Of a stretch of 53,078 nt of DNA, positions 1 through 53,078 are shown one piece after another. The DNA lies in IMG/VR virus record IMGVR_UViG_3300033067_001252, positions 1 through 53,078 of that record. One strand, 5' to 3'. The notes under the pieces were generated by a model. The model saw only the letters and a program-made list of their open reading frames with translations, was not told the DNA's origin and ran no database searches. The translations under genes and the position numbers were made by a program. Origin of the DNA: a virus (lineage: Duplodnaviria > Caudoviricetes). How positions within the stretch are numbered: the first letter of the stretch is position 1; every line of letters starts with the position of its first letter.

Positions 1-76
1 CACCGATGTAAAGATCCTTGAGCGGAACCATATTCACGGTGACGGTTTCGGGAGTAGCAGACTTCTTGACAGACAT
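1..76 (-). CDS. Partial CDS running off the window start (MSVKKSATPETVTVNMVPLKDLYIG...), possibly a ParB-like N-terminus
   Basis: ATG at 76 preceded by AGGAG (83-87, minus strand); frame open to position 1; the product guess is weak. Confidence 0.6.
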   Translation of the reverse strand, partial: MSVKKSATPETVTVNMVPLKDLYIG

Positions 77-108
77 TGTATTCTCCTAAAGGATGCGCGG
101 CATTGCGC

Positions 109-136
109 GCTAAGTTATTGATTCTAAAAGAGTTAG
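109..136. promoter_or_regulatory. IHF-consensus site, copy 1
   Basis: 111-123 on the minus strand reads AATCAATAACTTA, which fits WATCAANNNNTTR; near-identical 27-bp copy at 2502-2528. Confidence 0.55.
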
Positions 137-192
137 CCCTAGGGCGATACCTTGGGGCTTTTAAATAGTGGGAAATCAGATACCTCTGTAAG

Positions 193-441
193 TTACCTCA
201 GTAGCTTCGCAATTGACTCCCACGTGTGAAACGTGCATTCCACAAGATACGCGATTCCCTCGTGTTCCTCAAGGATATGAAGCGTAAACGACTTCCCATG
301 GTTCTCAGGCCACGCACCGTAGGCATCTTGGAAATATTGTGCCCACCCCAAAACCGTTTCATGGGGGAAGTCACTCAGAGGAACCTGGATTAAATCCCGT
401 TCCACGTCATAGACCGCGAGGGTCATCAAGAGCTTAGGCAT
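193..441 (-). CDS. Hypothetical protein (82 aa)
   Basis: ORF with AGGAG RBS, in operon with 450-689. Confidence 0.75.
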   Translation of the reverse strand: MPKLLMTLAVYDVERDLIQVPLSDFPHETVLGWAQYFQDAYGAWPENHGKSFTLHILEEHEGIAYLVECTFHTWESIAKLLR

Positions 442-449
442 TGTTTCTC

Positions 450-689
450 CTATTCGATAACAGGAATCCAGCGTAAGCTATTGTCTTGCATGGTTCCACC
501 GTTAGCCTCGTAATCAGCATACGATTGTGCATAGACCTCACCCAAATAATCCGCATAGGGGTGAGGAGTCTTGCTAATAGCCTTTTTTGCGTCCGTTGCC
601 CTAACTCTAGCGATTGGGCGTCCCTCTGGCGACCAAAACAATATCCACCATGTTTTATGCTGTGTCATAAAGCCTCCATCTAAACCCAC
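450..689 (-). CDS. Hypothetical early protein (start may be MTQHK at 668)
   Basis: ORF track; GGAGG upstream of the internal ATG; VRATDAKKA motif. Confidence 0.7.
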   Translation of the reverse strand: MGLDGGFMTQHKTWWILFWSPEGRPIARVRATDAKKAISKTPHPYADYLGEVYAQSYADYEANGGTMQDNSLRWIPVIE

Positions 690-789
690 CTTCGTTTACG
701 AGCAAAGATGAGGTTAGTACAGTCTCTATGATTTATGTACTATCAGGAACTATTCGATTGTCAAGGATCTACTCAACACACCTTCAAAA

Positions 790-807
790 GTGTAATCCAC
801 CTTACAC
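790..807. promoter_or_regulatory. Operator-like palindrome GTGTAA-N6-TTACAC
   Basis: Perfect inverted repeat; related copies at 1044-1061, 1130-1147 and 49856-49873. Confidence 0.6.
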
Positions 808-983
808 TCCAAGCGTCTCAGGGAGTAGTGGCCGCATTTAAGGGTTGATCCTCACCGGATGGGGTGCCAAAAGGGGTTAAATTTTCAAAGGGTTGAACTT
901 TTGACGGTTTGCGCGGTATCCTAAACGTAACGCGCGGGAGAGGGTGAAGCGTAAGGTCATGTTCATCATCACCTTACATAACC

Positions 984-1012
984 ATCATATCCGATCCCGC
1001 CCGGAATGTCAA
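984..1012 (-). promoter_or_regulatory. Sigma70-type promoter, leftward
   Basis: TTGACA (1012-1007), 17 bp, TATGAT (989-984). Confidence 0.8.
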
Positions 1013-1043
1013 TACCCCAGCGTTAAAAACTTAAATCTTTTTT

Positions 1044-1061
1044 CTGTAACCTACCTTACAG
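1044..1061. promoter_or_regulatory. Operator-like palindrome CTGTAA-N6-TTACAG
   Basis: Perfect 6-bp arms with 6-bp spacer, just upstream of the leftward -35. Confidence 0.6.
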
Positions 1062-1129
1062 TAGCCCCCATCCGCCCACATAAGTTCTGTAGTCCCCCTA
1101 ACGTAGCGCAAAATGACGTAGCCTAAATT

Positions 1130-1147
1130 GTGTAATCTCGCTTACAC
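1130..1147. promoter_or_regulatory. Operator-like palindrome GTGTAA-N6-TTACAC
   Basis: GTGTAATCTCGCTTACAC followed by TCC, as in the 790 copy. Confidence 0.6.
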
Positions 1148-1335
1148 TCCCAACGGTGCGGCACCACCTACCCTTCACAACCTAGCTAGTACAAGCTATC
1201 TATCATCTCTAAGTGGTTGAAAATGAAAGGGTTATTAAGGCGCCCCTACCATCCCAACGTACAAAAGTGTACAAATTAAATGCGCCTATATACCCAGATG
1301 TCTATGTATCCCCTAAGTTAGTATCCACTAATGTG

Positions 1336-1381
1336 GTAAATTTTACATGGTTCCCTAAGAGGTGTGTAATTTTTACATGGT
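1336..1381. repeat. Two direct repeats GTAA(A/T)TTTTACATGGT, 30 bp apart
   Basis: 1336-1351 and 1366-1381, 15 of 16 positions identical. Confidence 0.75.
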
Positions 1382-1410
1382 CCACCACCATTCACCCCCA
1401 GGTGTGCCCA

Positions 1411-1500
1411 CATTCGTTAGACCATCATTCGTTTGAACAAAGATCGTTGGAACAATGATTGTTTAAACAATAGTCGTTGCAACATATATCGTTACCACAA
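1411..1500. repeat. Six tandem degenerate 15-bp units, consensus nnnTCGTTnnAACAA
   Basis: cattcgttagaccat / cattcgtttgaacaa / agatcgttggaacaa / tgattgtttaaacaa / tagtcgttgcaacat / atatcgttaccacaa. Confidence 0.85.
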
Positions 1501-1744
1501 GGAAATACCCACTTTAGGGGAAGGTTCCAAACGAACTGTAAGCCACCCCACAGACCCCTGAGTGTAAGGTTGCCCACAGTGGTACGGGGAGAGAGGGCAT
1601 TGCCCTCTGACGTTGAGCCTTGGCTTTAATAGAATTCCAAATTTAGGGTAAATTTTGTGGCGGAAATTTTGTTTATAGCGAAAACCTCCCCTTGGAATAA
1701 AATTTTTTAATAAAAATTCCAAAACGAGGGGTTAGAATGGGGTC

Positions 1745-2500
1745 ATGGATAAGATGGACCAGGAAAAGGCGCTGGCGATTTTGGGGGCTATAGTTTCCCC
1801 CGGCACTACGATTGCGTCCCTCGGGTTAAATTCTTTAATGCCCCCCAAGGACGAATTTGAAAATAGTGTTTTTTCGCGTTTAGTAACCGACCCTCAAGGG
1901 AAGCCCCAAAGGACTGCGATGGGGGAAATGGAGATTCTTCCAGAAAGCGTAAGTGAGGGCGCGTTTTGGAAGAAAGGTTCCCCGATGCTCCCGAGGTTTT
2001 TGAAACCAGAAACCAAACTTTCCCCCACCACTCAGCAAAGGCTAGCGGAGGAGATTTTCAGGATGGTTCAGAAGACGCCCCCGGAGAGACAGATGAGTGC
2101 GGCAAAAGCGGCACTTGATTTAAATTCTAAACTTCCGGCAACGAAGGGGAAAAGCGTAACTGGGGCGGATATCCAAAAACTTGCGAAGGAAAGCGGATCA
2201 CAAAGCAAAGCGGCGGGGGAAGTGAATGGCCTTAGATTACTTCAAAGAGCACTCGCGAATAAATCCATCTACCACGGGTATAAAACAAATGAGGGGAGAA
2301 ATGTTTTATGGCAGGAGGCGTTTAAAGGACCCAAAGAAGCGGCGGATGTGAGGAACGCGATGGTGGATCGGAGAGTAGCTAAGAATGTGGCGACCCCCGA
2401 TGAGAAGCAAGAGTATGACCTCAGGATGAATGCTCAAAGGGACCCACTAGACGCTTTTGCGGAAACACTTAGGATGCTGGGTTTGAAGCCGCCGAATTAG
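1745..2500 (+). CDS. Hypothetical protein (251 aa), possibly leaderless
   Basis: Long ORF; TAGAAT (1733-1738) lies 6 nt before the ATG and there is no clear SD. Confidence 0.85.
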   Translation: MDKMDQEKALAILGAIVSPGTTIASLGLNSLMPPKDEFENSVFSRLVTDPQGKPQRTAMGEMEILPESVSEGAFWKKGSPMLPRFLKPETKLSPTTQQRLAEEIFRMVQKTPPERQMSAAKAALDLNSKLPATKGKSVTGADIQKLAKESGSQSKAAGEVNGLRLLQRALANKSIYHGYKTNEGRNVLWQEAFKGPKEAADVRNAMVDRRVAKNVATPDEKQEYDLRMNAQRDPLDAFAETLRMLGLKPPN

Positions 2501-2501
2501 A

Positions 2502-2528
2502 GCTAAGTTGTTGATTCTAAAGAACTTA
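2502..2528. promoter_or_regulatory. IHF-consensus site, copy 2
   Basis: Minus strand AATCAACAACTTA; TAAGTT...AACTTA inverted ends. Confidence 0.55.
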
Positions 2529-2714
2529 TCGTAATACAGGGGGGTTGGGTGGGGGTAAGTAGAACTAAGTTGTGTAGTAAAAAGACTCTCATATATTCCA
2601 AAAAGGAAGGAAGCGTAGCGTAGGGTTACTAGGCTAGCGTTCCCTTCCCTTCCGGGTTTTGGGGTCAATTCCATAATACCACGCTGTAGTCTTAAATTTT
2701 TAAATCCTCACGGA

Positions 2715-2723
2715 TGTTAGAAT
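2715..2723 (+). promoter_or_regulatory. Extended -10 promoter for the structural operon
   Basis: TGtTAGAAT just upstream of the AGGAG RBS of 2750. Confidence 0.55.
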
Positions 2724-2749
2724 CTGAATAGGAGAAAAACTCTTTTTAA

Positions 2750-3160
2750 ATGGCAACATCATACGTCGGTTCTTTCACGCCAGCAGGTGACGGTATCTCA
2801 TGGGTTACTGTAGCCAACCGCAACGGCACTATTTCTGGCACCTCAATTACCCTTCCCACAAATGAACAAACGGGTAATTTTCTAATCTACGCGGCCATTG
2901 AACGCTGCCGTAGGGCAATTATGAACGCCTTCTCAGCAGGCACCATTAACGAGAACTCTACTGTTTTGTGCTCCATGACGGTAGATAACAACGCGGACCC
3001 AATCACCTATACCTCTACTGCAACCTACGGAGGTGCTATCACAGGTGGGACCACCATCACCCTGCCAACGAACGAAACGGGAACCTCAACCCTCCCCTTC
3101 ATGGCGGCATTTGAGCGCTGGTCCCGAGCAGTTCTAAATGACCGGAGTGCGGGTAACTAA
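2750..3160 (+). CDS. Hypothetical, probably virion-associated protein with an internal two-fold repeat
   Basis: ITLPTNE...AA(I/F)ER..RA..N..SAG occurs twice; AGGAG RBS. Confidence 0.85.
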   Translation: MATSYVGSFTPAGDGISWVTVANRNGTISGTSITLPTNEQTGNFLIYAAIERCRRAIMNAFSAGTINENSTVLCSMTVDNNADPITYTSTATYGGAITGGTTITLPTNETGTSTLPFMAAFERWSRAVLNDRSAGN

Positions 3161-3171
3161 GGAGAAATAAA

Positions 3172-3450
3172 ATGCCTCTACCAAAAACAGCACAATCTTA
3201 TATCTTCTACACGGAAAAAACCGTAACTCCCGGCCAAATTGCCCTCGGAGGTTGCCTAGATGTGAACGTAAGCGCCACCAAGGCCCAGCCCACACATTTC
3301 TTTCAAGTCCAAATCCCCGCCCTCCACTCCGCTATCGGTATCGTGGATGCAAAATGCCTTAGCGCGGGTGTTGTGATAGTCCGCCTGATGAACCCCACCG
3401 GAAGCGCAATTACCCCCGCAGCCGGAACGTGGAAGATTCTAGCCCGCTAA
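3172..3450 (+). CDS. Small beta-rich putative structural/decoration protein
   Basis: AAGGAG RBS; VRLMNPTGSAITPAAGTW motif resembles small phage virion/fibre domains. Confidence 0.8.
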   Translation: MPLPKTAQSYIFYTEKTVTPGQIALGGCLDVNVSATKAQPTHFFQVQIPALHSAIGIVDAKCLSAGVVIVRLMNPTGSAITPAAGTWKILAR

Positions 3451-3462
3451 GAGGAGATTAAA

Positions 3463-3864
3463 ATGTTTAAGAAAACAGGCGCTCTGATCCTCGCCTTAGT
3501 TCTCACCCTAACGTCCGTTTCATTACCAATCTTCGCCGCAAGTGGTTCCTCCAAATTTACCAACGGGGGAACCATTGCTCTTAGCGAAGACATTCAAGTT
3601 GTACCCAGCGTAACTACCGATCTATCCACCACCGACACGTGGGTGTTTCAAATCATGGTCACAAATGTTACATCAAGCGCGGCAACTATAACTGTCCAAG
3701 ACAAAGCCGCCACACCTCGTTATCTCCTACCAACCGTATCCATCGCGGGTAACACCACCTACGTAATCGGTTTCCCAGAGGGGGTGAAGATGAAAAGCGG
3801 TATTACATGGTCAACTGGAACCGCAAGTGCTCTCCAAGCGAGTATTAAAGCAAAGAGGATTTAA
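3463..3864 (+). CDS. Signal-peptide beta-sandwich-like protein, paralog A
   Basis: MFKK plus hydrophobic core plus IFA|ASGS; roughly half identical (by eye) to 4793-5182. Confidence 0.85.
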   Translation: MFKKTGALILALVLTLTSVSLPIFAASGSSKFTNGGTIALSEDIQVVPSVTTDLSTTDTWVFQIMVTNVTSSAATITVQDKAATPRYLLPTVSIAGNTTYVIGFPEGVKMKSGITWSTGTASALQASIKAKRI

Positions 3865-4475
3865 TGAATATTTTAAAGAAACTCTCTGCGACATTCCTAA
3901 TCGTCTTCCTAGCATTCGGGCAAGTTACTTCCATCCCTATGGGAAATGTTTTTGGTGGCGAGAATTTATCATCCGCAGGTGCTATAGCTTATGTTGCTAG
4001 CAGCGGTACACTGACTTCAAATTCATCTTTCACATGGAATGGTACTTATTTATTTTTTCCTCAAAATATGGGTTTCGGATGGTCAGCAAGTGATCGTTTC
4101 ACCGCAAATACCGGAGGTGGCGGGTTTCTTAGATTAACTGCCGCAGGAACGACCATATACAACCTAGATAGAGATTCTTTATCGTGGGCATTTGGTAAAA
4201 GTAATACCACTACAGGGAGTACTGTTCACATTAAGGATGCTACCGCAAGTACAGGAACTACTCTTGTTACCATAGCTAGAGGAGCGGGTCAAACAGCCTC
4301 AAGTACTGTTTTGACTATGGATGGAGTACCTCAGTTTGGAGGTACAAATACCACTGGGGCAGGTTCAGCCCTCTTAGGTGCGAACTCCCCGGCGACCACG
4401 AACACCGCTCCATATACCTGGATTCGCATTGTAACTTCAGACGGTTCGACCGCTTATATTCCCGCTTGGAAATAG
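3864..4475 (+). CDS. Signal-peptide, short tail-fibre-like protein
   Basis: AFG|QVTSIP; G/T/S-rich beta repeats; fibre-tip-like C-terminus PYTWIRIVTSDGSTAYIPAWK. Confidence 0.75.
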   Translation: MNILKKLSATFLIVFLAFGQVTSIPMGNVFGGENLSSAGAIAYVASSGTLTSNSSFTWNGTYLFFPQNMGFGWSASDRFTANTGGGGFLRLTAAGTTIYNLDRDSLSWAFGKSNTTTGSTVHIKDATASTGTTLVTIARGAGQTASSTVLTMDGVPQFGGTNTTGAGSALLGANSPATTNTAPYTWIRIVTSDGSTAYIPAWK

Positions 4476-4487
4476 AAAGGAAATTAA

Positions 4488-4784
4488 ATGCCAAAGTTAA
4501 ACCTCAAAATCGACATCGGAGTTGATACTCAAAAATTTGAATTCCCCGCAGAGTTCGTAGATGCGGCCACTCAATTTATTGCCACCCAAATTACGGGCAC
4601 CCCACCTGTAGCAAAATACCCGGATGTCCATTCTCTTATTGTGGCTCTTATCGAATCCCTTGGTGATGCTATCCTAGAACTCTTCCCTCAAAGCGCCCAA
4701 GCCACCGCCAAAGCCGCCAAGGAAGCGGATCAGTTAACCCAAGCGACAAAGAAGAATGAGTATAAAAAAGCCACAAAGGTTTAA
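4488..4784 (+). CDS. Hypothetical protein, possible fibre assembly chaperone
   Basis: 98-aa helical protein directly after the fibre-like gene; AAAGGA RBS; function inferred from position only. Confidence 0.7.
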   Translation: MPKLNLKIDIGVDTQKFEFPAEFVDAATQFIATQITGTPPVAKYPDVHSLIVALIESLGDAILELFPQSAQATAKAAKEADQLTQATKKNEYKKATKV

Positions 4785-4792
4785 ATTTTAAA

Positions 4793-5182
4793 ATGTTAAA
4801 GATATTCGCAATCGTGGCCCTCACCATCTTATTTGTGGTGGGGGTTATTAACCCGTTAATTGGCGCATCAGGCTCCACCCGTTTCAACTACGGAAGCTAC
4901 ACCCTCACAGATTCCATCCAAACTGTTCCCACTTCCCCCACTTCGTTAAGTTCCTCGGATACCTATGTATTCCAGATTACAGTTACAAACATAACGGGAA
5001 GTGATGCCACCTTCACAGTTACAGACGGTAGTGGAAAATACCTATTCGCAGGTGTAACCGTGGGGGCAAATACCACTTACGTGATGGCATTCCCCGAGGG
5101 TCAAAAAATGTCTTCCGGCCTCTCCTGGTCCTCAGGAACCTCTAATGCCCTCCAAGCCTCTGTTCGTGCGCGTAGGACTTAA
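4793..5182 (+). CDS. Signal-peptide beta-sandwich-like protein, paralog B
   Basis: LIG|ASGS; shares VFQIxVTN, NTTYVxxFPEGxKM and ALQAS with 3463-3864. Confidence 0.85.
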   Translation: MLKIFAIVALTILFVVGVINPLIGASGSTRFNYGSYTLTDSIQTVPTSPTSLSSSDTYVFQITVTNITGSDATFTVTDGSGKYLFAGVTVGANTTYVMAFPEGQKMSSGLSWSSGTSNALQASVRARRT

Positions 5183-5187
5183 CGAAA

Positions 5188-6831
5188 ATGCGTAAATTCA
5201 TCGCCGCTGGAATTGGGATCGCGTTCCTCTTATGTGGAATCTACTTCCCCACTGGTGCCCAAATTTCATCAATCCCCGCCGCTAAGGGAGGTGGAGTCGT
5301 CCAAGCCTACCAAACAATTATGGACGAAGCTATCGCTCTATTCCAGCGCACCACGGTTAATTTCACCGGAAGCGGTATCACTTGTGTGGATAACCCCGGA
5401 TCAAGCCGCACCGATTGTACCGTGGGTGGTGGCACAACTTCTTCCGCAAATATCACTGACCTTGCAGTGACGAAAGATTCCTCCACGGTTCTAGACGTAG
5501 CAACTGGTATCTGGGGCCATGGAACCGCTTCAATGGCCACTCACGCGGGCACGAAAATCAATATCACTTCGCTAAGCATCTCTGCGGCCACAAACGCGAG
5601 TCCTATTGTTCTCACCACCTCGGATATGTCCGCCACTTCGGTACGCACTGGGGATACTGTAACCGTAGCTGGTGTGGGTGGCAATACCGCCGCTAATGGA
5701 ACTTGGGTTGTTGAAAAAGCCTCGAACACTTCGTTAAAACTCATCGGCTCCGTAGGAAGTGGCTCTTATACCTCAGGCGGCACAGTAGCAGGTACCGGAA
5801 GTGGGACCGCTTACATTTACGGAACCCCCCAAGGATACGTAACCATCGATTCTCCCGTAGCCGCAGCCCTAATCCTAACCTGCCCCACGGTATGTGTGAT
5901 GAACCAATCCACAACCCCCGCAGTACCAGATAACGGAACCCCCTTCGCGTCCGTTACAATCTCTTCTGGCGCATGGGGGACTGTAACTGACACTCGTAGA
6001 TTTCTTAATAGCGGCGCATCCGTAACTGGTGGAGATGGAATAACTATTTCTACCGCCGCTGGTGAGTCCGCAATTTCCGTAGACTCCACCGTAGCCCGCA
6101 CCTCAGGATCAAACTCATTTACAGGTTCCAACTCCTTCCTCGCCGCCACGTCAACGGCCCCCAACAGATCAGGTTCCGGTGCTCCTGGTGGCTCATGCTC
6201 CACTGGTGAAACTTATTTCCGCACCTCAGGGGTTACAGCGGGGCAAAATTTATATCTCTGCACTGCGCTCAATACCTGGACCCAAGTAACCGGAACCGGA
6301 GGCTCAACCCAAATCGTAACCTACCGTCTCCCCTTCACCGCTTCTACCGCCGATACCTCCGGTCGTTTCGCAATGCTTTGGAACACATCCCTGAACGTAA
6401 CCGCCGCTGGAAGAGATGCTACTGGAGGCACTTGCCCAACCACAAGTTCTCTCGCTGAGTGTGGCCTCATCTGGTATTCCACAGGAGTGGCCACCCAATC
6501 TTACGCCACCCATGATGTGATGATGCCCACTGGTTGGTCTTCCGGCACCGCTACGTTTTTCCTAACCTTTGGTGTAACCTCCACCGATGATCCCCAATGG
6601 CAGGTAAAAACGAAGTGCCTAACAAGCGGTTCTGCTCCAGGTGCGTTTAACTCAACCCAAAATCTCCCCACTGGGGCTGTCGTTGCGGGGAATATTTACA
6701 CCCGTAGTATCTCCCTAACCACAACGGGATGCGCCGCAAATCGCCCCATGATTATCTCCCTCACTCGTACTGATTCCGGGGGTGGATATGCGATTGTCTT
6801 TGACGGATTCGTAGAAATTCAGGTTCAATAA
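5188..6831 (+). CDS. Signal-peptide, T/S/G-rich multi-domain fibre/adhesin-like protein
   Basis: TGA|QISSIP; ISAATNASPIV...TGDTVTVAGV.GNTAANGTW module (E1-FCCH-like beta domain seen in phage tail proteins); 10 Cys in neighbouring pairs. Confidence 0.8.
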   Translation: MRKFIAAGIGIAFLLCGIYFPTGAQISSIPAAKGGGVVQAYQTIMDEAIALFQRTTVNFTGSGITCVDNPGSSRTDCTVGGGTTSSANITDLAVTKDSSTVLDVATGIWGHGTASMATHAGTKINITSLSISAATNASPIVLTTSDMSATSVRTGDTVTVAGVGGNTAANGTWVVEKASNTSLKLIGSVGSGSYTSGGTVAGTGSGTAYIYGTPQGYVTIDSPVAAALILTCPTVCVMNQSTTPAVPDNGTPFASVTISSGAWGTVTDTRRFLNSGASVTGGDGITISTAAGESAISVDSTVARTSGSNSFTGSNSFLAATSTAPNRSGSGAPGGSCSTGETYFRTSGVTAGQNLYLCTALNTWTQVTGTGGSTQIVTYRLPFTASTADTSGRFAMLWNTSLNVTAAGRDATGGTCPTTSSLAECGLIWYSTGVATQSYATHDVMMPTGWSSGTATFFLTFGVTSTDDPQWQVKTKCLTSGSAPGAFNSTQNLPTGAVVAGNIYTRSISLTTTGCAANRPMIISLTRTDSGGGYAIVFDGFVEIQVQ

Positions 6832-6832
6832 A

Positions 6833-8998
6833 ATGTTCCTCACTCTCGCCTTTCTAAACCTCCTCTTGGGGGCTCAGACTATTTACACCGTTTGTGCCTC
6901 GGGTTGTACTTACACAAACACAATCGTGGGGCTCCAAAATGCGGTAACGGACATCCCATGTGGTGGGATTATCGAAATCACAGCGGGCCAATCTGTGACC
7001 AACACCACGGGCTCACCGTTGTTTTTAAAATACAAAAGCGGTTGTGCGACCTACACCACAATCCGATCTTCTGGCGTTGGAGCACTTGCTCTTGGCGCGC
7101 GAGTAACCCCTTCCGATACCGCAAAACTCGCTAAATTAACCGTAGGCTTCGGTCCCTATGCGGTTATTACAAACGAAGTTGACCCCGTAACAAAAAATGG
7201 TGCGGCTTGGTGGAAATTTCACGGAATCGAGATAACCGCCTATAACGGGTTCATGGGGGATTTAGTTGAATTCGGTTCCCGTTCCCCTACGCTCGATTAC
7301 GTTAATGATAATGAGATTAAAAACCTCGCCCATCACATTTATTTTGACCAATGTTATTTCCACGGAGATTCGACTAGCACAGATGGCCCCCGTAGAGGAA
7401 TCCGCGCAAATCTCGCCTCAATGACGGTCACAAATTCCTGGTTTGAGAACTTTAAAAATCAAAACGGAGAATCAAACGCCATAGGTGGGTGGAATTCTCT
7501 TGGACCGTTTTTATTCAAAAACAACCACTTTGAAGCGGTCGCCATCACAACCCTTTTCGGTGGGGCTCAACCAAACATCTCAGGACTTCGCGCGAATGGG
7601 TTATTCTTCCTTGGTAATCACTACTACCGCTCCTGGAAATACCGCGTCCGTTACCAAACCGTAAACCCGTCAGGAACCTGCCTATGGGATTCCAACGGGG
7701 GTGAATACTACCAAAACACCTCAAACGGAACTTACTGGAGGTGTGATGGCGGAGTGTGGACCTCAATCCTCGCCGCAAACTTTTCCCCCTATTACTGGCA
7801 AAAGAATATTTTTGAACTCAAAAACTCTTGGCGAACATTCGTGGAGGGAAACTACTTCGAGAACGCATGGAACCCCGCCACTCAAAATCAATATGGCGCG
7901 ATGTTCCTTTTCAATCTCGTAGACAACGACCCCCCAGCCGGAACCGTTGAACCCTTCGCCACGGTAGGTTACGTGAAGATTAAAAACAACTACGGACGCC
8001 GCACCCCTTGGCTAGCCTCCTTGGGCTCCATCGGTGGTCCTTACTACCTCTGGCATAATAATTTATCTTTTGAAAATAACGTCTTTGAAGAAATCGGAGA
8101 TTCCCCCTACACTCTCCCAGCGGCGGAAACCAATGGCTCCAAGTGGGGCGGAAATTTTATGGCCTTCCCCGCAAATGCAATTAACGTCTCCTATTCATTC
8201 AACACCTTCATATCCCGAAACCCAATCGAAGCCAGATCTGCGTATCTCTTCGGAACCCCACTTTCGAGCCAAACAACTCAAGCGGGAATTATGGGGAATA
8301 TCTTCTCTTGGAACAAATACGGGGTTTATAACGATAACGACGGGGGGAGTTTATGGAATTCTATTTCAAATGGATTCGCCGTAGGATATAACATAGGCCG
8401 AAATGTGGTGATTAACAACGAATCCTTAAGCATCTACGGACGGCCCTCTCCGATTGTAAACATTGCGTATAACGTAGAAAGCCCCTCAACCCCTATGCCT
8501 TGTGTTGGTTCCACAAATGAAATGACTGGCACCGGGGCTACATATAACGGTAACTGCGGCTTCCCATCCTCTAATTCCGCCGTTGGTTTCCTTGATTACG
8601 CCTCTCATAACTACACCCTAGATAGCTCCTCTGGGTACCGTCGATGGGGACCACTTGGAAAAGATCCTGGGGCAAGATTTCCTATCGTCACATGGTCTAC
8701 CGCTGGGGTGTCTGTTTCAAACGCAACTCTCCCCACGTTTTTAAATTTTGAAATCAAATCCGCTAAGGCCACTTCGTCAAAGATAACCTTTACCTACACC
8801 GCGTATGATTCCTCCACATGCGACCTTATTGTGAGTGCTTACCCGGATTTATCCTCTCCCACAACGGTAACTGATTCCGGGGGGTATCTAGACCGCTCCA
8901 CGGAGGTAACTGGACTCGCCGCGAACACTCGGTATTACTGGAGGGCGTTATGTGCGGGGACTTATTACCGAGAAGGTATAGCTCTAACGAATCCTTAA
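6833..8998 (+). CDS. Signal-peptide right-handed beta-helix (pectin-lyase-like) protein with a C-terminal FN3-like domain; candidate tailspike/depolymerase
   Basis: TVCASGC..LQNAV cap; Asn-ladder repeats (VTNSWFEN, FKNNHFE, VEGNYFEN, FENNVFE); C-terminal VTGLAANTRYYWR. Confidence 0.75.
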   Translation: MFLTLAFLNLLLGAQTIYTVCASGCTYTNTIVGLQNAVTDIPCGGIIEITAGQSVTNTTGSPLFLKYKSGCATYTTIRSSGVGALALGARVTPSDTAKLAKLTVGFGPYAVITNEVDPVTKNGAAWWKFHGIEITAYNGFMGDLVEFGSRSPTLDYVNDNEIKNLAHHIYFDQCYFHGDSTSTDGPRRGIRANLASMTVTNSWFENFKNQNGESNAIGGWNSLGPFLFKNNHFEAVAITTLFGGAQPNISGLRANGLFFLGNHYYRSWKYRVRYQTVNPSGTCLWDSNGGEYYQNTSNGTYWRCDGGVWTSILAANFSPYYWQKNIFELKNSWRTFVEGNYFENAWNPATQNQYGAMFLFNLVDNDPPAGTVEPFATVGYVKIKNNYGRRTPWLASLGSIGGPYYLWHNNLSFENNVFEEIGDSPYTLPAAETNGSKWGGNFMAFPANAINVSYSFNTFISRNPIEARSAYLFGTPLSSQTTQAGIMGNIFSWNKYGVYNDNDGGSLWNSISNGFAVGYNIGRNVVINNESLSIYGRPSPIVNIAYNVESPSTPMPCVGSTNEMTGTGATYNGNCGFPSSNSAVGFLDYASHNYTLDSSSGYRRWGPLGKDPGARFPIVTWSTAGVSVSNATLPTFLNFEIKSAKATSSKITFTYTAYDSSTCDLIVSAYPDLSSPTTVTDSGGYLDRSTEVTGLAANTRYYWRALCAGTYYREGIALTNP

Positions 8999-9014
8999 AG
9001 AATTAAATATTTAA

Positions 9015-10913
9015 ATGGCAAAAGAATTATTAGATGAGATCCAAAAGAATGACAAAGTGGATCTCCTCAAGTTATCCCCCAAGGAGATAAATTCCCTTCG
9101 TTTATCAAGGTGGCGCGCTAGAACGGATCTCCTTTACCTCGTAAATAATGTTCTAGAAAAACCCGATGTAAATCAGGATTTTAACGGTCCCCTCATTGAC
9201 CTCCTTCAAAAGTTCCCCAAACCCAAGACAAAGGAAGAAGCGTTTGAAAAAGACAAGTTTGTGGAAGGAAAATGGCTCTATACCCCCGTTCAGCCAAATA
9301 TCGAACTCCTCCAAGGCCCACGAAGACGGTTAATTCTCGATTTTCGCGGATCTTGGAAAACCACAATCAATTGTGAATGCCATTCCATTCAATGGCTCTT
9401 AAATTACCCCACCGCTTGTCTCGCGATTTTCCAGTATAAACTTGAAAAAGCGGAAACGATTCTTAAGGCCATTAAGGAACATTTCCAGTTTAATGGAAAA
9501 TTCCGAGCCCTATTCCCTGAGTTATGTCCTCCACCGGAGAAAATCTATGAATACGGAACTAAGGCTCACTTTGACATCTGGGATATAGAGCACAAGCGTA
9601 AATCCACACGTAGGGAAAAAAGTGTGATGGCGGCTTCCCTTGACGCTGGACTCGCGGGATATCACTTTGAAATTTGTAAATACTCTGACGTGGTGGAACC
9701 TGAAAACACGGAGACTCTCGAACAGTGCCAAAAGACAATTGATAAATTTGGCAAGGCCGAATACCTCCTCATTGGTTTAGGCTACTGGATTGACGTAGAG
9801 GGAACCCGCTATCACTTTGGAGATCTCTATGGGAATATCCTCAACCGTAGGGCTAACCAGATAAAGAAACTCGGGAAAAGCGAATGGGAGGTTTACTGTC
9901 GTGGAATCTTCATGCCGGACATGGACCCTAAGGAACGTAAGTACACTCCAGAGGAACTCGCTTTACCGGATAAAAAGGATGAGAAGGGCCTTCCGATTCC
10001 ATCTTTTCCCCCAAACCTCGCCGGAAGATTTGGCTCCACAGAAAAGTTACTCTTGAACGCAGAAGAAGATCCAACCAACTTCGCGGCCCAAATGCGTAAT
10101 AACCCTATCGGCGGCAGAGGTGGTGTTCCAGATTTCCCAATCCTAATGAAGGGGGAAAAGTTTGATCGCCCCTGCGTTATACCCTCTTCGGACTACAAAA
10201 TAATGCCAAAAGCGTATTCAATTTTAAGTGTGGACTTCGCGGAAACCGTCTCCGAACGTGCAAACTGGACCGTATTCTCCCACGCCACAATAAATCGAAT
10301 GGGGGAAACTTTTGTGGATATGATCGTTAGAGAGAAATGGCAGCCACATGAGAGTGTGAAGGCGCTTATTAAATTCTGTAATGACCTAAAGCCCACTTAT
10401 CTCGTGATGGAGGAAGTAAACTTCACCCGTGGTCTAAGAGTAGCCATCGAAGGGGAATGGCAACAGAATCCGTACAACTATAAGCCAACGATAAGGTGGA
10501 CCAAACGGCCCGCGAATAAAGAAAAAGAAGAACGAATCCGCCTCACCCTCCAACAACCATATAAACTCGGAACTCTAAAATTCGTTAAAGATCATATAAT
10601 GCCTTCCGCGTGGGAGGGTTTACTCCAGGAACTTCGGGAATTCCCCCGCTCCACCTCAGACGACATTTTAGATTCCATCTCCGACATCTACGACACTAGG
10701 GATTGGTTCGGAAAGGAATGGGGAAAACCCATAGTCCCTAATGAATTCATCCACGTGATGAACGACCCCGGCGCACAAGCCGAATGGAATGCTCTCATTG
10801 GTAACGTTCCTATGGAAATCTCCCCCCTGACAACGGATTCCACAAACATCCTGACTCCAGATAATCTAATCGATTCGTTTTACGCAAATTTTAAATCCCC
10901 TCCAGGGTGGTAA
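9015..10913 (+). CDS. terL: Terminase large subunit
   Basis: Walker A-like FRGSWKTT; GYHFEICKYSDVV Walker B region; EGTRYHFGDLYG; RNase H-like LSVDFA and FPRSTSDDILDS; upstream of portal. Confidence 0.92.
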   Translation: MAKELLDEIQKNDKVDLLKLSPKEINSLRLSRWRARTDLLYLVNNVLEKPDVNQDFNGPLIDLLQKFPKPKTKEEAFEKDKFVEGKWLYTPVQPNIELLQGPRRRLILDFRGSWKTTINCECHSIQWLLNYPTACLAIFQYKLEKAETILKAIKEHFQFNGKFRALFPELCPPPEKIYEYGTKAHFDIWDIEHKRKSTRREKSVMAASLDAGLAGYHFEICKYSDVVEPENTETLEQCQKTIDKFGKAEYLLIGLGYWIDVEGTRYHFGDLYGNILNRRANQIKKLGKSEWEVYCRGIFMPDMDPKERKYTPEELALPDKKDEKGLPIPSFPPNLAGRFGSTEKLLLNAEEDPTNFAAQMRNNPIGGRGGVPDFPILMKGEKFDRPCVIPSSDYKIMPKAYSILSVDFAETVSERANWTVFSHATINRMGETFVDMIVREKWQPHESVKALIKFCNDLKPTYLVMEEVNFTRGLRVAIEGEWQQNPYNYKPTIRWTKRPANKEKEERIRLTLQQPYKLGTLKFVKDHIMPSAWEGLLQELREFPRSTSDDILDSISDIYDTRDWFGKEWGKPIVPNEFIHVMNDPGAQAEWNALIGNVPMEISPLTTDSTNILTPDNLIDSFYANFKSPPGW

Positions 10914-10940
10914 AATCACTATAGGAGGAGTTTTGTTAAA

Positions 10941-11180
10941 ATGTCTTGGCTTAAAAACGTAGGAAAAGGTCTTGGAAAGGTGGGATTTGGCCTCAAAGCC
11001 GCCCTAGGTTCCTCCATCGCACTCGATCTCGCGGAAACTTTAGCGAAATCCAACCCGGATGTGCCCCCAGCGATATCCCATGTGGCAGCACTCATCGTTC
11101 AGGGGTTAATAATTTACAAAATGGCGAACAACAACCCCGATGGGACCCCCGCCACCACCCCTTATAAGAAGGAAAATTAA
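10941..11180 (+). CDS. Small membrane-associated protein, holin-like candidate
   Basis: Amphipathic N-terminus, hydrophobic HVAALIVQGLIIY, C-terminal NPDGTPA; AGGAGG RBS. Confidence 0.6.
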   Translation: MSWLKNVGKGLGKVGFGLKAALGSSIALDLAETLAKSNPDVPPAISHVAALIVQGLIIYKMANNNPDGTPATTPYKKEN

Positions 11181-11188
11181 AAATTTAA

Positions 11189-13465
11189 ATGCCCGAATAC
11201 GGAACAGTGCCGGAAGTTGAGCAGATTTCTCTATCGAATGAACCGTTTAAATTCTCCACGGAACAATTAACGGAGTCCTATGCGCTCACACAAGTTCTTC
11301 AAGATTTTTATTGGTACGAAAGGGAGCGCCAAAGTTCGGAACGACGCTGGAGATTAAATGACGCCCTCTATTGCGCCTATGTAGAACCCCGGTATTGGCC
11401 GAACACGAAGCTCATGAGGTCAAATCTCGGGGCTGGAATCGTGAGTGAACAAGTGGAAGCCGCCTATGCAATGCTTTGCCAAGCGCTTTTCACCCAACCG
11501 GAGTATTTTTCCATTGAATCCGACGTGGGGGGTGATCCAAAAGCGGCCCGAGCACAGGGGGCTTATATGGATTATGCGTTTAATTACCCCCAGCTAACCC
11601 AATTAAGCGCGGAAGTGGAGTATAAAAACGCGGCGAAGGATCAGTTGCTCTACGGGGCGGGTATTCTTAAGGTAGAGTTCAACTCCGATCTCAAATTACC
11701 TTATATAACCCGTAAGGACCCTCGAAATATCTACTTCGATCCCGCCACTCCAGGGCCTTTTATCGACCGTTCTCGCGCGGTTATCGAAAGAACGTTCCTC
11801 ACTATCGAAGAACTTGAGAAATTTCGCGCCGATAAGCGAATGTATGTCCCCTCAAATGACATTCTATGGACCCTCGCTCAAGGAGTTAACAAAACGGATG
11901 GTGATCGGGGTAAAGAATATAAGGAATCCCTCCACGGGGTTATGTATTCCATCGGCGCAAGTGATAATTCCCCCGTTCCATCACAAAAGAAAATCGAACT
12001 CCTTCAGTATTACTCGAAAAATCAAATTATTTGGATTTTAAACCGCAAAATCGTGATGTACAAGGACGAAAACATTTACGGGTTCATTCCCTACGTCCTT
12101 ATCCCTTGTTACGTCTACACTGGTAGTCCTTATTCTCTTTCGATAGCGGATATGCAGGAATCCAACCACCGTTATCTAGAATCCCTCGTAAATGCCCGCT
12201 TAGATCAGGTCACACTTTCCCTATTCCCCCCACGGGCAGTTCCTAGGGGCTTTATGTTCACCCCTCAAATGCAAACTTGGGGGCCTGGGTCAATGTACCA
12301 GATGGAAAACCCGGATCAATTCAACGCGATCACCCCCCAAGATACAACAAAGGATATTTTCCAAGAGATTGGATACATCCAGAACACTGCGGATAGACGA
12401 ACGGGAATTAATTCCATGTTAAGCGGAATGCCTTCCCCGTCAAACGCGAATCGAACCGCTCAAGGTGTTAATTCTCAGCTTCAGGGGTCCGCCATTAGGC
12501 TCTATCCTATTGTTGATAATTTCGAAAACTATGGGATTATCCCCTCGGTGTGGAAGGCCCTTAAAATAAGTGAAATCCATTTAACCTCAAATGACGCAGT
12601 TCCAGGGGTTTTAAGGGACCAAAATAACCCCGAGGAAGTTCAATTCATCCGTATCTCTGCCGAAGCGTTTAAACAAAACACCCGTGTGCGTTGTAGAGCC
12701 GCCTCAAAGATGCTCTCCCGAGATCGATTAACTCAAATGTACCAATTTGTTGCCCAAAATGTGATGAACGGGCAAGTGATCGGGATGTTGAATCAAAGCG
12801 GCCAAACTGTGGATTTCTCCGAATTAATCCAAATGTTAATGGACGCCACTGGCGTACCTCGTCGTTACCAAATCATCCGTCCCCTAAGCGATCAAGAAAA
12901 GCAGTTCATGCAGCAACAACAACAAGCCCAGGAACAGGCAAAGCAACCTGGGGAAATGGCAAAGGCCCAACTCGAAGCCCAAACCCGCCTCCAAATGGGC
13001 CAAATGAAAGCCCAGGGGGAACAGCAGAAAAACCAAGTTGCTTTACAAATCGCGCAAATGAAATCCTCTGGCCCCACCCCTGAGGAAATCCAAATGGAAC
13101 AAATGAAGAACCAAATGGAGATGGCTCTTAAGAGTAAGGACATGGAGATGAAGGACCAAGATATGCGCTCTAAAGAAGCCGTAGCGAGGTTGAAAATCTT
13201 CATGGATCAAGCTAAACTAAGAGCTAAGCAGGGAGAATTACAAATGAAGGCCCAAGAGGGTCAAATGGGACTCGCCGCAAAACGCCAAGAAATGGGGATG
13301 AATTTACAAACTAAAGCCCTCATGAACCGCCAAGCGTTAACCCACTCCCAGGAGGCCCATGAACAGAAACTCGAATTAAAAGAAAGTGAGCCCCGAGTTA
13401 ACTCCGTTAGAGTTCGTAAGAGTGCCGTTCAAACGGATCGTAAACGAGGGGATAAGAAGAGTTAA
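11189..13465 (+). CDS. Portal protein (P22-like) with a long Q/M/K-rich coiled-coil barrel
   Basis: YGAGILKV, DPRNIYFDP, IPYV..P, ADRRTGI...SG, RTAQGV motifs; position after terL. Confidence 0.92.
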   Translation: MPEYGTVPEVEQISLSNEPFKFSTEQLTESYALTQVLQDFYWYERERQSSERRWRLNDALYCAYVEPRYWPNTKLMRSNLGAGIVSEQVEAAYAMLCQALFTQPEYFSIESDVGGDPKAARAQGAYMDYAFNYPQLTQLSAEVEYKNAAKDQLLYGAGILKVEFNSDLKLPYITRKDPRNIYFDPATPGPFIDRSRAVIERTFLTIEELEKFRADKRMYVPSNDILWTLAQGVNKTDGDRGKEYKESLHGVMYSIGASDNSPVPSQKKIELLQYYSKNQIIWILNRKIVMYKDENIYGFIPYVLIPCYVYTGSPYSLSIADMQESNHRYLESLVNARLDQVTLSLFPPRAVPRGFMFTPQMQTWGPGSMYQMENPDQFNAITPQDTTKDIFQEIGYIQNTADRRTGINSMLSGMPSPSNANRTAQGVNSQLQGSAIRLYPIVDNFENYGIIPSVWKALKISEIHLTSNDAVPGVLRDQNNPEEVQFIRISAEAFKQNTRVRCRAASKMLSRDRLTQMYQFVAQNVMNGQVIGMLNQSGQTVDFSELIQMLMDATGVPRRYQIIRPLSDQEKQFMQQQQQAQEQAKQPGEMAKAQLEAQTRLQMGQMKAQGEQQKNQVALQIAQMKSSGPTPEEIQMEQMKNQMEMALKSKDMEMKDQDMRSKEAVARLKIFMDQAKLRAKQGELQMKAQEGQMGLAAKRQEMGMNLQTKALMNRQALTHSQEAHEQKLELKESEPRVNSVRVRKSAVQTDRKRGDKKS

Positions 13466-13473
13466 ATATTTAA

Positions 13474-13809
13474 ATGCTCGATGACCTAAATCCACTCCAA
13501 CTCCAGGCCCTTCACCAAGTTTTTCTCACGGAAGGGTTTGGACTCCTAATGGATATCCTAGATGGGACCTTCAAGGAGGTAACCAAAACCGCAGTTAACA
13601 CCGATTCCACCGCAGACGGGGATATCCAAGCGATGAATCAAATCCGAGGGTTTTATGCCGCCATTGACACCATACGGATAACCGAAAGCGAAGTATCCTC
13701 AAGGGTTAATGAAACCCAGCAAAGTCTTTTCTCACAACGAGATAACTACGATCACCCATGGATCGCAGAAGGATCTAATGGGAAAGAAACCTTCCTAGGA
13801 GGGTTATAA
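13474..13809 (+). CDS. Conserved-position small head-module protein
   Basis: Helical 111-aa ORF between portal and scaffold. Confidence 0.75.
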   Translation: MLDDLNPLQLQALHQVFLTEGFGLLMDILDGTFKEVTKTAVNTDSTADGDIQAMNQIRGFYAAIDTIRITESEVSSRVNETQQSLFSQRDNYDHPWIAEGSNGKETFLGGL

Positions 13810-13840
13810 TGAAATTTAAAGAAAGGTTTTTTAATTTTTA

Positions 13841-14710
13841 ATGTCCACCGAAGTAAACCCCACCGCGCAGAGTAATGCTGGTGGGATTGATGAAATTTTA
13901 AACAAATATTTAAACGAAGGCAAAGGAGGTGATCCAGCATCTAGTTCCTCTGCGGCTCCACTTAACTTCCGTTTCGGAAATGAACAACTAAGTGTTAAGT
14001 CCGTTGAGGATCTCCAAAAGGAGGTTGACGCGAGGATGGCGCAGATTGCCCAGGCGTATCAAAATGAGCGCGCTCAGTGGCAGTCTCAGTTAAATTCTTA
14101 TAACAATCAACCTCCCCCGGCTACCACACAGGTCCCCCAAAGTGTTGAAACTAAGGGGGATGACCCTGTGGAGTTTGTCCAAAAGTTAGTGAGCGATCCT
14201 CGGGGCACCCTTGAAAGCGCACTTGGGGATCGTTTAAATCGAATTAACGAACTCGAAACCCGCCTTGAGAAGCAATCCTTTACAATGGCGCACCCTATGT
14301 ATGGTTCCGATCCGCGAATTATGCAGGGATTACAAACCCTTTGTGAAAAACAAGGGATGCCACTAACCGCGAGTAATCTAGAAATGGCGGCTTCATGGGC
14401 GGTTTCTCAACGGCTCCTCCCCTCCGAGGATACTTTCCGCGAACAACAGCGCCAACAACTACTCCAGGCTATTGCTCAAAATGGAAACGCAACTCCGGGG
14501 GGAAATGTAGTCCAAATGCCGCCACCCCAAGGGATTCCATCCAATTCCCCGCATGCCCAATACATGGCCCCCCTTCCTCCACCCTCCACCAGTGGTGTAA
14601 CTGGAAGTACGGTTACCCCTAATCAGATTGAGATGGCCTCTCAGATGGCGGATAAGATGTCCCTAGAGGATCTCAAGAATATCATTTATCGTGCAGGAGG
14701 TTCAATTTAA
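13841..14710 (+). CDS. Capsid scaffolding protein (putative)
   Basis: Coiled-coil, Q/P-rich, C-terminal KMSLEDLK helix; upstream of capsid; TATAAT at 13805-13810. Confidence 0.75.
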   Translation: MSTEVNPTAQSNAGGIDEILNKYLNEGKGGDPASSSSAAPLNFRFGNEQLSVKSVEDLQKEVDARMAQIAQAYQNERAQWQSQLNSYNNQPPPATTQVPQSVETKGDDPVEFVQKLVSDPRGTLESALGDRLNRINELETRLEKQSFTMAHPMYGSDPRIMQGLQTLCEKQGMPLTASNLEMAASWAVSQRLLPSEDTFREQQRQQLLQAIAQNGNATPGGNVVQMPPPQGIPSNSPHAQYMAPLPPPSTSGVTGSTVTPNQIEMASQMADKMSLEDLKNIIYRAGGSI

Positions 14711-14716
14711 TAATTT

Positions 14717-15352
14717 ATGCCCCTAAACCAATACGAACTCATCCCCCCAGGGTTACCTTTTTACAAGGACGAAGCGGATTTTGCCGCTAAAGCCCCTGGT
14801 ACGCCCGCCCCACGGAATCCTTATAAGCCCACAAAGTTATGGCGGGATAATGCCCCCGTGTGGAATCCCTTTTCATTCTGGGAATCTGGGATTAAGTACA
14901 AATTCTTTGCGCGAACCCCCTTGGGTAACATCGCGTTAACCTCAATTGACCGGAACAACCCCCTTTTCACTTCCACTTATAACCTCACAGTTGTGAATAC
15001 CCTCGTAGAACATGCGTATTTATTCCCCAATGGTGTCCCTTATTTAGTGGAAATCTCCCTACCCGCTTCCTATGCCGCAGAACTCAATATCTCAGGTGAT
15101 CCGAATCTACCACCTATGGACTTTCCCGTAAAGGATGGTTCCTTCGTATTCATCCCCACAAGTGACGGGAAGAGTGTCACCGCTTACGACTACCAAGAGT
15201 TTCTAGCGAAAGCTAAGCCACCCCAAATGACCGATGATGACAAGGTGGAGGCGATTAAGAAAATCCTCACGATGAGTATGACCTCGCAAAGCAAACTCCA
15301 AGCGATCCTAAAGATGGTAACCACTTCCTATCCCTCGGTGGTTATTACTTAA
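14717..15352 (+). CDS. Hypothetical protein (211 aa)
   Basis: ORF between scaffold and capsid genes. Confidence 0.8.
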   Translation: MPLNQYELIPPGLPFYKDEADFAAKAPGTPAPRNPYKPTKLWRDNAPVWNPFSFWESGIKYKFFARTPLGNIALTSIDRNNPLFTSTYNLTVVNTLVEHAYLFPNGVPYLVEISLPASYAAELNISGDPNLPPMDFPVKDGSFVFIPTSDGKSVTAYDYQEFLAKAKPPQMTDDDKVEAIKKILTMSMTSQSKLQAILKMVTTSYPSVVIT

Positions 15353-15358
15353 AAATAC

Positions 15359-15405
15359 TTGTAAAATGAGGGGGAACGTAGTATAATTCCCCCTTATGTT
15401 ATACT
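15359..15405 (+). promoter_or_regulatory. Capsid promoter(s) overlapped by an inverted repeat
   Basis: TTGTAA (15359-64), 17 bp, TATAAT (15382-87); second element TGtTATACT (15397-405); inverted repeat 15366-76 / 15387-97. Confidence 0.65.
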
Positions 15406-15433
15406 TAAAGTGAAAGAGAGATATCTTTAAACA

Positions 15434-16438
15434 ATGGCTTACGTTCCTGTAGGAATGACAACTACGAGCACTGGGTTAGCCCACCTAGTTGCCACGTATT
15501 ACTCAAAAGTGGGGCTGGATCGTGCTCAGAAGACATTCCGATTTAAGGAACCTGCCTTTTCTGATATGATGCCCAAGCGTGTGGGTCGGACCTGTCAATG
15601 GTTCCGTTATGACAACATGACGGGCACTACGGCAACCTCACGTGAAGGGACCGTGGGTACGTCGCTAACGATTAGTTCCAAGATTGTAGCTGCGGATCTA
15701 TCCCAGTATTCCGCGTTTATTTCTTTAAGCACCTTCGTACAGGATACGGCAATCGATCCTATCGCGGAAAACGCCTCCGATCTCCTAGGGTATCAAGCAG
15801 GGCTTTCTAACGACCTCGTGATGCGTGCTGTGGTGGATAATTTCAACTCCTCAACCGTAATCACTGCGAATGACACCTATTTAACCGCAGAAGATGTTCG
15901 TGGTGGTTATACTCGCCTCCAGGGACGTGATTTCCTACCCTTCGATGACGGTAATTTCCTTTGTATCCTACATCCCTATACATGGTTCGATGTTATTAAC
16001 GATCCCGCTGTAAACGGCTATTCTGACATGTTCAAGTACTCTGGTGCGCCAAAGTTCTTGAACAACGATACAAACGCCCGTAAGATGGGTGGGGATGTTT
16101 TCAACGGTGTGAAGTGGCTCCGAACCACCAACGTAGCGACCGGAACCGATGCGCAAAGCCGGAACACCTATCGTGTTTATCTATTCGCGAAGAACGGTGT
16201 GGGTTATTCCTCACTAGAGGGTGTGGCACCATCTGACGTTACCGATCCTAATACTCAAAAGTTTAAGATCAACACGATTAGCTCCCGTGGTGTGACTCCT
16301 TACGATCCAACTGGGGAAATCGGTACCATCGTTTCATATCGTTATACCTTCACTGGTGTGGTAACCGAGGGTCCTTCCGGTATCGGTGGTAACTTCCGTT
16401 ATGTAACCTGGGATGTCCCAACTCGGTTAGGTCTATAA
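15434..16438 (+). CDS. Major capsid protein (HK97 fold, N4-gp56-like family)
   Basis: MPKRVGRT.QWFRY, EG..G, QYSAFI..S......IDP, HPY..FD, GVKW.RT, DP.GE.G.VSY motifs; 334 aa. Confidence 0.92.
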   Translation: MAYVPVGMTTTSTGLAHLVATYYSKVGLDRAQKTFRFKEPAFSDMMPKRVGRTCQWFRYDNMTGTTATSREGTVGTSLTISSKIVAADLSQYSAFISLSTFVQDTAIDPIAENASDLLGYQAGLSNDLVMRAVVDNFNSSTVITANDTYLTAEDVRGGYTRLQGRDFLPFDDGNFLCILHPYTWFDVINDPAVNGYSDMFKYSGAPKFLNNDTNARKMGGDVFNGVKWLRTTNVATGTDAQSRNTYRVYLFAKNGVGYSSLEGVAPSDVTDPNTQKFKINTISSRGVTPYDPTGEIGTIVSYRYTFTGVVTEGPSGIGGNFRYVTWDVPTRLGL

Positions 16439-16459
16439 GGAAAAGGAGAAAATAAAACT

Positions 16460-16960
16460 ATGGCTGACAAAATCTTACTTTCTAACGATGCAATTCGCGG
16501 ATACGGTTTTGATGTACAGTACATCACTCTCCCGATCCTTCAAAATGAATCCTCTGCCCATGCCACAAGTGCAAACACTTTGGTCCCCCTGTTTACTCTA
16601 CCCGGTAATGCACGTATCGTAGACTTCTTTATCGATACCGTTAACGTGGCCTTGAGTGCGTCTGGTTTCGTATCTGGTACCATCAGTGCGGATCTTCGAC
16701 GTAACTCAGCTACTGTTCTAAGCACCGTTCCTGCGATCACTGGTCCGGTGGCTACATCCGCCTTGGTTGTGCGCCAGTGTACCTTGGGTCCAAGTGCTGC
16801 AAATATTGTCAGTGCTGTCGTAAATCAGGCATCAAGTCTCTGTTCGGCTGGTGACCAACTAGCTGTAAACTGGACAATGCAGTCAGGAGCTAGCGCTGCA
16901 CCAGGAAGCGCCGGACGTGGTTTCAAAGCAACTGTGGTTCTGCGCTATGCTGCTGAATAA
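16460..16960 (+). CDS. Putative capsid decoration/cement protein
   Basis: Beta-rich, LFTLPGNARIVD motif; directly after the capsid gene with a strong RBS and before a terminator. Confidence 0.7.
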   Translation: MADKILLSNDAIRGYGFDVQYITLPILQNESSAHATSANTLVPLFTLPGNARIVDFFIDTVNVALSASGFVSGTISADLRRNSATVLSTVPAITGPVATSALVVRQCTLGPSAANIVSAVVNQASSLCSAGDQLAVNWTMQSGASAAPGSAGRGFKATVVLRYAAE

Positions 16961-16961
16961 T

Positions 16962-17027
16962 ATGAGTTCACATAAAAAGTCCGCTCCTCCGTCCAAACCA
17001 ATGCCTAAGCCTAAGCCAAACTGCTAA
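16962..17027 (+). CDS. 21-aa basic, Pro/Lys-rich micro-ORF MSSHKKSAPPSKPMPKPKPNC
   Basis: Starts 1 nt after the upstream stop, inside the capsid transcript. Confidence 0.4.
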   Translation: MSSHKKSAPPSKPMPKPKPNC

Positions 17028-17048
17028 GGTTTCTTCCTCTATCTCCTT

Positions 17049-17092
17049 GAAACCCCTAGAGTTAAAGTAATTGACTCTGGGGGTTTTCTTTG
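17049..17092 (+). terminator. Intrinsic terminator after the capsid operon
   Basis: Stem AAACCCCTAGAGTTAA / TTGACTCTGGGGGTTT followed by TCTTTG. Confidence 0.8.
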
Positions 17093-17217
17093 TGAATAAT
17101 TGTACATGAAGGCTTTGTGTAAGAATATTAAAACGGACCCTACCTACTGATTATCAGAAATTTATTTCATGGGTCCATGAAGTTTCGGACCATCTCAAAT
17201 CAAAAGGAATTTTTTAA

Positions 17218-17982
17218 ATGCGTGATTTTTCTCGTCTCGATGCGTTCCTAGATGATCGCAAGAAAGACATCGGACCTTCTGTGTTGATGGCGCGTCCCAA
17301 GGAATTTATCGAGGCTCTCATCAATACCTTCACCCAAATCGTTCCCATCAAAGACAAGGTTTTAATCGACATCGGTTGTGGCCTCGGGGATGATCTCGTT
17401 TATTACAAATCCCTTGGGGCTAAACCCATTGGGTTAACAGCTATTAAGGATGAAGGCTTGGCTAAGAACATTGAAGCTCACTCCTTAGAGGTAATCCTTG
17501 GGGACCAATCTTTTATCCCCCTTGAAGATGACCATGTGGATGTGATTACCGCCCGCCACGTTTTGGAACACTCCATTTTTCCGTACTACACCCTAACGGA
17601 ATACAATCGGATTTTAAAATTAAAAGGATTTGCGTATATCGAGGTTCCTCAGCCTGATACCGTGGCGGACCATGAACATAATGCGAATCATTATTCAGTT
17701 TTAGGTTTACGTATGTGGCGGGATCTATTCTATCGGTGTGGGTTCAATATCCTAGCGGAATTTAACTTACATTTCCACGATAAGGAAGATCCTGCAAAGC
17801 CGCTTGTGGATTCTTGGGTTGGATTTGCGCTACAAAAGACTAGTGTTCCCATGAAGCCTTGGGTTGCGGATGTTCTAGGTCAGGAGAAGGTTATCTATAA
17901 AGGTGATTATGCGGATTTACATAAGAATCCTGAATATTTCCCACGTAAGGTAGCGGAGGCTAAGTTAAATGAAACCAATTAA
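17218..17982 (+). CDS. Class I SAM-dependent methyltransferase (Methyltransf_11/23-like)
   Basis: LIDIGCGLG motif I; DVITARHVLEH; RILKLKG...IEVP. Confidence 0.9.
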   Translation: MRDFSRLDAFLDDRKKDIGPSVLMARPKEFIEALINTFTQIVPIKDKVLIDIGCGLGDDLVYYKSLGAKPIGLTAIKDEGLAKNIEAHSLEVILGDQSFIPLEDDHVDVITARHVLEHSIFPYYTLTEYNRILKLKGFAYIEVPQPDTVADHEHNANHYSVLGLRMWRDLFYRCGFNILAEFNLHFHDKEDPAKPLVDSWVGFALQKTSVPMKPWVADVLGQEKVIYKGDYADLHKNPEYFPRKVAEAKLNETN

Positions 17983-19033
17983 TCTTTTCAGTCCAGTAAG
18001 TTTGGAGCCCTGGGATTTCACTAATTGTTGGGAAAAGGGCATTGGTGCCTCAGAACAAAACCACCAGATGTTACACGAAGAGTGGTTTGCTAAGGGTATC
18101 GAAAGCCGCTCCTATGCTCCCCTTTACCCGGATAAGTCCGATTTATTTTATAACGAAAAGGGATGGTATCGCCTAGAGCAGATTGACCCAAACAAGCCGG
18201 AAAATTATCTGATCTTCCGCGACCCTACGTTTTTCGATAGGGAGTTGCACCCAGAGGGGAATTATCTCTTTATTGCCCAGGATACCATCTATCCATTCAC
18301 GGAGGCCCAGCTAGCGAAGATTACGAAGTATATTTGCCTAAGCCCCCGTCATGCGGAATTAACTCTCGCTACGTTTCCCCAGTTGAAGGATAAGGTTTAC
18401 ATTTGCTCAAACGGAATCCGAGTGGAAACTATTGAGAAGATTGAAAAATTGGGGATTGAGCGGAATCCTAATAAGTTATTCTATGCTTCCTCCCCAGATC
18501 GTGGTTTGATCCTAACTCTCAAGAATTGGTTCCGTATTAAGGAACGGTGCCCAGAGGCGGAACTCCACATCGCATATGGATTCGAAAATTTAATCAAAAT
18601 GGGTGAAATGCTCCGTGATTGGCGGCTACCGTTCAAAAACGAACTCGAATCACTCATAACCCAAGATGGAATTCATTTCATAGGAAGGGTGAATCAAAAC
18701 GAGGTGCTCAAGCATTGGTTTAGTACAAATGTCTTTCTTTACCAAAACACCTTCTTTGAAACCTCGTGTGTGAGTCTAATGGAAGCAATGGCTTGTGGGG
18801 CAGTTCCGGTTACGAATAAATTAGGCGCGCTCGAAACCAACACCCTCCATGGCTATCTCTACGAAGGCACCCCGGATAAGGACCAAGTGTGTCGCCTCCA
18901 TCAGATTCATAAGACTTGTAATCTCATCCTTAATCCTTCCGAGGTGGAATTCCGAGATGAGATGATGACTGACGCAAGAGACACCTTCAATATTTCAAAG
19001 ATTGCAAATCACTACTTAGGATGGATGATTTAA
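17969..19033 (+). CDS. Glycosyltransferase, GT-B fold (family 4-like)
   Basis: GIGASE, NGI, YASSPDRGL, ETSCVSLMEAMACG (EX7E), GALE. Confidence 0.9.
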   Translation: MKPINLFSPVSLEPWDFTNCWEKGIGASEQNHQMLHEEWFAKGIESRSYAPLYPDKSDLFYNEKGWYRLEQIDPNKPENYLIFRDPTFFDRELHPEGNYLFIAQDTIYPFTEAQLAKITKYICLSPRHAELTLATFPQLKDKVYICSNGIRVETIEKIEKLGIERNPNKLFYASSPDRGLILTLKNWFRIKERCPEAELHIAYGFENLIKMGEMLRDWRLPFKNELESLITQDGIHFIGRVNQNEVLKHWFSTNVFLYQNTFFETSCVSLMEAMACGAVPVTNKLGALETNTLHGYLYEGTPDKDQVCRLHQIHKTCNLILNPSEVEFRDEMMTDARDTFNISKIANHYLGWMI

Positions 19034-19034
19034 A

Positions 19035-19739
19035 ATGCTTCAAGAATTAAAAGCTATCGGAACAGTTGGGCGGATGTATTGTGACAATCCCCCACAACGA
19101 TTCGTGGACTCCCTGGTGGAGATGATGCAATTTTCACAACTCGTGGATTGCAAACCTGGGGAGTATATTCACTATGCTAAGGGAATGGCGTCTTACCACG
19201 TTTTGGGGCGGAACATGTTAGCTCGGGAGATGAGGGGCAACTGGTTGATTCAACTTGATACAGACCACCAGTTTGCAAGTGACATGCTCCATAGGTTGTT
19301 GAAACTAAAGGAGAAATACGATCTCCCGGTGCTCAGTATTATTTACGGATATAAAGCCCCTCCACATGGACCTGTGATGGGTATTTGGGGAGAGAATGAC
19401 CGATTAATCCCAGTTTACGACTACCCTAGGGACGTAGATGTAATGCCTGTGGGCGCTGTGGGGGGAGCGGGTCTTTTGGTTGATCGAAGTGTGTTTGAGA
19501 AAATTTACGCAACAGGGGAGGAGCCATTTGATTGTATCGGTGGTCTCAGCGAAGACTATTCCTTTTGTCTCCGATGTAAACGCCTTGGTATTCCCGTTCA
19601 TGTGGCCCCAAATGTGGAAAGTCATCACCTAATCCACCACGCGATTTCCATGAATGACTATCGCCCGGATCGGACCCAATTCCAGGCCACCCCTACGGTT
19701 AGTGGAATTATCGTCCCAAATGAAGATGGGTTAAAATAG
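19035..19739 (+). CDS. Glycosyltransferase, GT-A fold (family 2-like)
   Basis: RN.LA, QLDTD (DxD), GGAGLLVDRSVFEKI, SEDYSFC.R...LGIPV, HH. Confidence 0.88.
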   Translation: MLQELKAIGTVGRMYCDNPPQRFVDSLVEMMQFSQLVDCKPGEYIHYAKGMASYHVLGRNMLAREMRGNWLIQLDTDHQFASDMLHRLLKLKEKYDLPVLSIIYGYKAPPHGPVMGIWGENDRLIPVYDYPRDVDVMPVGAVGGAGLLVDRSVFEKIYATGEEPFDCIGGLSEDYSFCLRCKRLGIPVHVAPNVESHHLIHHAISMNDYRPDRTQFQATPTVSGIIVPNEDGLK

Positions 19740-19764
19740 AACTAAGGAAGAGTTCGTTTACCAA

Positions 19765-19947
19765 ATGCTCAACACCCTATTAGCGATTATCGATAGAGAG
19801 GAGGACGTGAAGACTCTTCGGAAGATATTTAACAACCTCCCAGATGGGAAATTGTTACCCCCCGGTGTTACCCTTAAGGGGGATGAAATTTCCTTTGCGC
19901 GAAATTACGTAACGAAGAGGATTAATGAACTAAAGGGGGTTTCCTAA
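19765..19947 (+). CDS. Hypothetical protein (60 aa)
   Basis: ORF fills the gap in the operon. Confidence 0.6.
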   Translation: MLNTLLAIIDREEDVKTLRKIFNNLPDGKLLPPGVTLKGDEISFARNYVTKRINELKGVS

Positions 19948-19948
19948 G

Positions 19949-20347
19949 GTGAGTGCCCCCAGAAAGTCCACTTGTACCGGGTCGTTTTACTGGTCGAATG
20001 GGGATATCTTCGATGGGTGGTTACTAATAGGTGTGGTACCCCCTCAAAGTGGTGGAACTGTGTGGCCCTCAGTTACCCCCTGGGATATGACCTCCCCTGA
20101 GGCGCTACCACCGTTTTACCAAATTCGTATTAAATACGGTCAACCGGATCAGGCCACTAAAGTTTTCTATACCTCAGATATAGTGCCCCCGAATACGGAA
20201 TACGTAGCTTGGCTAGCGGATGCGAATCTCCAGTTGATGACCCCCACTCCGTCCACCACCTTTACCGTCACGGAGGACACCTTTACTCCACCGGAAATCG
20301 TAGCGGTCACCACATTCCCAAGTGATTCCTATCCGGTGCCGAATTAA
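19949..20347 (+). CDS. Hypothetical, P/T-rich beta protein
   Basis: GTG start 1 nt after the upstream stop. Confidence 0.75.
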   Translation: MSAPRKSTCTGSFYWSNGDIFDGWLLIGVVPPQSGGTVWPSVTPWDMTSPEALPPFYQIRIKYGQPDQATKVFYTSDIVPPNTEYVAWLADANLQLMTPTPSTTFTVTEDTFTPPEIVAVTTFPSDSYPVPN

Positions 20348-20360
20348 TTAAAAATTTAAA

Positions 20361-20588
20361 ATGGAGAGATTAAATCAAATCATGGATGACGATTCAGGCA
20401 TCACAGAGGTTATTGAGAGGGAGTTCGCGAAGTTAATCAAAGCCCAGTTACAGGTGAACTCCCATTTAGAGAAAATAGTAGAGGACCACGAGAATAGGTT
20501 ACGGAACTTAGAGAGATACGCTTTTGGGATGATGGGGGCCTATGGGTTGATAATGACATTAATTAATGTTTGGAAGGAATTTAAATAA
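20361..20588 (+). CDS. Coiled-coil plus C-terminal TM protein (XhlA-like / holin-associated candidate)
   Basis: DHENRLRNLE followed by a hydrophobic segment. Confidence 0.65.
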   Translation: MERLNQIMDDDSGITEVIEREFAKLIKAQLQVNSHLEKIVEDHENRLRNLERYAFGMMGAYGLIMTLINVWKEFK

Positions 20589-21256
20589 TGGCAGGCCGTA
20601 AACATGCGGGGATCATAGACGAAGAAAAGGCGAAAGCACTTGCATTTTTCAACGCCTGTGATAGGGATAAGCAGAAGGTAACCGATTGGTTAGAGGAACA
20701 ACGTAAGAGCGCCGTTGTGGTGGATGCGGATAATCCAGTGGATGGCAAAGCGCATCAACGGGGGAAAACCCTTCACTTCACAAAGTTTGAAAAGATGATC
20801 CGAAAGCTACCGAATGGGGGTCTTTATATTTTTAATGACATTAATCCCCTTTTCAAAGGACTTTGTTATCAAGCCCCATTTAAGGACGAACCTATCCGAA
20901 TTTCCGCTTACGGGAAAACTGATATTCCAGAATTCTCCACAGTTATAGTCCAAAAGAAGTTACAAAGGGATTTCTCCCTAGGGGTTTTAAAGCCGGGAGA
21001 TATGCCAGAAATGCGTTGGAATTCTGTGGAAAAACGCCACGAGGCTAAGGATGGTTCACTACTACCTGGGTGGAAATGGGTGTGGGAAACAATGGGAGAA
21101 GACCCTTATGACCCACACGCGAGGGGGTATAGGACGATTTTGATGAAAATTGTGGAACTCGATCTTGCCACACCGAATGAGGTTGAAAAGGTCTTTGGTC
21201 GCTCCACGAGGAAAAGTTGGAATTCTCTCCATTCAAATAATGGGTGGAGGTTTTAA
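20588..21256 (+). CDS. Hypothetical protein (222 aa)
   Basis: TAATG-coupled ORF. Confidence 0.8.
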   Translation: MAGRKHAGIIDEEKAKALAFFNACDRDKQKVTDWLEEQRKSAVVVDADNPVDGKAHQRGKTLHFTKFEKMIRKLPNGGLYIFNDINPLFKGLCYQAPFKDEPIRISAYGKTDIPEFSTVIVQKKLQRDFSLGVLKPGDMPEMRWNSVEKRHEAKDGSLLPGWKWVWETMGEDPYDPHARGYRTILMKIVELDLATPNEVEKVFGRSTRKSWNSLHSNNGWRF

Positions 21257-21265
21257 AAAATTAAA

Positions 21266-21724
21266 ATGAAAGGCAACACAAATACGATGGCAAATGAAAG
21301 TAAACCCTTAGCCCCATCTATGGCGGCTTCAAACGGGTTATCAATGGATGAGCAAATCAAGGCGCTTCAGTTAAAGAAGTTAATGCGGGACCTTGAGGAA
21401 GAAGATGCGGAACGGGAGGAGTTTAACCGAAAGGAACGAATCCGAAAGGAAGCCGCGCTAAAGGAAATTGCGTTTACAAAACAAACCGAAGCTGAGAAGG
21501 CCGCGAATCAAGAGATGTGTCCTCACATGGCCCATAATGGCATCGGAGGTGTTTCCTTCATAAGGGGACAAAAACTCGGAATGACCACGGATGAGAACGG
21601 GAATCCTAAGGATGGTTTCATCGCGTTTTGTCAGCTTTGCAAGAAATCTTACTCAAAGTGGGACGATATTCCCCCTCATCTACGGAGTGATAGGGAGTAT
21701 TTCGGGGGTCCCAAGAGTTACTAA
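21266..21724 (+). CDS. Coiled-coil protein with a C-terminal Zn-binding motif
   Basis: CPH...CQLC. Confidence 0.75.
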   Translation: MKGNTNTMANESKPLAPSMAASNGLSMDEQIKALQLKKLMRDLEEEDAEREEFNRKERIRKEAALKEIAFTKQTEAEKAANQEMCPHMAHNGIGGVSFIRGQKLGMTTDENGNPKDGFIAFCQLCKKSYSKWDDIPPHLRSDREYFGGPKSY

Positions 21725-21767
21725 AAGTTGTGTAACTGAAATTCGGTAGTAGAAAGGATTCATTTTA

Positions 21768-22460
21768 ATGGCGGTAACCTACACTCCAGAAGACGCATTC
21801 TTATACGCAAACTACATGACCAAAGGGATGGCCCTCTCCACGGTTCATAACGCAATTCTCGATGGTGCGCTTTCGAGATTATGGAACGCCGCCGCTTGGC
21901 CTTGGACTATAGGTTACCTCCAGACACTTACTCTAAGTGCGTCGGCGGTTAATTATTCCGCTTCGTTTCCAGCAGACTTTGCGAATATCTATAAGGCGAT
22001 TCTTTACGATAGTGATAAGGTCTACAAACCCTTAGCTATCGATCCCGAGTTACCGAGTGATCCGGGAAGAACGGGGCAGATTATCACAGTGGCCCCCGCT
22101 GGAACATCCGCTGTGCGAATCTATCCCGCCCCACCCGCCACGGTTCCCACAAACCCCCAAAAGATTATGCTTTGGTATAAAAAGAATCCCCCAAAGATCA
22201 CCTCTGCAAATGCGACTAGCGCCTGTCTCGTGATGGATGATCGTTGGTTCCCCGCGTATCGAAGTGCGGTTTTAATCGAGGCTTATAAGTATGCTGATGA
22301 CGCTAGGGGGTTTGACATTACAAGTGATGTGAAGGGGGAGAATGTGAAAATGGGCGGTGAACTTGCGTATTTCACTTATCTTGTGGGACAGATGAAGGAG
22401 TGTGAGAATTTCATGTACGAGTGGGATGTTTACGCAGAAGCGAGAGGGGAATCCCGTTAA
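21768..22460 (+). CDS. Head-tail adaptor-like protein 1
   Basis: LWNAAAWPWT, PADF, VRIYPAP, Y.K.P motifs of podoviral adaptors. Confidence 0.7.
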   Translation: MAVTYTPEDAFLYANYMTKGMALSTVHNAILDGALSRLWNAAAWPWTIGYLQTLTLSASAVNYSASFPADFANIYKAILYDSDKVYKPLAIDPELPSDPGRTGQIITVAPAGTSAVRIYPAPPATVPTNPQKIMLWYKKNPPKITSANATSACLVMDDRWFPAYRSAVLIEAYKYADDARGFDITSDVKGENVKMGGELAYFTYLVGQMKECENFMYEWDVYAEARGESR

Positions 22461-22475
22461 AGGGAGAACTGTAAG

Positions 22476-23192
22476 ATGTCTTACACATACGCAGACTTGA
22501 TCCAAATCGCAAATATCGGTACCGCAAGGGTTATCGAAGACTCACGGAGTTTGTACCTACTAAATGCGATGCAAAATTTGATTTGGAAAAAATACGACTG
22601 GAGATTTACCCAAAGCTCCATCCCCGCCTTTTGGCTAGTCCCTTATGTCCAAGACTACGGGAAACCCATCGTAGCGGTTCCAGATAATATGGAAAAAATC
22701 ATGAGAGCCCAGCTAGTGTGTTGGAATTCCAATGGGCTTCCCATTATCAATAAATTGGACCCACGAAGGGAACTTGATCCAAATAATATCATTGGCCTCC
22801 CACAGCAAATCTCTTATAACTCCTCTTCTCGAACCCTAAGAACTTGGCCCCGTCCTGGTGGTGGTCATTGTGCGCCGGATTACATGATTAAGGCCACTTG
22901 TAAGACCTTTCCCCCGCTCATTACCCGTGATAACTACCAAACCACGGGGGTCCCATCAAGTGATAACGGTAACTACGATTCTCAAATCCAAATGTGGATC
23001 GAGGTTCTTCGTTATTTGTATTTTTCTGTAACGGGTGACTACCAAAAGGCCCAAGTGCAATTTCAAATCGCAATGGGTGTGATGATGGAGGAAGCGAAAA
23101 ATGAAGGAATTGACCAAGGCGACCCCCAAATCGCCCCCTCTGAGAGTCTTCTCGGTCGTGCGGGCGGTGATTATGGATTATACTTCCCGTAG
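22476..23192 (+). CDS. Head-tail adaptor-like protein 2
   Basis: IWKKYDWRFT, GLPQQISY, LRTWPRP. Confidence 0.7.
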   Translation: MSYTYADLIQIANIGTARVIEDSRSLYLLNAMQNLIWKKYDWRFTQSSIPAFWLVPYVQDYGKPIVAVPDNMEKIMRAQLVCWNSNGLPIINKLDPRRELDPNNIIGLPQQISYNSSSRTLRTWPRPGGGHCAPDYMIKATCKTFPPLITRDNYQTTGVPSSDNGNYDSQIQMWIEVLRYLYFSVTGDYQKAQVQFQIAMGVMMEEAKNEGIDQGDPQIAPSESLLGRAGGDYGLYFP

Positions 23193-23232
23193 TTACCCAA
23201 GGGAGTGGAGGATTCCTCCTAGGGTAATTTTT
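23193..23232 (+). terminator. Possible intrinsic terminator
   Basis: TTACCC...GGAGG-att-CCTCC..GGGTAA followed by TTTTT. Confidence 0.5.
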
Positions 23233-23278
23233 CCCACTAAGGTGCGATAATAGAATAGAATAGGAGAGTTTTTATAAA

Positions 23279-25501
23279 ATGGCCACTTACGATCCCCTTA
23301 ACCCGAATATTGCGGCAATCTTTGCCCCTTACATGCCCGATCAAATGGGGTCGCTTTTTGGCTATTCTAATGGACTACCGTTTGTGGGGCCAAGTGGTTC
23401 GGTTCCAGGTGGTGCGGCGGATTATTGGACCTCCCTTTTAGCTGGAAATATTTCTACTCCTCCTCCTAGCACTACAAGTGGTGGAACTACGGGTGGTGGC
23501 ACTGGGGGAACAACGGGGGGAAATGGATTAACGGGGGCGTTTGGTGCAGGCGCTACTACTGGTCCGGCTTTACCCCCAGGGACAGTTTCTCCGGTATCTA
23601 CGTTATTTTCACAAATCCCTACAGGTTTGGCGAATTCCACAACTCAAAGCACCACAACTCCAAGTGGGGATGTAATTAGCGGCTACCGTGTTGATAACGG
23701 GAATACGAATATAAATACAAACCCTGGGAATATGTTCCTCCCCACAGGTTCTCAATGGACCCCTAGAGCGGGTTACGATATTGTTTACGGGGTTAAAAAC
23801 GGCACTTACGGTCACTTCCAAATCCCCTCCGCAGATGTTCCAAATGCGATGGAAAAATATGGAATCGGCGTTATGGGGAGCCCTCTTTCGGTTTCGCAGA
23901 TTAATTACCATAACAATCCCGCTGGAGGCCCCAATCAAACCCAAACCCCAGGGACCCCTCCTCCAACCACTCCTCCGGTTACTCCTCCAGGCGGTAGTAC
24001 TCCCCCAGTAGATCCCCCAGGTGGTGGTGGAAGTACTCCTCCGCCTCCTCCTCCTCCAGGACCACCAACCTTACCCGCGTTGGACACAAAACGTCAGGCG
24101 TATTTAACCGCGATTGATAATTTCATCAAATCTCAACCCGGAAAATCCTACGCAACGGTGGATGATTCTCTACGGCGCGCTTTTAATCTCCCTGGAATGG
24201 CCGAACTCCAGATGAACCAACAAGCGAATCCAAAGATAGATCCGAATAATTTTATTGAAAACCCTGAGGGAAATGCATTTATTCCAGGTGCGGCCCCTCC
24301 GAGTGGGTTTAAGTGGTATTGGACAGATCCAGATGGAACCACTGGGCCAAATCCTGGGAATTATGGCTTAGTCCCTAATACTTCATTTTTTAACGACCTC
24401 CCTGGGAATAACATCGAGGATCTCCAGACGTTGGTGGATACTTATAATAACCCTTCGTATGCGAATAAGTATTCCCCCCTCAGACTAACTGATCTTCTAG
24501 GGGATTGGGGAAAGTTTTTAAATTTTAAACCCCAGGGTGCTACCGGACAAAGGGCTTCACTTGCCCCCATGGAATCCATCTCTCAGTTATCCCCTTTCAT
24601 GCAGCGGAGTGATTTGTATCAATATTTTAATCAACTCCTGAATAGTGTATCTGGGAGACTTGGGCCAAACTACGCCCCAAATTACAGCGTTTTCAATGAC
24701 GTTAATGACCCCACGAAGGTTACGAATTATTTCAATTCTGTTAACGACGCCTTAGGTCTAGCAAATCTTCCATCCCTTAAGGATGTGTTAGGTGGGGGAA
24801 CTCGCCAATTAGGGAATGACCAGTTTTACCAGGGGAAGTCTTTAGATTTCTACTCCCCCCAATCTGCGGCTCCTGCGTTTTTCCAATATCTCCTAGGGGA
24901 TTTCGATGGCGCAAGTGGTCCAAACCCCCAGACATACGCTTTAAGAATGAAGGGGGCTCCAGATACCCGTTATGCGGCGGATCAGATTCTTCAAACTTTA
25001 AATAACCCCGATCTCGCGAATATGTTCCCATCCTCGCAGCTATCGAATATTAACCAAAACATCTTCTCCACCACAATGGGGGTTAATGGAAATCCCTTAT
25101 GGAAGGTTCTTGATTCTTATAAATTCCCTGGTGGTGCGGGAGGTCCTTCTCAGTTCTCCCAATCAGGATCGGATCAAATCTCAGCGGGTGGCGCTGGTGG
25201 TCCTGAGCTAGCATCTAATCGTTGGATACCCTCTCTCCAGGACACAATTACGGCTAACCAGCAACAAGCGGATATGAACCGCAACACCCAAACTCAAGCC
25301 ACCTCATTAAACGCCCTCTACCCTGGTGGAACTGGAACGGTTAACTTAGGTAATACACCACCCCCAGGTGGTTCTACCCCAACTACGACAACACCCCCAG
25401 GGGATAAGCCAGATCCATTCGCGGGGGTTAACACGCCTTACAACGCGGGCACCTCAAACCGCCCACCGAAATTCTACTCCCCATATACCCTATGGAGTTA
25501 A
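23279..25501 (+). CDS. Pro/Gly/Thr/Asn-rich protein (740 aa), probable virion/internal protein
   Basis: Own promoter-like TGcGATAAT and AGGAG RBS; low-complexity linkers; located in the tail module. Confidence 0.75.
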   Translation: MATYDPLNPNIAAIFAPYMPDQMGSLFGYSNGLPFVGPSGSVPGGAADYWTSLLAGNISTPPPSTTSGGTTGGGTGGTTGGNGLTGAFGAGATTGPALPPGTVSPVSTLFSQIPTGLANSTTQSTTTPSGDVISGYRVDNGNTNINTNPGNMFLPTGSQWTPRAGYDIVYGVKNGTYGHFQIPSADVPNAMEKYGIGVMGSPLSVSQINYHNNPAGGPNQTQTPGTPPPTTPPVTPPGGSTPPVDPPGGGGSTPPPPPPPGPPTLPALDTKRQAYLTAIDNFIKSQPGKSYATVDDSLRRAFNLPGMAELQMNQQANPKIDPNNFIENPEGNAFIPGAAPPSGFKWYWTDPDGTTGPNPGNYGLVPNTSFFNDLPGNNIEDLQTLVDTYNNPSYANKYSPLRLTDLLGDWGKFLNFKPQGATGQRASLAPMESISQLSPFMQRSDLYQYFNQLLNSVSGRLGPNYAPNYSVFNDVNDPTKVTNYFNSVNDALGLANLPSLKDVLGGGTRQLGNDQFYQGKSLDFYSPQSAAPAFFQYLLGDFDGASGPNPQTYALRMKGAPDTRYAADQILQTLNNPDLANMFPSSQLSNINQNIFSTTMGVNGNPLWKVLDSYKFPGGAGGPSQFSQSGSDQISAGGAGGPELASNRWIPSLQDTITANQQQADMNRNTQTQATSLNALYPGGTGTVNLGNTPPPGGSTPTTTTPPGDKPDPFAGVNTPYNAGTSNRPPKFYSPYTLWS

Positions 25502-25510
25502 CGTAAGTTA

Positions 25511-27853
25511 ATGGCAAAAGAATCCCGTTATGATAGTTATGAGCTGATCCCCCCGGATTGTGGTTTGTGGGAAAACCGTTCTTATGTGGATGACTCCATT
25601 GAGCACTTTATAAGCTGTACTAATATGTGGCTCACAGACAAGAAGACGCTCCGTACGCGCCCAGGGTTTTCCCTTAAACAAGCAGATACTATCGTTGGCA
25701 AGCGGGTGCGGAAAATCTGGGCATATGAAACCTTCTCTCCCGCATCCACCACGGTTTTGTCCTACCTCATCTGTGCCGCCCAGGATGTGGTTACAGATTT
25801 ATACTCCCTCTACTGGATGCCAGCGGGTGGGGTTACATGGAATCTCGTAAATTCCTTAAGAGGGTGTAACTCTGGACAACGGTGCCCCATGTTAACAATT
25901 TCCCGTGGCTTGGCTTATGTGAAAACCTTCCCAGGGTCTTTAGTGGATGTCCTTGGGACTATCGTCTTAGACGGCACCTCTGGGTCTATTTATACCAAAC
26001 CATGGGGGTTATTGGGGCCGGAAAATCCTGCTCAAATCTCGGGGGTTATCTCTCACCTCACGGCGGATATTGAAGTCGCCACGGTTACTCTTAACGTCCC
26101 AGATACATCGATATTCCCCGCCGCACCATTTCCCGTGTGGGTTGGGGAGGAGCAAATGAATGTAACTGCTAAGCCCACGGCAACTACGTTAACTGTCACC
26201 AGGGCTTATGGGGCCACCATTGCCTCTAAACACCGAGATGGGGAACTTGTACGTTATCTCGATTGGGGGGCATCCGATCACCAAGTTACCACTAAATACG
26301 GGTGGACTTATTCTTATGCGTATAAATCCATAACTGGGGCCATTAGTAACCGAGCACCAGTGGAACCGAACCCGGATCTACTCCCCTCGTTCACGGGGCC
26401 ATTCTTAGACCTCGTTCCCAAGATTACATTAACGGGCCACGCGGATACAACTAATGTGCCCACAATTCAAATTTACCGAACCACAGATGGTGGGGGAGAG
26501 TCGTTTTATTTATTAGAGGAAATTGATAACCCTGGTGCGGGTCCATTTACCTATTACGATGATTCGTTCGGAACTGGCCCCACTACGTCAACTTATAACG
26601 ATCCGGTGCCGGATGATAAGATCGATACCGCAACTGGAACCCCCACTCTTGTATCTAACTCCCCTCCCCCAACGGTAGTTCCCCCAAGCGTAATTGGTTC
26701 CGATCCTATTCAATTAAATTCCTTCGCGATGACAAATCATGTAAGGAGAATCTTCTTCTCCGTGGGGAATTATCTTTATTATTCATCCTACGAGGAACTC
26801 CTTTGCGGTATTCCCGAGGAGGAATTTGCTACGGATTTAGCGGCTGGTGGGGCGAATTACATGGCGTTTAATGACGTTATTGTAGCCCTCGCGAGTGATA
26901 ATGAGTCCCTTTGGATTTTCACCACTAAGAATACCTATCGTCTTTTTGGTTCCACGAAGGATTCGTTTTATGTAACAAAGGTTTTTGATACCGGAGCGAG
27001 AGTGACAGAGCTTAATGCCGCTGCTGCCTCGTCAAACGGTCAGATTGCATTTATCGCAAATTCCGGGGCGGTTTACATGATCTCAGATAACGGGGCGTCT
27101 TTAAATCGTATCTCCGACCCAATGCCGTTAACCGGGGGTCAAGCAATCACAACTGGTTCCGCATACGCTTCGTTGTATTTTTATAAAACCGCGAATCAGG
27201 AATTCCTCTTCCTCGCCTCATCCTCCTTCCCCTCCGTGGTGTCCTCCGAGATTTATCTCTACGACGTTGGGCTCTCCAAGGAACGAAGAAAACCCGTATG
27301 GCTCTCAAGATGGAGTCTAGCAGGGAATGTAAGCGCCTTTGGGGCTTTTGAGGGGTATTCTTCCCTGGTAACGGGGGTTTTCGTATCCCTCTGTACCCTT
27401 TCAGAATCCATCGTCACACAGTTAAGGGAATCAACTCTAGTGGCCCCCACGGATTTACAAGTCAACGGAAGTTCCTCTTCCTACTCCTCTGGGATACTTT
27501 CAATGCCGATCCGCATTCCCCCAGGGAACCACGTTAATACTTTTAACCGCCCCACAAGGGATGTAAAGTCTACTAGAATAGTCGTGTATACTTTCCCCGC
27601 CTCACCAGGGTTATACTCCGCCCCCCTTGTTAGCTATGTTCAGGACGCAAATGGAGGGGCTATTCAGCGCGAACCCCAGGACCCACCGAGGATTCAATAC
27701 ACCTCTGGGGGGTTATACGAAATCCGAGTTTACCCCATTGATAAGGATTGTTACCGGATAATCGCGCAAATTTTGGGCAACCCTGGGGAGTATTTGGATA
27801 TCTATGGCTTCGTGGTGGAATTTGAGCCCCACAATACCGCGACTACGGTTTAA
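25511..27853 (+). CDS. Tail nozzle / packaged-DNA stabilisation protein-like (beta-propeller) with inserted domains
   Basis: N-terminal N.W.....LRTRPG; LYYS...PE; IVALAS..ESLWIFT; inserted LTADI...FP...EQM.VT...LTVTRAY..T.A..H module. Confidence 0.7.
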   Translation: MAKESRYDSYELIPPDCGLWENRSYVDDSIEHFISCTNMWLTDKKTLRTRPGFSLKQADTIVGKRVRKIWAYETFSPASTTVLSYLICAAQDVVTDLYSLYWMPAGGVTWNLVNSLRGCNSGQRCPMLTISRGLAYVKTFPGSLVDVLGTIVLDGTSGSIYTKPWGLLGPENPAQISGVISHLTADIEVATVTLNVPDTSIFPAAPFPVWVGEEQMNVTAKPTATTLTVTRAYGATIASKHRDGELVRYLDWGASDHQVTTKYGWTYSYAYKSITGAISNRAPVEPNPDLLPSFTGPFLDLVPKITLTGHADTTNVPTIQIYRTTDGGGESFYLLEEIDNPGAGPFTYYDDSFGTGPTTSTYNDPVPDDKIDTATGTPTLVSNSPPPTVVPPSVIGSDPIQLNSFAMTNHVRRIFFSVGNYLYYSSYEELLCGIPEEEFATDLAAGGANYMAFNDVIVALASDNESLWIFTTKNTYRLFGSTKDSFYVTKVFDTGARVTELNAAAASSNGQIAFIANSGAVYMISDNGASLNRISDPMPLTGGQAITTGSAYASLYFYKTANQEFLFLASSSFPSVVSSEIYLYDVGLSKERRKPVWLSRWSLAGNVSAFGAFEGYSSLVTGVFVSLCTLSESIVTQLRESTLVAPTDLQVNGSSSSYSSGILSMPIRIPPGNHVNTFNRPTRDVKSTRIVVYTFPASPGLYSAPLVSYVQDANGGAIQREPQDPPRIQYTSGGLYEIRVYPIDKDCYRIIAQILGNPGEYLDIYGFVVEFEPHNTATTV

Positions 27854-27860
27854 TTTTTAA

Positions 27861-28667
27861 ATGCTCTCACCAGAGGATCTCAAACAAGTTCAGGATTTAA
27901 TTCGCATTGGGACTACCCAAGGGAATCCTTCGCAATTCAAGAGTGATTATGGAAGATTGCTAAATCAAACCAAATCTTTCGAGGGCGGGGGTTTACTACC
28001 TCAACCTGGAGGCGGAAAGCGGTTGCCTTCAGTCACTTCGTTAAGGTTACTTAAGAATTCTCCCGCAGTTGGTGGGGCAAAGATTGCGGTCACCTGGAAT
28101 GATGAACAACTAACCTCGTTGGATAAAATCCAAATCCAAGTGTGGGCTTCGGGGGATTTTGCGCTTATCAGCAAGTTTTCAAACCCTACCGACATAAACA
28201 CCTTCACCCTCCCCAAATACTTCGCCTCGTTTGTATTCGATACCGCTCCGGGGGAATTTTTTATCCCTGCCTCCCAGGCTATGACTGTGGTTATCACCGC
28301 CGCTACGTTGCATTCCTCCGGGGTGGTTTCCCTTCCGCAGTTTCAGGCTACCCTCGCGGTTTCCATCACCCCTCTGGCGGCAAATGTGGAGCACCCTACG
28401 AGTTCGTTTAATGTGTCGTATTCAATTCCGACCACACACATTGTAGATACCACCGCTGGGAGTGTGACCGCAACTCTTCCGCCCATCAATTCCTGCCCCC
28501 AAGGTTTGACCCACATTTTTAAAAAAATCTCCTCTGATGGAAATTCCATGACCATAGGTGGACCGCAGAATATCGATGGTGCCGCCACGTTATCCACCCC
28601 GTTACAATACGTTTCCTACGTAATCACAGCGGACACAGTGAGTAACAAATGGTGGTTAATCCGATAA
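27861..28667 (+). CDS. Tail-associated protein with a fibre-like C-terminal domain
   Basis: VDTTAGSVTATLP...G....FKKI..DGN..TI.....IDGA. Confidence 0.7.
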   Translation: MLSPEDLKQVQDLIRIGTTQGNPSQFKSDYGRLLNQTKSFEGGGLLPQPGGGKRLPSVTSLRLLKNSPAVGGAKIAVTWNDEQLTSLDKIQIQVWASGDFALISKFSNPTDINTFTLPKYFASFVFDTAPGEFFIPASQAMTVVITAATLHSSGVVSLPQFQATLAVSITPLAANVEHPTSSFNVSYSIPTTHIVDTTAGSVTATLPPINSCPQGLTHIFKKISSDGNSMTIGGPQNIDGAATLSTPLQYVSYVITADTVSNKWWLIR

Positions 28668-28694
28668 TAATTCAAATGAAAGGAGCCGCATAAA

Positions 28695-28859
28695 ATGGCT
28701 ATCGTTACCCGGAAGTTTACGTGTAAAAACTGTGAGGAAACCCACAAGGTTACATACGAACAAGAGGAACTAAAGACGAAAAGTGAAGCGACAAAGGATG
28801 GGGAGAGCCTCATTCTCTTCGGGCTTTGTAAGAAGTGCTTTGGTTCCAATCACTTATAA
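28695..28859 (+). CDS. 54-aa zinc-ribbon protein (not in the ORF track)
   Basis: AAAGGAG RBS; MAIVTRKFTCKNC...LCKKCFGSNHL with two CxxC. Confidence 0.8.
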   Translation: MAIVTRKFTCKNCEETHKVTYEQEELKTKSEATKDGESLILFGLCKKCFGSNHL

Positions 28860-28908
28860 TTAACCCCCGGAGTGGGTGATAAAATGAATTAAGGAGAGTT
28901 ATATTTAA

Positions 28909-31578
28909 ATGCCTGATTTAATGGGTGCCGGTTCAGTCGCGAGTGCTGGGGCGCAGATTCTATCTTCGATTTTACAAAATTCCCAGTTCAACAAAGCCCG
29001 CCAAGATCGGTTAAACGCGGGGGATAATCTCCTTCAGTATGTGAATGATAATAACCTCCCCCCAGGTTACCTTGAGAACGCTTATCAAATCCTTCTACGG
29101 GAGATGTTGGATAAGAACAAGGGCTACGAGGATTCCTTTAGTGGCCTCCAGAATATGTTCTATTCGGGGATTGGGGATTATCGTCAGAATTTCGATAAGA
29201 TCTTCACCCCCCAAACGGATAACCCAACTCTCCAGTATCTTCGTTCGAGAATGGAGGAGGGACAGAATCAAACAAACCCTTCGATAGAACAGTTTTTACA
29301 AATTGCGCAAAACGGGGGCCAAACCCAGAACAACCAAGCCCTCTTCGATACTTTGATGTCCCACGGTTCGATGGCGAATCCTTATATTCGGAATCTCGTG
29401 GACATCGGTGGGAATATCCTCCAGAATGGGGGAATGACTCCGTATACACAAAATGCCTCTGACGTAGCGGGTTATTTTATCCGTAATGGGGGCATGGATG
29501 GGAACACCCAGAATCTTTATGACGCGGGTTTTGCTAATAGGGACACCGCAGCGGGGGGAATTCAAAGAGCGGATGCGTTAGGCCAAGCTGGGAGGAATAC
29601 TCTTAATTTTGGACAAAATGTAATCCAGGATGCACAACGAACTGGGGGTTATGATGCTAATGGCCAACAGCAGTTTAACCTAGGGATGAATGGGATTAAT
29701 GGGATGAAGGATTTCTTTGGCCAAGATCCCATGAGCATCCTAGGTGCGACTGGGCAACAGACGATTAACGATCTTCGTAACAACCCGTATACCCAACAAG
29801 GGTTTGATACCACACAGGCTACGTTACAAAATTTTCTAAACCGCCCCAACATCTCAGGAAACGATCAAGCGATTATCAATGCGGCTTTCCCGCAAGCATT
29901 CGGTACTTCCCCCACCGCACAACAAAACATGGGAATCGCCCAGGGTATCGCAGGACAGGATATCAACGCCCTCGCTCCGTGGTTTCAACAATTCATGTCC
30001 CAGGGGAATAACTTAATGAGCCAATTCCAAGGGATGGGGGCAAATACGATTAGTGGTGGGGGTGGTGGAGGTGGGGTTAGTTACTCACCTATGAGCCGGG
30101 ATTTAGGACCCGTTGATCCACTTATTCAACAAAATCTTGAAAAGGCCCTAGCGGAGTTCCAGAATAACCCCCTTCTAAGTGACCAAGAGGTGGCCTCATT
30201 CGCAAGGGATTCCGCCTCTACTGCCGCAAGACAAGCCGGTTTAGCTGCGGTTAAAAAGGCGGCTGCAATGGGTGGTCCCGCTCCTACGATTGCTGGTGGT
30301 GGTCAGATGGATTCTGCGATTCGTTCTTTCGCGGATGAATCTATGCGGGCACAATCCCAGGCGATGAAGGACGCGATAATGAAGAACGCGGAAATGAGGT
30401 TAACGCGGAGTGGTCAGCAAAGTGATTTAGCCAAGGCTCTTGCATCTATCAAACTTGGTCGTGAGGACATCTTTGGAAAGATGAACATCGCGGACGCAAA
30501 TAACGCCACCCAAGCCGGAATTGCCAATGCTCAAATGGCGGATTCTGCGGCGGGAAGATCCTTACAAGCGCAAATCGCGAATGCAAATAACCAACAAGCG
30601 ATGGCGCGGCTTATGAGTGATCTCTACGGGACTATGCTTGGGAGTGCGACCACACAACGCGGGCAAAATGTGTCATCCCAAAGTGCGGGCTTAGGGGCCT
30701 TAAGTGACCTCACGAATGCGAATTCAAATTCACAAAAGAACTTTTTAGATGCCCTAAATGCCGCCGCTGGTAGGGGGCAGTCACAATATAACGCGAATTT
30801 AGCGGCTTCAAGTGACGCCTTAGGGCAACTTGGTCAATACGGAACGCAGAGGAATAATGCTTTAACGAGTGTTCTTGGAGCCCTTGGGGATGCTTCGGGG
30901 CAAATTACCTCACGGGGTAATAACATGATGGATAATTTTACCGCGTTAATGAACAGTGCGGGTAATAACGCTGCGTCAAAATATGGTGCCGCTATGGGTG
31001 CAGGTGCGGATATTATGGGAACCGGGATGAGTGGGATGAATGCTGGTGTGACTGGATACAACTCAGCGGTGGATAATATGAACAAGGCTCTTGGAATTTC
31101 ACAAGGTGCTTTAGGGATCGCAAATGATCGGCTCCGTAATTACGCGGATATCTTTAAAACCTCAACGGATGACTCCACAAAGAGGATGCAACTTGGGGCG
31201 CAGATGACCGGACAAGGAATGGATGCTATGAAGGGATTCTTAGATTCCGCAGCGGGGGTTACTAAACAACAGCAAGACTACGCTGCGGCGATGGGTAATA
31301 ACGCGGCGAATCTTTACAAAGTAAACCAAGATGCGAATGCTAGCTATGGGAATACTGCGGCGAACTTCGCTAGTGTGGATAACAGCAATCGTAAACTAAT
31401 GAATGACGCCTTCTTAGGCTACATAAACGGACTCAATACCGGAATCGGAAATAACAACACCGCGTGGGGGCAATCAATCGCGCCTTATATGGGGATTCTA
31501 AATGCACAAATGCAATATCTTACTGGAACACAAAGTTTAATGGGCAATTACGGCGGAATGTTTGGTGGAGGACGGTAA
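28909..31578 (+). CDS. Putative DNA ejection/pilot protein (G/N/Q/A/M-rich, helical)
   Basis: Hydrophobic Gly/Ala N-terminus, low-complexity helical repeats, position at the end of a podoviral tail module; TGaTAAAAT and AAGGAG upstream. Confidence 0.75.
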   Translation: MPDLMGAGSVASAGAQILSSILQNSQFNKARQDRLNAGDNLLQYVNDNNLPPGYLENAYQILLREMLDKNKGYEDSFSGLQNMFYSGIGDYRQNFDKIFTPQTDNPTLQYLRSRMEEGQNQTNPSIEQFLQIAQNGGQTQNNQALFDTLMSHGSMANPYIRNLVDIGGNILQNGGMTPYTQNASDVAGYFIRNGGMDGNTQNLYDAGFANRDTAAGGIQRADALGQAGRNTLNFGQNVIQDAQRTGGYDANGQQQFNLGMNGINGMKDFFGQDPMSILGATGQQTINDLRNNPYTQQGFDTTQATLQNFLNRPNISGNDQAIINAAFPQAFGTSPTAQQNMGIAQGIAGQDINALAPWFQQFMSQGNNLMSQFQGMGANTISGGGGGGGVSYSPMSRDLGPVDPLIQQNLEKALAEFQNNPLLSDQEVASFARDSASTAARQAGLAAVKKAAAMGGPAPTIAGGGQMDSAIRSFADESMRAQSQAMKDAIMKNAEMRLTRSGQQSDLAKALASIKLGREDIFGKMNIADANNATQAGIANAQMADSAAGRSLQAQIANANNQQAMARLMSDLYGTMLGSATTQRGQNVSSQSAGLGALSDLTNANSNSQKNFLDALNAAAGRGQSQYNANLAASSDALGQLGQYGTQRNNALTSVLGALGDASGQITSRGNNMMDNFTALMNSAGNNAASKYGAAMGAGADIMGTGMSGMNAGVTGYNSAVDNMNKALGISQGALGIANDRLRNYADIFKTSTDDSTKRMQLGAQMTGQGMDAMKGFLDSAAGVTKQQQDYAAAMGNNAANLYKVNQDANASYGNTAANFASVDNSNRKLMNDAFLGYINGLNTGIGNNNTAWGQSIAPYMGILNAQMQYLTGTQSLMGNYGGMFGGGR

Positions 31579-31583
31579 TTTAA

Positions 31584-33710
31584 ATGCCCTTAGAACTAGA
31601 TCAAGATCAACTTCAGAAGGAACTTGAAGAAAAACGTAAGCGCGAAAATGCCGTTTACGAACAGAGATTAAATGATATTCAAAACCGCCTCATGGGACAA
31701 TCCCCCCAGGTGGACCAAGTTTACCTCTCCCCCGATGAGTTAAAAAATTATAAATCCCGCCTCACATCAAACCTCGATAAGCGAGAGGAACTTCGGGATT
31801 ACCTCATGGGGATGTTGTTTAAGAAGACAATTGATCCCACCGACCCAATGGCGGATATGATCGTAGAGAGAACTCCTGGGAAGATGGCTAAGGAGTTTCG
31901 ACAAGAAGATCGCGCGGGGAAATCCAAGATTGGAAATTTCTTCCGTGATATTGACTACGCTTTAAGTAATTACGGAACACGAGATCGGCAAATTGCTTCT
32001 AATCGCCAAAAGGAAGCTATGCAACTTTTGGATAATGTCCTTAAGGATCAAGGTGGAGAGATTCAACGCGGGTTCGGAATGCAGAACACCATGGCAAAGG
32101 CTAATGCAGATAGGGAACAAAAGGGGGTTATCGCGGGGGCTAATATTGCGCAAAAGCAACAGGATATGGATCAAAAGGAAGCCGCAAGAGCCCAAACTTT
32201 TGACCAACTTCGTAAGGTAACTGATGCCAAAATTGGGAGAATGGATTCCCAAAATCAAATGGACATTTGGCGTAGGCAATTTTCTCCCTTTGGTCAAGGC
32301 GGCTCCAAGGAACTTCAGGATGCGAAGTTACTCTATAACATGGAAAAGAATGGGGATAAAGAAGGCGCTGCAAAACTCCGTAAGGAACTCCAGGATAGCC
32401 GCGCTCAAAAACTTTTAATGGAACTTGCTGGTAAGGGCGGATTTGGTTCCACTAGAAATCAGGTTATCCAGGGCACAGATGCTAATGGAAATCTTCTCAT
32501 CAAAAATGTTCCGGTAACCACAACTCCGGGGGAAAATCCATTTCGCCAAATGTTTATGGACCAACTCCAGAGGGACAAGGGTGCGGCCCCCAATTCCCCC
32601 ACACAAGTTAAGTCACCTCAAAACGTGGCGCAAAATTTGACACAAGAGGCGGTTAATCAGACTTCGCCTAAAAAAGCCGTAGCGGTGGTTAATAAGGCCC
32701 TAGAGAACGCGGCTTCGGATAGCCAGAAACAGTATATCGCCGCCCAAGGTTTGACGAAGGGACTTACTGCGGATCAGATTAAGAATGACGCAATTAAGGC
32801 CAAGATGGGGGGACAGTATACAATTGAAGACGCTCCTCTAGGTGATGGCGTTGTGAATACCGGGATGAAGAAAACGGGAGCCGCTGGTAAGGATATTAAA
32901 GAATGGGCGGATATGGATAGTAAAATCACCTCTGGAACTACGGAACTTTTGAAATTCGCCTCCACTGGGAAATTGAATAAAGTATTCGGTCCAGGAAATA
33001 ATTGGCTATCCACAATGACGGCGTTATCTAAAGCCGCACCATTTGGAATCGGAAAACTTATTGCCCCCGGAAATTCCGATAACCCCACTCATGAAGTGGA
33101 ACGTATGTATCCGGGGATTACGAAATCCAGCGATCCAGATGTACAGCGGTTTGTGAATACTATGGAGAGTTTGATTCCCGCCGCAAAAGCCGCTGTTCAG
33201 TTACTTGAAACAGGTAAGGTTACTAACGAACAGGAAATGGAGAGATTAAATCTTCGGTTCCCTAAGATTACAGATACCCCCGAGGTTGCGGTTCAGAAGT
33301 TGGTTTCAACGGCGATTACCATTAGGATGACCTCCTATCTCGCGTCAAAGAATTATACTCGGGAGCAGATTCAAAAAATTAATTCATATATGGGGGCGTA
33401 TCTAACTCCTAGAGTTAAGGAAATTTCTGATAAGGTTTTTAACGGTCGCGCCTTGAATGCGAATGGAGTTATTGGCTCCCCATCTGATGTCGTTAGGGAT
33501 ATTAATCTCAGGGCCTTAGATCCAGAGGATACTATTGGTGTGGCCCTGGAGAATGCGGCCAAACAAAGCGGGGTTCCGTTTGATGATCTAGTCAAGTCTG
33601 TGGGGCTAAAAGCACGTAAGTTAGTTCCTGATAATTCCCCCGCTATCGGAACTCCCCAGAGTGCGGAAGATAGGTTAAATCAAATTCGTAAAAAATACGG
33701 AGTCAAATAA
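31584..33710 (+). CDS. Putative internal virion/ejection protein
   Basis: 708-aa helical protein, second of three large terminal genes. Confidence 0.7.
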   Translation: MPLELDQDQLQKELEEKRKRENAVYEQRLNDIQNRLMGQSPQVDQVYLSPDELKNYKSRLTSNLDKREELRDYLMGMLFKKTIDPTDPMADMIVERTPGKMAKEFRQEDRAGKSKIGNFFRDIDYALSNYGTRDRQIASNRQKEAMQLLDNVLKDQGGEIQRGFGMQNTMAKANADREQKGVIAGANIAQKQQDMDQKEAARAQTFDQLRKVTDAKIGRMDSQNQMDIWRRQFSPFGQGGSKELQDAKLLYNMEKNGDKEGAAKLRKELQDSRAQKLLMELAGKGGFGSTRNQVIQGTDANGNLLIKNVPVTTTPGENPFRQMFMDQLQRDKGAAPNSPTQVKSPQNVAQNLTQEAVNQTSPKKAVAVVNKALENAASDSQKQYIAAQGLTKGLTADQIKNDAIKAKMGGQYTIEDAPLGDGVVNTGMKKTGAAGKDIKEWADMDSKITSGTTELLKFASTGKLNKVFGPGNNWLSTMTALSKAAPFGIGKLIAPGNSDNPTHEVERMYPGITKSSDPDVQRFVNTMESLIPAAKAAVQLLETGKVTNEQEMERLNLRFPKITDTPEVAVQKLVSTAITIRMTSYLASKNYTREQIQKINSYMGAYLTPRVKEISDKVFNGRALNANGVIGSPSDVVRDINLRALDPEDTIGVALENAAKQSGVPFDDLVKSVGLKARKLVPDNSPAIGTPQSAEDRLNQIRKKYGVK

Positions 33711-35242
33711 TGCCCCTTGGTAAGAAAAATGATTTTGATTACGTAGTTGAGCGCCTCGGTATTACCGCTAAGGACATCGCTGATACTGCGGATAAGTATA
33801 AAATTGACGAAGACAAAGCCTTTCAACTTGCCGTGTTAGAAAAGGCGATGACTCCTCCCTTGAAAAATTCATATGTAGGAAATCCCCAGTATAACTCCTC
33901 CCCGGCGTATCAAAAAGTTGGTGGTTTAAAGATCCCCATTCCAACGGGGAATAATATGGAGGCACTCACGGGTGGAATCGGAGGAGCTATGGCGGGAGCT
34001 ATCGGTGGTTCTCCTATGGGTCCTGCTGGAGCGGCTCTCGGGGCTATGGTTGGAGGCGCAGGTGGAGCGTCTACGTCATATATCATGAATTCTCTTAGAG
34101 GTACTCAAGGGGAAGGGTCCTCAATGAACAGAATCCTTGATATTGCGGCACCCGGAGTTGGAGGGGCGATTAGTAAAATTTCTAAACTTGGCCCCACCGC
34201 TAAGGGTTTGATCAATACCGCTGCGGATTCTCTTATGGCATATTTAGCGGATTCAAAGGATAATGAGAACTCCGCAACGGATGGGAAAAGTCCTCTAGGA
34301 AGAGCGGCTTTAACTGCGGGGTTGGGGGGAGCTATGACGAGTTTATCCCGACAAGCCGGAAAACAAATGGCAAATGCTTCCTTGGCGGATGCGATTAGTG
34401 AACCAATGTCCCCCAAAGCTGCGGGTTTACAAAGTGGGGCAAGAGCAACGTTACAACTAATGGCAACTGACCCCAAGTTTGCCAAGGAATCCGCATTACT
34501 ACAAGCCACCCCGGAATTAAAGAAATTCGTTAAGGACAATCCAGAGAAACTCTATGATTATGTCCTTGCTCCAATCACCGGGGCTAAAAACCAAGCGGAA
34601 CTTAAAAATAGTATCCCTCTCTTAAAGGAACGTTTTTCTGTACTCCCTAAGTTAACCGGGGGTAATCCAGAAGATGTGATGCAGGGACTTCGGTCTTCAT
34701 TTTTTAATTCCGTCGCTAAATCCCCCGATGGTTCTCGTGTGACAAATCCTGATTCATTTAAGATGAGATTAAATGAAATGGGATCGGAAGTCACGAATGT
34801 AATCATGGGGAAGGATGCTTATGAGAAGTTAAATATTTTAAGTGAAGCGGCATCGAAGGCGGGGGCGTTAGGTAGATTTGCTATCCGAATGGGGGACGGT
34901 CACATGTGGGTGGCAAAGATGGTTCCCTTGGATAAGGATGTGAAAATGACTGGAAAGGTTATGGACACCGGAAAGGCATTTTCTATGTTATCAACTCCAA
35001 TCTCTGGGGTTAAGGGAGCGGCTCTCGCTGGAGGTATTCAGGGATATGAGGTTATTAAAATTGGGATAGATAAGGTTTTGAATAAAACGGATAAGAAAAC
35101 CTTGATGGCCATTTCATCGGGACTCATGAATTCTTCCTCAAATTCCGTGGTGAATAAACTTACGGAGTGGTTCGAGAAGAATGGGGAAAAAATTAAGGTC
35201 CCAGGCGAAATTGAAGCCCAGGACCCTCGTTCTATTTTTTAG
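33710..35242 (+). CDS. Putative internal virion/ejection protein with a glycine zipper
   Basis: GGIGGAMAGAIGG.PMGPAGAALGAMVGGAGG membrane-inserting motif; TAATG coupling. Confidence 0.75.
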   Translation: MPLGKKNDFDYVVERLGITAKDIADTADKYKIDEDKAFQLAVLEKAMTPPLKNSYVGNPQYNSSPAYQKVGGLKIPIPTGNNMEALTGGIGGAMAGAIGGSPMGPAGAALGAMVGGAGGASTSYIMNSLRGTQGEGSSMNRILDIAAPGVGGAISKISKLGPTAKGLINTAADSLMAYLADSKDNENSATDGKSPLGRAALTAGLGGAMTSLSRQAGKQMANASLADAISEPMSPKAAGLQSGARATLQLMATDPKFAKESALLQATPELKKFVKDNPEKLYDYVLAPITGAKNQAELKNSIPLLKERFSVLPKLTGGNPEDVMQGLRSSFFNSVAKSPDGSRVTNPDSFKMRLNEMGSEVTNVIMGKDAYEKLNILSEAASKAGALGRFAIRMGDGHMWVAKMVPLDKDVKMTGKVMDTGKAFSMLSTPISGVKGAALAGGIQGYEVIKIGIDKVLNKTDKKTLMAISSGLMNSSSNSVVNKLTEWFEKNGEKIKVPGEIEAQDPRSIF

Positions 35243-35244
35243 AT

Positions 35245-35529
35245 TTAAACTGCTACACCAGCGTGTTTGAGGTAATGGGTCTTACCACGGAGACGGTGGA
35301 ATTCGGTCCAGAACTTCCTTCGTTCGTTTCTGGTAAAATCCGTCTTCGCTAAGGCCCGTCGAAGGGATATTTTCCTAGCGGTTTCCTTCACGTGCTTATC
35401 CCCAATTGCTCGTTGTGTTCTGGCAGCAGCTACTCTTTTTCCATCCAGGGTGTTTAAATAACAGATGGTAACGGGGCCGCTGTATTCAAAGTCTACCAAA
35501 TAGGTAGTGTTATCGACATTAAGTTTCAT
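35245..35529 (-). CDS. Small basic phage protein
   Basis: GD...KETARKISLRRAL.....R.ER..FW motif of a common phage family. Confidence 0.8.
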   Translation of the reverse strand: MKLNVDNTTYLVDFEYSGPVTICYLNTLDGKRVAAARTQRAIGDKHVKETARKISLRRALAKTDFTRNERRKFWTEFHRLRGKTHYLKHAGVAV

Positions 35530-35731
35530 TAAATTTTAAACATCCCTTCTTTGTTCAGTTTAACTAGCGTCACTCGGATGTCCTCTGGGGTGAACATTAA
35601 TGATTCGTCATCTTCCTCATTTGTTCTATTTATCTCTGCTGCTATTTTCTTTCGGGCTGTTCTGCATCGATTGCGCCCACTATATAGGTTGCTACATACG
35701 GTACGTGCGCGAAATACATTCGTTGCGACAT
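35529..35731 (-). pseudogene. Frameshifted small gene (about 67 aa if repaired)
   Basis: TAATG overlaps at both ends but the length is 203 nt; adding 1 nt near 35658 gives MSQRMYFAHVPYVATYIVGAIDAEQARKKIAAEIN...EGMFKI. Confidence 0.7.
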
Positions 35732-36645
35732 TAATCTATTTCCTTATCCTTTCTTTTACGATCTTTTAAAAACGGGAGAATCGTCCCACCTTGCGTTTCA
35801 CTGGGGGAATCCTTATCCCCTCCCCCCGAATGAACCCGCACTTGGCAATCCTCATCTTCTGGTTTCACCACAAATGTGATGTCATCGAGTTGTTTCCCTC
35901 TCCGTGGTATCCACCGTGATTCTAGAAACCATCCGCTTTTGTCCGCTAGGGTTTTTCTGCGGTCGAAGGTCACTAGCGTATCGGGGGTATTAAACCACCG
36001 TTGACTACCGGAGAAGTTATACGGAGTAAGCGGATCGGAGGCGGTCCATTTATTCGTTGACGGTTTCTTAAAGTGATGCGAAAGCACAAATGCGAGATCC
36101 AAATGTGGGAACCTTTCCTTAAGCGTCTGAAGCCTTCGGAACAATTCCCCAATTTCGGAATTTGAATTCTCATCATATCCATGAAACATAGAAATCGGAT
36201 CTAAGAAAACTACATTAGGTTGCACCCTTTCTATCTCATCACCAAGGTAGATCATCCCTTCCATGGTGTTCAATTGCATCTCTGGGACGGCGCTTAAAAA
36301 ATGAAGCGTATCCGAGTATTGAGCCGGACGGTGGCGCGCAAGAGTGTGGGTAAGTCTCTTCTGGAGTTCGTATTCCCCAAGTTCTTGTTCCACGAGGAGG
36401 ACGTTACACTTCTTCGGGACGGTGAAGATGGAGGAATCAAAAGGGCGGGTCCCGGTTGAGAGCGCCCTTGCGAATTCGAGCATTATTATCGATTTTCCAA
36501 TCTTCGCCGCACCTCCGAATAACATCGTTCCACCTTTGGGTAGTATGGCGGGCTCGATGTAGAAGATGTCCTTTGGTAGCTCGCGGTCTAGTAATGAGGA
36601 GACTTTCTCGCTTTTCTTGCGTTTTTTATCTTCCTTTTGGAGCAT
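35731..36645 (-). CDS. RepA-like (AAA_25, SF4/RecA fold) helicase
   Basis: GGAAKIGKS Walker A; LLVEQE; VVFLDP Walker B; DENSN; SHHFKK; SGS. Confidence 0.88.
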   Translation of the reverse strand: MLQKEDKKRKKSEKVSSLLDRELPKDIFYIEPAILPKGGTMLFGGAAKIGKSIIMLEFARALSTGTRPFDSSIFTVPKKCNVLLVEQELGEYELQKRLTHTLARHRPAQYSDTLHFLSAVPEMQLNTMEGMIYLGDEIERVQPNVVFLDPISMFHGYDENSNSEIGELFRRLQTLKERFPHLDLAFVLSHHFKKPSTNKWTASDPLTPYNFSGSQRWFNTPDTLVTFDRRKTLADKSGWFLESRWIPRRGKQLDDITFVVKPEDEDCQVRVHSGGGDKDSPSETQGGTILPFLKDRKRKDKEID

Positions 36646-36699
36646 CAGACTCCGTTTGGTCGCATTTTGGATTCTCCTTTAAAGTTTTAAATTTTTAAA

Positions 36700-37113
36700 C
36701 TACTTCCCGAATAAACGCTGAAAGATGGGGGACTTTTCCACAACCTCTGGGGCCACTAAAGGAAGTTCACTCTCGGGGGTCACCTCAATTTCCTCATCGT
36801 AACTCTCACAAAGTTCCCATAACATAAGTGAAATCCCCACGATGTCACCACAGGTTTCCGAGATGGATTCCTTACCCGCCTTCTCTGGGGTTTTTAGGAT
36901 ATTTCCAAGCCGAGTTAACTTCTCCCCAACCCGTGAGATCATCGCTTGCTCTGGGGTAATGCCCGCGAGATCGGCTCCTAGTTGGTAGTTATAGAAGGGG
37001 TCGAATTCGGGGGTCCCTTCTGTGGGGTTGTAGCCGACGCCTTTCTCACGTAGGGTACGTAATACAAGGGAGGCTTTCTTTGCTAGGTTTTCGTCGTATC
37101 GTTCTTTAGTCAT
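36700..37113 (-). CDS. Nucleotide modification associated domain 1 (DUF1599)-like protein
   Basis: K...Y....DPFYNY......GIT.EQ....RVGEKLTRL.N......ESI.ET.GD pattern. Confidence 0.65.
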   Translation of the reverse strand: MTKERYDENLAKKASLVLRTLREKGVGYNPTEGTPEFDPFYNYQLGADLAGITPEQAMISRVGEKLTRLGNILKTPEKAGKESISETCGDIVGISLMLWELCESYDEEIEVTPESELPLVAPEVVEKSPIFQRLFGK

Positions 37114-37291
37114 TTATAATTTCTCCATTATGTACTGAAACATGGCTAATCTCATGATCGTTGTATTTCTCAAAACAAAATTGCTCAATCTTTTCTACAG
37201 CTTCCACCACCGAAACGGCTTTCACAATAAAACTTCTAGCTACACCTTCTGTGTAAACCAATGAGGTGTACATCCTAGGTGACTTCTTCAT
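37106..37291 (-). CDS. Hypothetical protein (61 aa)
   Basis: Coupled ORF; IVKAVSVVEAVEKI. Confidence 0.75.
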   Translation of the reverse strand: MKKSPRMYTSLVYTEGVARSFIVKAVSVVEAVEKIEQFCFEKYNDHEISHVSVHNGEIIND

Positions 37292-38091
37292 TAATACTCC
37301 TTCCCTTCCGCGATAAACCCGCCCTTATTCCCCCTTATTACCACAAAATCCTGGAAATTCCCATTAGGCCACACGTAGCCGTAGAGGAATCCTTGAATCC
37401 AAGTATTTGGTGACTTCCCCATCCACTCCATATCCCGAGTGCAACAACATGGTACACAGATGGCGGTTTTGATATCCTCATCTATGGCCGAGTATAACGT
37501 AGCTGACGCATAGGTGTGGAAATGGCCAAAGCGCACATTCTTAAGATACCTCGCTGCGGCAACTTTTGCGGAATCCGTTGCTTTTGCCCGAATCGTTTCC
37601 CCATGAAGAAAATTCAACTTCCCCATCTTGAAGACTTCCCCGTAGTTAAGCCATTCCCAATCGGGGGTAGTTAAACCAAGGTAATCCTGGGGTTCCACTA
37701 AGCCGCCCCATTCAGGGTGACGACGGAGGTAGCGCTCAAGCATTTGGTCGTGATTCCCCCGAATGACGACTTTTTTCATCCATGGATATCTCATCGCTGG
37801 GGCAAAGAGGTTGTCTTTTGCGGCTAGGAAAGCCCGTTTGATTTCCCCGTCACTTCTATCAACCACGATTGTTTTCCCATTTTTCTCCACTCGAAGGGGC
37901 TTGAAATCAAACTGATCTCCACCATAGATAAGAGTATCCGGGCGGAAATCCTCCATAAAGTGGAACACCTGGGAGAGGAAGCGGTTATCATGGGTGGGCT
38001 TCTCCTTGAACTTTCCGGTTTTAACGTCGTAAGATTTTTCCCACCCCACGTGTGCGTCAGGGAGGAAGATAAACTTTTTAATATTGTTCAA
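37291..38091 (-). CDS. Calcineurin-like metallophosphoesterase
   Basis: DAH, GGDQFD, GNHD, HGE, GHFH motifs. Confidence 0.92.
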   Translation of the reverse strand: MNNIKKFIFLPDAHVGWEKSYDVKTGKFKEKPTHDNRFLSQVFHFMEDFRPDTLIYGGDQFDFKPLRVEKNGKTIVVDRSDGEIKRAFLAAKDNLFAPAMRYPWMKKVVIRGNHDQMLERYLRRHPEWGGLVEPQDYLGLTTPDWEWLNYGEVFKMGKLNFLHGETIRAKATDSAKVAAARYLKNVRFGHFHTYASATLYSAIDEDIKTAICVPCCCTRDMEWMGKSPNTWIQGFLYGYVWPNGNFQDFVVIRGNKGGFIAEGKEY

Positions 38092-38304
38092 TTATTTTGA
38101 ACCTTCATGTTTGGATTCTCCTTTATTCCATAAATTTTGTTCAACGGCACATTTATAGATCATCTCACAGGCGCTGCACTTTTTTCTAGGTGCCGCCTTC
38201 CCTCTATACTGCCGATGTTTCTCGCATCCCTTAGCAATTATCTCCATTCCTATAGCACGCAAGTTTATATTAATGAATTCAGACAAATCAATCGATGTTC
38301 TCAT
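38092..38304 (-). CDS. Small Zn-binding hypothetical protein
   Basis: CEKH...PR..CSAC. Confidence 0.7.
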   Translation of the reverse strand: MRTSIDLSEFININLRAIGMEIIAKGCEKHRQYRGKAAPRKKCSACEMIYKCAVEQNLWNKGESKHEGSK

Positions 38305-38675
38305 TAAAGCTCCTTCTGATTAACCATCAAAGCGGCCCCACATAGAGCTACAATCATTTCCTCTTTCAAAATTAACCCATCATGAACCATCGCTAAAAGC
38401 GGCTCCACAAGTTCCTTGGTAAACGAGGCGAGGACTCTAGGGGATCGACGGCGCACCTTAACCCCGTTACCGTCTACTTTAAGGGACTTTTCCGCCTCAC
38501 TTAGAAACCAGTCTAGGTGATTCCTTGAGAGGGCGAAAGCGTTATTAAGCGAAACCCTCACCTCCTCTTTTGTTACCCTCGTGGGGTTATCCCCTTCTAT
38601 GTTCTTTTTTTGTTTAACTTTTGGCATATACCAAAAGGGTAACACGGGGGGAACCGTTAACGCAAGTTTTGTCAC
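38304..38675 (-). CDS. Hypothetical protein (123 aa)
   Basis: Coupled ORF. Confidence 0.75.
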   Translation of the reverse strand: MTKLALTVPPVLPFWYMPKVKQKKNIEGDNPTRVTKEEVRVSLNNAFALSRNHLDWFLSEAEKSLKVDGNGVKVRRRSPRVLASFTKELVEPLLAMVHDGLILKEEMIVALCGAALMVNQKEL

Positions 38676-38906
38676 TTACTCATCTTCATCCGTCCCCAAG
38701 ACTTCCTCACAACTTTGAACCGCAATATCCTTTGTTAATTGAAATCCAAATCCATGACCTTTCTTAAAGTTTTTAATCGCCTCAGAGGAATCCCTCGCCC
38801 ACACCTCGTAGACCATACCGTTGTGTTCCATAACTTCTAGGCGGAATAACTTCTCACCCCGGATTTCCGTGGAGGGTTTTAAATTTTTAACCACCTTCCC
38901 CTCCAC
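38676..38906 (-). CDS. Hypothetical protein (76 aa)
   Basis: Coupled ORF; EVWARDSSEAIK. Confidence 0.7.
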   Translation of the reverse strand: MEGKVVKNLKPSTEIRGEKLFRLEVMEHNGMVYEVWARDSSEAIKNFKKGHGFGFQLTKDIAVQSCEEVLGTDEDE

Positions 38907-39132
38907 TACGTTCCTTGGACCACCGATCTGAGAGGCGTTCCATTAGGTCCCATTCCTCATTATCGTCAAAATCCTTTCCCTCCGAATTCCACTTGAACTC
39001 CCCAGGCATTACATGCATTCCCACAGTGTTAAATCCGGTGTAATCTCTGGTGCCCCACCAAAGACCATCTTTAAGTTCCTTAATATATGCTTGAAAACCA
39101 TTCCGGCATTTCCAAGTTCCTTTAAAATCCAT
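38887..39132 (-). CDS. Hypothetical protein (start revised to MDFKGTW)
   Basis: GAAGGAGG upstream of the ATG at 39132; RNG...W...G...DL motif of small phage proteins. Confidence 0.75.
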   Translation of the reverse strand: MDFKGTWKCRNGFQAYIKELKDGLWWGTRDYTGFNTVGMHVMPGEFKWNSEGKDFDDNEEWDLMERLSDRWSKERSGGEGG

Positions 39133-39140
39133 CTTCTTCG

Positions 39141-41033
39141 TTAAAAACCTCCTTCGTAAGGTATTTTTTCTAATTCGCCCCAATTTACACCTTTTTTGGC
39201 CACCCACGGACAGTAAAACCCTTTCAATCTATGACTTTCCCCATGGAGAATATCGATGATATCTCTAATCTTCCTCTCTGGGTAATCCCTAGGAATACTT
39301 AAAAGAATTTCATCATGAACCTGGGCGTCCATTGTTACATCTTCGTTACAAACACTTCGAAGGAGTTCAAGTTGCTTCCCTTGTACATATTCCGCACCCT
39401 CACCTTGGCCGATTTTCGCAGCCGCAATCTTGGCATTCTCCGTGGGGGATTCAATAAGTGTAAGATAACTTCCCCATCGTGTTTGGATGAATCCCTTTTC
39501 TGCTTGCGCCATAACTTCACGTTGCCATTGGCGGATGGGGAATTTATCGCAGTAGACTTTCGTAACGAGGAGCGCTTTTTTTCGTAACTCAAGGGCCTCT
39601 TCCTTTGGGGTATTCTTTCGGAGTTTAAAGAGAATCTCTGCGAGGCGGATTCCGGTGAAGCCCACTACCTTTCCACAATAGTGCCAATCTTCATATATTT
39701 CTAAGGCCCCCATTTTAACAAGTTTTTGAACATACGGAGTGCGGATTTCGTATTCATCAAATAATTTAAGTCCCGCTAGATAGTTTGTGGAGTGGGACGT
39801 AATCTTCGCCATATCCCTCGCGGACTTACCTGCGATTTTTCCAGCCATCTCGAATCCGCTTGGGTCTTGATTAACGAGCCATGTGAAGGCGTCTCTTTCA
39901 ATCGTTCGTGAGTCAATCCCAGCGTTATCCAGAACTATGCGCGTCTCAAGATTGCTAGCATCGCTCGAACACCAGATTTTTCCAGGAGGGGGAATGAAGA
40001 TTTTCTTAACCTGTTTTCCCCACCCTCTAGCGGGACAATTTCCAGTGATCTGAACTCTTCCTTCCCTGCGAACCACAATAAAGGCCGATGGGACCGCAAC
40101 ACAGTAAACAGGCTCATCAATCACTTCTTCTATCTCTTTGGAGATATTTGTAGTCATCGAAAAATTGCGATAGGTTACATATAAATTCTTACAGTATCCT
40201 CCGTCTTTATTGAAATAATCCCTAGCAAGTGTTCTTGTATTCGAAAGAGCGTAAAGAGCCGAAATGATGTCTATATTTTGGGACTTACCGGAAGAATAGC
40301 ACGTCCGAAGTTTGAACAAGCCATCCCAATACATAATCTCATCTAAGACAAGATCAATCTGTTTTCTAGATAAATCAAACATCCATTGTTGGAATGTTTT
40401 TTCTTCCGTTAAATAGCGCCTAGATAGCGGCTCCCAGACATTAAAACGTGTCCTACCTCTTTTATCATTATTTGACTTTGAATATCTAAACCCACAGTTT
40501 TTAAGTATCTCTTCTAGGCGCAACACCTTTCTTTCCTTATAGAAGGAGAAAGAGGCTGATGTGGTTCCTTTGTTATATGACCCATCTGCTTGGGTTGCGA
40601 TTAGATACCTTAGCTCATCATCTGTTAAATCAACTCCATCTCCTCCGTCCCACATTCCGGCATGAAGTTGGATATAATCCTCTGGATAATCGATAGCATC
40701 CACAACTTTGTATACATTTGTCTTACGTTGTCGGACAAGACATCTATGGTTAGCCGTAACGCGCATATTGATATGTTCGTTATAGAGCCCCACCATCTTT
40801 CCGGTGTAGTTATAGGAAATGTAATCCAGAGGTTGAACGAAGGTTATCTTTCCATTGTCCCATTGTGCTACAACATCATCCTCCTTTAAGTCTATAAATC
40901 GTACCCACCCTCGTCCGGTAAGAACATCTGTTTTTGAATCAAAGCAGTTTTGAATATTCGGTCCTGACGAAGCGAGGCGCATTGTGGAGGCACCTGTGAA
41001 GATTACTCGTGGGTGGACTTTAGGTAATCCCAT
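39141..41033 (-). CDS. polA: DNA polymerase family A, palm/fingers half, containing an intein
   Basis: VHPR..TGASTMRLASSGPNIQN; motif A SDASNLETR; motif B RDMAKITSHSTNY; motif C QVHDEIL; GVNWG. Confidence 0.93.
   Translation of the reverse strand: MGLPKVHPRVIFTGASTMRLASSGPNIQNCFDSKTDVLTGRGWVRFIDLKEDDVVAQWDNGKITFVQPLDYISYNYTGKMVGLYNEHINMRVTANHRCLVRQRKTNVYKVVDAIDYPEDYIQLHAGMWDGGDGVDLTDDELRYLIATQADGSYNKGTTSASFSFYKERKVLRLEEILKNCGFRYSKSNNDKRGRTRFNVWEPLSRRYLTEEKTFQQWMFDLSRKQIDLVLDEIMYWDGLFKLRTCYSSGKSQNIDIISALYALSNTRTLARDYFNKDGGYCKNLYVTYRNFSMTTNISKEIEEVIDEPVYCVAVPSAFIVVRREGRVQITGNCPARGWGKQVKKIFIPPPGKIWCSSDASNLETRIVLDNAGIDSRTIERDAFTWLVNQDPSGFEMAGKIAGKSARDMAKITSHSTNYLAGLKLFDEYEIRTPYVQKLVKMGALEIYEDWHYCGKVVGFTGIRLAEILFKLRKNTPKEEALELRKKALLVTKVYCDKFPIRQWQREVMAQAEKGFIQTRWGSYLTLIESPTENAKIAAAKIGQGEGAEYVQGKQLELLRSVCNEDVTMDAQVHDEILLSIPRDYPERKIRDIIDILHGESHRLKGFYCPWVAKKGVNWGELEKIPYEGGF
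40038..40946 (-). mobile_element. Intein (303 aa) with a LAGLIDADG-type endonuclease region
   Basis: PNIQN|CFDSKTDVLT; block B VTANHR; LIATQADG and IMYWDG; VYCVAVPS...ITGN|CP. Confidence 0.93.
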
Positions 41034-41214
41034 TCTGTTCTCCCGGTATGTTAAACAACGGCCAACGTTTCATTTGAATAACACAACACGGTAATGGGCA
41101 CATGTAAAGAATTTCGCGTTCTCTATCCCAGTATGCCCCAACCCATAGATCATACCAAGCTAGGAATAATCTAATCGTCCATCTTCCTCGTCTAAAAAAT
41201 ATGGCCTTAGTCAT
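41020..41214 (-). CDS. Small Trp-rich phage protein lying between the two polA halves
   Basis: FLAWYDLWVGAYWD....LY..PLP motif; overlaps both neighbours by a few nt. Confidence 0.8.
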   Translation of the reverse strand: MTKAIFFRRGRWTIRLFLAWYDLWVGAYWDREREILYMCPLPCCVIQMKRWPLFNIPGEQNGIT

Positions 41215-42457
41215 ATCGAATATACTTCTCCGCTACCCACGCATCTGTTCCCTTCCCCATAGTTTTGTACAAATACAAATCATAAAGAGCCTGTGTTACT
41301 TCGTCCATTTCAACATCTTCCCCCATTTCACCAATTGTTGAAAATCCATGTTTTTCATAAATGAGTTCCTCAAGAACTTGTTCTATCGTTCCCTTGTCAT
41401 TCGCCTTTAGTGCTACGCCGTTTTTCTCGAAGAACTTCACTACCTGGATGTTACTCCGGGGGTTGAACCTTGGGTTACCCTTGGGGAAGAGTTCTTCTTT
41501 TTTCCGCTCCATTTCCTTTTCCAAACGATGTGCGAATTCTAGGTCCACATGAATACCGCGTTTTTCCGCTGCTAAGCAAAAATTTAACGCCAGTTCCTTG
41601 TGTTCCTCATAGACTCTCCATGGAATTCCTTTCTCCTCCATAAAGAGTTTACAGTTGTTAAATACCTCTAAGCCCACCCAGGCATCAACGGCGCAGTAGG
41701 ATCTCGGGCAATGACTTGGGCAGGGAAAGTTTTCTAGAATTTGGGCTTCACAATGTAAGCCCGCACAAGTCTTCCATTGATGAATATGGGTCCAAAGATG
41801 GCCCGCAAAACCCAAATTCATGAACCCAAGCCCACCTTCCCCATCATCGGCTTTTCCAGGCGCCTTACTTAATTGACTGGCACAGAGGTAATGGGTAATC
41901 ATCGAATCCTCCCAAAGCCAAAGAGGCGTCTCTACTCCCATTGCTTCCTCTAAGACTGGCTTATCTGCCCCAAGCACGTAATGTCCCACAAAACTTGGCC
42001 GCAAGGAGAGTCGCTCATTCGCCAAGCCAAAGGGATCAATGGCACGTAATAGTGCATGTCCAATATCCTTGTCCCACCAGCAGGCTGCGCACTCGGTTTT
42101 ATTAGCCACTCCGACAATGCTAAGTCTGCGTGTACTGGGATTGTATTCGAAATCAAGCCCAATTTCGAGGTTTTCATTAATAATCCTTAATACATCTTCC
42201 CGCTTTGTTGAGATTTTTGGTAACGCCCAGGAGGGAATTCTTTGTCGCTTATCTTCAAACCGTAGACCATATGTTACAGGCTTTCTTCCATCCTCTGGTA
42301 GGTAAATCCCATCCGCCCTAGACTTCCTCTTCGCGGGCTTCTTTTTATCACTTATGAGAAACCCTGCGGACTTGAAATTTTCAACTTTGAATTCCTTCGT
42401 GGAGGGGGTGAATTTTATCCCTTCGCCAAAGAGGGATAACTGGGAATCTTTTTTCAT
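41207..42457 (-). CDS. polA: DNA polymerase family A, 3'-5' exonuclease plus thumb half (start revised to MKKDSQ)
   Basis: ExoI GLDFEY; ExoII GH....D; EDSM; ExoIII YCAVDA; E.RGIHVD; FNPRS..QV; ATGA coupling at 42457. Confidence 0.88.
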   Translation of the reverse strand: MKKDSQLSLFGEGIKFTPSTKEFKVENFKSAGFLISDKKKPAKRKSRADGIYLPEDGRKPVTYGLRFEDKRQRIPSWALPKISTKREDVLRIINENLEIGLDFEYNPSTRRLSIVGVANKTECAACWWDKDIGHALLRAIDPFGLANERLSLRPSFVGHYVLGADKPVLEEAMGVETPLWLWEDSMITHYLCASQLSKAPGKADDGEGGLGFMNLGFAGHLWTHIHQWKTCAGLHCEAQILENFPCPSHCPRSYCAVDAWVGLEVFNNCKLFMEEKGIPWRVYEEHKELALNFCLAAEKRGIHVDLEFAHRLEKEMERKKEELFPKGNPRFNPRSNIQVVKFFEKNGVALKANDKGTIEQVLEELIYEKHGFSTIGEMGEDVEMDEVTQALYDLYLYKTMGKGTDAWVAEKYIRYD

Positions 42458-42735
42458 ATATACTGCCTTTGCGCATCTGTCAAAACAATATGTTCTATGA
42501 ACATATCCAGACACATCTTAGCGTCCTCGTATTCCTTCTTATATCCATCCTCACAACAAAGACAAGAATCTTCTCGTTCCACTTTGTTTAGGATCTTCCG
42601 CACCTTTCCTCTTAGGTTTTTAAAAATCGTCCAACAGGCTGGACATAAACTAATTCGATTTGACTTCTTGTGTTTCCACCCCCATGGGTAAAGAAGACCT
42701 TCGGAACTTTCTCCAGAGCCGCATTTTGCACACAT
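42454..42735 (-). CDS. Small Cys-rich (Zn-finger) protein
   Basis: CAKC...LCPAC...CLCC. Confidence 0.75.
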   Translation of the reverse strand: MCAKCGSGESSEGLLYPWGWKHKKSNRISLCPACWTIFKNLRGKVRKILNKVEREDSCLCCEDGYKKEYEDAKMCLDMFIEHIVLTDAQRQYI

Positions 42736-43329
42736 TTATTTGATCTCCTTTAAAAATTTATCCTTCTTTGTTTCAAACGGCCACTCCCCAACCCACCAGT
42801 GTCCTACCCAATCTTTAAACGTGGTGCCCCGCTCATTACCCGTATCCGCGAAGAGATGTGGATTAATCGCTTTCGCAACTTCGTGGCCCATTAAAATTGC
42901 CGGCCGTAAGTCCTTTTCTTTCAACAACTTAGCGATCTCGAAGGCTCTCCGTATGAAAACTTTGTAGGCGGGGATTTTGAACGCTTCGTTAATGTCGTAA
43001 GTAATGATGAACGCATTTGGGTTAAAACGTTCGATCCCAGAATCGTGGACCCTACAGATGTTGATAACCTTAAGAAGCGCCACGGGGATTTTTTTAACGT
43101 CATAAGAACACCGGATGAGAGAAGTGTAACCTACATTACACTTTGGAATCCCTCCCATAAGCTCCTGCCAATAATCTTTAAAACCCGCCTCCCCCAAGGA
43201 TACCTCTTCCTTTGTGGGCTGACGACGGATGAGGTAAACCCATGGGTCGGGGGGTTCTAGGTCAGGGACGAATCCGAATGAACATGGGGTGATACTACAG
43301 CTTTTACAGGCCAAAGGCTTTGAGTTCAT
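42736..43329 (-). CDS. Degenerate uracil-DNA glycosylase family 4-like protein
   Basis: CKSC; FVPD; QP..EE...GE; YTSLIRC; ICR; FNPN..I; ILMG..VA; lacks the canonical GEAPG. Confidence 0.6.
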   Translation of the reverse strand: MNSKPLACKSCSITPCSFGFVPDLEPPDPWVYLIRRQPTKEEVSLGEAGFKDYWQELMGGIPKCNVGYTSLIRCSYDVKKIPVALLKVINICRVHDSGIERFNPNAFIITYDINEAFKIPAYKVFIRRAFEIAKLLKEKDLRPAILMGHEVAKAINPHLFADTGNERGTTFKDWVGHWWVGEWPFETKKDKFLKEIK

Positions 43330-43334
43330 TATTG

Positions 43335-43577
43335 TTACCCAATCTGGGATGTAAATTGTTTAGTTTTAAACTTGTAGGTCCCACCTAAATTCGAAGGACC
43401 CTCTAGAACCGCCCCCACGAAGCGAAAGTTATATGAAGCAAATCCTAGGGGCGATACAACTTTAGGTGGAACAACTTTTGCTACAGCTTGGGGGAAAAGT
43501 TTGATTCCGAATAAAGCCGCTAGTGGTGCTAATAGGGTTAGGAAGAACTCCTTCCTAGTCTGACCAGTCATATTCAA
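43335..43577 (-). CDS. Tat-like/hydrophobic leader fused to a major-capsid C-terminal homolog
   Basis: TRKEFF plus hydrophobic stretch; last 33 aa align without gaps to capsid residues 301-333 (13 identities). Confidence 0.8.
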   Translation of the reverse strand: MNMTGQTRKEFFLTLLAPLAALFGIKLFPQAVAKVVPPKVVSPLGFASYNFRFVGAVLEGPSNLGGTYKFKTKQFTSQIG

Positions 43578-43761
43578 CCTCTTTTTCTTTAATTTCAGCT
43601 AAGAGCCTCTTTAATGTAACTCGCGCATTGTTTAGCCGTAGTAGTTCTATATACTCTCTTTGAGAGATTTCTGAGTAATACCCATAAAATTTCTCAACCT
43701 CAGGATCGTCATCAAATCTCCAATCTCCGGGTTCCGCTTCGTAGACAAAGATTTTCTTCAT
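43555..43761 (-). CDS. Hypothetical protein (68 aa)
   Basis: AAAGGAG RBS. Confidence 0.8.
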   Translation of the reverse strand: MKKIFVYEAEPGDWRFDDDPEVEKFYGYYSEISQREYIELLRLNNARVTLKRLLAEIKEKEVEYDWSD

Positions 43762-43803
43762 TTGGGCTAACTCCTTTGGGGATTAAAAATTTAAACTACT
43801 TAA

Positions 43804-43828
43804 GGGGAGCCCCACTCAAGGAGCCCCC
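43804..43828 (-). terminator. GC-rich hairpin after the SSB-like gene
   Basis: GGGGGCTCC-ttgagt-GGGGCTCCC; weak U tract. Confidence 0.4.
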
Positions 43829-43846
43829 ACATAAATTTACTAGCGT

Positions 43847-44539
43847 CTAGAACGGAACTTCAGGTGAGAAACAAACGAACGGTCGCACGAAGAAAACTTC
43901 CTTCTTCTGGGCGTACTTTTCTGCCCCTTCAATGGCCTTCATGATTTCCTTGTGGACCTCCACGGTAGGATAGAACAACCCAGCGGTTTCCATGTACTTC
44001 CCACGGACCTTAACGGGGTAACCCTTTTCGTTCACTACGCCACCTTCGCAATTCACCCATTGTTGCTTGAGCACATAACCAACTGGGGTGCCCATGAGGG
44101 ATGCGAAAATCTTATCCACCGCTTCCACTAGGGAATCCACATCGGAGGACTCGGAAAACGCTTGTTGCAACTCAGTTGCAATTTCGTTAAATTTATCGTT
44201 CGAGCCGCAAAGACCCTGGAGAGAAGCGAGCCCTACTTGCTGGTCATAAGAGGAACAATTAGGGGAGAAACCCTTGGGATCACGGGCGATGTTGGAGTCA
44301 TAAACCCGCTTCTTCCCGGAATCCGATTCCTGTGAGGGGGCATATCCAGGGCGAAGGAAGTCAGGGTGCCAAGTGACCCACACGTTGGCCTTTGAATTCG
44401 CGCTCCCCAAAGGATTGATAACGAAATGAGTTACAAGGTACTTCCCGGTTGAACTCTGCTTCGTTGGGGAGACTTGGGCGATTTCCCCCACACAGTACTG
44501 AGTTGGCTTTGGATCTGCGCCAGATGTGATGAATGACAT
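43847..44539 (-). CDS. Putative single-stranded DNA-binding protein
   Basis: OB-fold-like N-terminus (Y...I..V....SSTGK.L), C-terminal EVPF tail, downstream of the Sak4-like ATPase. Confidence 0.55.
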   Translation of the reverse strand: MSFITSGADPKPTQYCVGEIAQVSPTKQSSTGKYLVTHFVINPLGSANSKANVWVTWHPDFLRPGYAPSQESDSGKKRVYDSNIARDPKGFSPNCSSYDQQVGLASLQGLCGSNDKFNEIATELQQAFSESSDVDSLVEAVDKIFASLMGTPVGYVLKQQWVNCEGGVVNEKGYPVKVRGKYMETAGLFYPTVEVHKEIMKAIEGAEKYAQKKEVFFVRPFVCFSPEVPF

Positions 44540-44566
44540 TTTGTTTTTAATTTTCCTTTTCTATTT

Positions 44567-44807
44567 CTAAGATTGTAGTTCTAAATACTTTTCAATTGTG
44601 TTCTTAAGTTCCCGCATTTCTGACAAGGACATCATCAAGGAATTGGAATTGTATAATTGAACAGGTCCAGTTTTGAAGTAAATCCTATGGCAGCGAATGT
44701 GGGAATTTGCTTTTGGGTCCCAGTTACCTGTCATATCAGTTGTTATGGACCAATTTACGGTTGAAAACTTCGGAGTAAATTCTATTTCGTGCTACATCTT
44801 CTTCCAT
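44567..44807 (-). pseudogene. Frameshifted small gene, or a 55-aa ORF starting at 44734
   Basis: ATG at 44807 (MEEDV) is out of frame with a 74-codon open frame HEIEFTPKF...KYLELQS; total length 241 nt. Confidence 0.55.
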
Positions 44808-44817
44808 TTTATTTTTT

Positions 44818-45663
44818 TTAACTAATCTGTGAAACTACGTTGTTGTGTAATTTTACGAAATCGGCTTCCATCTTTTCAGGTAATGTAAACCGACGTTTCG
44901 TGGCTGCGGAGATATTAAGAGCGTACTCGAACTTATCCCCGCTCCGTAGGGTTTCGAACACAACGTCAAAACCATAACGGATAAATCGTGATGCGGCACC
45001 ACTTACGTCCGGTTCGTGTTTGGCTCGAACTTCGGTTTTATCTGGGCCAACCTTTTCGGAACCGTATTTAACCGCCGTTGTAACAATCTTATGGAGGGCC
45101 TTTCCCCCTGGGTTACGTAAACCAAAGAACTCACATAGGGTGCGAATTGTTCGGTTTTTGACCTTGCCCCAACCCTTAAAAGTTTCAAAAGATCCCTCAG
45201 AGGAATCGTCATTATTCGTATCCTCTTCCACCTCCGGGATAATATTCATCTGTTGGTGGAAGGAGAACCCATCCCAGATGAGGAAATCCGGTGAGAACTC
45301 CCAAAACCCTTCGATGAGCTTGTCTGGATCATCAAGGAATTTTCCAACATCCTCATGACTGAGAGCCACCCACGCAACATTTTCTTTGAAGGCCGCTTGG
45401 TTCTTCTTCGAGTTTGCATAAACCTGCGCACCGGAGATTCCATTGTCGTCTCCTAGGTCGGTGAAGATGATAAAAACTTTAAAACCCATCGCTGCGAGTT
45501 GAGCCGCTGTGGTGGTTTTTCCAGTTTCAGATTCACCAAAGATGAGGTAATTAATTTGCCGCGAATCCCCATCTTGGCCCGCTTTCTTCATCTTCATCTT
45601 GGGGGATTTCGCTGCGGAAACTGTTGCTCCGGGGCCTAGTTTTAAAGAGGGTTTAAAATCCAT
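44818..45663 (-). CDS. AAA_24 / Sak4-like P-loop ATPase
   Basis: LIFGESETGKTT; LIWDGFS; GWG; PDVSG......YGFDVV. Confidence 0.85.
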   Translation of the reverse strand: MDFKPSLKLGPGATVSAAKSPKMKMKKAGQDGDSRQINYLIFGESETGKTTTAAQLAAMGFKVFIIFTDLGDDNGISGAQVYANSKKNQAAFKENVAWVALSHEDVGKFLDDPDKLIEGFWEFSPDFLIWDGFSFHQQMNIIPEVEEDTNNDDSSEGSFETFKGWGKVKNRTIRTLCEFFGLRNPGGKALHKIVTTAVKYGSEKVGPDKTEVRAKHEPDVSGAASRFIRYGFDVVFETLRSGDKFEYALNISAATKRRFTLPEKMEADFVKLHNNVVSQIS

Positions 45664-45857
45664 TAATTACCCTCGCTTTGCTGGAACCGTTCTGGCATAT
45701 ACTTCTTCTCGATTGAGAGAATGAACTCATTGCAATCACTTAAAATTGTATCCGCAAACGGCTCCCCTAGTTCCCCATAAGAGAGGGTGATTCCTAGGGT
45801 TACCTTCCCGCGTTGGTTCTCGATTACGGAACCTACTTTTGTCGTAGATTTAGTCAT
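45663..45857 (-). CDS. Hypothetical protein (64 aa)
   Basis: Coupled ORF. Confidence 0.7.
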   Translation of the reverse strand: MTKSTTKVGSVIENQRGKVTLGITLSYGELGEPFADTILSDCNEFILSIEKKYMPERFQQSEGN

Positions 45858-46050
45858 TTTCCTTCGTTTCCTTTATAAATTCTTCAATCGCCGCCGCCAA
45901 AGATTTGAAATTGTTCTTACTCAGATAAATAGATTCACTCGATTCTCCCATCTCTGTAGATAGTTCAATTTCTGTGGTCTTAGCATGTGTGCGAATTGTA
46001 ATATTACCAACAGTTGTTACAACACGCTGTATTACGTTCTTATGTGTCAT
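45850..46050 (-). CDS. Hypothetical protein (66 aa)
   Basis: Coupled ORF. Confidence 0.7.
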   Translation of the reverse strand: MTHKNVIQRVVTTVGNITIRTHAKTTEIELSTEMGESSESIYLSKNNFKSLAAAIEEFIKETKEND

Positions 46051-46928
46051 TAATTTTCCTTAATCTTCTCGAATGCCTTCCGCCAAATCCTCTCTAACGC
46101 CGCGTGAACCATCTTTCCCACATTTGTGTTATCCTCATCCTTTTCCTCTAAACGTTCGATCTCCATTCTGCGGTATCTCTCGGGGCACCTTAGGAACATC
46201 TCCCTCCGAGAATAGGACATCTCTCTTAGTTCAATGGTTCTTTGCGGCATTGTGTTGTTTTCGCAATCTTTTAAGAAGGGACATACATAGCCGAAATCAT
46301 CACAAGATTGGGTGTTCTTGGGCCACACCTCCCATTCCTTAAGCGACTCCCGCATCACATCAATTCCTGCGATCCTGTGAGCCACGTCCGGTACAAGGGA
46401 TTCAGGTAGATTGAGAATGACTTCTCTAGACCTTTTAGCAGGTTCGCCTTCTTCGCCCTTCTTACGCCAGTCAATGGAACGAGACAGACCGCGATATATG
46501 AATAACGTCGCCGCAGATTCACGAAACTTATATTCCCTCCATTGATACGAGCGAAGACAACGGGTACGCCATGCGTCATTATCAACGGGAGAATTCGTGG
46601 TTTTCCAATCGATAATAACGAGGGAATCCTTAAAAGTTTTAAACGGCTCGATGGTTCCTTTACAGCGTGCGACAATATCAAGGAAAGCTCTGCCTTCGCC
46701 GTAGGGTTTCTCACACTCAATTTCATAGAATTCCTGTAAATCCCGAGCTAAATATGAGTCACACGCAATGCAAGCGAGTTCACATATTTCTTTCCAATCT
46801 TCCCCACTAAGACGATCCGCACCGGGTAGGGTTAGGAGTTCCTCGTTGATGGCACTTATGTCAAGCCACTGAAGGAGTTCTTTGGTGTCGATCTCTAGGT
46901 AGTCGTTTCCTTTCTTAGGTAGTTGCAT
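46050..46928 (-). CDS. PD-(D/E)XK (Cas4/AddB-like) nuclease, circularly permuted
   Basis: E...LD...IIDWKT...Q...Y core; C-x6-C-x5-C; then SYS...F.RCP..Y...G..VHAALE at the C-terminus. Confidence 0.88.
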   Translation of the reverse strand: MQLPKKGNDYLEIDTKELLQWLDISAINEELLTLPGADRLSGEDWKEICELACIACDSYLARDLQEFYEIECEKPYGEGRAFLDIVARCKGTIEPFKTFKDSLVIIDWKTTNSPVDNDAWRTRCLRSYQWREYKFRESAATLFIYRGLSRSIDWRKKGEEGEPAKRSREVILNLPESLVPDVAHRIAGIDVMRESLKEWEVWPKNTQSCDDFGYVCPFLKDCENNTMPQRTIELREMSYSRREMFLRCPERYRRMEIERLEEKDEDNTNVGKMVHAALERIWRKAFEKIKEN

Positions 46929-47121
46929 TTCCCGCCTCTTCCAATGGGCACCAATCTGGAATCATAGGATAGTTTTCTAAATCCCTATCTTCCCCTAGAT
47001 GCTCATGATTACAAAGTTGACCGTATACCTTGTGTTTTGTGAATAAGGAGAACAAATTGGGGCAATCCTTACATGAAGAAATTTTAACTATTCTCATAAA
47101 GTTTCCTCGGCCTTCCCCCAC
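46915..47121 (-). CDS. Small Cys-rich phage protein (likely start MRIVKI)
   Basis: SCKDCP...C...IPDWCPL motif. Confidence 0.75.
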   Translation of the reverse strand: MGEGRGNFMRIVKISSCKDCPNLFSLFTKHKVYGQLCNHEHLGEDRDLENYPMIPDWCPLEEAGNATT

Positions 47122-47353
47122 GATTCATCGTAAGAACCCCTCTCGCCTTCGAGAAATCAAACTTCCACCCCAGGGAACCGAAGATCATCTCCCTTCGTTG
47201 GCGTTCACAATTATGTGGGTGCGCGCGGGTTCCCCCAAGTGTCTTGTCAAATTGTTTAAACGACAGGTACTCCTGTGATGCCGTCAACCCATAGGGATCG
47301 TTTGGGTCCTTTCGGGTCCACCCTGGGTTTGGGGAGCTTTTCGCCTTTTTCAT
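47084..47353 (-). CDS. Basic hypothetical protein with an AT-hook-like GRPRK
   Basis: GAGGTG RBS. Confidence 0.65.
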   Translation of the reverse strand: MKKAKSSPNPGWTRKDPNDPYGLTASQEYLSFKQFDKTLGGTRAHPHNCERQRREMIFGSLGWKFDFSKARGVLTMNRGGRPRKLYENS

Positions 47354-47492
47354 TTTTCACCTCCTCGCTTCGCACGATTTTTCCACCGTGGGAGTGTTCG
47401 ATGGAGATCACCCAACGGTCTTGTGTTTCAATTTTGTTACAAACGGGGCAGTAGAAGTATTTTAGTTTTTCCTTCTTCGCATTTGGGGGCAT
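47256..47492 (-). CDS. Small Zn-ribbon-like protein
   Basis: CPVC...HSH; 98-nt overlap with the downstream gene. Confidence 0.6.
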   Translation of the reverse strand: MPPNAKKEKLKYFYCPVCNKIETQDRWVISIEHSHGGKIVRSEEVKNEKGEKLPKPRVDPKGPKRSLWVDGITGVPVV

Positions 47493-47501
47493 AGTTCTAG
47501 G

Positions 47502-47621
47502 TTACCACCCCCAAGTTTTCACATAGTATGATCCAATTACCGCAAGGCTGTAGTCAAATAATACTACCCAAAGTATGTAAGTAAGCTCTGAGCAATTAAT
47601 GGTATCTTGTATATATTTCAT
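47502..47621 (-). CDS. 39-aa hydrophobic peptide
   Basis: MKYIQDTINCSELTYILWVVLFDYSLAVIGSYYVKTWGW fills the gap after the DUF2778 gene. Confidence 0.4.
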   Translation of the reverse strand: MKYIQDTINCSELTYILWVVLFDYSLAVIGSYYVKTWGW

Positions 47622-47628
47622 ATGATCA

Positions 47629-47991
47629 CTAGATTACCACCAACCAAGGATCACCACTCTCCGCAATCATCTTCCGAATGTCCAACGGTAGGATAATACA
47701 CCCGGTAGAAGCGCTCCCAGGGTTTGTAATCGAATCCCCGTGGATTAGGAATTGCGAACGGGAGAACATCTCATTTCCCTTCGCGGGGGTGAGCCGTAGC
47801 ACGAAGATCCCTAAATTTGCTACCTCGATGGGCTCCCCAATCTGATACAAACCCCTTGGGATAGGACCCTTGTTGCGCAAAATTTGGGCGGCTTTGGAAT
47901 TTTTATACTCGGGGGCACCGGAATAACCTCTTGCGAGGATTTTATCGTTATTACGTTGGATGTCCCCGGTTTGTTGGTTATAGATCCACAT
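47629..47991 (-). CDS. DUF2778/Tlde1-domain (L,D-transpeptidase fold) peptidoglycan-active protein; candidate lysin
   Basis: GYSG, GPIPRGLY, LRLTP, RS.FLIHGD, ASTGCII (His...Cys). Confidence 0.85.
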   Translation of the reverse strand: MWIYNQQTGDIQRNNDKILARGYSGAPEYKNSKAAQILRNKGPIPRGLYQIGEPIEVANLGIFVLRLTPAKGNEMFSRSQFLIHGDSITNPGSASTGCIILPLDIRKMIAESGDPWLVVI

Positions 47992-48000
47992 TTTAAAAAT

Positions 48001-49044
48001 TTAACTCCTCTCCAAGTATTCAGGTGAAACGGCCTTTAGCTTCCGTCCCGTTCGTAAATTTCGGATAACAATCCCTTCGCGGATTTGCTTAAGATCCCCG
48101 TATTTACGTGCCAGAACTGAGGGACCAGAAATGTAAGACTTCACAACTTCGTCACTGAAAGGGCCTTCATACAATTTTGGCACAACTGGGGTGGCATCAG
48201 GGAATTTATTCTCAATATCCGTTGGGTCTAGGAATCCCACTGAAGGGTGGTAGATATCAAAAATAACGAGTTTAATCTCATCCCCAATTCCGTAATGAAG
48301 ATCCTGGACTTTCCCATAGATTTCCCCATATACGATCACCCCAGGGTTGGCCTCAAGGTAGTTAACCAAAGTTGGGTTGTCCTTAAGAACGCCCCAATAA
48401 ACATCCCCTTCTTCATTGGAACGCCATAGATTACGGGAGCCCACGAAAAGGCGGTGGTTAAAGTTTTTAAGGAAGCGTCCAAATAAACTACGCCATAGAG
48501 GCAATTCACGAGGCTCCTGGAATGTGGCCCGCCAATTTGCCCCATGAATCTTTTCCGTTATCACAATAGGATCACCGTCTTGGAAGAACTCCTTCCCATA
48601 ACGGAAGTAAGATTCGATGTCATATGTGGAACCCTCAAAGGTGGGGACAATATCCTTTCGGATAACCCGTAACTCGCGTGCACTCTTAGGACCACCGAAT
48701 GAGCGCTCCGGGGGAACATAGTGGGTGACCCCAAGAATTTCCGCAACATCGTCTCCTACAGAACTTCCCGTGGGCGCTTTTAAAACCAAACCTTGGGAGG
48801 TCACACCCCGGAGTTTCATCGCCTTCACCCGGAACTTCTTACTTCGGAGGAATTCATATTCGGGGAGCTCTGGGAGAATGTTATCTGGGGGAACATAACA
48901 TGCTAAGTCACCCACTTTAAACTCCGAACTTCTTACAATACATTCGTAGCCGTAAAATTTCACTATCGAAAGGGAATCCGCATTTGGGTGTTTCTCAATT
49001 TCGGAAATGCGGAATACTTCCACTTTATGGGTTGAGTTACTCAT
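48001..49044 (-). CDS. ATP-dependent RNA ligase (DRB0094/Rnl5-like)
   Basis: N-terminal HPNADSL...KLRGVTSQGL domain; TEKIHGAN (KxxG); YGEIYG; FDI; REGIVI; LKAVS.EYL. Confidence 0.92.
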   Translation of the reverse strand: MSNSTHKVEVFRISEIEKHPNADSLSIVKFYGYECIVRSSEFKVGDLACYVPPDNILPELPEYEFLRSKKFRVKAMKLRGVTSQGLVLKAPTGSSVGDDVAEILGVTHYVPPERSFGGPKSARELRVIRKDIVPTFEGSTYDIESYFRYGKEFFQDGDPIVITEKIHGANWRATFQEPRELPLWRSLFGRFLKNFNHRLFVGSRNLWRSNEEGDVYWGVLKDNPTLVNYLEANPGVIVYGEIYGKVQDLHYGIGDEIKLVIFDIYHPSVGFLDPTDIENKFPDATPVVPKLYEGPFSDEVVKSYISGPSVLARKYGDLKQIREGIVIRNLRTGRKLKAVSPEYLERS

Positions 49045-49203
49045 TTACATTTTCTCCAAATTAACCCAAAGAATTCCCCACAAATATCCCTGGATGGCGC
49101 ATATTGGAAAGTTTACGTACCATGGGATAGCGTTTTTCTTACAAAAGTTTCCAATCGACCAACCTGCTGCAAACGAACAAAGTAAACAAATTACACCCAT
49201 CAT
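49045..49203 (-). CDS. 52-aa membrane protein (not in the ORF track)
   Basis: ATGA overlap upstream and stop adjacent to the next ATG; two hydrophobic segments. Confidence 0.65.
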   Translation of the reverse strand: MMGVICLLCSFAAGWSIGNFCKKNAIPWYVNFPICAIQGYLWGILWVNLEKM

Positions 49204-49844
49204 TCCTTAGTTTCTCCTTCCTCACTCTTTTCAAGAATTAATTCATAATCCGCCTCAATCGCTTCCTCATTAGCCTCGCTCTCTAGGAAGTTTTCAAGAT
49301 CGGAACGGTTCATCATCACTCCTACGCGTTCTTTCTTTTGCTCGAATACGCTGGCGTCATCTTGGATTAACTGAGCCCACTTTAAGGCCCCCTTTGAATC
49401 CCCTTTTAAAACGGCTTCGGTTAAAAACTTACTACGTGCGGCTTGAACCATCATTCTCTCGATATCGGGGGAACTTCTGTGGGCGATTATGAAATCCAGT
49501 TGGAACGCTTTCTCAAGGGCCTTACGAGTTTCAAGCGTAACCGGAATCCCGCATTCTTCCATCGCCTTTGTTAGGGGTTTTCCTTCCCCTAGTTTAGATT
49601 TTAAAGTTTCTAATTGAGGGAGGTATTCAACCACCTTTCTCCTAACACTTACGTTAGACAAACCCAGTGCGTCGGCTCTCATCACCTCTGTTTGGTCCTC
49701 ACTGGGGTTTAGCGGAACGGCAAAGTTTTCATCAGCCTTTGAGAACATTTGATTCTCGATGTCATTAATGAACCTTTCGGCTTTGTTAGGTTTTTTCTTT
49801 CGTTTCGGTTTTGGTTGTGGTGAGAGGGGGTTTAAAATTTTCAT
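49200..49844 (-). CDS. Hypothetical helical protein, possible terminase small subunit
   Basis: HTH-like LTKAMEECGI; AVLKGDSKGALKW; C-terminal IEADYE; own promoter; function is a weak inference. Confidence 0.6.
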   Translation of the reverse strand: MKILNPLSPQPKPKRKKKPNKAERFINDIENQMFSKADENFAVPLNPSEDQTEVMRADALGLSNVSVRRKVVEYLPQLETLKSKLGEGKPLTKAMEECGIPVTLETRKALEKAFQLDFIIAHRSSPDIERMMVQAARSKFLTEAVLKGDSKGALKWAQLIQDDASVFEQKKERVGVMMNRSDLENFLESEANEEAIEADYELILEKSEEGETKE

Positions 49845-49855
49845 ATGAAATAGAT

Positions 49856-49873
49856 GTGTATAATTCTATACAC
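49856..49873. promoter_or_regulatory. Operator-like palindrome GTGTA-N8-TACAC
   Basis: GTGTATA-attc-TATACAC, 20 bp downstream of the -10. Confidence 0.6.
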
Positions 49874-49893
49874 TTCGCAAATGGGATAAAAAT

Positions 49894-49922
49894 ATAGTAC
49901 CATCTTTCAGGTACCTTGTCAA
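49894..49922 (-). promoter_or_regulatory. Sigma70-type promoter
   Basis: TTGACA (49922-17), 17 bp, TACTAT (49899-94), with a TG extension. Confidence 0.8.
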
Positions 49923-49932
49923 ATCCCCTTCG

Positions 49933-50145
49933 TTAAGTGGTTTCTAGATCGGAGAGTTTACTCTGGAACTCTTGGAGGAGTTTTATTAATTTTGGAATAT
50001 CCTCCTTTTCGCGCCATAAACTTTCTTGATAATCTCGATTGTAAATTTCTATAGGTGCGCCAGAGGGTACGGTTACTTCTAGCAAGAGATTATCCTCATC
50101 TGTGGTCAGGATTAGATAAGAGCCTTTGTTTGTAACTTTCGTCAT
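49933..50145 (-). CDS. Hypothetical protein (70 aa)
   Basis: AAAGGA RBS. Confidence 0.75.
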   Translation of the reverse strand: MTKVTNKGSYLILTTDEDNLLLEVTVPSGAPIEIYNRDYQESLWREKEDIPKLIKLLQEFQSKLSDLETT

Positions 50146-50155
50146 TTTCTTTCCT

Positions 50156-50452
50156 TTAGTAAACTGTGTAAGCTACCTTACACTCCACTTTCTCACCCCA
50201 CTTGCGTTCCACAGCGTCAGTTAAAATATTTAAGAATCCTTGGGAAAACTCCACCTTCGTCTTAGGTCCCGTATTAGAGGGGTGATAGGGACCGCTTACG
50301 ACAAGTTTTCCCCCGACATTACGCCTAGCTATACAATCACGGACGACTTGGAATACGGAAGAGTCTTGGATTGTGTAGAGATCGAATAAGAGGTAAGTCT
50401 TTCCCGTGGGGAGTTTTTTCATTCTAGGATTTGATAGAATCGTCTGAGTCAT
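50156..50452 (-). CDS. Hypothetical protein, weakly SpoVG-like (start revised to MTQTIL)
   Basis: ATGA coupling at 50449-50452. Confidence 0.65.
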   Translation of the reverse strand: MTQTILSNPRMKKLPTGKTYLLFDLYTIQDSSVFQVVRDCIARRNVGGKLVVSGPYHPSNTGPKTKVEFSQGFLNILTDAVERKWGEKVECKVAYTVY

Positions 50453-50583
50453 TTCTTCAACTGGTTCGCCATAATAAGAGTCCACATTCCAGCGATGGTC
50501 GCCCAATCGTACCACTGGTGTTTGACTAAAAATGAGGTGATACCTACACAAAGCGCAATGAACATATTTTCTTTGAAAGTCAT
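50449..50583 (-). CDS. 44-aa membrane protein (not in the ORF track)
   Basis: MTFKENMFIALCVGITSFLVKHQWYDWATIAGMWTLIMANQLKK; ATGA overlaps at both ends. Confidence 0.7.
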   Translation of the reverse strand: MTFKENMFIALCVGITSFLVKHQWYDWATIAGMWTLIMANQLKK

Positions 50584-50948
50584 TTTAAAGGATTCTCCAA
50601 TTTAGATTCTCTAAGTTTCACCCTTGAGGTGGCCCACTTTTCACTTTTCAACTCAAGCGGATTTCCATAGTTCACAAGGGTGTAGCTAAGGAGGTGGTAT
50701 AAACGTTTAACCACAAGTGTGCCGAAAAGGGCTTGGTCGATCTTCCGGTGGCCGACTTTGACTTGGGGAGGGCGGATAATTCCCCCACTCACTCTCATTT
50801 GGCGGATTAAAATATTATTTCCCCCCGAGCAAAGCCCTAAGTCAAACCTCATAAACGGCCTCCCCGCTCTGGAAGTGAGGAATTCGAGATTAAAGATGAA
50901 AAGCTCCTCACTTCCGATGGGGTTATTAACGTAAGAATAAAAGCTCAC
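50580..50948 (-). CDS. Hypothetical protein, weakly SpoVG-like
   Basis: GTGA coupling; FDL...IR..RV.GG...PP...F. Confidence 0.7.
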   Translation of the reverse strand: MSFYSYVNNPIGSEELFIFNLEFLTSRAGRPFMRFDLGLCSGGNNILIRQMRVSGGIIRPPQVKVGHRKIDQALFGTLVVKRLYHLLSYTLVNYGNPLELKSEKWATSRVKLRESKLENPLK

Positions 50949-51331
50949 ATCCCTTCAAGGAAGTCCTTGGCTTTTAACACAGCGGCATTCCATTCTTGTT
51001 CCCCGCATTCCTCACCTAAATAGCGATAGTTGTATTCTTTAATATTCCCATGTACCTCTACTCTGTTGCTATGTCTAATGATCTTGTTTACCTGAACATC
51101 TCGAAGACCATATTCTCCAATAGTTGCAGACTTAATATGTGTAAACGCGGTGCATCTTTCGGTTACGTCCTTGAAGAATTTTCCAACGTATTCTATCTGT
51201 TCTCTCCTGGTTAACTCTGCCTCAAGAGGCTTCATCGCGTTGTAGATAGGAACGCATTGGTTTTTAAGATCCTCTAGCCTTGCATTCAATTCATCGTTTG
51301 TTAAATCTTTTAATTCCATTCTGTTTCCCAC
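50945..51331 (-). CDS. Hypothetical protein (128 aa)
   Basis: Coupled ORF. Confidence 0.75.
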   Translation of the reverse strand: MGNRMELKDLTNDELNARLEDLKNQCVPIYNAMKPLEAELTRREQIEYVGKFFKDVTERCTAFTHIKSATIGEYGLRDVQVNKIIRHSNRVEVHGNIKEYNYRYLGEECGEQEWNAAVLKAKDFLEGM

Positions 51332-51492
51332 CTTCCTGGTTTGGGTCCAAATAAATCCGCTAACCTCCGGTGTTCATATTCCTCGTATTCATCCATTAAA
51401 AACATGAGTTCCTCATCTTCTTGACCCTTTAGAGGGGGAACTTCGTAGTCTTGGGGGTCGGGTAACTCTAGTCGTCGTGTCTCAGTTGCCAT
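51310..51492 (-). CDS. Acidic hypothetical protein (60 aa)
   Basis: GAGGA RBS. Confidence 0.7.
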   Translation of the reverse strand: MATETRRLELPDPQDYEVPPLKGQEDEELMFLMDEYEEYEHRRLADLFGPKPGRWETEWN

Positions 51493-51644
51493 TCGTGTTC
51501 CTCTACGGCATCATTAACTGCGTCTTGGATGTTTTCAAAAGCAAACTTTGATGTAGTATCCGAGATCCACTCATCATTCTCCGGGTCATAGTGAACGCGG
51601 GTGGAGCCGATGTAGAAGGATAACTTTGTGGGATCTAAGGGCAT
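51468..51644 (-). CDS. 58-aa acidic hypothetical protein (not in the ORF track)
   Basis: MPLDPTKLSFYIGSTRVHYDPENDEW...; AAGGAG upstream; fills the gap. Confidence 0.65.
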   Translation of the reverse strand: MPLDPTKLSFYIGSTRVHYDPENDEWISDTTSKFAFENIQDAVNDAVEEHEWQLRHDD

Positions 51645-51898
51645 TCTTTCTTCTCCTTTGGTTCGTGGGTGTGATAGAAATTACCCCACTGAGATTTCTT
51701 ATACAACTCTCCGCAATCATCACAGAGCGGCGCACCACACACAAATTGTCCACAATAATTACAATGTCTCGTTATGGGGGCACCACAGGAGCAACACTTT
51801 TCTTTGCTATGTTCCGCACACCGATCATTTTCAACTACGGGTTTTCCACAACGGTTGTGGGAATAAACAAGAAGGACGTTACATTTCGGTTGTGTCAT
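51635..51898 (-). CDS. Cys/His-rich multi-zinc-finger protein
   Basis: C..C..CAEH, CCSC, CNYC, C...LCDDC, HTH. Confidence 0.8.
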   Translation of the reverse strand: MTQPKCNVLLVYSHNRCGKPVVENDRCAEHSKEKCCSCGAPITRHCNYCGQFVCGAPLCDDCGELYKKSQWGNFYHTHEPKEKKECP

Positions 51899-52115
51899 TT
51901 TCTTTTAAATTTTTAATCCTCTCTAAGAGAGTCTCAACAACGGAGGCCCTCGTTTCGTCCTCTGAATCAGTTCGGGAGATGTTTGTAGTTTCCCCCTTTT
52001 CCCGCCAAGCTGACCCCCAGGGAACTAAACACAGTCTTCCAGCATACCCCGACTTGTGTTTGTGTTTAGTTGTGGTGAGGAATAACGGGTGTTTTTCACT
52101 TATTGCTTGGCCCAT
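51879..52115 (-). CDS. Hypothetical protein (78 aa)
   Basis: GAGGT RBS; coupled. Confidence 0.6.
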   Translation of the reverse strand: MGQAISEKHPLFLTTTKHKHKSGYAGRLCLVPWGSAWREKGETTNISRTDSEDETRASVVETLLERIKNLKENDTTEM

Positions 52116-52579
52116 ATGGGGCTACCTCTTTTTGTCCAGCATACTGGACGGCTATCAGTTGACCACTTCCCACGTAGGTACATCCTATAAGACTCAAAGG
52201 TGTCATCTACGAAGGTAAAATCTAACCCCCTCTTCAAATCGCGCGTTAATTTGGGAAAACCCGTAGCCTGGGTGTAGTTTGCGCCGGGAGGAGGGGTTAG
52301 ATATTCTAATTGCCATAGTAAGCTATGGATTTTGTTATAACGAAAGGTGTATTCCAAATGGAGGGCTGCTAGATGGGACCATAACCATGCGTAGTTATGG
52401 ATTGAGGAACCTACCCAGAGAGTTGAGGGGTGCCGCATGAAAGCGGGTTTCATTAATTTCAACTCGGGGCGGTTACTATTTAGTAGCTGTGAGGACTCCA
52501 AGAGCATTTTTACCACTCGCTTGTCGTCTAGGTTTCTTGCACTTTCGGATGGGTCTTGAACCGAACAAAAAATGTTCAC
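52100..52579 (-). CDS. Pyrimidine-dimer DNA glycosylase / endonuclease V-like protein (GTG start, MNIF)
   Basis: NIF....P...A..L.DKRVVKM.LES.QLL, HP.T.W, NY.WL..H, EYT.RY.K.H, YR.Y...K. Confidence 0.85.
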   Translation of the reverse strand: MNIFCSVQDPSESARNLDDKRVVKMLLESSQLLNSNRPELKLMKPAFMRHPSTLWVGSSIHNYAWLWSHLAALHLEYTFRYNKIHSLLWQLEYLTPPPGANYTQATGFPKLTRDLKRGLDFTFVDDTFESYRMYLRGKWSTDSRPVCWTKRGSPIWAKQ

Positions 52580-53078
52580 TTTTCGCAATCTCCAATAGAT
52601 AACTTCTAGCTTTTTGGATCGTCTTAATACTCAAACCGTGGATCTTTGCGGCTTCTACAACAGTATGGCCTTCAACGAGAGTTTGTACAATCTCCCTGTA
52701 AACAAAGGGCACTGTGAAAAACTTTTGAGCTAACTCAATCTCTTTATCGTATCTCTCGTGGAAGTAGAATTTCTTCTTAAAATCCTCTATCGATGAAAGT
52801 TTACGAAGCCGGATTTTATAAGACTTCTCACCATCACTTTGAGAGCGGTTACCGAAAACTTCTCGGATGTATTCCCCCATGGACCACTTAATTCTCGTCA
52901 TCGCATAGGCGGAAAAGGGAACACCTAGGGTTGGGTTAAAATTTTTAACTGCCTTCGCTAGTCCGAAATTGGCTTCACTTATCAGGTCATCAATGGGGGG
53001 CTTGGGGTACAGTTTGCGCCATGTTGTGAACGCAGTTGTTTTGGCAAATGTTAGGAGGGGAGAGAGTTCCTCCTCTGT
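52476..53078 (-). CDS. Phage-encoded sigma70-family factor (FliA/SigF-like), 5' end outside the window
   Basis: Frame is open from 53078: region 2 DDLISEANFGLAKAVKNFNPTLGVPFSAYAMTRIKWSMGEYIR; region 4 HTH EGHTVVEAAKIHGLSIKTI. Confidence 0.88.
   Translation of the reverse strand, partial: TEEELSPLLTFAKTTAFTTWRKLYPKPPIDDLISEANFGLAKAVKNFNPTLGVPFSAYAMTRIKWSMGEYIREVFGNRSQSDGEKSYKIRLRKLSSIEDFKKKFYFHERYDKEIELAQKFFTVPFVYREIVQTLVEGHTVVEAAKIHGLSIKTIQKARSYLLEIAKSEHFLFGSRPIRKCKKPRRQASGKNALGVLTATK

What the first reader, a model, noticed from the sequence alone, without database searches (positions are those of the whole stretch)
3463..8998. Candidate new system: phage fibre/spike-like proteins carrying Sec signal peptides and paired cysteines
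Seen: five of six consecutive genes directly upstream of terL begin with a signal-peptide-like leader (IFA|ASGS, AFG|QVT, LIG|ASGS, TGA|QIS, LGA|QTI). The predicted mature 547-aa protein has 10 Cys in five neighbouring pairs, and the 721-aa beta-helix has 11 Cys, mostly paired. Known: tailed-phage virion proteins normally fold and assemble in the reducing cytoplasm without signal peptides. Inference: these appendages are exported, oxidatively folded in the periplasm and joined to particles during or after lysis. Alternatively they are displayed or released by the infected cell as adhesins, receptor blockers or matrix depolymerases.
Basis: partly seen in the sequence, partly recalled or inferred. 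Interest (0 to 1): 0.82.

Follow-up and report, generated by a model that had tools for sequence, protein, structure and literature searches.

The report
Phage fibre proteins carrying export signals
A soil phage, and several relatives, put secretion signals on proteins that look like its tail fibre and sugar-cutting spike, so these proteins probably fold outside the cytoplasm, which is not how tailed-phage appendages are known to be made.

Summary
Five of the six genes before terL (3463-8998) begin with Sec-type leaders: a basic start in 4 of 5, 13-21 uncharged residues, A or G at -1, no twin-arginine, no lipobox. Only 7 of 77 ORFs in the contig have such an N-terminus.

The leaders persist in every orthologue examined, although their sequence drifts faster than the mature parts.

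- **The 547-aa protein** is a predicted homotrimeric fibre with a carbohydrate-binding-module-like tip.
- **The 721-aa protein** is a right-handed beta-helix of the glycanase/lyase kind.
- **The two 129/133-aa paralogues** belong to a virus-dominated family. Its leaderless members start at the predicted cleavage site, and the leader was gained or lost at least 3-11 times.
- **A tail-fibre motif** carries a Cys pair only in Cys-rich proteins, 8 of 10 with a leader, and never in 7 leaderless tail fibres.
- **The 547/721 pair** also sits, with leaders, in a conserved Acidobacteriaceae polysaccharide locus.

Export and oxidative folding are well supported indirectly. Whether the proteins then dock on virions at lysis (my best guess, about 0.4) or act as a free glycan-processing set (about 0.35) is open. 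I found no precedent in eight literature searches.

The parts
2750..3160 (+). 136-aa leaderless protein that bounds the cassette upstream. It is conserved in related phages.
   Evidence: 80% identical in L001. N-terminal hydropathy is low. Only weak hits were found: phrog_3923 and DUF7270.
3172..3450 (+). 92-aa leaderless protein, conserved even in distant relatives.
   Evidence: 54% identical in L001. By my reading, it resembles the 92-aa ORF at L100:9202-9480, just upstream of terL; I ran no pairwise comparison.
3463..3864 (+). Small beta-sandwich-like protein, paralogue A (133 aa). Predicted leader is residues 1-25 and the mature N-terminus is ASGSSKF.
   Evidence: It aligns with paralogue B and 13 homologues, all 15 with a leader. 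It has no alternative start within 60 codons.
3864..4475 (+). 203-aa short fibre-like protein. Predicted leader is residues 1-19 and the mature N-terminus is QVTSIP.
   Evidence: The N-terminus (residues 1-61) is 53% identical to the 391-aa L001 protein, while the C-termini differ. Its segments recur fused to 547-type modules in P0096-P0099. Its start overlaps the stop of the preceding gene.
4488..4784 (+). 98-aa leaderless protein of unknown role, the only cassette member without a leader.
   Evidence: 60-78% identical in L001 and L081. No family hit. The Atlas model is poor and gave no usable hit.
4793..5182 (+). Small beta-sandwich-like protein, paralogue B (129 aa). Predicted leader is residues 1-24 and the mature N-terminus is ASGSTRF.
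   Evidence: Weak Pfam hits to CarboxypepD_reg and SdrD_B. The profile search found 475 relatives at E<=1e-3. Of the best 150, 57 have a leader and 93 do not.
5188..6831 (+). 547-aa fibre. Parts: leader 1-24; conserved N-terminal trimer segment carrying the tail-fibre motif (about 37-92); E1-FCCH-like beta-barrel (about 125-241); stalk (268-324); CBM-like jelly-roll tip (374-547). The mature part has ten Cys in five neighbouring pairs.
   Evidence: Monomer model pLDDT 64, low over 1-91 and 271-325. Trimer of residues 25-330: score 0.77, best of 3 controls 0.00, pLDDT 85-90. VIA-align: CBM36/CBM6/CBM35 at Z 10.8-10.2 and E1 FCCH at Z 10.4. Cys positions.
6833..8998 (+). 721-aa right-handed beta-helix protein. 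Parts: leader 1-14; helix starting at residue 17; mixed region about 539-640; C-terminal beta-sandwich 640-718. It has 11 Cys.
   Evidence: Model pLDDT 86.3, pTM 0.88. Foldseek top hits are GH136, GH28, PL6, PL9, AlgE4 and phage tailspikes. All 16 full-length homologues have a leader, and 9 Cys are invariant.
9015..10913 (+). Large terminase, 16 nt downstream of the cassette. It marks the start of the head genes.
   Evidence: phrog_38, E 2.3e-42. Gaps between cassette genes run from a 1-nt overlap to 16 nt. No + strand terminator-like site lies in 1-11500.

Best explanation
The block 3463-8998 is a late-operon cassette for glycan-targeting phage appendages that are made outside the cytoplasm.

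**Shown by sequence or models.** Five proteins carry Sec-type cleavable-looking leaders. One is a predicted homotrimeric fibre with a carbohydrate-binding-module-like tip. One is a beta-helix of the glycanase/lyase fold. One is a shorter fibre-like protein. Two are small beta-sandwich-like paralogues.

**Inferred.** During late infection of a diderm host (probably Acidobacteriaceae), the precursors cross the inner membrane unfolded through SecYEG. Signal peptidase I cuts after A or G. This leaves ASGS..., Q(I/V)(S/T)SIP... and QTIYTVC... N-termini. The proteins then fold, trimerise and form disulfides in the periplasm.

**Most speculative step, which I commit to as the single most likely outcome.** When holin and endolysin action breaches the envelope, the periplasmic appendages meet the particles assembled in the cytoplasm and dock as last-step add-ons. 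They would then serve as the receptor-binding and depolymerising organelles of the virion. Excess enzyme would diffuse away.
For: **Export signal**
- Leader features are canonical and confined to this block.
- Leaders are kept in 16 of 16 homologues of the 721-aa protein, 15 of 15 close small-protein homologues and 18 of 19 homologues of the 547-aa protein. The nineteenth is an N-terminally shorter entry.
- Leader sequence diverges faster than the mature part: 25% against 47% identity for the 721 family, and 48% against 69% for the small family.
- In L001 the beta-helix is replaced by one only 27% identical, and that one also has a leader.

**Cleavage site**
- Of the best 150 relatives of the small protein, 93 lack a leader (median 108 aa) and 57 have one (median 130 aa). 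23 of the leaderless start MAS. Many align from profile position 25, the residue after the predicted cut.
- One leaderless copy was checked at DNA level, at L100:16542-16865.

**Link to disulfides**
- Among 91 hits of the 547 family, the 24 with a leader have a median of 1.95 Cys per 100 aa and the 67 without have 0.63 (Mann-Whitney p 9e-9, not corrected for relatedness).
- The tail-fibre motif has a Cys pair in 10 proteins (8 with a leader, 1 without a clear leader, 1 in an ambiguous frame). It has no Cys in 7 proteins, none with a leader (Fisher p 0.002).

**Fibre and virion character**
- Trimer score 0.77 against a best of 3 controls of 0.00. That mark was reached by 20 of 30 proteins solved as pairs of one chain and 1 of 23 solved as single chains. 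The runs share at least 79% of contacts and partner pLDDT is at least 85. The calibration used two copies and other alignments.
- The same motif lies inside an annotated leaderless 1025-aa tail fibre of podovirus MW202697, and in leaderless long proteins that, by gene order alone, I take to be tail fibres (L127-L132).
- The FCCH-like domain is shared with Baseplate_J and tail proteins.
- N-termini are conserved and C-termini swapped between related phages.
- In the related SU10-adaptor podovirus G703, a 560-aa leader-bearing fibre is the last large gene of the late block.
- No other fibre or spike was recognised in the window's tail module.
- The leader state of the small protein changed at least 11 times counting only branches with SH-aLRT >= 90, and at least 3 times at >= 95. 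This suggests the protein works wherever it is made, as a last-step add-on could.
Against: - No signal-peptide predictor was run, and no cleavage, export or virion data exist.
- No precedent for Sec-routed appendages of tailed phages turned up in eight literature searches.
- The 721-aa beta-helix starts at residue 17, so it has no N-terminal particle-binding domain of the kind tailspikes usually carry.
- The 547/721 pair has leader-bearing homologues in a conserved bacterial polysaccharide locus with no terL or portal nearby. Such proteins therefore work without virions.
- The 740-aa and 780-aa tail-module proteins have unknown folds and could be the true receptor binders.
- L125 carries a Cys-rich 1251-aa fibre with the Cys-pair motif but no clear leader. 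Disulfides therefore need not require export.
- A paper seen only as a search listing reports inter-ring disulfides in a siphovirus tail (PMC13576161).
- In L100 the small protein is leaderless while the neighbouring 710-aa beta-helix has a leader. The partners need not share a compartment.
- Host assignment is indirect.
Confidence: 0.4

Rival explanations
1. The proteins form a free exported glycan-processing set and are not virion parts. The fibre binds host exopolysaccharide or LPS and the beta-helix cuts it. They would act on nascent polymer in the periplasm of the infected cell, or outside once lysis releases them. Either way they strip the matrix around neighbouring cells and keep progeny from sticking to debris. 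The small proteins would be accessory subunits.
For: - Adjacent, overlapping, leader-bearing homologues of the 547/721 pair sit in a syntenic Acidobacteriaceae locus with two GT4 genes, DegT, Gfo/Idh/MocA and a second Beta_helix protein.
- The closest described analogue, WceF, is a signal-peptide-bearing tailspike-like hydrolase encoded in an EPS cluster (PMC7949094; passages read).
- The beta-helix has no N-terminal anchor domain.
- More distant homologues are bacterial Beta_helix proteins with PKD or CBM6 modules.
- Distant terL relatives (37-39% identity) show no leader-bearing gene just upstream of terL.
- A review notes that halos arise from virions and/or free enzymes (PMC6116005).
Against: - A soluble enzyme kit does not obviously need trimeric fibres with conserved N-termini and swapped tips.
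- It also does not explain a shared mature Q(I/V)(S/T)SIP N-terminus on two different fibre-like proteins.
- The fibre motif is otherwise found in tail fibres.
- The small-protein family was not found in the five bacterial genomes that hold the pair.
- No other receptor-binding protein was recognised in the genome.
Confidence: 0.35
2. The proteins modify the infected cell's surface. Exported fibres and enzyme would mask or destroy receptors, or be displayed as adhesins. This would exclude superinfecting phages or retarget the cell.
For: - Sec-routed phage proteins described so far act on the envelope, for example secreted and SAR endolysins (PMC6116005).
- Exclusion lipoproteins are a further example, recalled and not checked.
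- Bdellovibrio displays signal-peptide-bearing mosaic fibres that resemble phage fibres (PMC10769870).
Against: - The genes lie in the late operon, spaced from a 1-nt overlap to 16 nt, and run into terL with no + strand terminator-like site.
- The phage looks lytic. No portal relative was found in the 301 Acidobacteriaceae-family genomes searched.
- Sec alone reaches only the periplasm of a diderm, and no outer-membrane anchor, lipobox or C-terminal sorting signal was seen.
Confidence: 0.1
3. The hydrophobic N-termini are not cleaved export signals. They would be uncleaved membrane anchors, oligomerisation or docking helices used in the cytoplasm, or artefacts of start-codon choice.
For: - No predictor or experiment supports cleavage.
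- The 721-aa leader is short (14 residues) and has no basic residue.
- The models give the leaders low confidence.
Against: - The start contexts match those of other late genes, and gene 3463 has no downstream alternative start.
- A or G at -1 occurs in 5 of 5.
- Leaderless relatives start at the predicted cut.
- Leaders track cysteine content.
- Leader sequence drifts while hydrophobicity is kept.
- Bacterial homologues carry equivalent leaders.
Confidence: 0.08

Closest known systems
Pantoea stewartii WceF (PMC7949094; passages read)
   Same: It is a beta-helix polysaccharide hydrolase with a tailspike-like fold. It is made with a cleavable N-terminal signal and encoded in an exopolysaccharide locus. 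This matches the context of the Acidobacteriaceae homologues of the 547/721 pair.
   Different: - WceF uses a Tat signal, so it is exported folded. The leaders here have no twin arginine and look Sec-type.
- WceF has a P22-like N-terminal head domain. The 721-aa protein has none.
- WceF is bacterial. The proteins here sit in a phage late operon next to terL.
Bdellovibrio MAT (mosaic adhesive trimer) fibres (PMC10769870; passages read)
   Same: The layout is a signal peptide, then a conserved N-terminal domain, then a trimeric phage-like fibre with interchangeable adhesive tips. The 547/203-aa families show the same layout.
   Different: - MAT fibres are cellular proteins of a predator.
- Many end in an S74 chaperone-protease, which Pfam did not find here.
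- The phage cassette adds a beta-helix enzyme and small partner proteins.
Depolymerase tailspikes and tail fibres of podoviruses (P22, HK620, CBA120, Klebsiella phage depolymerases)
   Same: They share the beta-helix fold, a trimeric fibre, a glycan-binding tip and modular exchange of C-termini. P22 tailspikes and T4 long fibres are last-step add-ons that attach in vitro (recalled, not checked here).
   Different: Known ones have no signal peptide and fold in the cytoplasm. They usually have an N-terminal particle-binding domain, which the 721-aa protein lacks.
Sec-exported and SAR endolysins (fOg44 Lys44; review PMC6116005, passages read)
   Same: These are proteins of tailed phages routed through the host Sec system before lysis.
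   Different: They are lysis enzymes acting on the wall, not fibre- or spike-like proteins. Nothing suggests peptidoglycan activity in this cassette.

Membership tests
Sec-type (signal peptidase I) signal peptide | Basic n-region | tested here: met
   Net charge is +1 to +2 in 4 of 5. The 721-aa leader has none, but 9 of its 15 homologues have K or R near the start (my count from the alignment).
Sec-type (signal peptidase I) signal peptide | Hydrophobic h-region of about 7-15 or more residues | tested here: met
   The uncharged stretch is 13-21 residues, of which 10-16 are strongly hydrophobic. The best 8-residue window scores >= 2.48 in all 16 rows of A1 and all 15 rows of A4.
Sec-type (signal peptidase I) signal peptide | Small residue at -1 and a tolerated residue at -3 | tested here: met
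   -1 is A or G in 5 of 5. -3 is I, A, L, T and L. The sites are read by eye and by alignment with leaderless relatives.
Sec-type (signal peptidase I) signal peptide | Actual export and cleavage, or the score of a trained predictor | not testable with these tools
   No SignalP, DeepTMHMM or proteomic data were available.
Tat signal peptide | Twin-arginine motif in the n-region | tested here: not met
   No RR in any of the five leaders.
Lipoprotein (signal peptidase II) signal | Lipobox with Cys at +1 | tested here: not met
   No Cys at +1. C16 in the 547-aa leader is absent from the L001 and L081 orthologues.
Right-handed parallel beta-helix glycanase/lyase superfamily | Beta-helix fold | tested here: met
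   Model pLDDT 86.3 with strands from residue 17 to about 530. Foldseek hits to GH136, GH28, PL6, PL9 and AlgE4 have E 1e-6 to 1e-4, with TM-score normalised to the query of 0.4 or below.
Right-handed parallel beta-helix glycanase/lyase superfamily | Match to the family profile (Pfam Beta_helix PF13229) | tested here: inconclusive
   The window protein has no Pfam Beta_helix hit at E<=0.1. Distant homologues at 25-34% identity carry PF13229.
Right-handed parallel beta-helix glycanase/lyase superfamily | Catalytic residues and substrate | not tested
   No close solved relative was found from which to transfer an active site.
Phage tailspike | N-terminal particle-binding domain ahead of the helix | tested here: not met
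   The helix begins at residue 17, right after the leader.
Phage tailspike | Homotrimer present in virions | not testable with these tools
   Three copies exceed the size limit of the complex tool, and no virion data exist.
Phage tail fibre | Homotrimeric, intertwined shaft | tested here: met
   Residues 25-330 in three copies scored 0.77 against a best of 3 controls of 0.00. The mark was reached by 20 of 30 proteins solved as pairs of one chain and 1 of 23 solved as single chains. The runs share at least 79% of contacts and partner pLDDT is at least 85. The interface covers the segments that a monomer leaves disordered. This is a model, not a measurement.
Phage tail fibre | Shares modules with established tail fibres | tested here: met
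   The motif lies inside the annotated 1025-aa tail fibre of MW202697 and in leaderless long proteins of L127-L132. The FCCH-like domain co-occurs with Baseplate_J and Phage-tail_3.
Phage tail fibre | Incorporated into the virion | not testable with these tools
   The phage is uncultured. No relative was found among 50,697 GenBank phage records for the 721-aa protein or for two leaderless small-family members.
WceF-like EPS-locus enzyme | Encoded within a polysaccharide biosynthesis locus | tested here: not met
   This is met for the bacterial homologues. It is not met for the window proteins, which lie in a phage late operon.

The most novel reading that the evidence does not exclude
Tailed-phage morphogenesis has a periplasmic branch. 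In several lineages of environmental SU10-adaptor-type podoviruses, and in at least one unrelated freshwater phage, the receptor-binding fibres and spikes would go through Sec. They would be disulfide-bonded in the periplasm and perhaps modified there using glycans built by the phage's own methyltransferase/glycosyltransferase cluster. They would dock on cytoplasmic particles only when the envelope is breached. Leaders have been gained and lost repeatedly, so routing of last-step add-ons would be an evolvable trait.
Probability: 0.35. Interest if true: 0.9.

Novelty: new variant of a known kind. Interest (0 to 1): 0.74.

Why it matters
Appendages of tailed phages are taught as cytoplasmic products. 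A conserved, repeatedly evolved Sec route for fibre- and spike-like proteins would matter in four ways.
- It would add an assembly or deployment step that depends on the host's export and disulfide machinery. Sec, signal peptidase and Dsb would become new host factors and possible resistance points.
- It would explain how soil phages obtain oxidation-stabilised glycan-binding proteins.
- It would blur the line between tailspikes and bacterial matrix-trimming enzymes.
- It would warn annotators not to dismiss signal-peptide-bearing genes in structural modules as morons.

Recombinant production of such depolymerases and fibres would also need periplasmic or oxidising expression.

Tried and rejected

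**Family libraries**
- Pfam, PHROGs and NCBIfam gave no confident family for any of the six cassette proteins.

**Related phages and leaderless contexts**
- Two metagenome-contig scans found nothing: the terL alignment and the leaderless small-protein cluster.
- A viral-contig scan with that cluster also found nothing.
- Two alignments were too divergent to scan with.
- As a result, only one genomic context of a leaderless small protein was seen (L100).

**GenBank phages**
- No match for the 721-aa protein or for two leaderless small proteins.

**Bacterial genomes**
- The leaderless profile found nothing in 401 Acidobacteriota genomes.
- The portal found nothing in 301 Acidobacteriaceae-family genomes.
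- So no prophage relative and no direct host link were obtained.

**Other possible receptor binders**
- PDB sequence searches for the 740-aa and 780-aa tail proteins gave only chance-level hits.
- The 921-aa leader-like protein of G703 shows no similarity to either.
- Whether the tail module holds other receptor binders therefore stays open.

**Atlas searches**
- The small protein gave only unnamed viral clusters.
- The 98-aa protein gave nothing usable.

**Ideas considered and dropped**
- Lipoprotein, Tat, pilin-type and C-terminal sorting signals: no motif found (and by eye).
- Coordinated gain of leaders across the whole cassette: contradicted by L100, where a leaderless small protein sits beside a leader-bearing beta-helix.

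Full report
**What the window is.** The window is the whole record, a single 53,078-bp virus contig with no terminal repeat. A + strand late operon runs from about 1745 to 35242.
- It holds terL (phrog_38, E 2.3e-42) and a portal.
- It holds a major head protein, a methyltransferase, GT1 and GT2 glycosyltransferases and an SU10-type adaptor.
- It ends with large cysteine-free proteins that I take to be ejection proteins.

The minus strand carries replication genes: a DnaB-like AAA_25 protein, a family A polymerase, a PD-(D/E)XK nuclease and an RNA ligase. The phage is far from anything cultured. The best GenBank terL matches are 23-26% identical, one of them in Tunturiibacter phage Tunturi_3.

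**The observation.**
- The five leaders have a basic start in 4 of 5, 13-21 uncharged residues and A or G at -1. None has a twin arginine or a lipobox.
- Only 7 of 77 ORFs have such an N-terminus, and five of them fall in this six-gene run. P is about 4.5e-4 over all possible runs.
- The ATG starts sit in the same A/T-rich context as terL and portal. One gene has no alternative start within 60 codons.
- Genes are spaced from a 1-nt overlap to 16 nt and run into terL. No + strand terminator-like site lies in 1-11500, which is weak evidence because site counts were below the shuffle mean.

**Are the leaders kept in relatives?** Yes.
- Related phage contigs L001 (terL 78% identical) and L081/G001 (73%) carry the same cassette, with leaders on every counterpart.
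- All 16 full-length homologues of the 721-aa protein (33-61% identity) have a hydrophobic leader followed by TVCASGC.
- All 15 close small-protein sequences have one.
- 18 of 19 members of the 547 family have one. The exception begins inside a later domain. Three bacterial entries have the leader further in because the ORF was called from an upstream start.
- Leader columns are less conserved than mature columns: 25% against 47% identity, and 48% against 69%. Hydrophobicity is retained. This is the usual behaviour of signal peptides.
- In L001 the beta-helix is replaced by one only 27% identical, and that one also has a leader. The C-terminal halves of both fibre-like proteins are also swapped there.

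**What the proteins are.**
- *The 721-aa protein.* It models confidently (pLDDT 86.3, pTM 0.88) as a right-handed beta-helix that begins at residue 17, followed by a C-terminal beta-sandwich. Its structural neighbours are glycoside hydrolases, polysaccharide lyases, an alginate epimerase and phage tailspikes. No one family stands out.
- *The 547-aa protein as a monomer.* It models poorly over residues 1-91 and 271-325.
- *The 547-aa protein as a trimer.* Three copies of residues 25-330 scored 0.77, against a best of 3 controls of 0.00. That mark was reached by 20 of 30 proteins solved as pairs of one chain and 1 of 23 solved as single chains. The runs share at least 79% of contacts and partner pLDDT is at least 85. 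The interface covers exactly the segments that are poor in the monomer. The calibration used two copies and other alignments, so these counts hold only roughly, and the model supports binding without showing it.
- *Its domains.* The tip (374-547) resembles CBM36, CBM6 and CBM35 jelly rolls (Z 10.8-10.2). Residues 125-241 resemble the E1 FCCH barrel (Z 10.4). In other proteins that domain co-occurs with Baseplate_J and Phage-tail_3.
- *The 203-aa protein.* It shares the mature N-terminus Q(I/V)(S/T)SIP with the 547-aa protein. Its segments occur fused to 547-type modules in other metagenomic proteins.
- *The 98-aa protein.* It has no leader and remains unexplained.

**The small-protein family is the most informative part.**
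- A profile of the 129/133-aa paralogues finds 475 relatives at E<=1e-3. The nearest Atlas clusters are 80-98% viral.
- Of the best 150 relatives, 57 have a leader (median 130 aa) and 93 do not (median 108 aa). 23 of the leaderless ones start MAS. Many align from profile position 25 to their residue 2, which is the predicted cleavage site.
- I verified one leaderless copy in DNA, at L100:16542-16865. It lies directly after the major head gene of a phage whose terL is 39% identical.
- I built a tree from the last 100 residues only, using 137 rows: 51 with a leader, 75 without and 11 ambiguous. I left out 14 of the best 150 hits because they were shorter than 86 aa or longer than 140 aa, and added the window's 129-aa protein.
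- On that tree the leader state changes at least 23 times. It changes at least 11 times if only branches with SH-aLRT >= 90 are trusted, and at least 3 times at >= 95. Shuffled labels give means of 39.8, 20.1 and 6.6. The tree is of a short, divergent family, so the lower figures are the safe ones.

**Leaders go with cysteines.**
- Among 91 hits of the 547 family, the 24 with a leader have a median of 1.95 Cys per 100 residues. The 67 without have 0.63 (p 9e-9, not corrected for relatedness). Several apparent exceptions are truncated or mis-started entries.
- The N-terminal tail-fibre motif allows a sharper test. It reads roughly Y-x-T-I-x-D-E-G-x-x-L-x-Q-R-x-x-x-N-F-x-G-x-G.
- The motif carries a Cys pair in 10 proteins. 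Eight have a leader: the window protein, L001, L081, P0091, P0109, L122/L123, L124 and MW202637. One has no clear leader (L125) and one lies in an ambiguous frame (L126).
- The motif carries no Cys in 7 proteins, none with a leader: MW202697 and L127-L132. Fisher p is 0.002.
- The leaderless proteins include an annotated 1025-aa tail fibre that lies upstream of terL in a 45-kb podovirus.
- L125 shows that a Cys-rich fibre can exist without a clear leader.

**Cellular relatives.**
- The best cellular homologues of the 721-aa protein (33-40% identity) are in four Acidobacteriaceae MAGs and one Bryobacteraceae MAG.
- In each Acidobacteriaceae MAG a homologue of the 547-aa protein lies immediately upstream. 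In the Bryobacteraceae MAG (L005) it lies about 5 kb upstream. No terL or portal is nearby.
- In the Acidobacteriaceae the locus is syntenic. It holds a sigma/anti-sigma pair, the fibre-like gene, the beta-helix, a protein that looks PEP-CTERM-like by eye, GT4, Gfo/Idh/MocA, a second Beta_helix protein, DegT and another GT4.
- The small-protein family was not found in those five genomes. It was found in 6 of 301 genomes of the same family. Two of those sites were examined, and both lie beside other leader-bearing Cys-rich proteins. One of the two also lies next to a methyltransferase-glycosyltransferase fusion and a transglycosylase-like protein.
- These matches are the only basis for proposing an Acidobacteriaceae host. 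That these bacteria are diderm is textbook knowledge and was not tested here.

**Breadth of the phenomenon.**
- G703 and G704 are other SU10-adaptor-type or similar podoviruses. In both, a leader-bearing fibre with the Cys-pair motif is the last large gene of the late block (560 aa and at least 1219 aa). G703 also has a 921-aa leader-like, 10-Cys protein right after the adaptor.
- G703 has a methyltransferase, two GT2 genes and a GT1 gene between the head gene and the adaptor. The window has an equivalent cluster. G001 has the two GT genes only. G704 appears to have one by eye. L001 lacks the cluster although it has the leader cassette.
- A GC-rich freshwater phage, MW202637, has a run of leader-bearing proteins, one with the Cys-pair motif, at the end of its structural block.
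- Phages whose terL is 37-39% identical show no leader-bearing gene just upstream of terL. L100 nevertheless has a 710-aa leader-bearing beta-helix after its head genes.

**Mechanism.**
- I regard export plus periplasmic oxidative folding as well supported (about 0.8) but unproven.
- For the final step I favour docking of the exported fibre and spike on particles when the envelope is breached (0.4). The reasons are the tail-fibre modules, the trimer, the conserved mature N-termini with swapped tips, the position of such genes where fibres normally lie, the absence of any other recognisable receptor binder, and the freedom with which the small protein switches route.
- The main rival is a free glycan-processing set of the WceF kind (0.35). 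It rests on the bacterial locus and on the missing anchor domain of the beta-helix.
- Surface modification or exclusion (0.1) and non-export (0.08) are less likely.

**Literature.**
- Eight searches found no report of Sec-routed fibres or spikes in tailed phages. The library is limited to open-access papers and preprints.
- I read passages of PMC7949094 (WceF), PMC10769870 (MAT fibres), PMC6116005 (review covering secreted and SAR endolysins and free enzymes in halos), PMC11924767 (Tunturi phages; its main text does not contain 'signal peptide', 'tail fiber' or 'depolymerase') and PMC5384007 (methods mention only).
- All other papers were seen as search listings only. Supplementary files were not consulted.

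Noticed in passing
window 17218-19739 (+): A methyltransferase (Methyltransf_23/_11), a GT1 and a GT2 gene sit between the head genes and the adaptor. Similar clusters occur in G001 (two GTs), G703 (MTase, two GT2, one GT1) and, by eye, G704. An MTase-GT fusion lies next to a leader cassette in the bacterial locus L117. L001 lacks the cluster. A possible link to glycosylation of the virion or of the exported fibres is untested.
   Followed up: partly
window 47629-47991 (-): A 120-aa protein matches the Tlde1 domain (E 4.5e-12, above the Pfam cut-off), an L,D-transpeptidase-like fold. It may be the phage's wall-acting enzyme.
   Followed up: no
window 43335-43577 (-): An 80-aa ORF among the early genes has a hydrophobic segment at residues 11-29. 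It is the only credible leader- or TM-like N-terminus outside the cassette.
   Followed up: no
window, starts of late genes (for example 9015, 11189, 13474, 3463, 4793): Start codons are preceded by a recurrent TAAA/TTAA(A) context rather than a uniform Shine-Dalgarno sequence. Several also have GGAG/AGGA 8-12 nt upstream.
   Followed up: partly
L100:8288-8767 and window 2750-3160: Leaderless small proteins lie upstream of terL. The L100 one contains an FCCH-like stretch (ATPIVLT...GDLVNVVGALGNTNANGTF), read by eye. The window one has an internal repeat (ITLPTNE twice).
   Followed up: no
L001:3-365 (-) and L001:3566-3955 (+): The contig end carries an inverted, nearly identical partial copy of the small-protein gene, followed by a 273-aa fibre-like ORF on the minus strand. 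This could be an invertible or duplicated fibre segment, or an assembly artefact.
   Followed up: no
L119 (MW202637.1) 1388-7055: An unrelated freshwater phage has five or six consecutive late proteins with leader-like N-termini. One has a lipobox-like LLGAMGC. They lie just before small membrane proteins that look like a lysis cassette.
   Followed up: partly
L095, L097, L099, L101, L102 (contig ends 300-630 nt upstream of terL); G001 contig end inside the short fibre gene: Many related metagenomic contigs break inside or next to the cassette. This is expected if the region is hypervariable within populations.
   Followed up: no
L003:12180-12887 (-): A 235-aa protein next to the bacterial beta-helix ends in PEP, then a hydrophobic stretch, then basic residues. 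By eye this is PEP-CTERM-like. NCBIfam gave no hit at E<=0.01.
   Followed up: partly

What the first reader, a model, noticed from the sequence alone, without database searches (positions are those of the whole stretch)
43335..43577. Candidate new system: membrane-targeted mimic of the major capsid C-terminus encoded in the early arm
Seen: the last 33 aa (43338-43436) SYNFRFVGAVLEGPSNLGGTYKFKTKQFTSQIG align without gaps to capsid residues 301-333 (16334-16432) SYRYTFTGVVTEGPSGIGGNFRYVTWDVPTRLG. There are 13 identities plus Y/F, I/L, R/K and T/S swaps, and both proteins end at essentially the same point. The fragment is fused to a twin-arginine-like leader (TRKEFF, hydrophobic core, AVA) and lies 27 kb away on the opposite strand among replication genes. 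The divergence suggests an old duplication or capture from a related phage, kept under protein-level selection. Known: capsid proteins trigger defences such as CapRel and Lit. Inference: a decoy that titrates a capsid sensor, a dominant-negative poison of competitor capsids, or a membrane tether for procapsid assembly.
Basis: partly seen in the sequence, partly recalled or inferred. Interest (0 to 1): 0.86.

Follow-up and report, generated by a model that had tools for sequence, protein, structure and literature searches.

The report
Small phage gene built from capsid tail-end
A 78-residue gene among this phage's replication genes joins a short hydrophobic leader to a copy of the last beta-hairpin of a major capsid protein, and it belongs to a rare, conserved and so far undescribed family whose function is unknown.

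Summary
ORF 43338-43571(-) is 78 aa from its ATG. It ends in a 33-aa stretch homologous to the C-terminus of the window's N4-gp56-type major capsid protein (MCP, 15434-16438). BLASTP gives 13/33 identities, E 1e-7. No shuffle of 2000 reached the score. Within the window's 76 ORFs E is 4e-6. Family-to-family hhalign gives E 6e-13.

It is a real gene family. Three further small proteins share the plan of leader, Pro-rich linker and hairpin: P0002, P0004 and one on contig G014.

The hairpin is closer to capsids of another clade (20/33) than to its own capsid (13/33).

The family is rare. One clear copy turned up in 82 related viral records and none in 6 complete ones. The closest relative carries a degraded syntenic ORF.

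"Twin-arginine" is weak: RR occurs in 1 of 4 members, and no Tat model matches.

Membrane topology and function are untested. My best guess (about 0.35) is a membrane-held stand-in for the capsid's inter-capsomer contact hairpin. The main rival (about 0.3) is an exported envelope protein that merely reuses the hairpin. The decoy, poison and tether readings remain speculation.

The parts
43338..43571 (-). Small gene, 78 aa from the ATG. The stop is TAA at 43335-43337, and an alternative TTG start lies at 43577.
   Evidence: It is tightly packed: it overlaps the upstream 68-aa ORF by 17 nt and ends 5 nt before the next gene's ATG (43329). No terminator-like site was found in 42646-45000; the one found is at 42645-42628.
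43578..43583 (-). Shine-Dalgarno-like AAGAGG, 6 nt upstream of the ATG
   Evidence: Read directly.
43479..43571 (-). Leader, residues 1-31. It comprises T-R-K-E-F-F, an uncharged stretch at residues 9-23 (43503-43547), then K and AVA.
   Evidence: Kyte-Doolittle 15-residue maximum is 2.31 and the 19-residue maximum 1.88. AF2 predicts a helix at 6-20. The pattern [ST]R..[FW]F ... FG is shared by the family.
43437..43478 (-). Pro/Val/Lys-rich linker, about residues 32-45, predicted disordered. It may be a degraded remnant of the capsid sequence that precedes the hairpin.
   Evidence: AF2 pLDDT is below 50 at residues 22-34 and 37-40. hhalign extends to small-protein residue 33. Family-model alignments to capsids start at model positions 12-22 in 17 of 49 capsid hits.
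43338..43436 (-). Capsid-derived beta-hairpin, residues 46-78: strand, Gly/Pro-rich turn (EGPSNLGG), strand, ending at the capsid family's usual C-terminus
   Evidence: AF2 predicts strands at 47-57 and 67-77 with pLDDT about 78.
15434..16438 (+). Major capsid protein gene, 334 aa, N4-gp56 family, HK97 fold
   Evidence: TIGR04387 scores 66 bits against a cutoff of 60. phrog_1357 matches at E 2.7e-18. The AF2 model has pLDDT 82.6. The top Foldseek hits are phage capsids, including N4 (9e99).
16334..16432 (+). The capsid's own C-terminal hairpin, residues 301-333, with turn EGPSGIGG. This is the counterpart of the small gene's hairpin.
   Evidence: AF2 predicts strands at 296-310 and 323-329. 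The region is highly conserved in 96 full-length relatives. Assigning it to the P-domain hairpin and P-loop is an inference from HK97 chain order and from the N4 paper's P-loop at residues 358-373 (PMC11768535, passages).

Best explanation
What it is (high confidence, about 0.9). This is a genuine accessory gene that sits among the replication genes. It arose when the 3' end of an N4-gp56-type capsid gene, running through to the stop codon, was joined to a new N-terminal hydrophobic leader. The copied piece covers the last 33-55 codons. It encodes the long beta-hairpin whose Gly/Pro-rich tip I infer to be the P-loop at the junctions between capsomers. The fusion founded a small family, with four members found, that moves between phages carrying this type of capsid.

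How it most likely works (inferred, about 0.35). The leader holds the protein at the cytoplasmic membrane, with the basic C-terminal part facing the cytoplasm. There the free hairpin stands in for the capsid's inter-capsomer contact element. It would bind surfaces that normally receive that hairpin, namely the P-loops, P-domain or E-loop of capsid subunits, either the phage's own or a co-infecting relative's. This would tether or disturb capsomer joining. It could also self-associate through the same contact.

Shown: homology, family conservation, gene packing and a helix-linker-hairpin prediction. Inferred: membrane association, topology, and any binding to capsid protein.
For: - Homology. 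The family profile also hits capsid C-termini in 36 of 50 and 13 of 27 related records, with E down to 8e-15.
- Real gene: a strong RBS and an operon-style overlap with the upstream ORF. The G014 copy starts in an ATGA overlap with the upstream ORF.
- Family: P0002 (83 aa, E 5e-9), P0004 (72 aa, E 8e-5) and the G014 ORF (76 aa, E 6e-10, model positions 3-69) share leader, linker and hairpin.
- Independent contexts: only the hairpin is shared between the G014 and window neighbourhoods.
- Old copies with protein-level conservation: 55-60% nucleotide identity, with 7/13 to 9/21 identical codons among identical residues. NG86 dN/dS is 0.42 over 33 codons, with dS 1.36 and so near saturation.
- The long Gly/Pro turn is kept in all four members, with G13, P14, G18 and G19 at 4/4. 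The positions invariant in 87 capsids are mostly kept. A free hairpin would not need this turn merely to fold, which suggests the contact function is retained (inference).
- Positions that are hydrophobic in capsids, hairpin positions 5 and 26, are basic in 3/4 and 2/4 small proteins. This fits a stand-alone, exposed hairpin.
- Cytoplasm-facing topology: there are more K/R in the 15 residues after the hydrophobic stretch (+3) than before it (+1 to +2). Net charge is +7, +7 and +3.
Against: - No experiment or model here shows membrane insertion, topology or binding to capsid protein.
- The hydrophobic stretch is only 12-15 residues, which is signal-peptide-like and short for a transmembrane helix. 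An N-in/C-out or exported product is about as likely, and it would put the hairpin in the periplasm, away from capsid assembly.
- The protein-language-model neighbours of the whole protein include Tat-signal families at 0.86-0.90. This is a lead only.
- The closest relative (G001: flanking gene 77% identical, capsid 85%) has a 57-aa syntenic ORF with no hydrophobic core (KD19 0.69). Only the last 15 aa are alike. The gene is therefore dispensable or decaying there.
- It is absent from 6 of 6 records that are at least 90% complete, 5 of which carry the capsid hairpin motif, and from 81 of 82 related records overall.
- Similarity to the phage's own capsid is inconsistent: the own capsid ranks 66th of 87 for the window but is the best match for G014.
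- The dN/dS estimate rests on 33 codons with saturated dS.
Confidence: 0.4

Rival explanations
1. Exported or externally facing envelope protein. The leader would act as a Sec/Tat-type signal peptide or an N-in signal anchor. The hairpin would be a capsid fragment reused as a compact amphipathic module for an envelope job unrelated to capsids, such as superinfection exclusion or receptor or cell-wall modulation.
For: - The leader has a signal-like layout: an n-region with R, an h-region of 12-15 Gly/Ala-rich residues, and basic residues right after it. AxA sites occur in 2 of 4 members.
- The G014 member has S-R-R-N-W-F.
- Atlas feature neighbours include Tat-signal-bearing families at 0.86-0.90. 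This is a lead only.
- Sporadic, moron-like distribution in different gene neighbourhoods is typical of accessory envelope proteins. That generalisation is recalled, not tested here.
Against: - RR occurs in only 1 of 4 members.
- No Tat-signal HMM hit.
- No conserved cleavage site.
- The C-terminal part is strongly basic.
- It does not explain why the capsid-invariant turn and aromatic positions are retained.
Confidence: 0.3
2. Anti-defence decoy. The hairpin would occupy a host sensor that recognises the major capsid protein, without activating it.
For: - Capsid proteins are known triggers of defence systems. Examples are CapRel (PMC9712102, search listing with the start of its abstract) and Avs7/Dsr1 (bioRxiv 10.64898/2026.01.04.697583, passages).
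- The gene sits in the replication arm, so it is plausibly made before the capsid protein. That timing is an inference from gene order.
- Capsid-like positions are retained.
Against: - No defence system or host is known for this phage.
- The sensors described bind extended surfaces of the folded capsid protein (passages), not a 33-aa hairpin.
- A membrane leader is not needed for a decoy.
- No PADLOC or anti-defence search was run.
Confidence: 0.1
3. Non-functional leftover of an illegitimate recombination that copied the capsid gene's 3' end into the early arm.
For: The family is rare, the G001 version is degraded, and the gene is absent from complete relatives.
Against: - Four intact ORFs of 72-83 aa share the same three-part plan at 33-40% identity, in unrelated contexts.
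- The leader is conserved.
- RBS and translational coupling are present.
- Synonymous sites are saturated while key residues are kept.
Confidence: 0.08
4. Chance similarity between two unrelated sequences.
For: None beyond the short length of 33 aa.
Against. The family profile also finds capsid C-termini in 49 further records.
Confidence: 0.01

Closest known systems
N4-gp56 family major capsid proteins (TIGR04387 / PF25209; HK97 fold)
   Same: The last 33-43 residues are homologous, with the same beta-hairpin, the same Gly/Pro turn and the same C-terminal end point.
   Different: The small protein has none of the rest of the fold: no N-arm, E-loop, spine helix or A-domain. It carries a hydrophobic leader, sits among the replication genes, and has basic residues at two positions that are hydrophobic in capsids.
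Ccm of the satellite SaPIbov5, a capsid-protein homologue that redirects or blocks helper capsid assembly (PMC5052747; abstract and section headings seen)
   Same: A separate gene with sequence homology to a phage capsid protein, acting on capsid assembly rather than being the capsid. This is the working model I favour here.
   Different: Ccm is encoded by a satellite. It is described there as a homologue of the helper capsid protein, not a 33-aa piece with a membrane leader. Here the gene sits in the phage itself, and no effect on assembly is shown.
Tat (twin-arginine) signal peptides and uncleaved Tat signal anchors
   Same: A polar residue-R-x-x-aromatic-F start, a moderately hydrophobic Gly/Ala-rich core and basic residues after the core. 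Atlas feature neighbours include these families.
   Different: RR occurs in only 1 of 4 members, RK in the window. No match to Pfam or NCBIfam Tat-signal models. Export was not tested.
Small phage membrane proteins made early, such as superinfection-exclusion proteins like T4 Imm/Sp, and membrane-bound initiation of T4 head assembly (both recalled, no call)
   Same: Size, an N-terminal hydrophobic segment, location among non-structural genes, and sporadic distribution.
   Different: No sequence relation was found. None of these, as far as I recall, is built from a capsid fragment.
Capsid-sensing defences (CapRel, PMC9712102, search listing with the start of its abstract; Avs7/Dsr1, bioRxiv 2026, passages)
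   Same: They make the capsid protein a molecule worth imitating.
   Different: No link to this gene is shown. The sensors described recognise the folded protein over large surfaces.

Membership tests
N4-gp56 family major capsid protein (for the capsid gene 15434-16438) | Score at or above the curated cutoff of TIGR04387 | tested here: met
   66 bits against a cutoff of 60, E 3.3e-18. Sources name relatives as 'N4-gp56 family major capsid protein'.
N4-gp56 family major capsid protein (for the capsid gene 15434-16438) | HK97 fold | tested here: met
   The AF2 model has pLDDT 82.6. Foldseek finds 329 PDB matches at E <= 0.001, topped by phage capsids including N4 9e99.
N4-gp56 family major capsid protein (for the small ORF) | Full-length match to the family or fold | tested here: not met
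   No Pfam, NCBIfam or PHROG hit. Only the last 43 capsid columns align. It is a fragment-derived protein, not a capsid protein.
Tat signal peptide | Consecutive arginines in an S/T-R-R-x-F-L-K-like motif | tested here: not met
   The window has T-R-K-E-F-F, P0002 has S-R-A-Q-F-F, P0004 has T-R-S-Q-F-F and G014 has S-R-R-N-W-F. RR is therefore present in 1 of 4.
Tat signal peptide | Match to curated Tat-signal models (Pfam, NCBIfam) | tested here: not met
   No family at E <= 1 for the window protein in Pfam. None at E <= 10 for the other members in Pfam. None at E <= 10 for all four in NCBIfam. HMMER filters drop most weak matches, so this is not a strong negative.
Tat signal peptide | Moderately hydrophobic h-region followed by a basic c-region | tested here: met
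   Uncharged stretches of 12-15 residues, with 3 K/R in the following 15 residues. G014 was read.
Tat signal peptide | Tat-dependent export | not testable with these tools
   Needs reporter fusions in tat mutants.
Sec signal peptide / signal anchor | n-h-c layout with a conserved signal-peptidase site | tested here: inconclusive
   The n- and h-regions are present. AxA occurs after the core in the window (AVA) and in P0002, and is not evident in P0004 or G014. No SignalP or TMHMM tool was available.
Capsid-homologue assembly interferers (Ccm-like) | Alters or blocks capsid assembly of a target phage | not testable with these tools
   Needs co-expression and electron microscopy.
Capsid-homologue assembly interferers (Ccm-like) | Homology to the capsid protein over its fold | tested here: not met
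   Only the C-terminal hairpin, with or without a degraded linker, is homologous.

The most novel reading that the evidence does not exclude
Phages with N4-gp56-type capsids carry a mobile accessory gene that displays, at the membrane, a free copy of the capsid's inter-capsomer contact hairpin. This fragment mimic would bind capsid subunits, the phage's own or a rival's, or a host capsid sensor. That would make it the first example of a class of accessory phage genes built from pieces of structural proteins.
Probability: 0.3. Interest if true: 0.85.

Novelty: categorically new. Interest (0 to 1): 0.6.

Why it matters
If the hairpin really engages capsid subunits or capsid sensors, this would show a new way for phages to make accessory genes. 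They would clip a contact element out of a structural protein, attach a targeting leader, and use it as a competitor or tether.

That would matter in three ways. It would bear on phage-phage competition and on capsid-triggered immunity. It would help annotate the many small unknown phage ORFs, because a search for "leader plus structural fragment" becomes possible. And it would give a 33-residue handle on an inter-capsomer contact that is otherwise hard to probe.

Even if the function turns out to be unrelated to capsids, it is a clean case of a new gene born from a fragment of an essential one.

My literature searches listed nothing like it among the titles and abstract openings shown. That is weak evidence of novelty, because the held library is only part of the literature.

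Tried and rejected
- **Complex prediction** of capsid (A4) with small-protein residues 40-78 (A2): no verdict, score 0.00 in two runs, controls not run. This is no evidence either way.
- **Expression:** no RNA holder was listed among 14 runs.
- **Population variation:** contigs from 4 runs in 3 studies gave only 100%-identical pieces over the small ORF. No variants means no pN/pS.
- **Named phages:** blastn of 40000-47000 and tblastn of the small protein against 50,697 phage records found no match. The capsid's best named hit is only 25% identical.
- **Word-index protein search** with the small protein and with A2 returned only the three known members.
- **Locus scans for the small family:**
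  - Viral contigs with A2 and with P0002: none confirmed.
  - Metagenome contigs with A2 and with P0004: none confirmed.
  - Viral contigs with A5: 10 confirmed, of which 1 is the G014 small ORF and 9 are capsid ends.
- **Neighbour-gene anchors:**
  - The 197-aa protein found only G001 and nothing in genome contigs.
  - The 230-aa protein was not confirmed in viral contigs, although ORF listing of L009 shows a like 229-aa ORF at 2583-3272.
- **Host:** the capsid scan of prokaryote genomes gave 3 MAG contigs, with no small-ORF copy in them. The host remains unknown.
- **PDB sequence searches** with the capsid and its profile gave no usable alignment of the C-terminus. The P-loop assignment therefore stays an inference.
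- **Atlas search** of residues 40-78 gave no usable hit.
- **Tree** of 101 hairpins on 38 columns was unresolved. One clade of the four small hairpins is not rejected (p-AU 0.40) but is not shown either.
- **Leader comparison:** the G014 125-aa ORF leader against the window leader gives 6/8 identities, E 0.069, not significant.
- **Promoter/terminator scan** was not above shuffles.
- **Supplements:** paper supplements were not consulted. They may hold capsid residue maps relevant to the P-loop assignment.

Full report
**Setting.** The window is a 53,078-bp viral metagenome record, about 82% complete by CheckV and 46% G+C. It has two arms.
- The + arm (about 1.7-35.2 kb) holds structural genes: an SU10-type portal at 11189-13465 and the capsid gene at 15434-16438.
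- The - arm (35.2-52.9 kb) holds replication genes: a DnaB-like AAA_25 protein, Metallophos, family-A polymerase, AAA_24, a PD-(D/E)XK nuclease and an RNA ligase.
- The capsid protein passes the curated N4-gp56 model at 66 bits against a cutoff of 60. It folds as an HK97-type protein with pLDDT 82.6, and the top structural matches are phage capsids including N4.
- No named phage is close. DNA search finds no match, and the best capsid hit is 25% identical.

- ORF 43335-43577(-) exists. The probable start is the ATG at 43571, six bases after GAGG, inside the end of the upstream 68-aa ORF. The next gene starts five bases after its stop.
- Its last 33 residues align without gaps to capsid residues 301-333: 13 identities, 21 positives, pairwise E 1e-7.
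- In 2 x 1000 shuffles the best score was 52 against the observed 80.
This pair has E 4e-6 / 3e-5 and is the second strongest pair in the window.
- A profile of the small family against a profile of 82 capsids gives 97.9% probability and E 6e-13, aligned to the very end of the capsid.

**It is a family, not a one-off.**
- An exhaustive HMMER pass over 1.84 billion representatives found five proteins at E <= 0.001. One was the query itself. Two were small proteins with the same plan: P0002 (83 aa, E 5e-9) and P0004 (72 aa, E 8e-5). The other two were long repeat proteins matched only over query residues 4-58, which I treat as spurious.
- I then took 80 viral loci and 3 MAG contigs that encode related capsids. 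I searched 77 of these records with the family profile, plus 5 records searched earlier with the single protein.
- The profile hit the capsid's own C-terminus in 36 of 50 and 13 of 27 records.
- In one record, G014, it also hit a 76-aa ORF covering model positions 3-69 at E 6e-10.
- That ORF starts in an ATGA overlap with the gene before it. It lies about 19 kb from G014's capsid gene on the other strand. Its neighbourhood shares nothing with the window's except the hairpin.
- All four proteins have the same parts: [S/T]-R-x-x-[F/W]-F, a 12-15-residue Gly/Ala-rich uncharged stretch ending in F-G, basic residues, a Pro-rich linker, and then the hairpin.
- AF2 on the three-sequence alignment predicts a helix at 6-20, a disordered stretch at 21-46, and strands at 47-57 and 67-77 (pLDDT 61 overall, about 78 in the hairpin).

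**Where the hairpin came from.**
- Aligning 96 full-length capsid relatives shows a strongly conserved end: a strand, a turn of the type [D/E]-G-P-x-G-I-G-G, and a second strand. Most end exactly where the small protein ends.
- The window's small protein shares 20/33 residues with capsid P0084 and a median of 15/33 with 87 capsids, but only 13/33 with its own. Sixty-six of 87 capsids are more similar than its own.
- In G014 the opposite holds: its own capsid is the best match, at 21/33.
- At DNA level the copies are old. Nucleotide identity is 55-60%, and fewer than half to just over half of identical residues use the same codon. dN/dS between the two small genes for which I have DNA is 0.42 on 33 codons with near-saturated dS. 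This is suggestive only.
- A tree on 38 columns cannot decide between one origin and several (p-AU 0.40 for one clade). The shared leader makes a single fusion event the simpler reading.
- In 17 of 49 capsid hits the profile alignment starts at model positions 12-22. The linker may therefore also descend from capsid sequence.

**What the hairpin is in the capsid.**
- In the AF2 model it is the final long hairpin, with strands 296-310 and 323-329, coming after the A-domain elements.
- From the chain order of HK97-fold proteins (established knowledge, recalled), this is the P-domain hairpin, and its tip is the P-loop at three-fold junctions between capsomers.
- The N4 capsid paper places an extended P-domain loop at residues 358-373, forming the quasi-three-fold inter-capsomer interface (PMC11768535, passages).
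- I could not confirm the residue correspondence. Sequence searches against solved structures did not align the C-terminus.

**What is conserved, and what changed.**
- All four small proteins keep G13, P14, G18 and G19 of the turn, and mostly keep the aromatic positions that are invariant or nearly so in 87 capsids.
- Two positions that are hydrophobic in capsids, 5 and 26, are basic in 3/4 and 2/4 small proteins.
- I read this as a hairpin adapted to stand alone while keeping the special turn. That is an inference.

**Against an essential role.**
- The nearest relative, G001, has a capsid 85% identical and a flanking 197-aa gene 77% identical. At the same place it has a 57-aa ORF.
- That ORF begins N-R-R-M-F-F but has no hydrophobic core (KD19 0.69). 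It shares only its last 15 residues, about 50 nt, with the window's gene, and the genes upstream of it are different ones.
- None of 6 related records that are at least 90% complete has a copy.
- The gene is therefore accessory and mobile.

**The leader.**
RR is present in 1 of 4 members, and no Tat model matches.
- The layout and the language-model neighbours are nevertheless Tat- or Sec-signal-like.
- The charge balance hints at a cytoplasm-facing C-terminus: +3 after the core against +1 to +2 before it, and net +7 overall. That hint is weak.
- Topology is the key unknown, because it decides between the two leading readings.

**Mechanism.**
- I commit, at about 0.35, to a membrane-held stand-in for the capsid's inter-capsomer contact hairpin that engages capsid subunits.
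- The main rival, at about 0.3, is an exported envelope protein that merely reuses the hairpin.
- Anti-defence decoy: about 0.1. Dead remnant: about 0.08. Chance: about 0.01.
- The closest published analogue I found is Ccm, a satellite-encoded capsid homologue that redirects capsid assembly (PMC5052747, abstract and headings). It is a different kind of protein in a different kind of element.
- Five literature searches listed no leader-plus-capsid-fragment gene among the titles and abstract openings shown. The library is partial, and supplements were closed.

**Verdict.** The feature is unusual and, as far as I could search, undescribed. Interest 0.6.

Noticed in passing
window 3463-3864(+) and 4793-5182(+): Two adjacent-region ORFs of 133 and 129 aa are paralogues, 49% identical over about 128 aa with E 1e-35 to 1e-39. 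This is the strongest intragenomic pair in the window. Their function was not examined.
   Followed up: no
window 47629-47991(-): A 120-aa protein with a Tlde1 domain (PF10908, E 4.5e-12). This is an L,D-transpeptidase-like domain known from secreted effectors, and it sits among this phage's early genes.
   Followed up: no
window 17969-19033(+): A group-1 glycosyltransferase (PF00534, E 3e-8) inside the structural arm, shortly after the capsid gene.
   Followed up: no
L009:3862-4035 (contig G001), syntenic with window 43335-43577: A 57-aa ORF that starts N-R-R-M-F-F but has no hydrophobic core. It shares only its last ~15 aa (~50 nt) with the window's small gene, and the upstream genes are replaced. 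It looks like a recombination junction inside the gene, or decay.
   Followed up: partly
L126:1678-2055(-) (contig G014): A 125-aa ORF of no known family begins with an R-R-F-F-L-T-L-L leader resembling the window small protein's leader (6/8 identities, E 0.069, not significant). These phages may use such leaders on several cargoes.
   Followed up: partly
window 42700-44600: Contigs from four public runs in three studies (labelled riverine or freshwater where labelled) carry 100%-identical pieces of this stretch. One divergent piece covers only 42767-42864.
   Followed up: partly
window 48001-49044(-): An RNA ligase with a PHA02142-type OB-fold domain (E 3e-19 / 1e-17) in the early arm. No tRNA gene was found in the window.
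   Followed up: no
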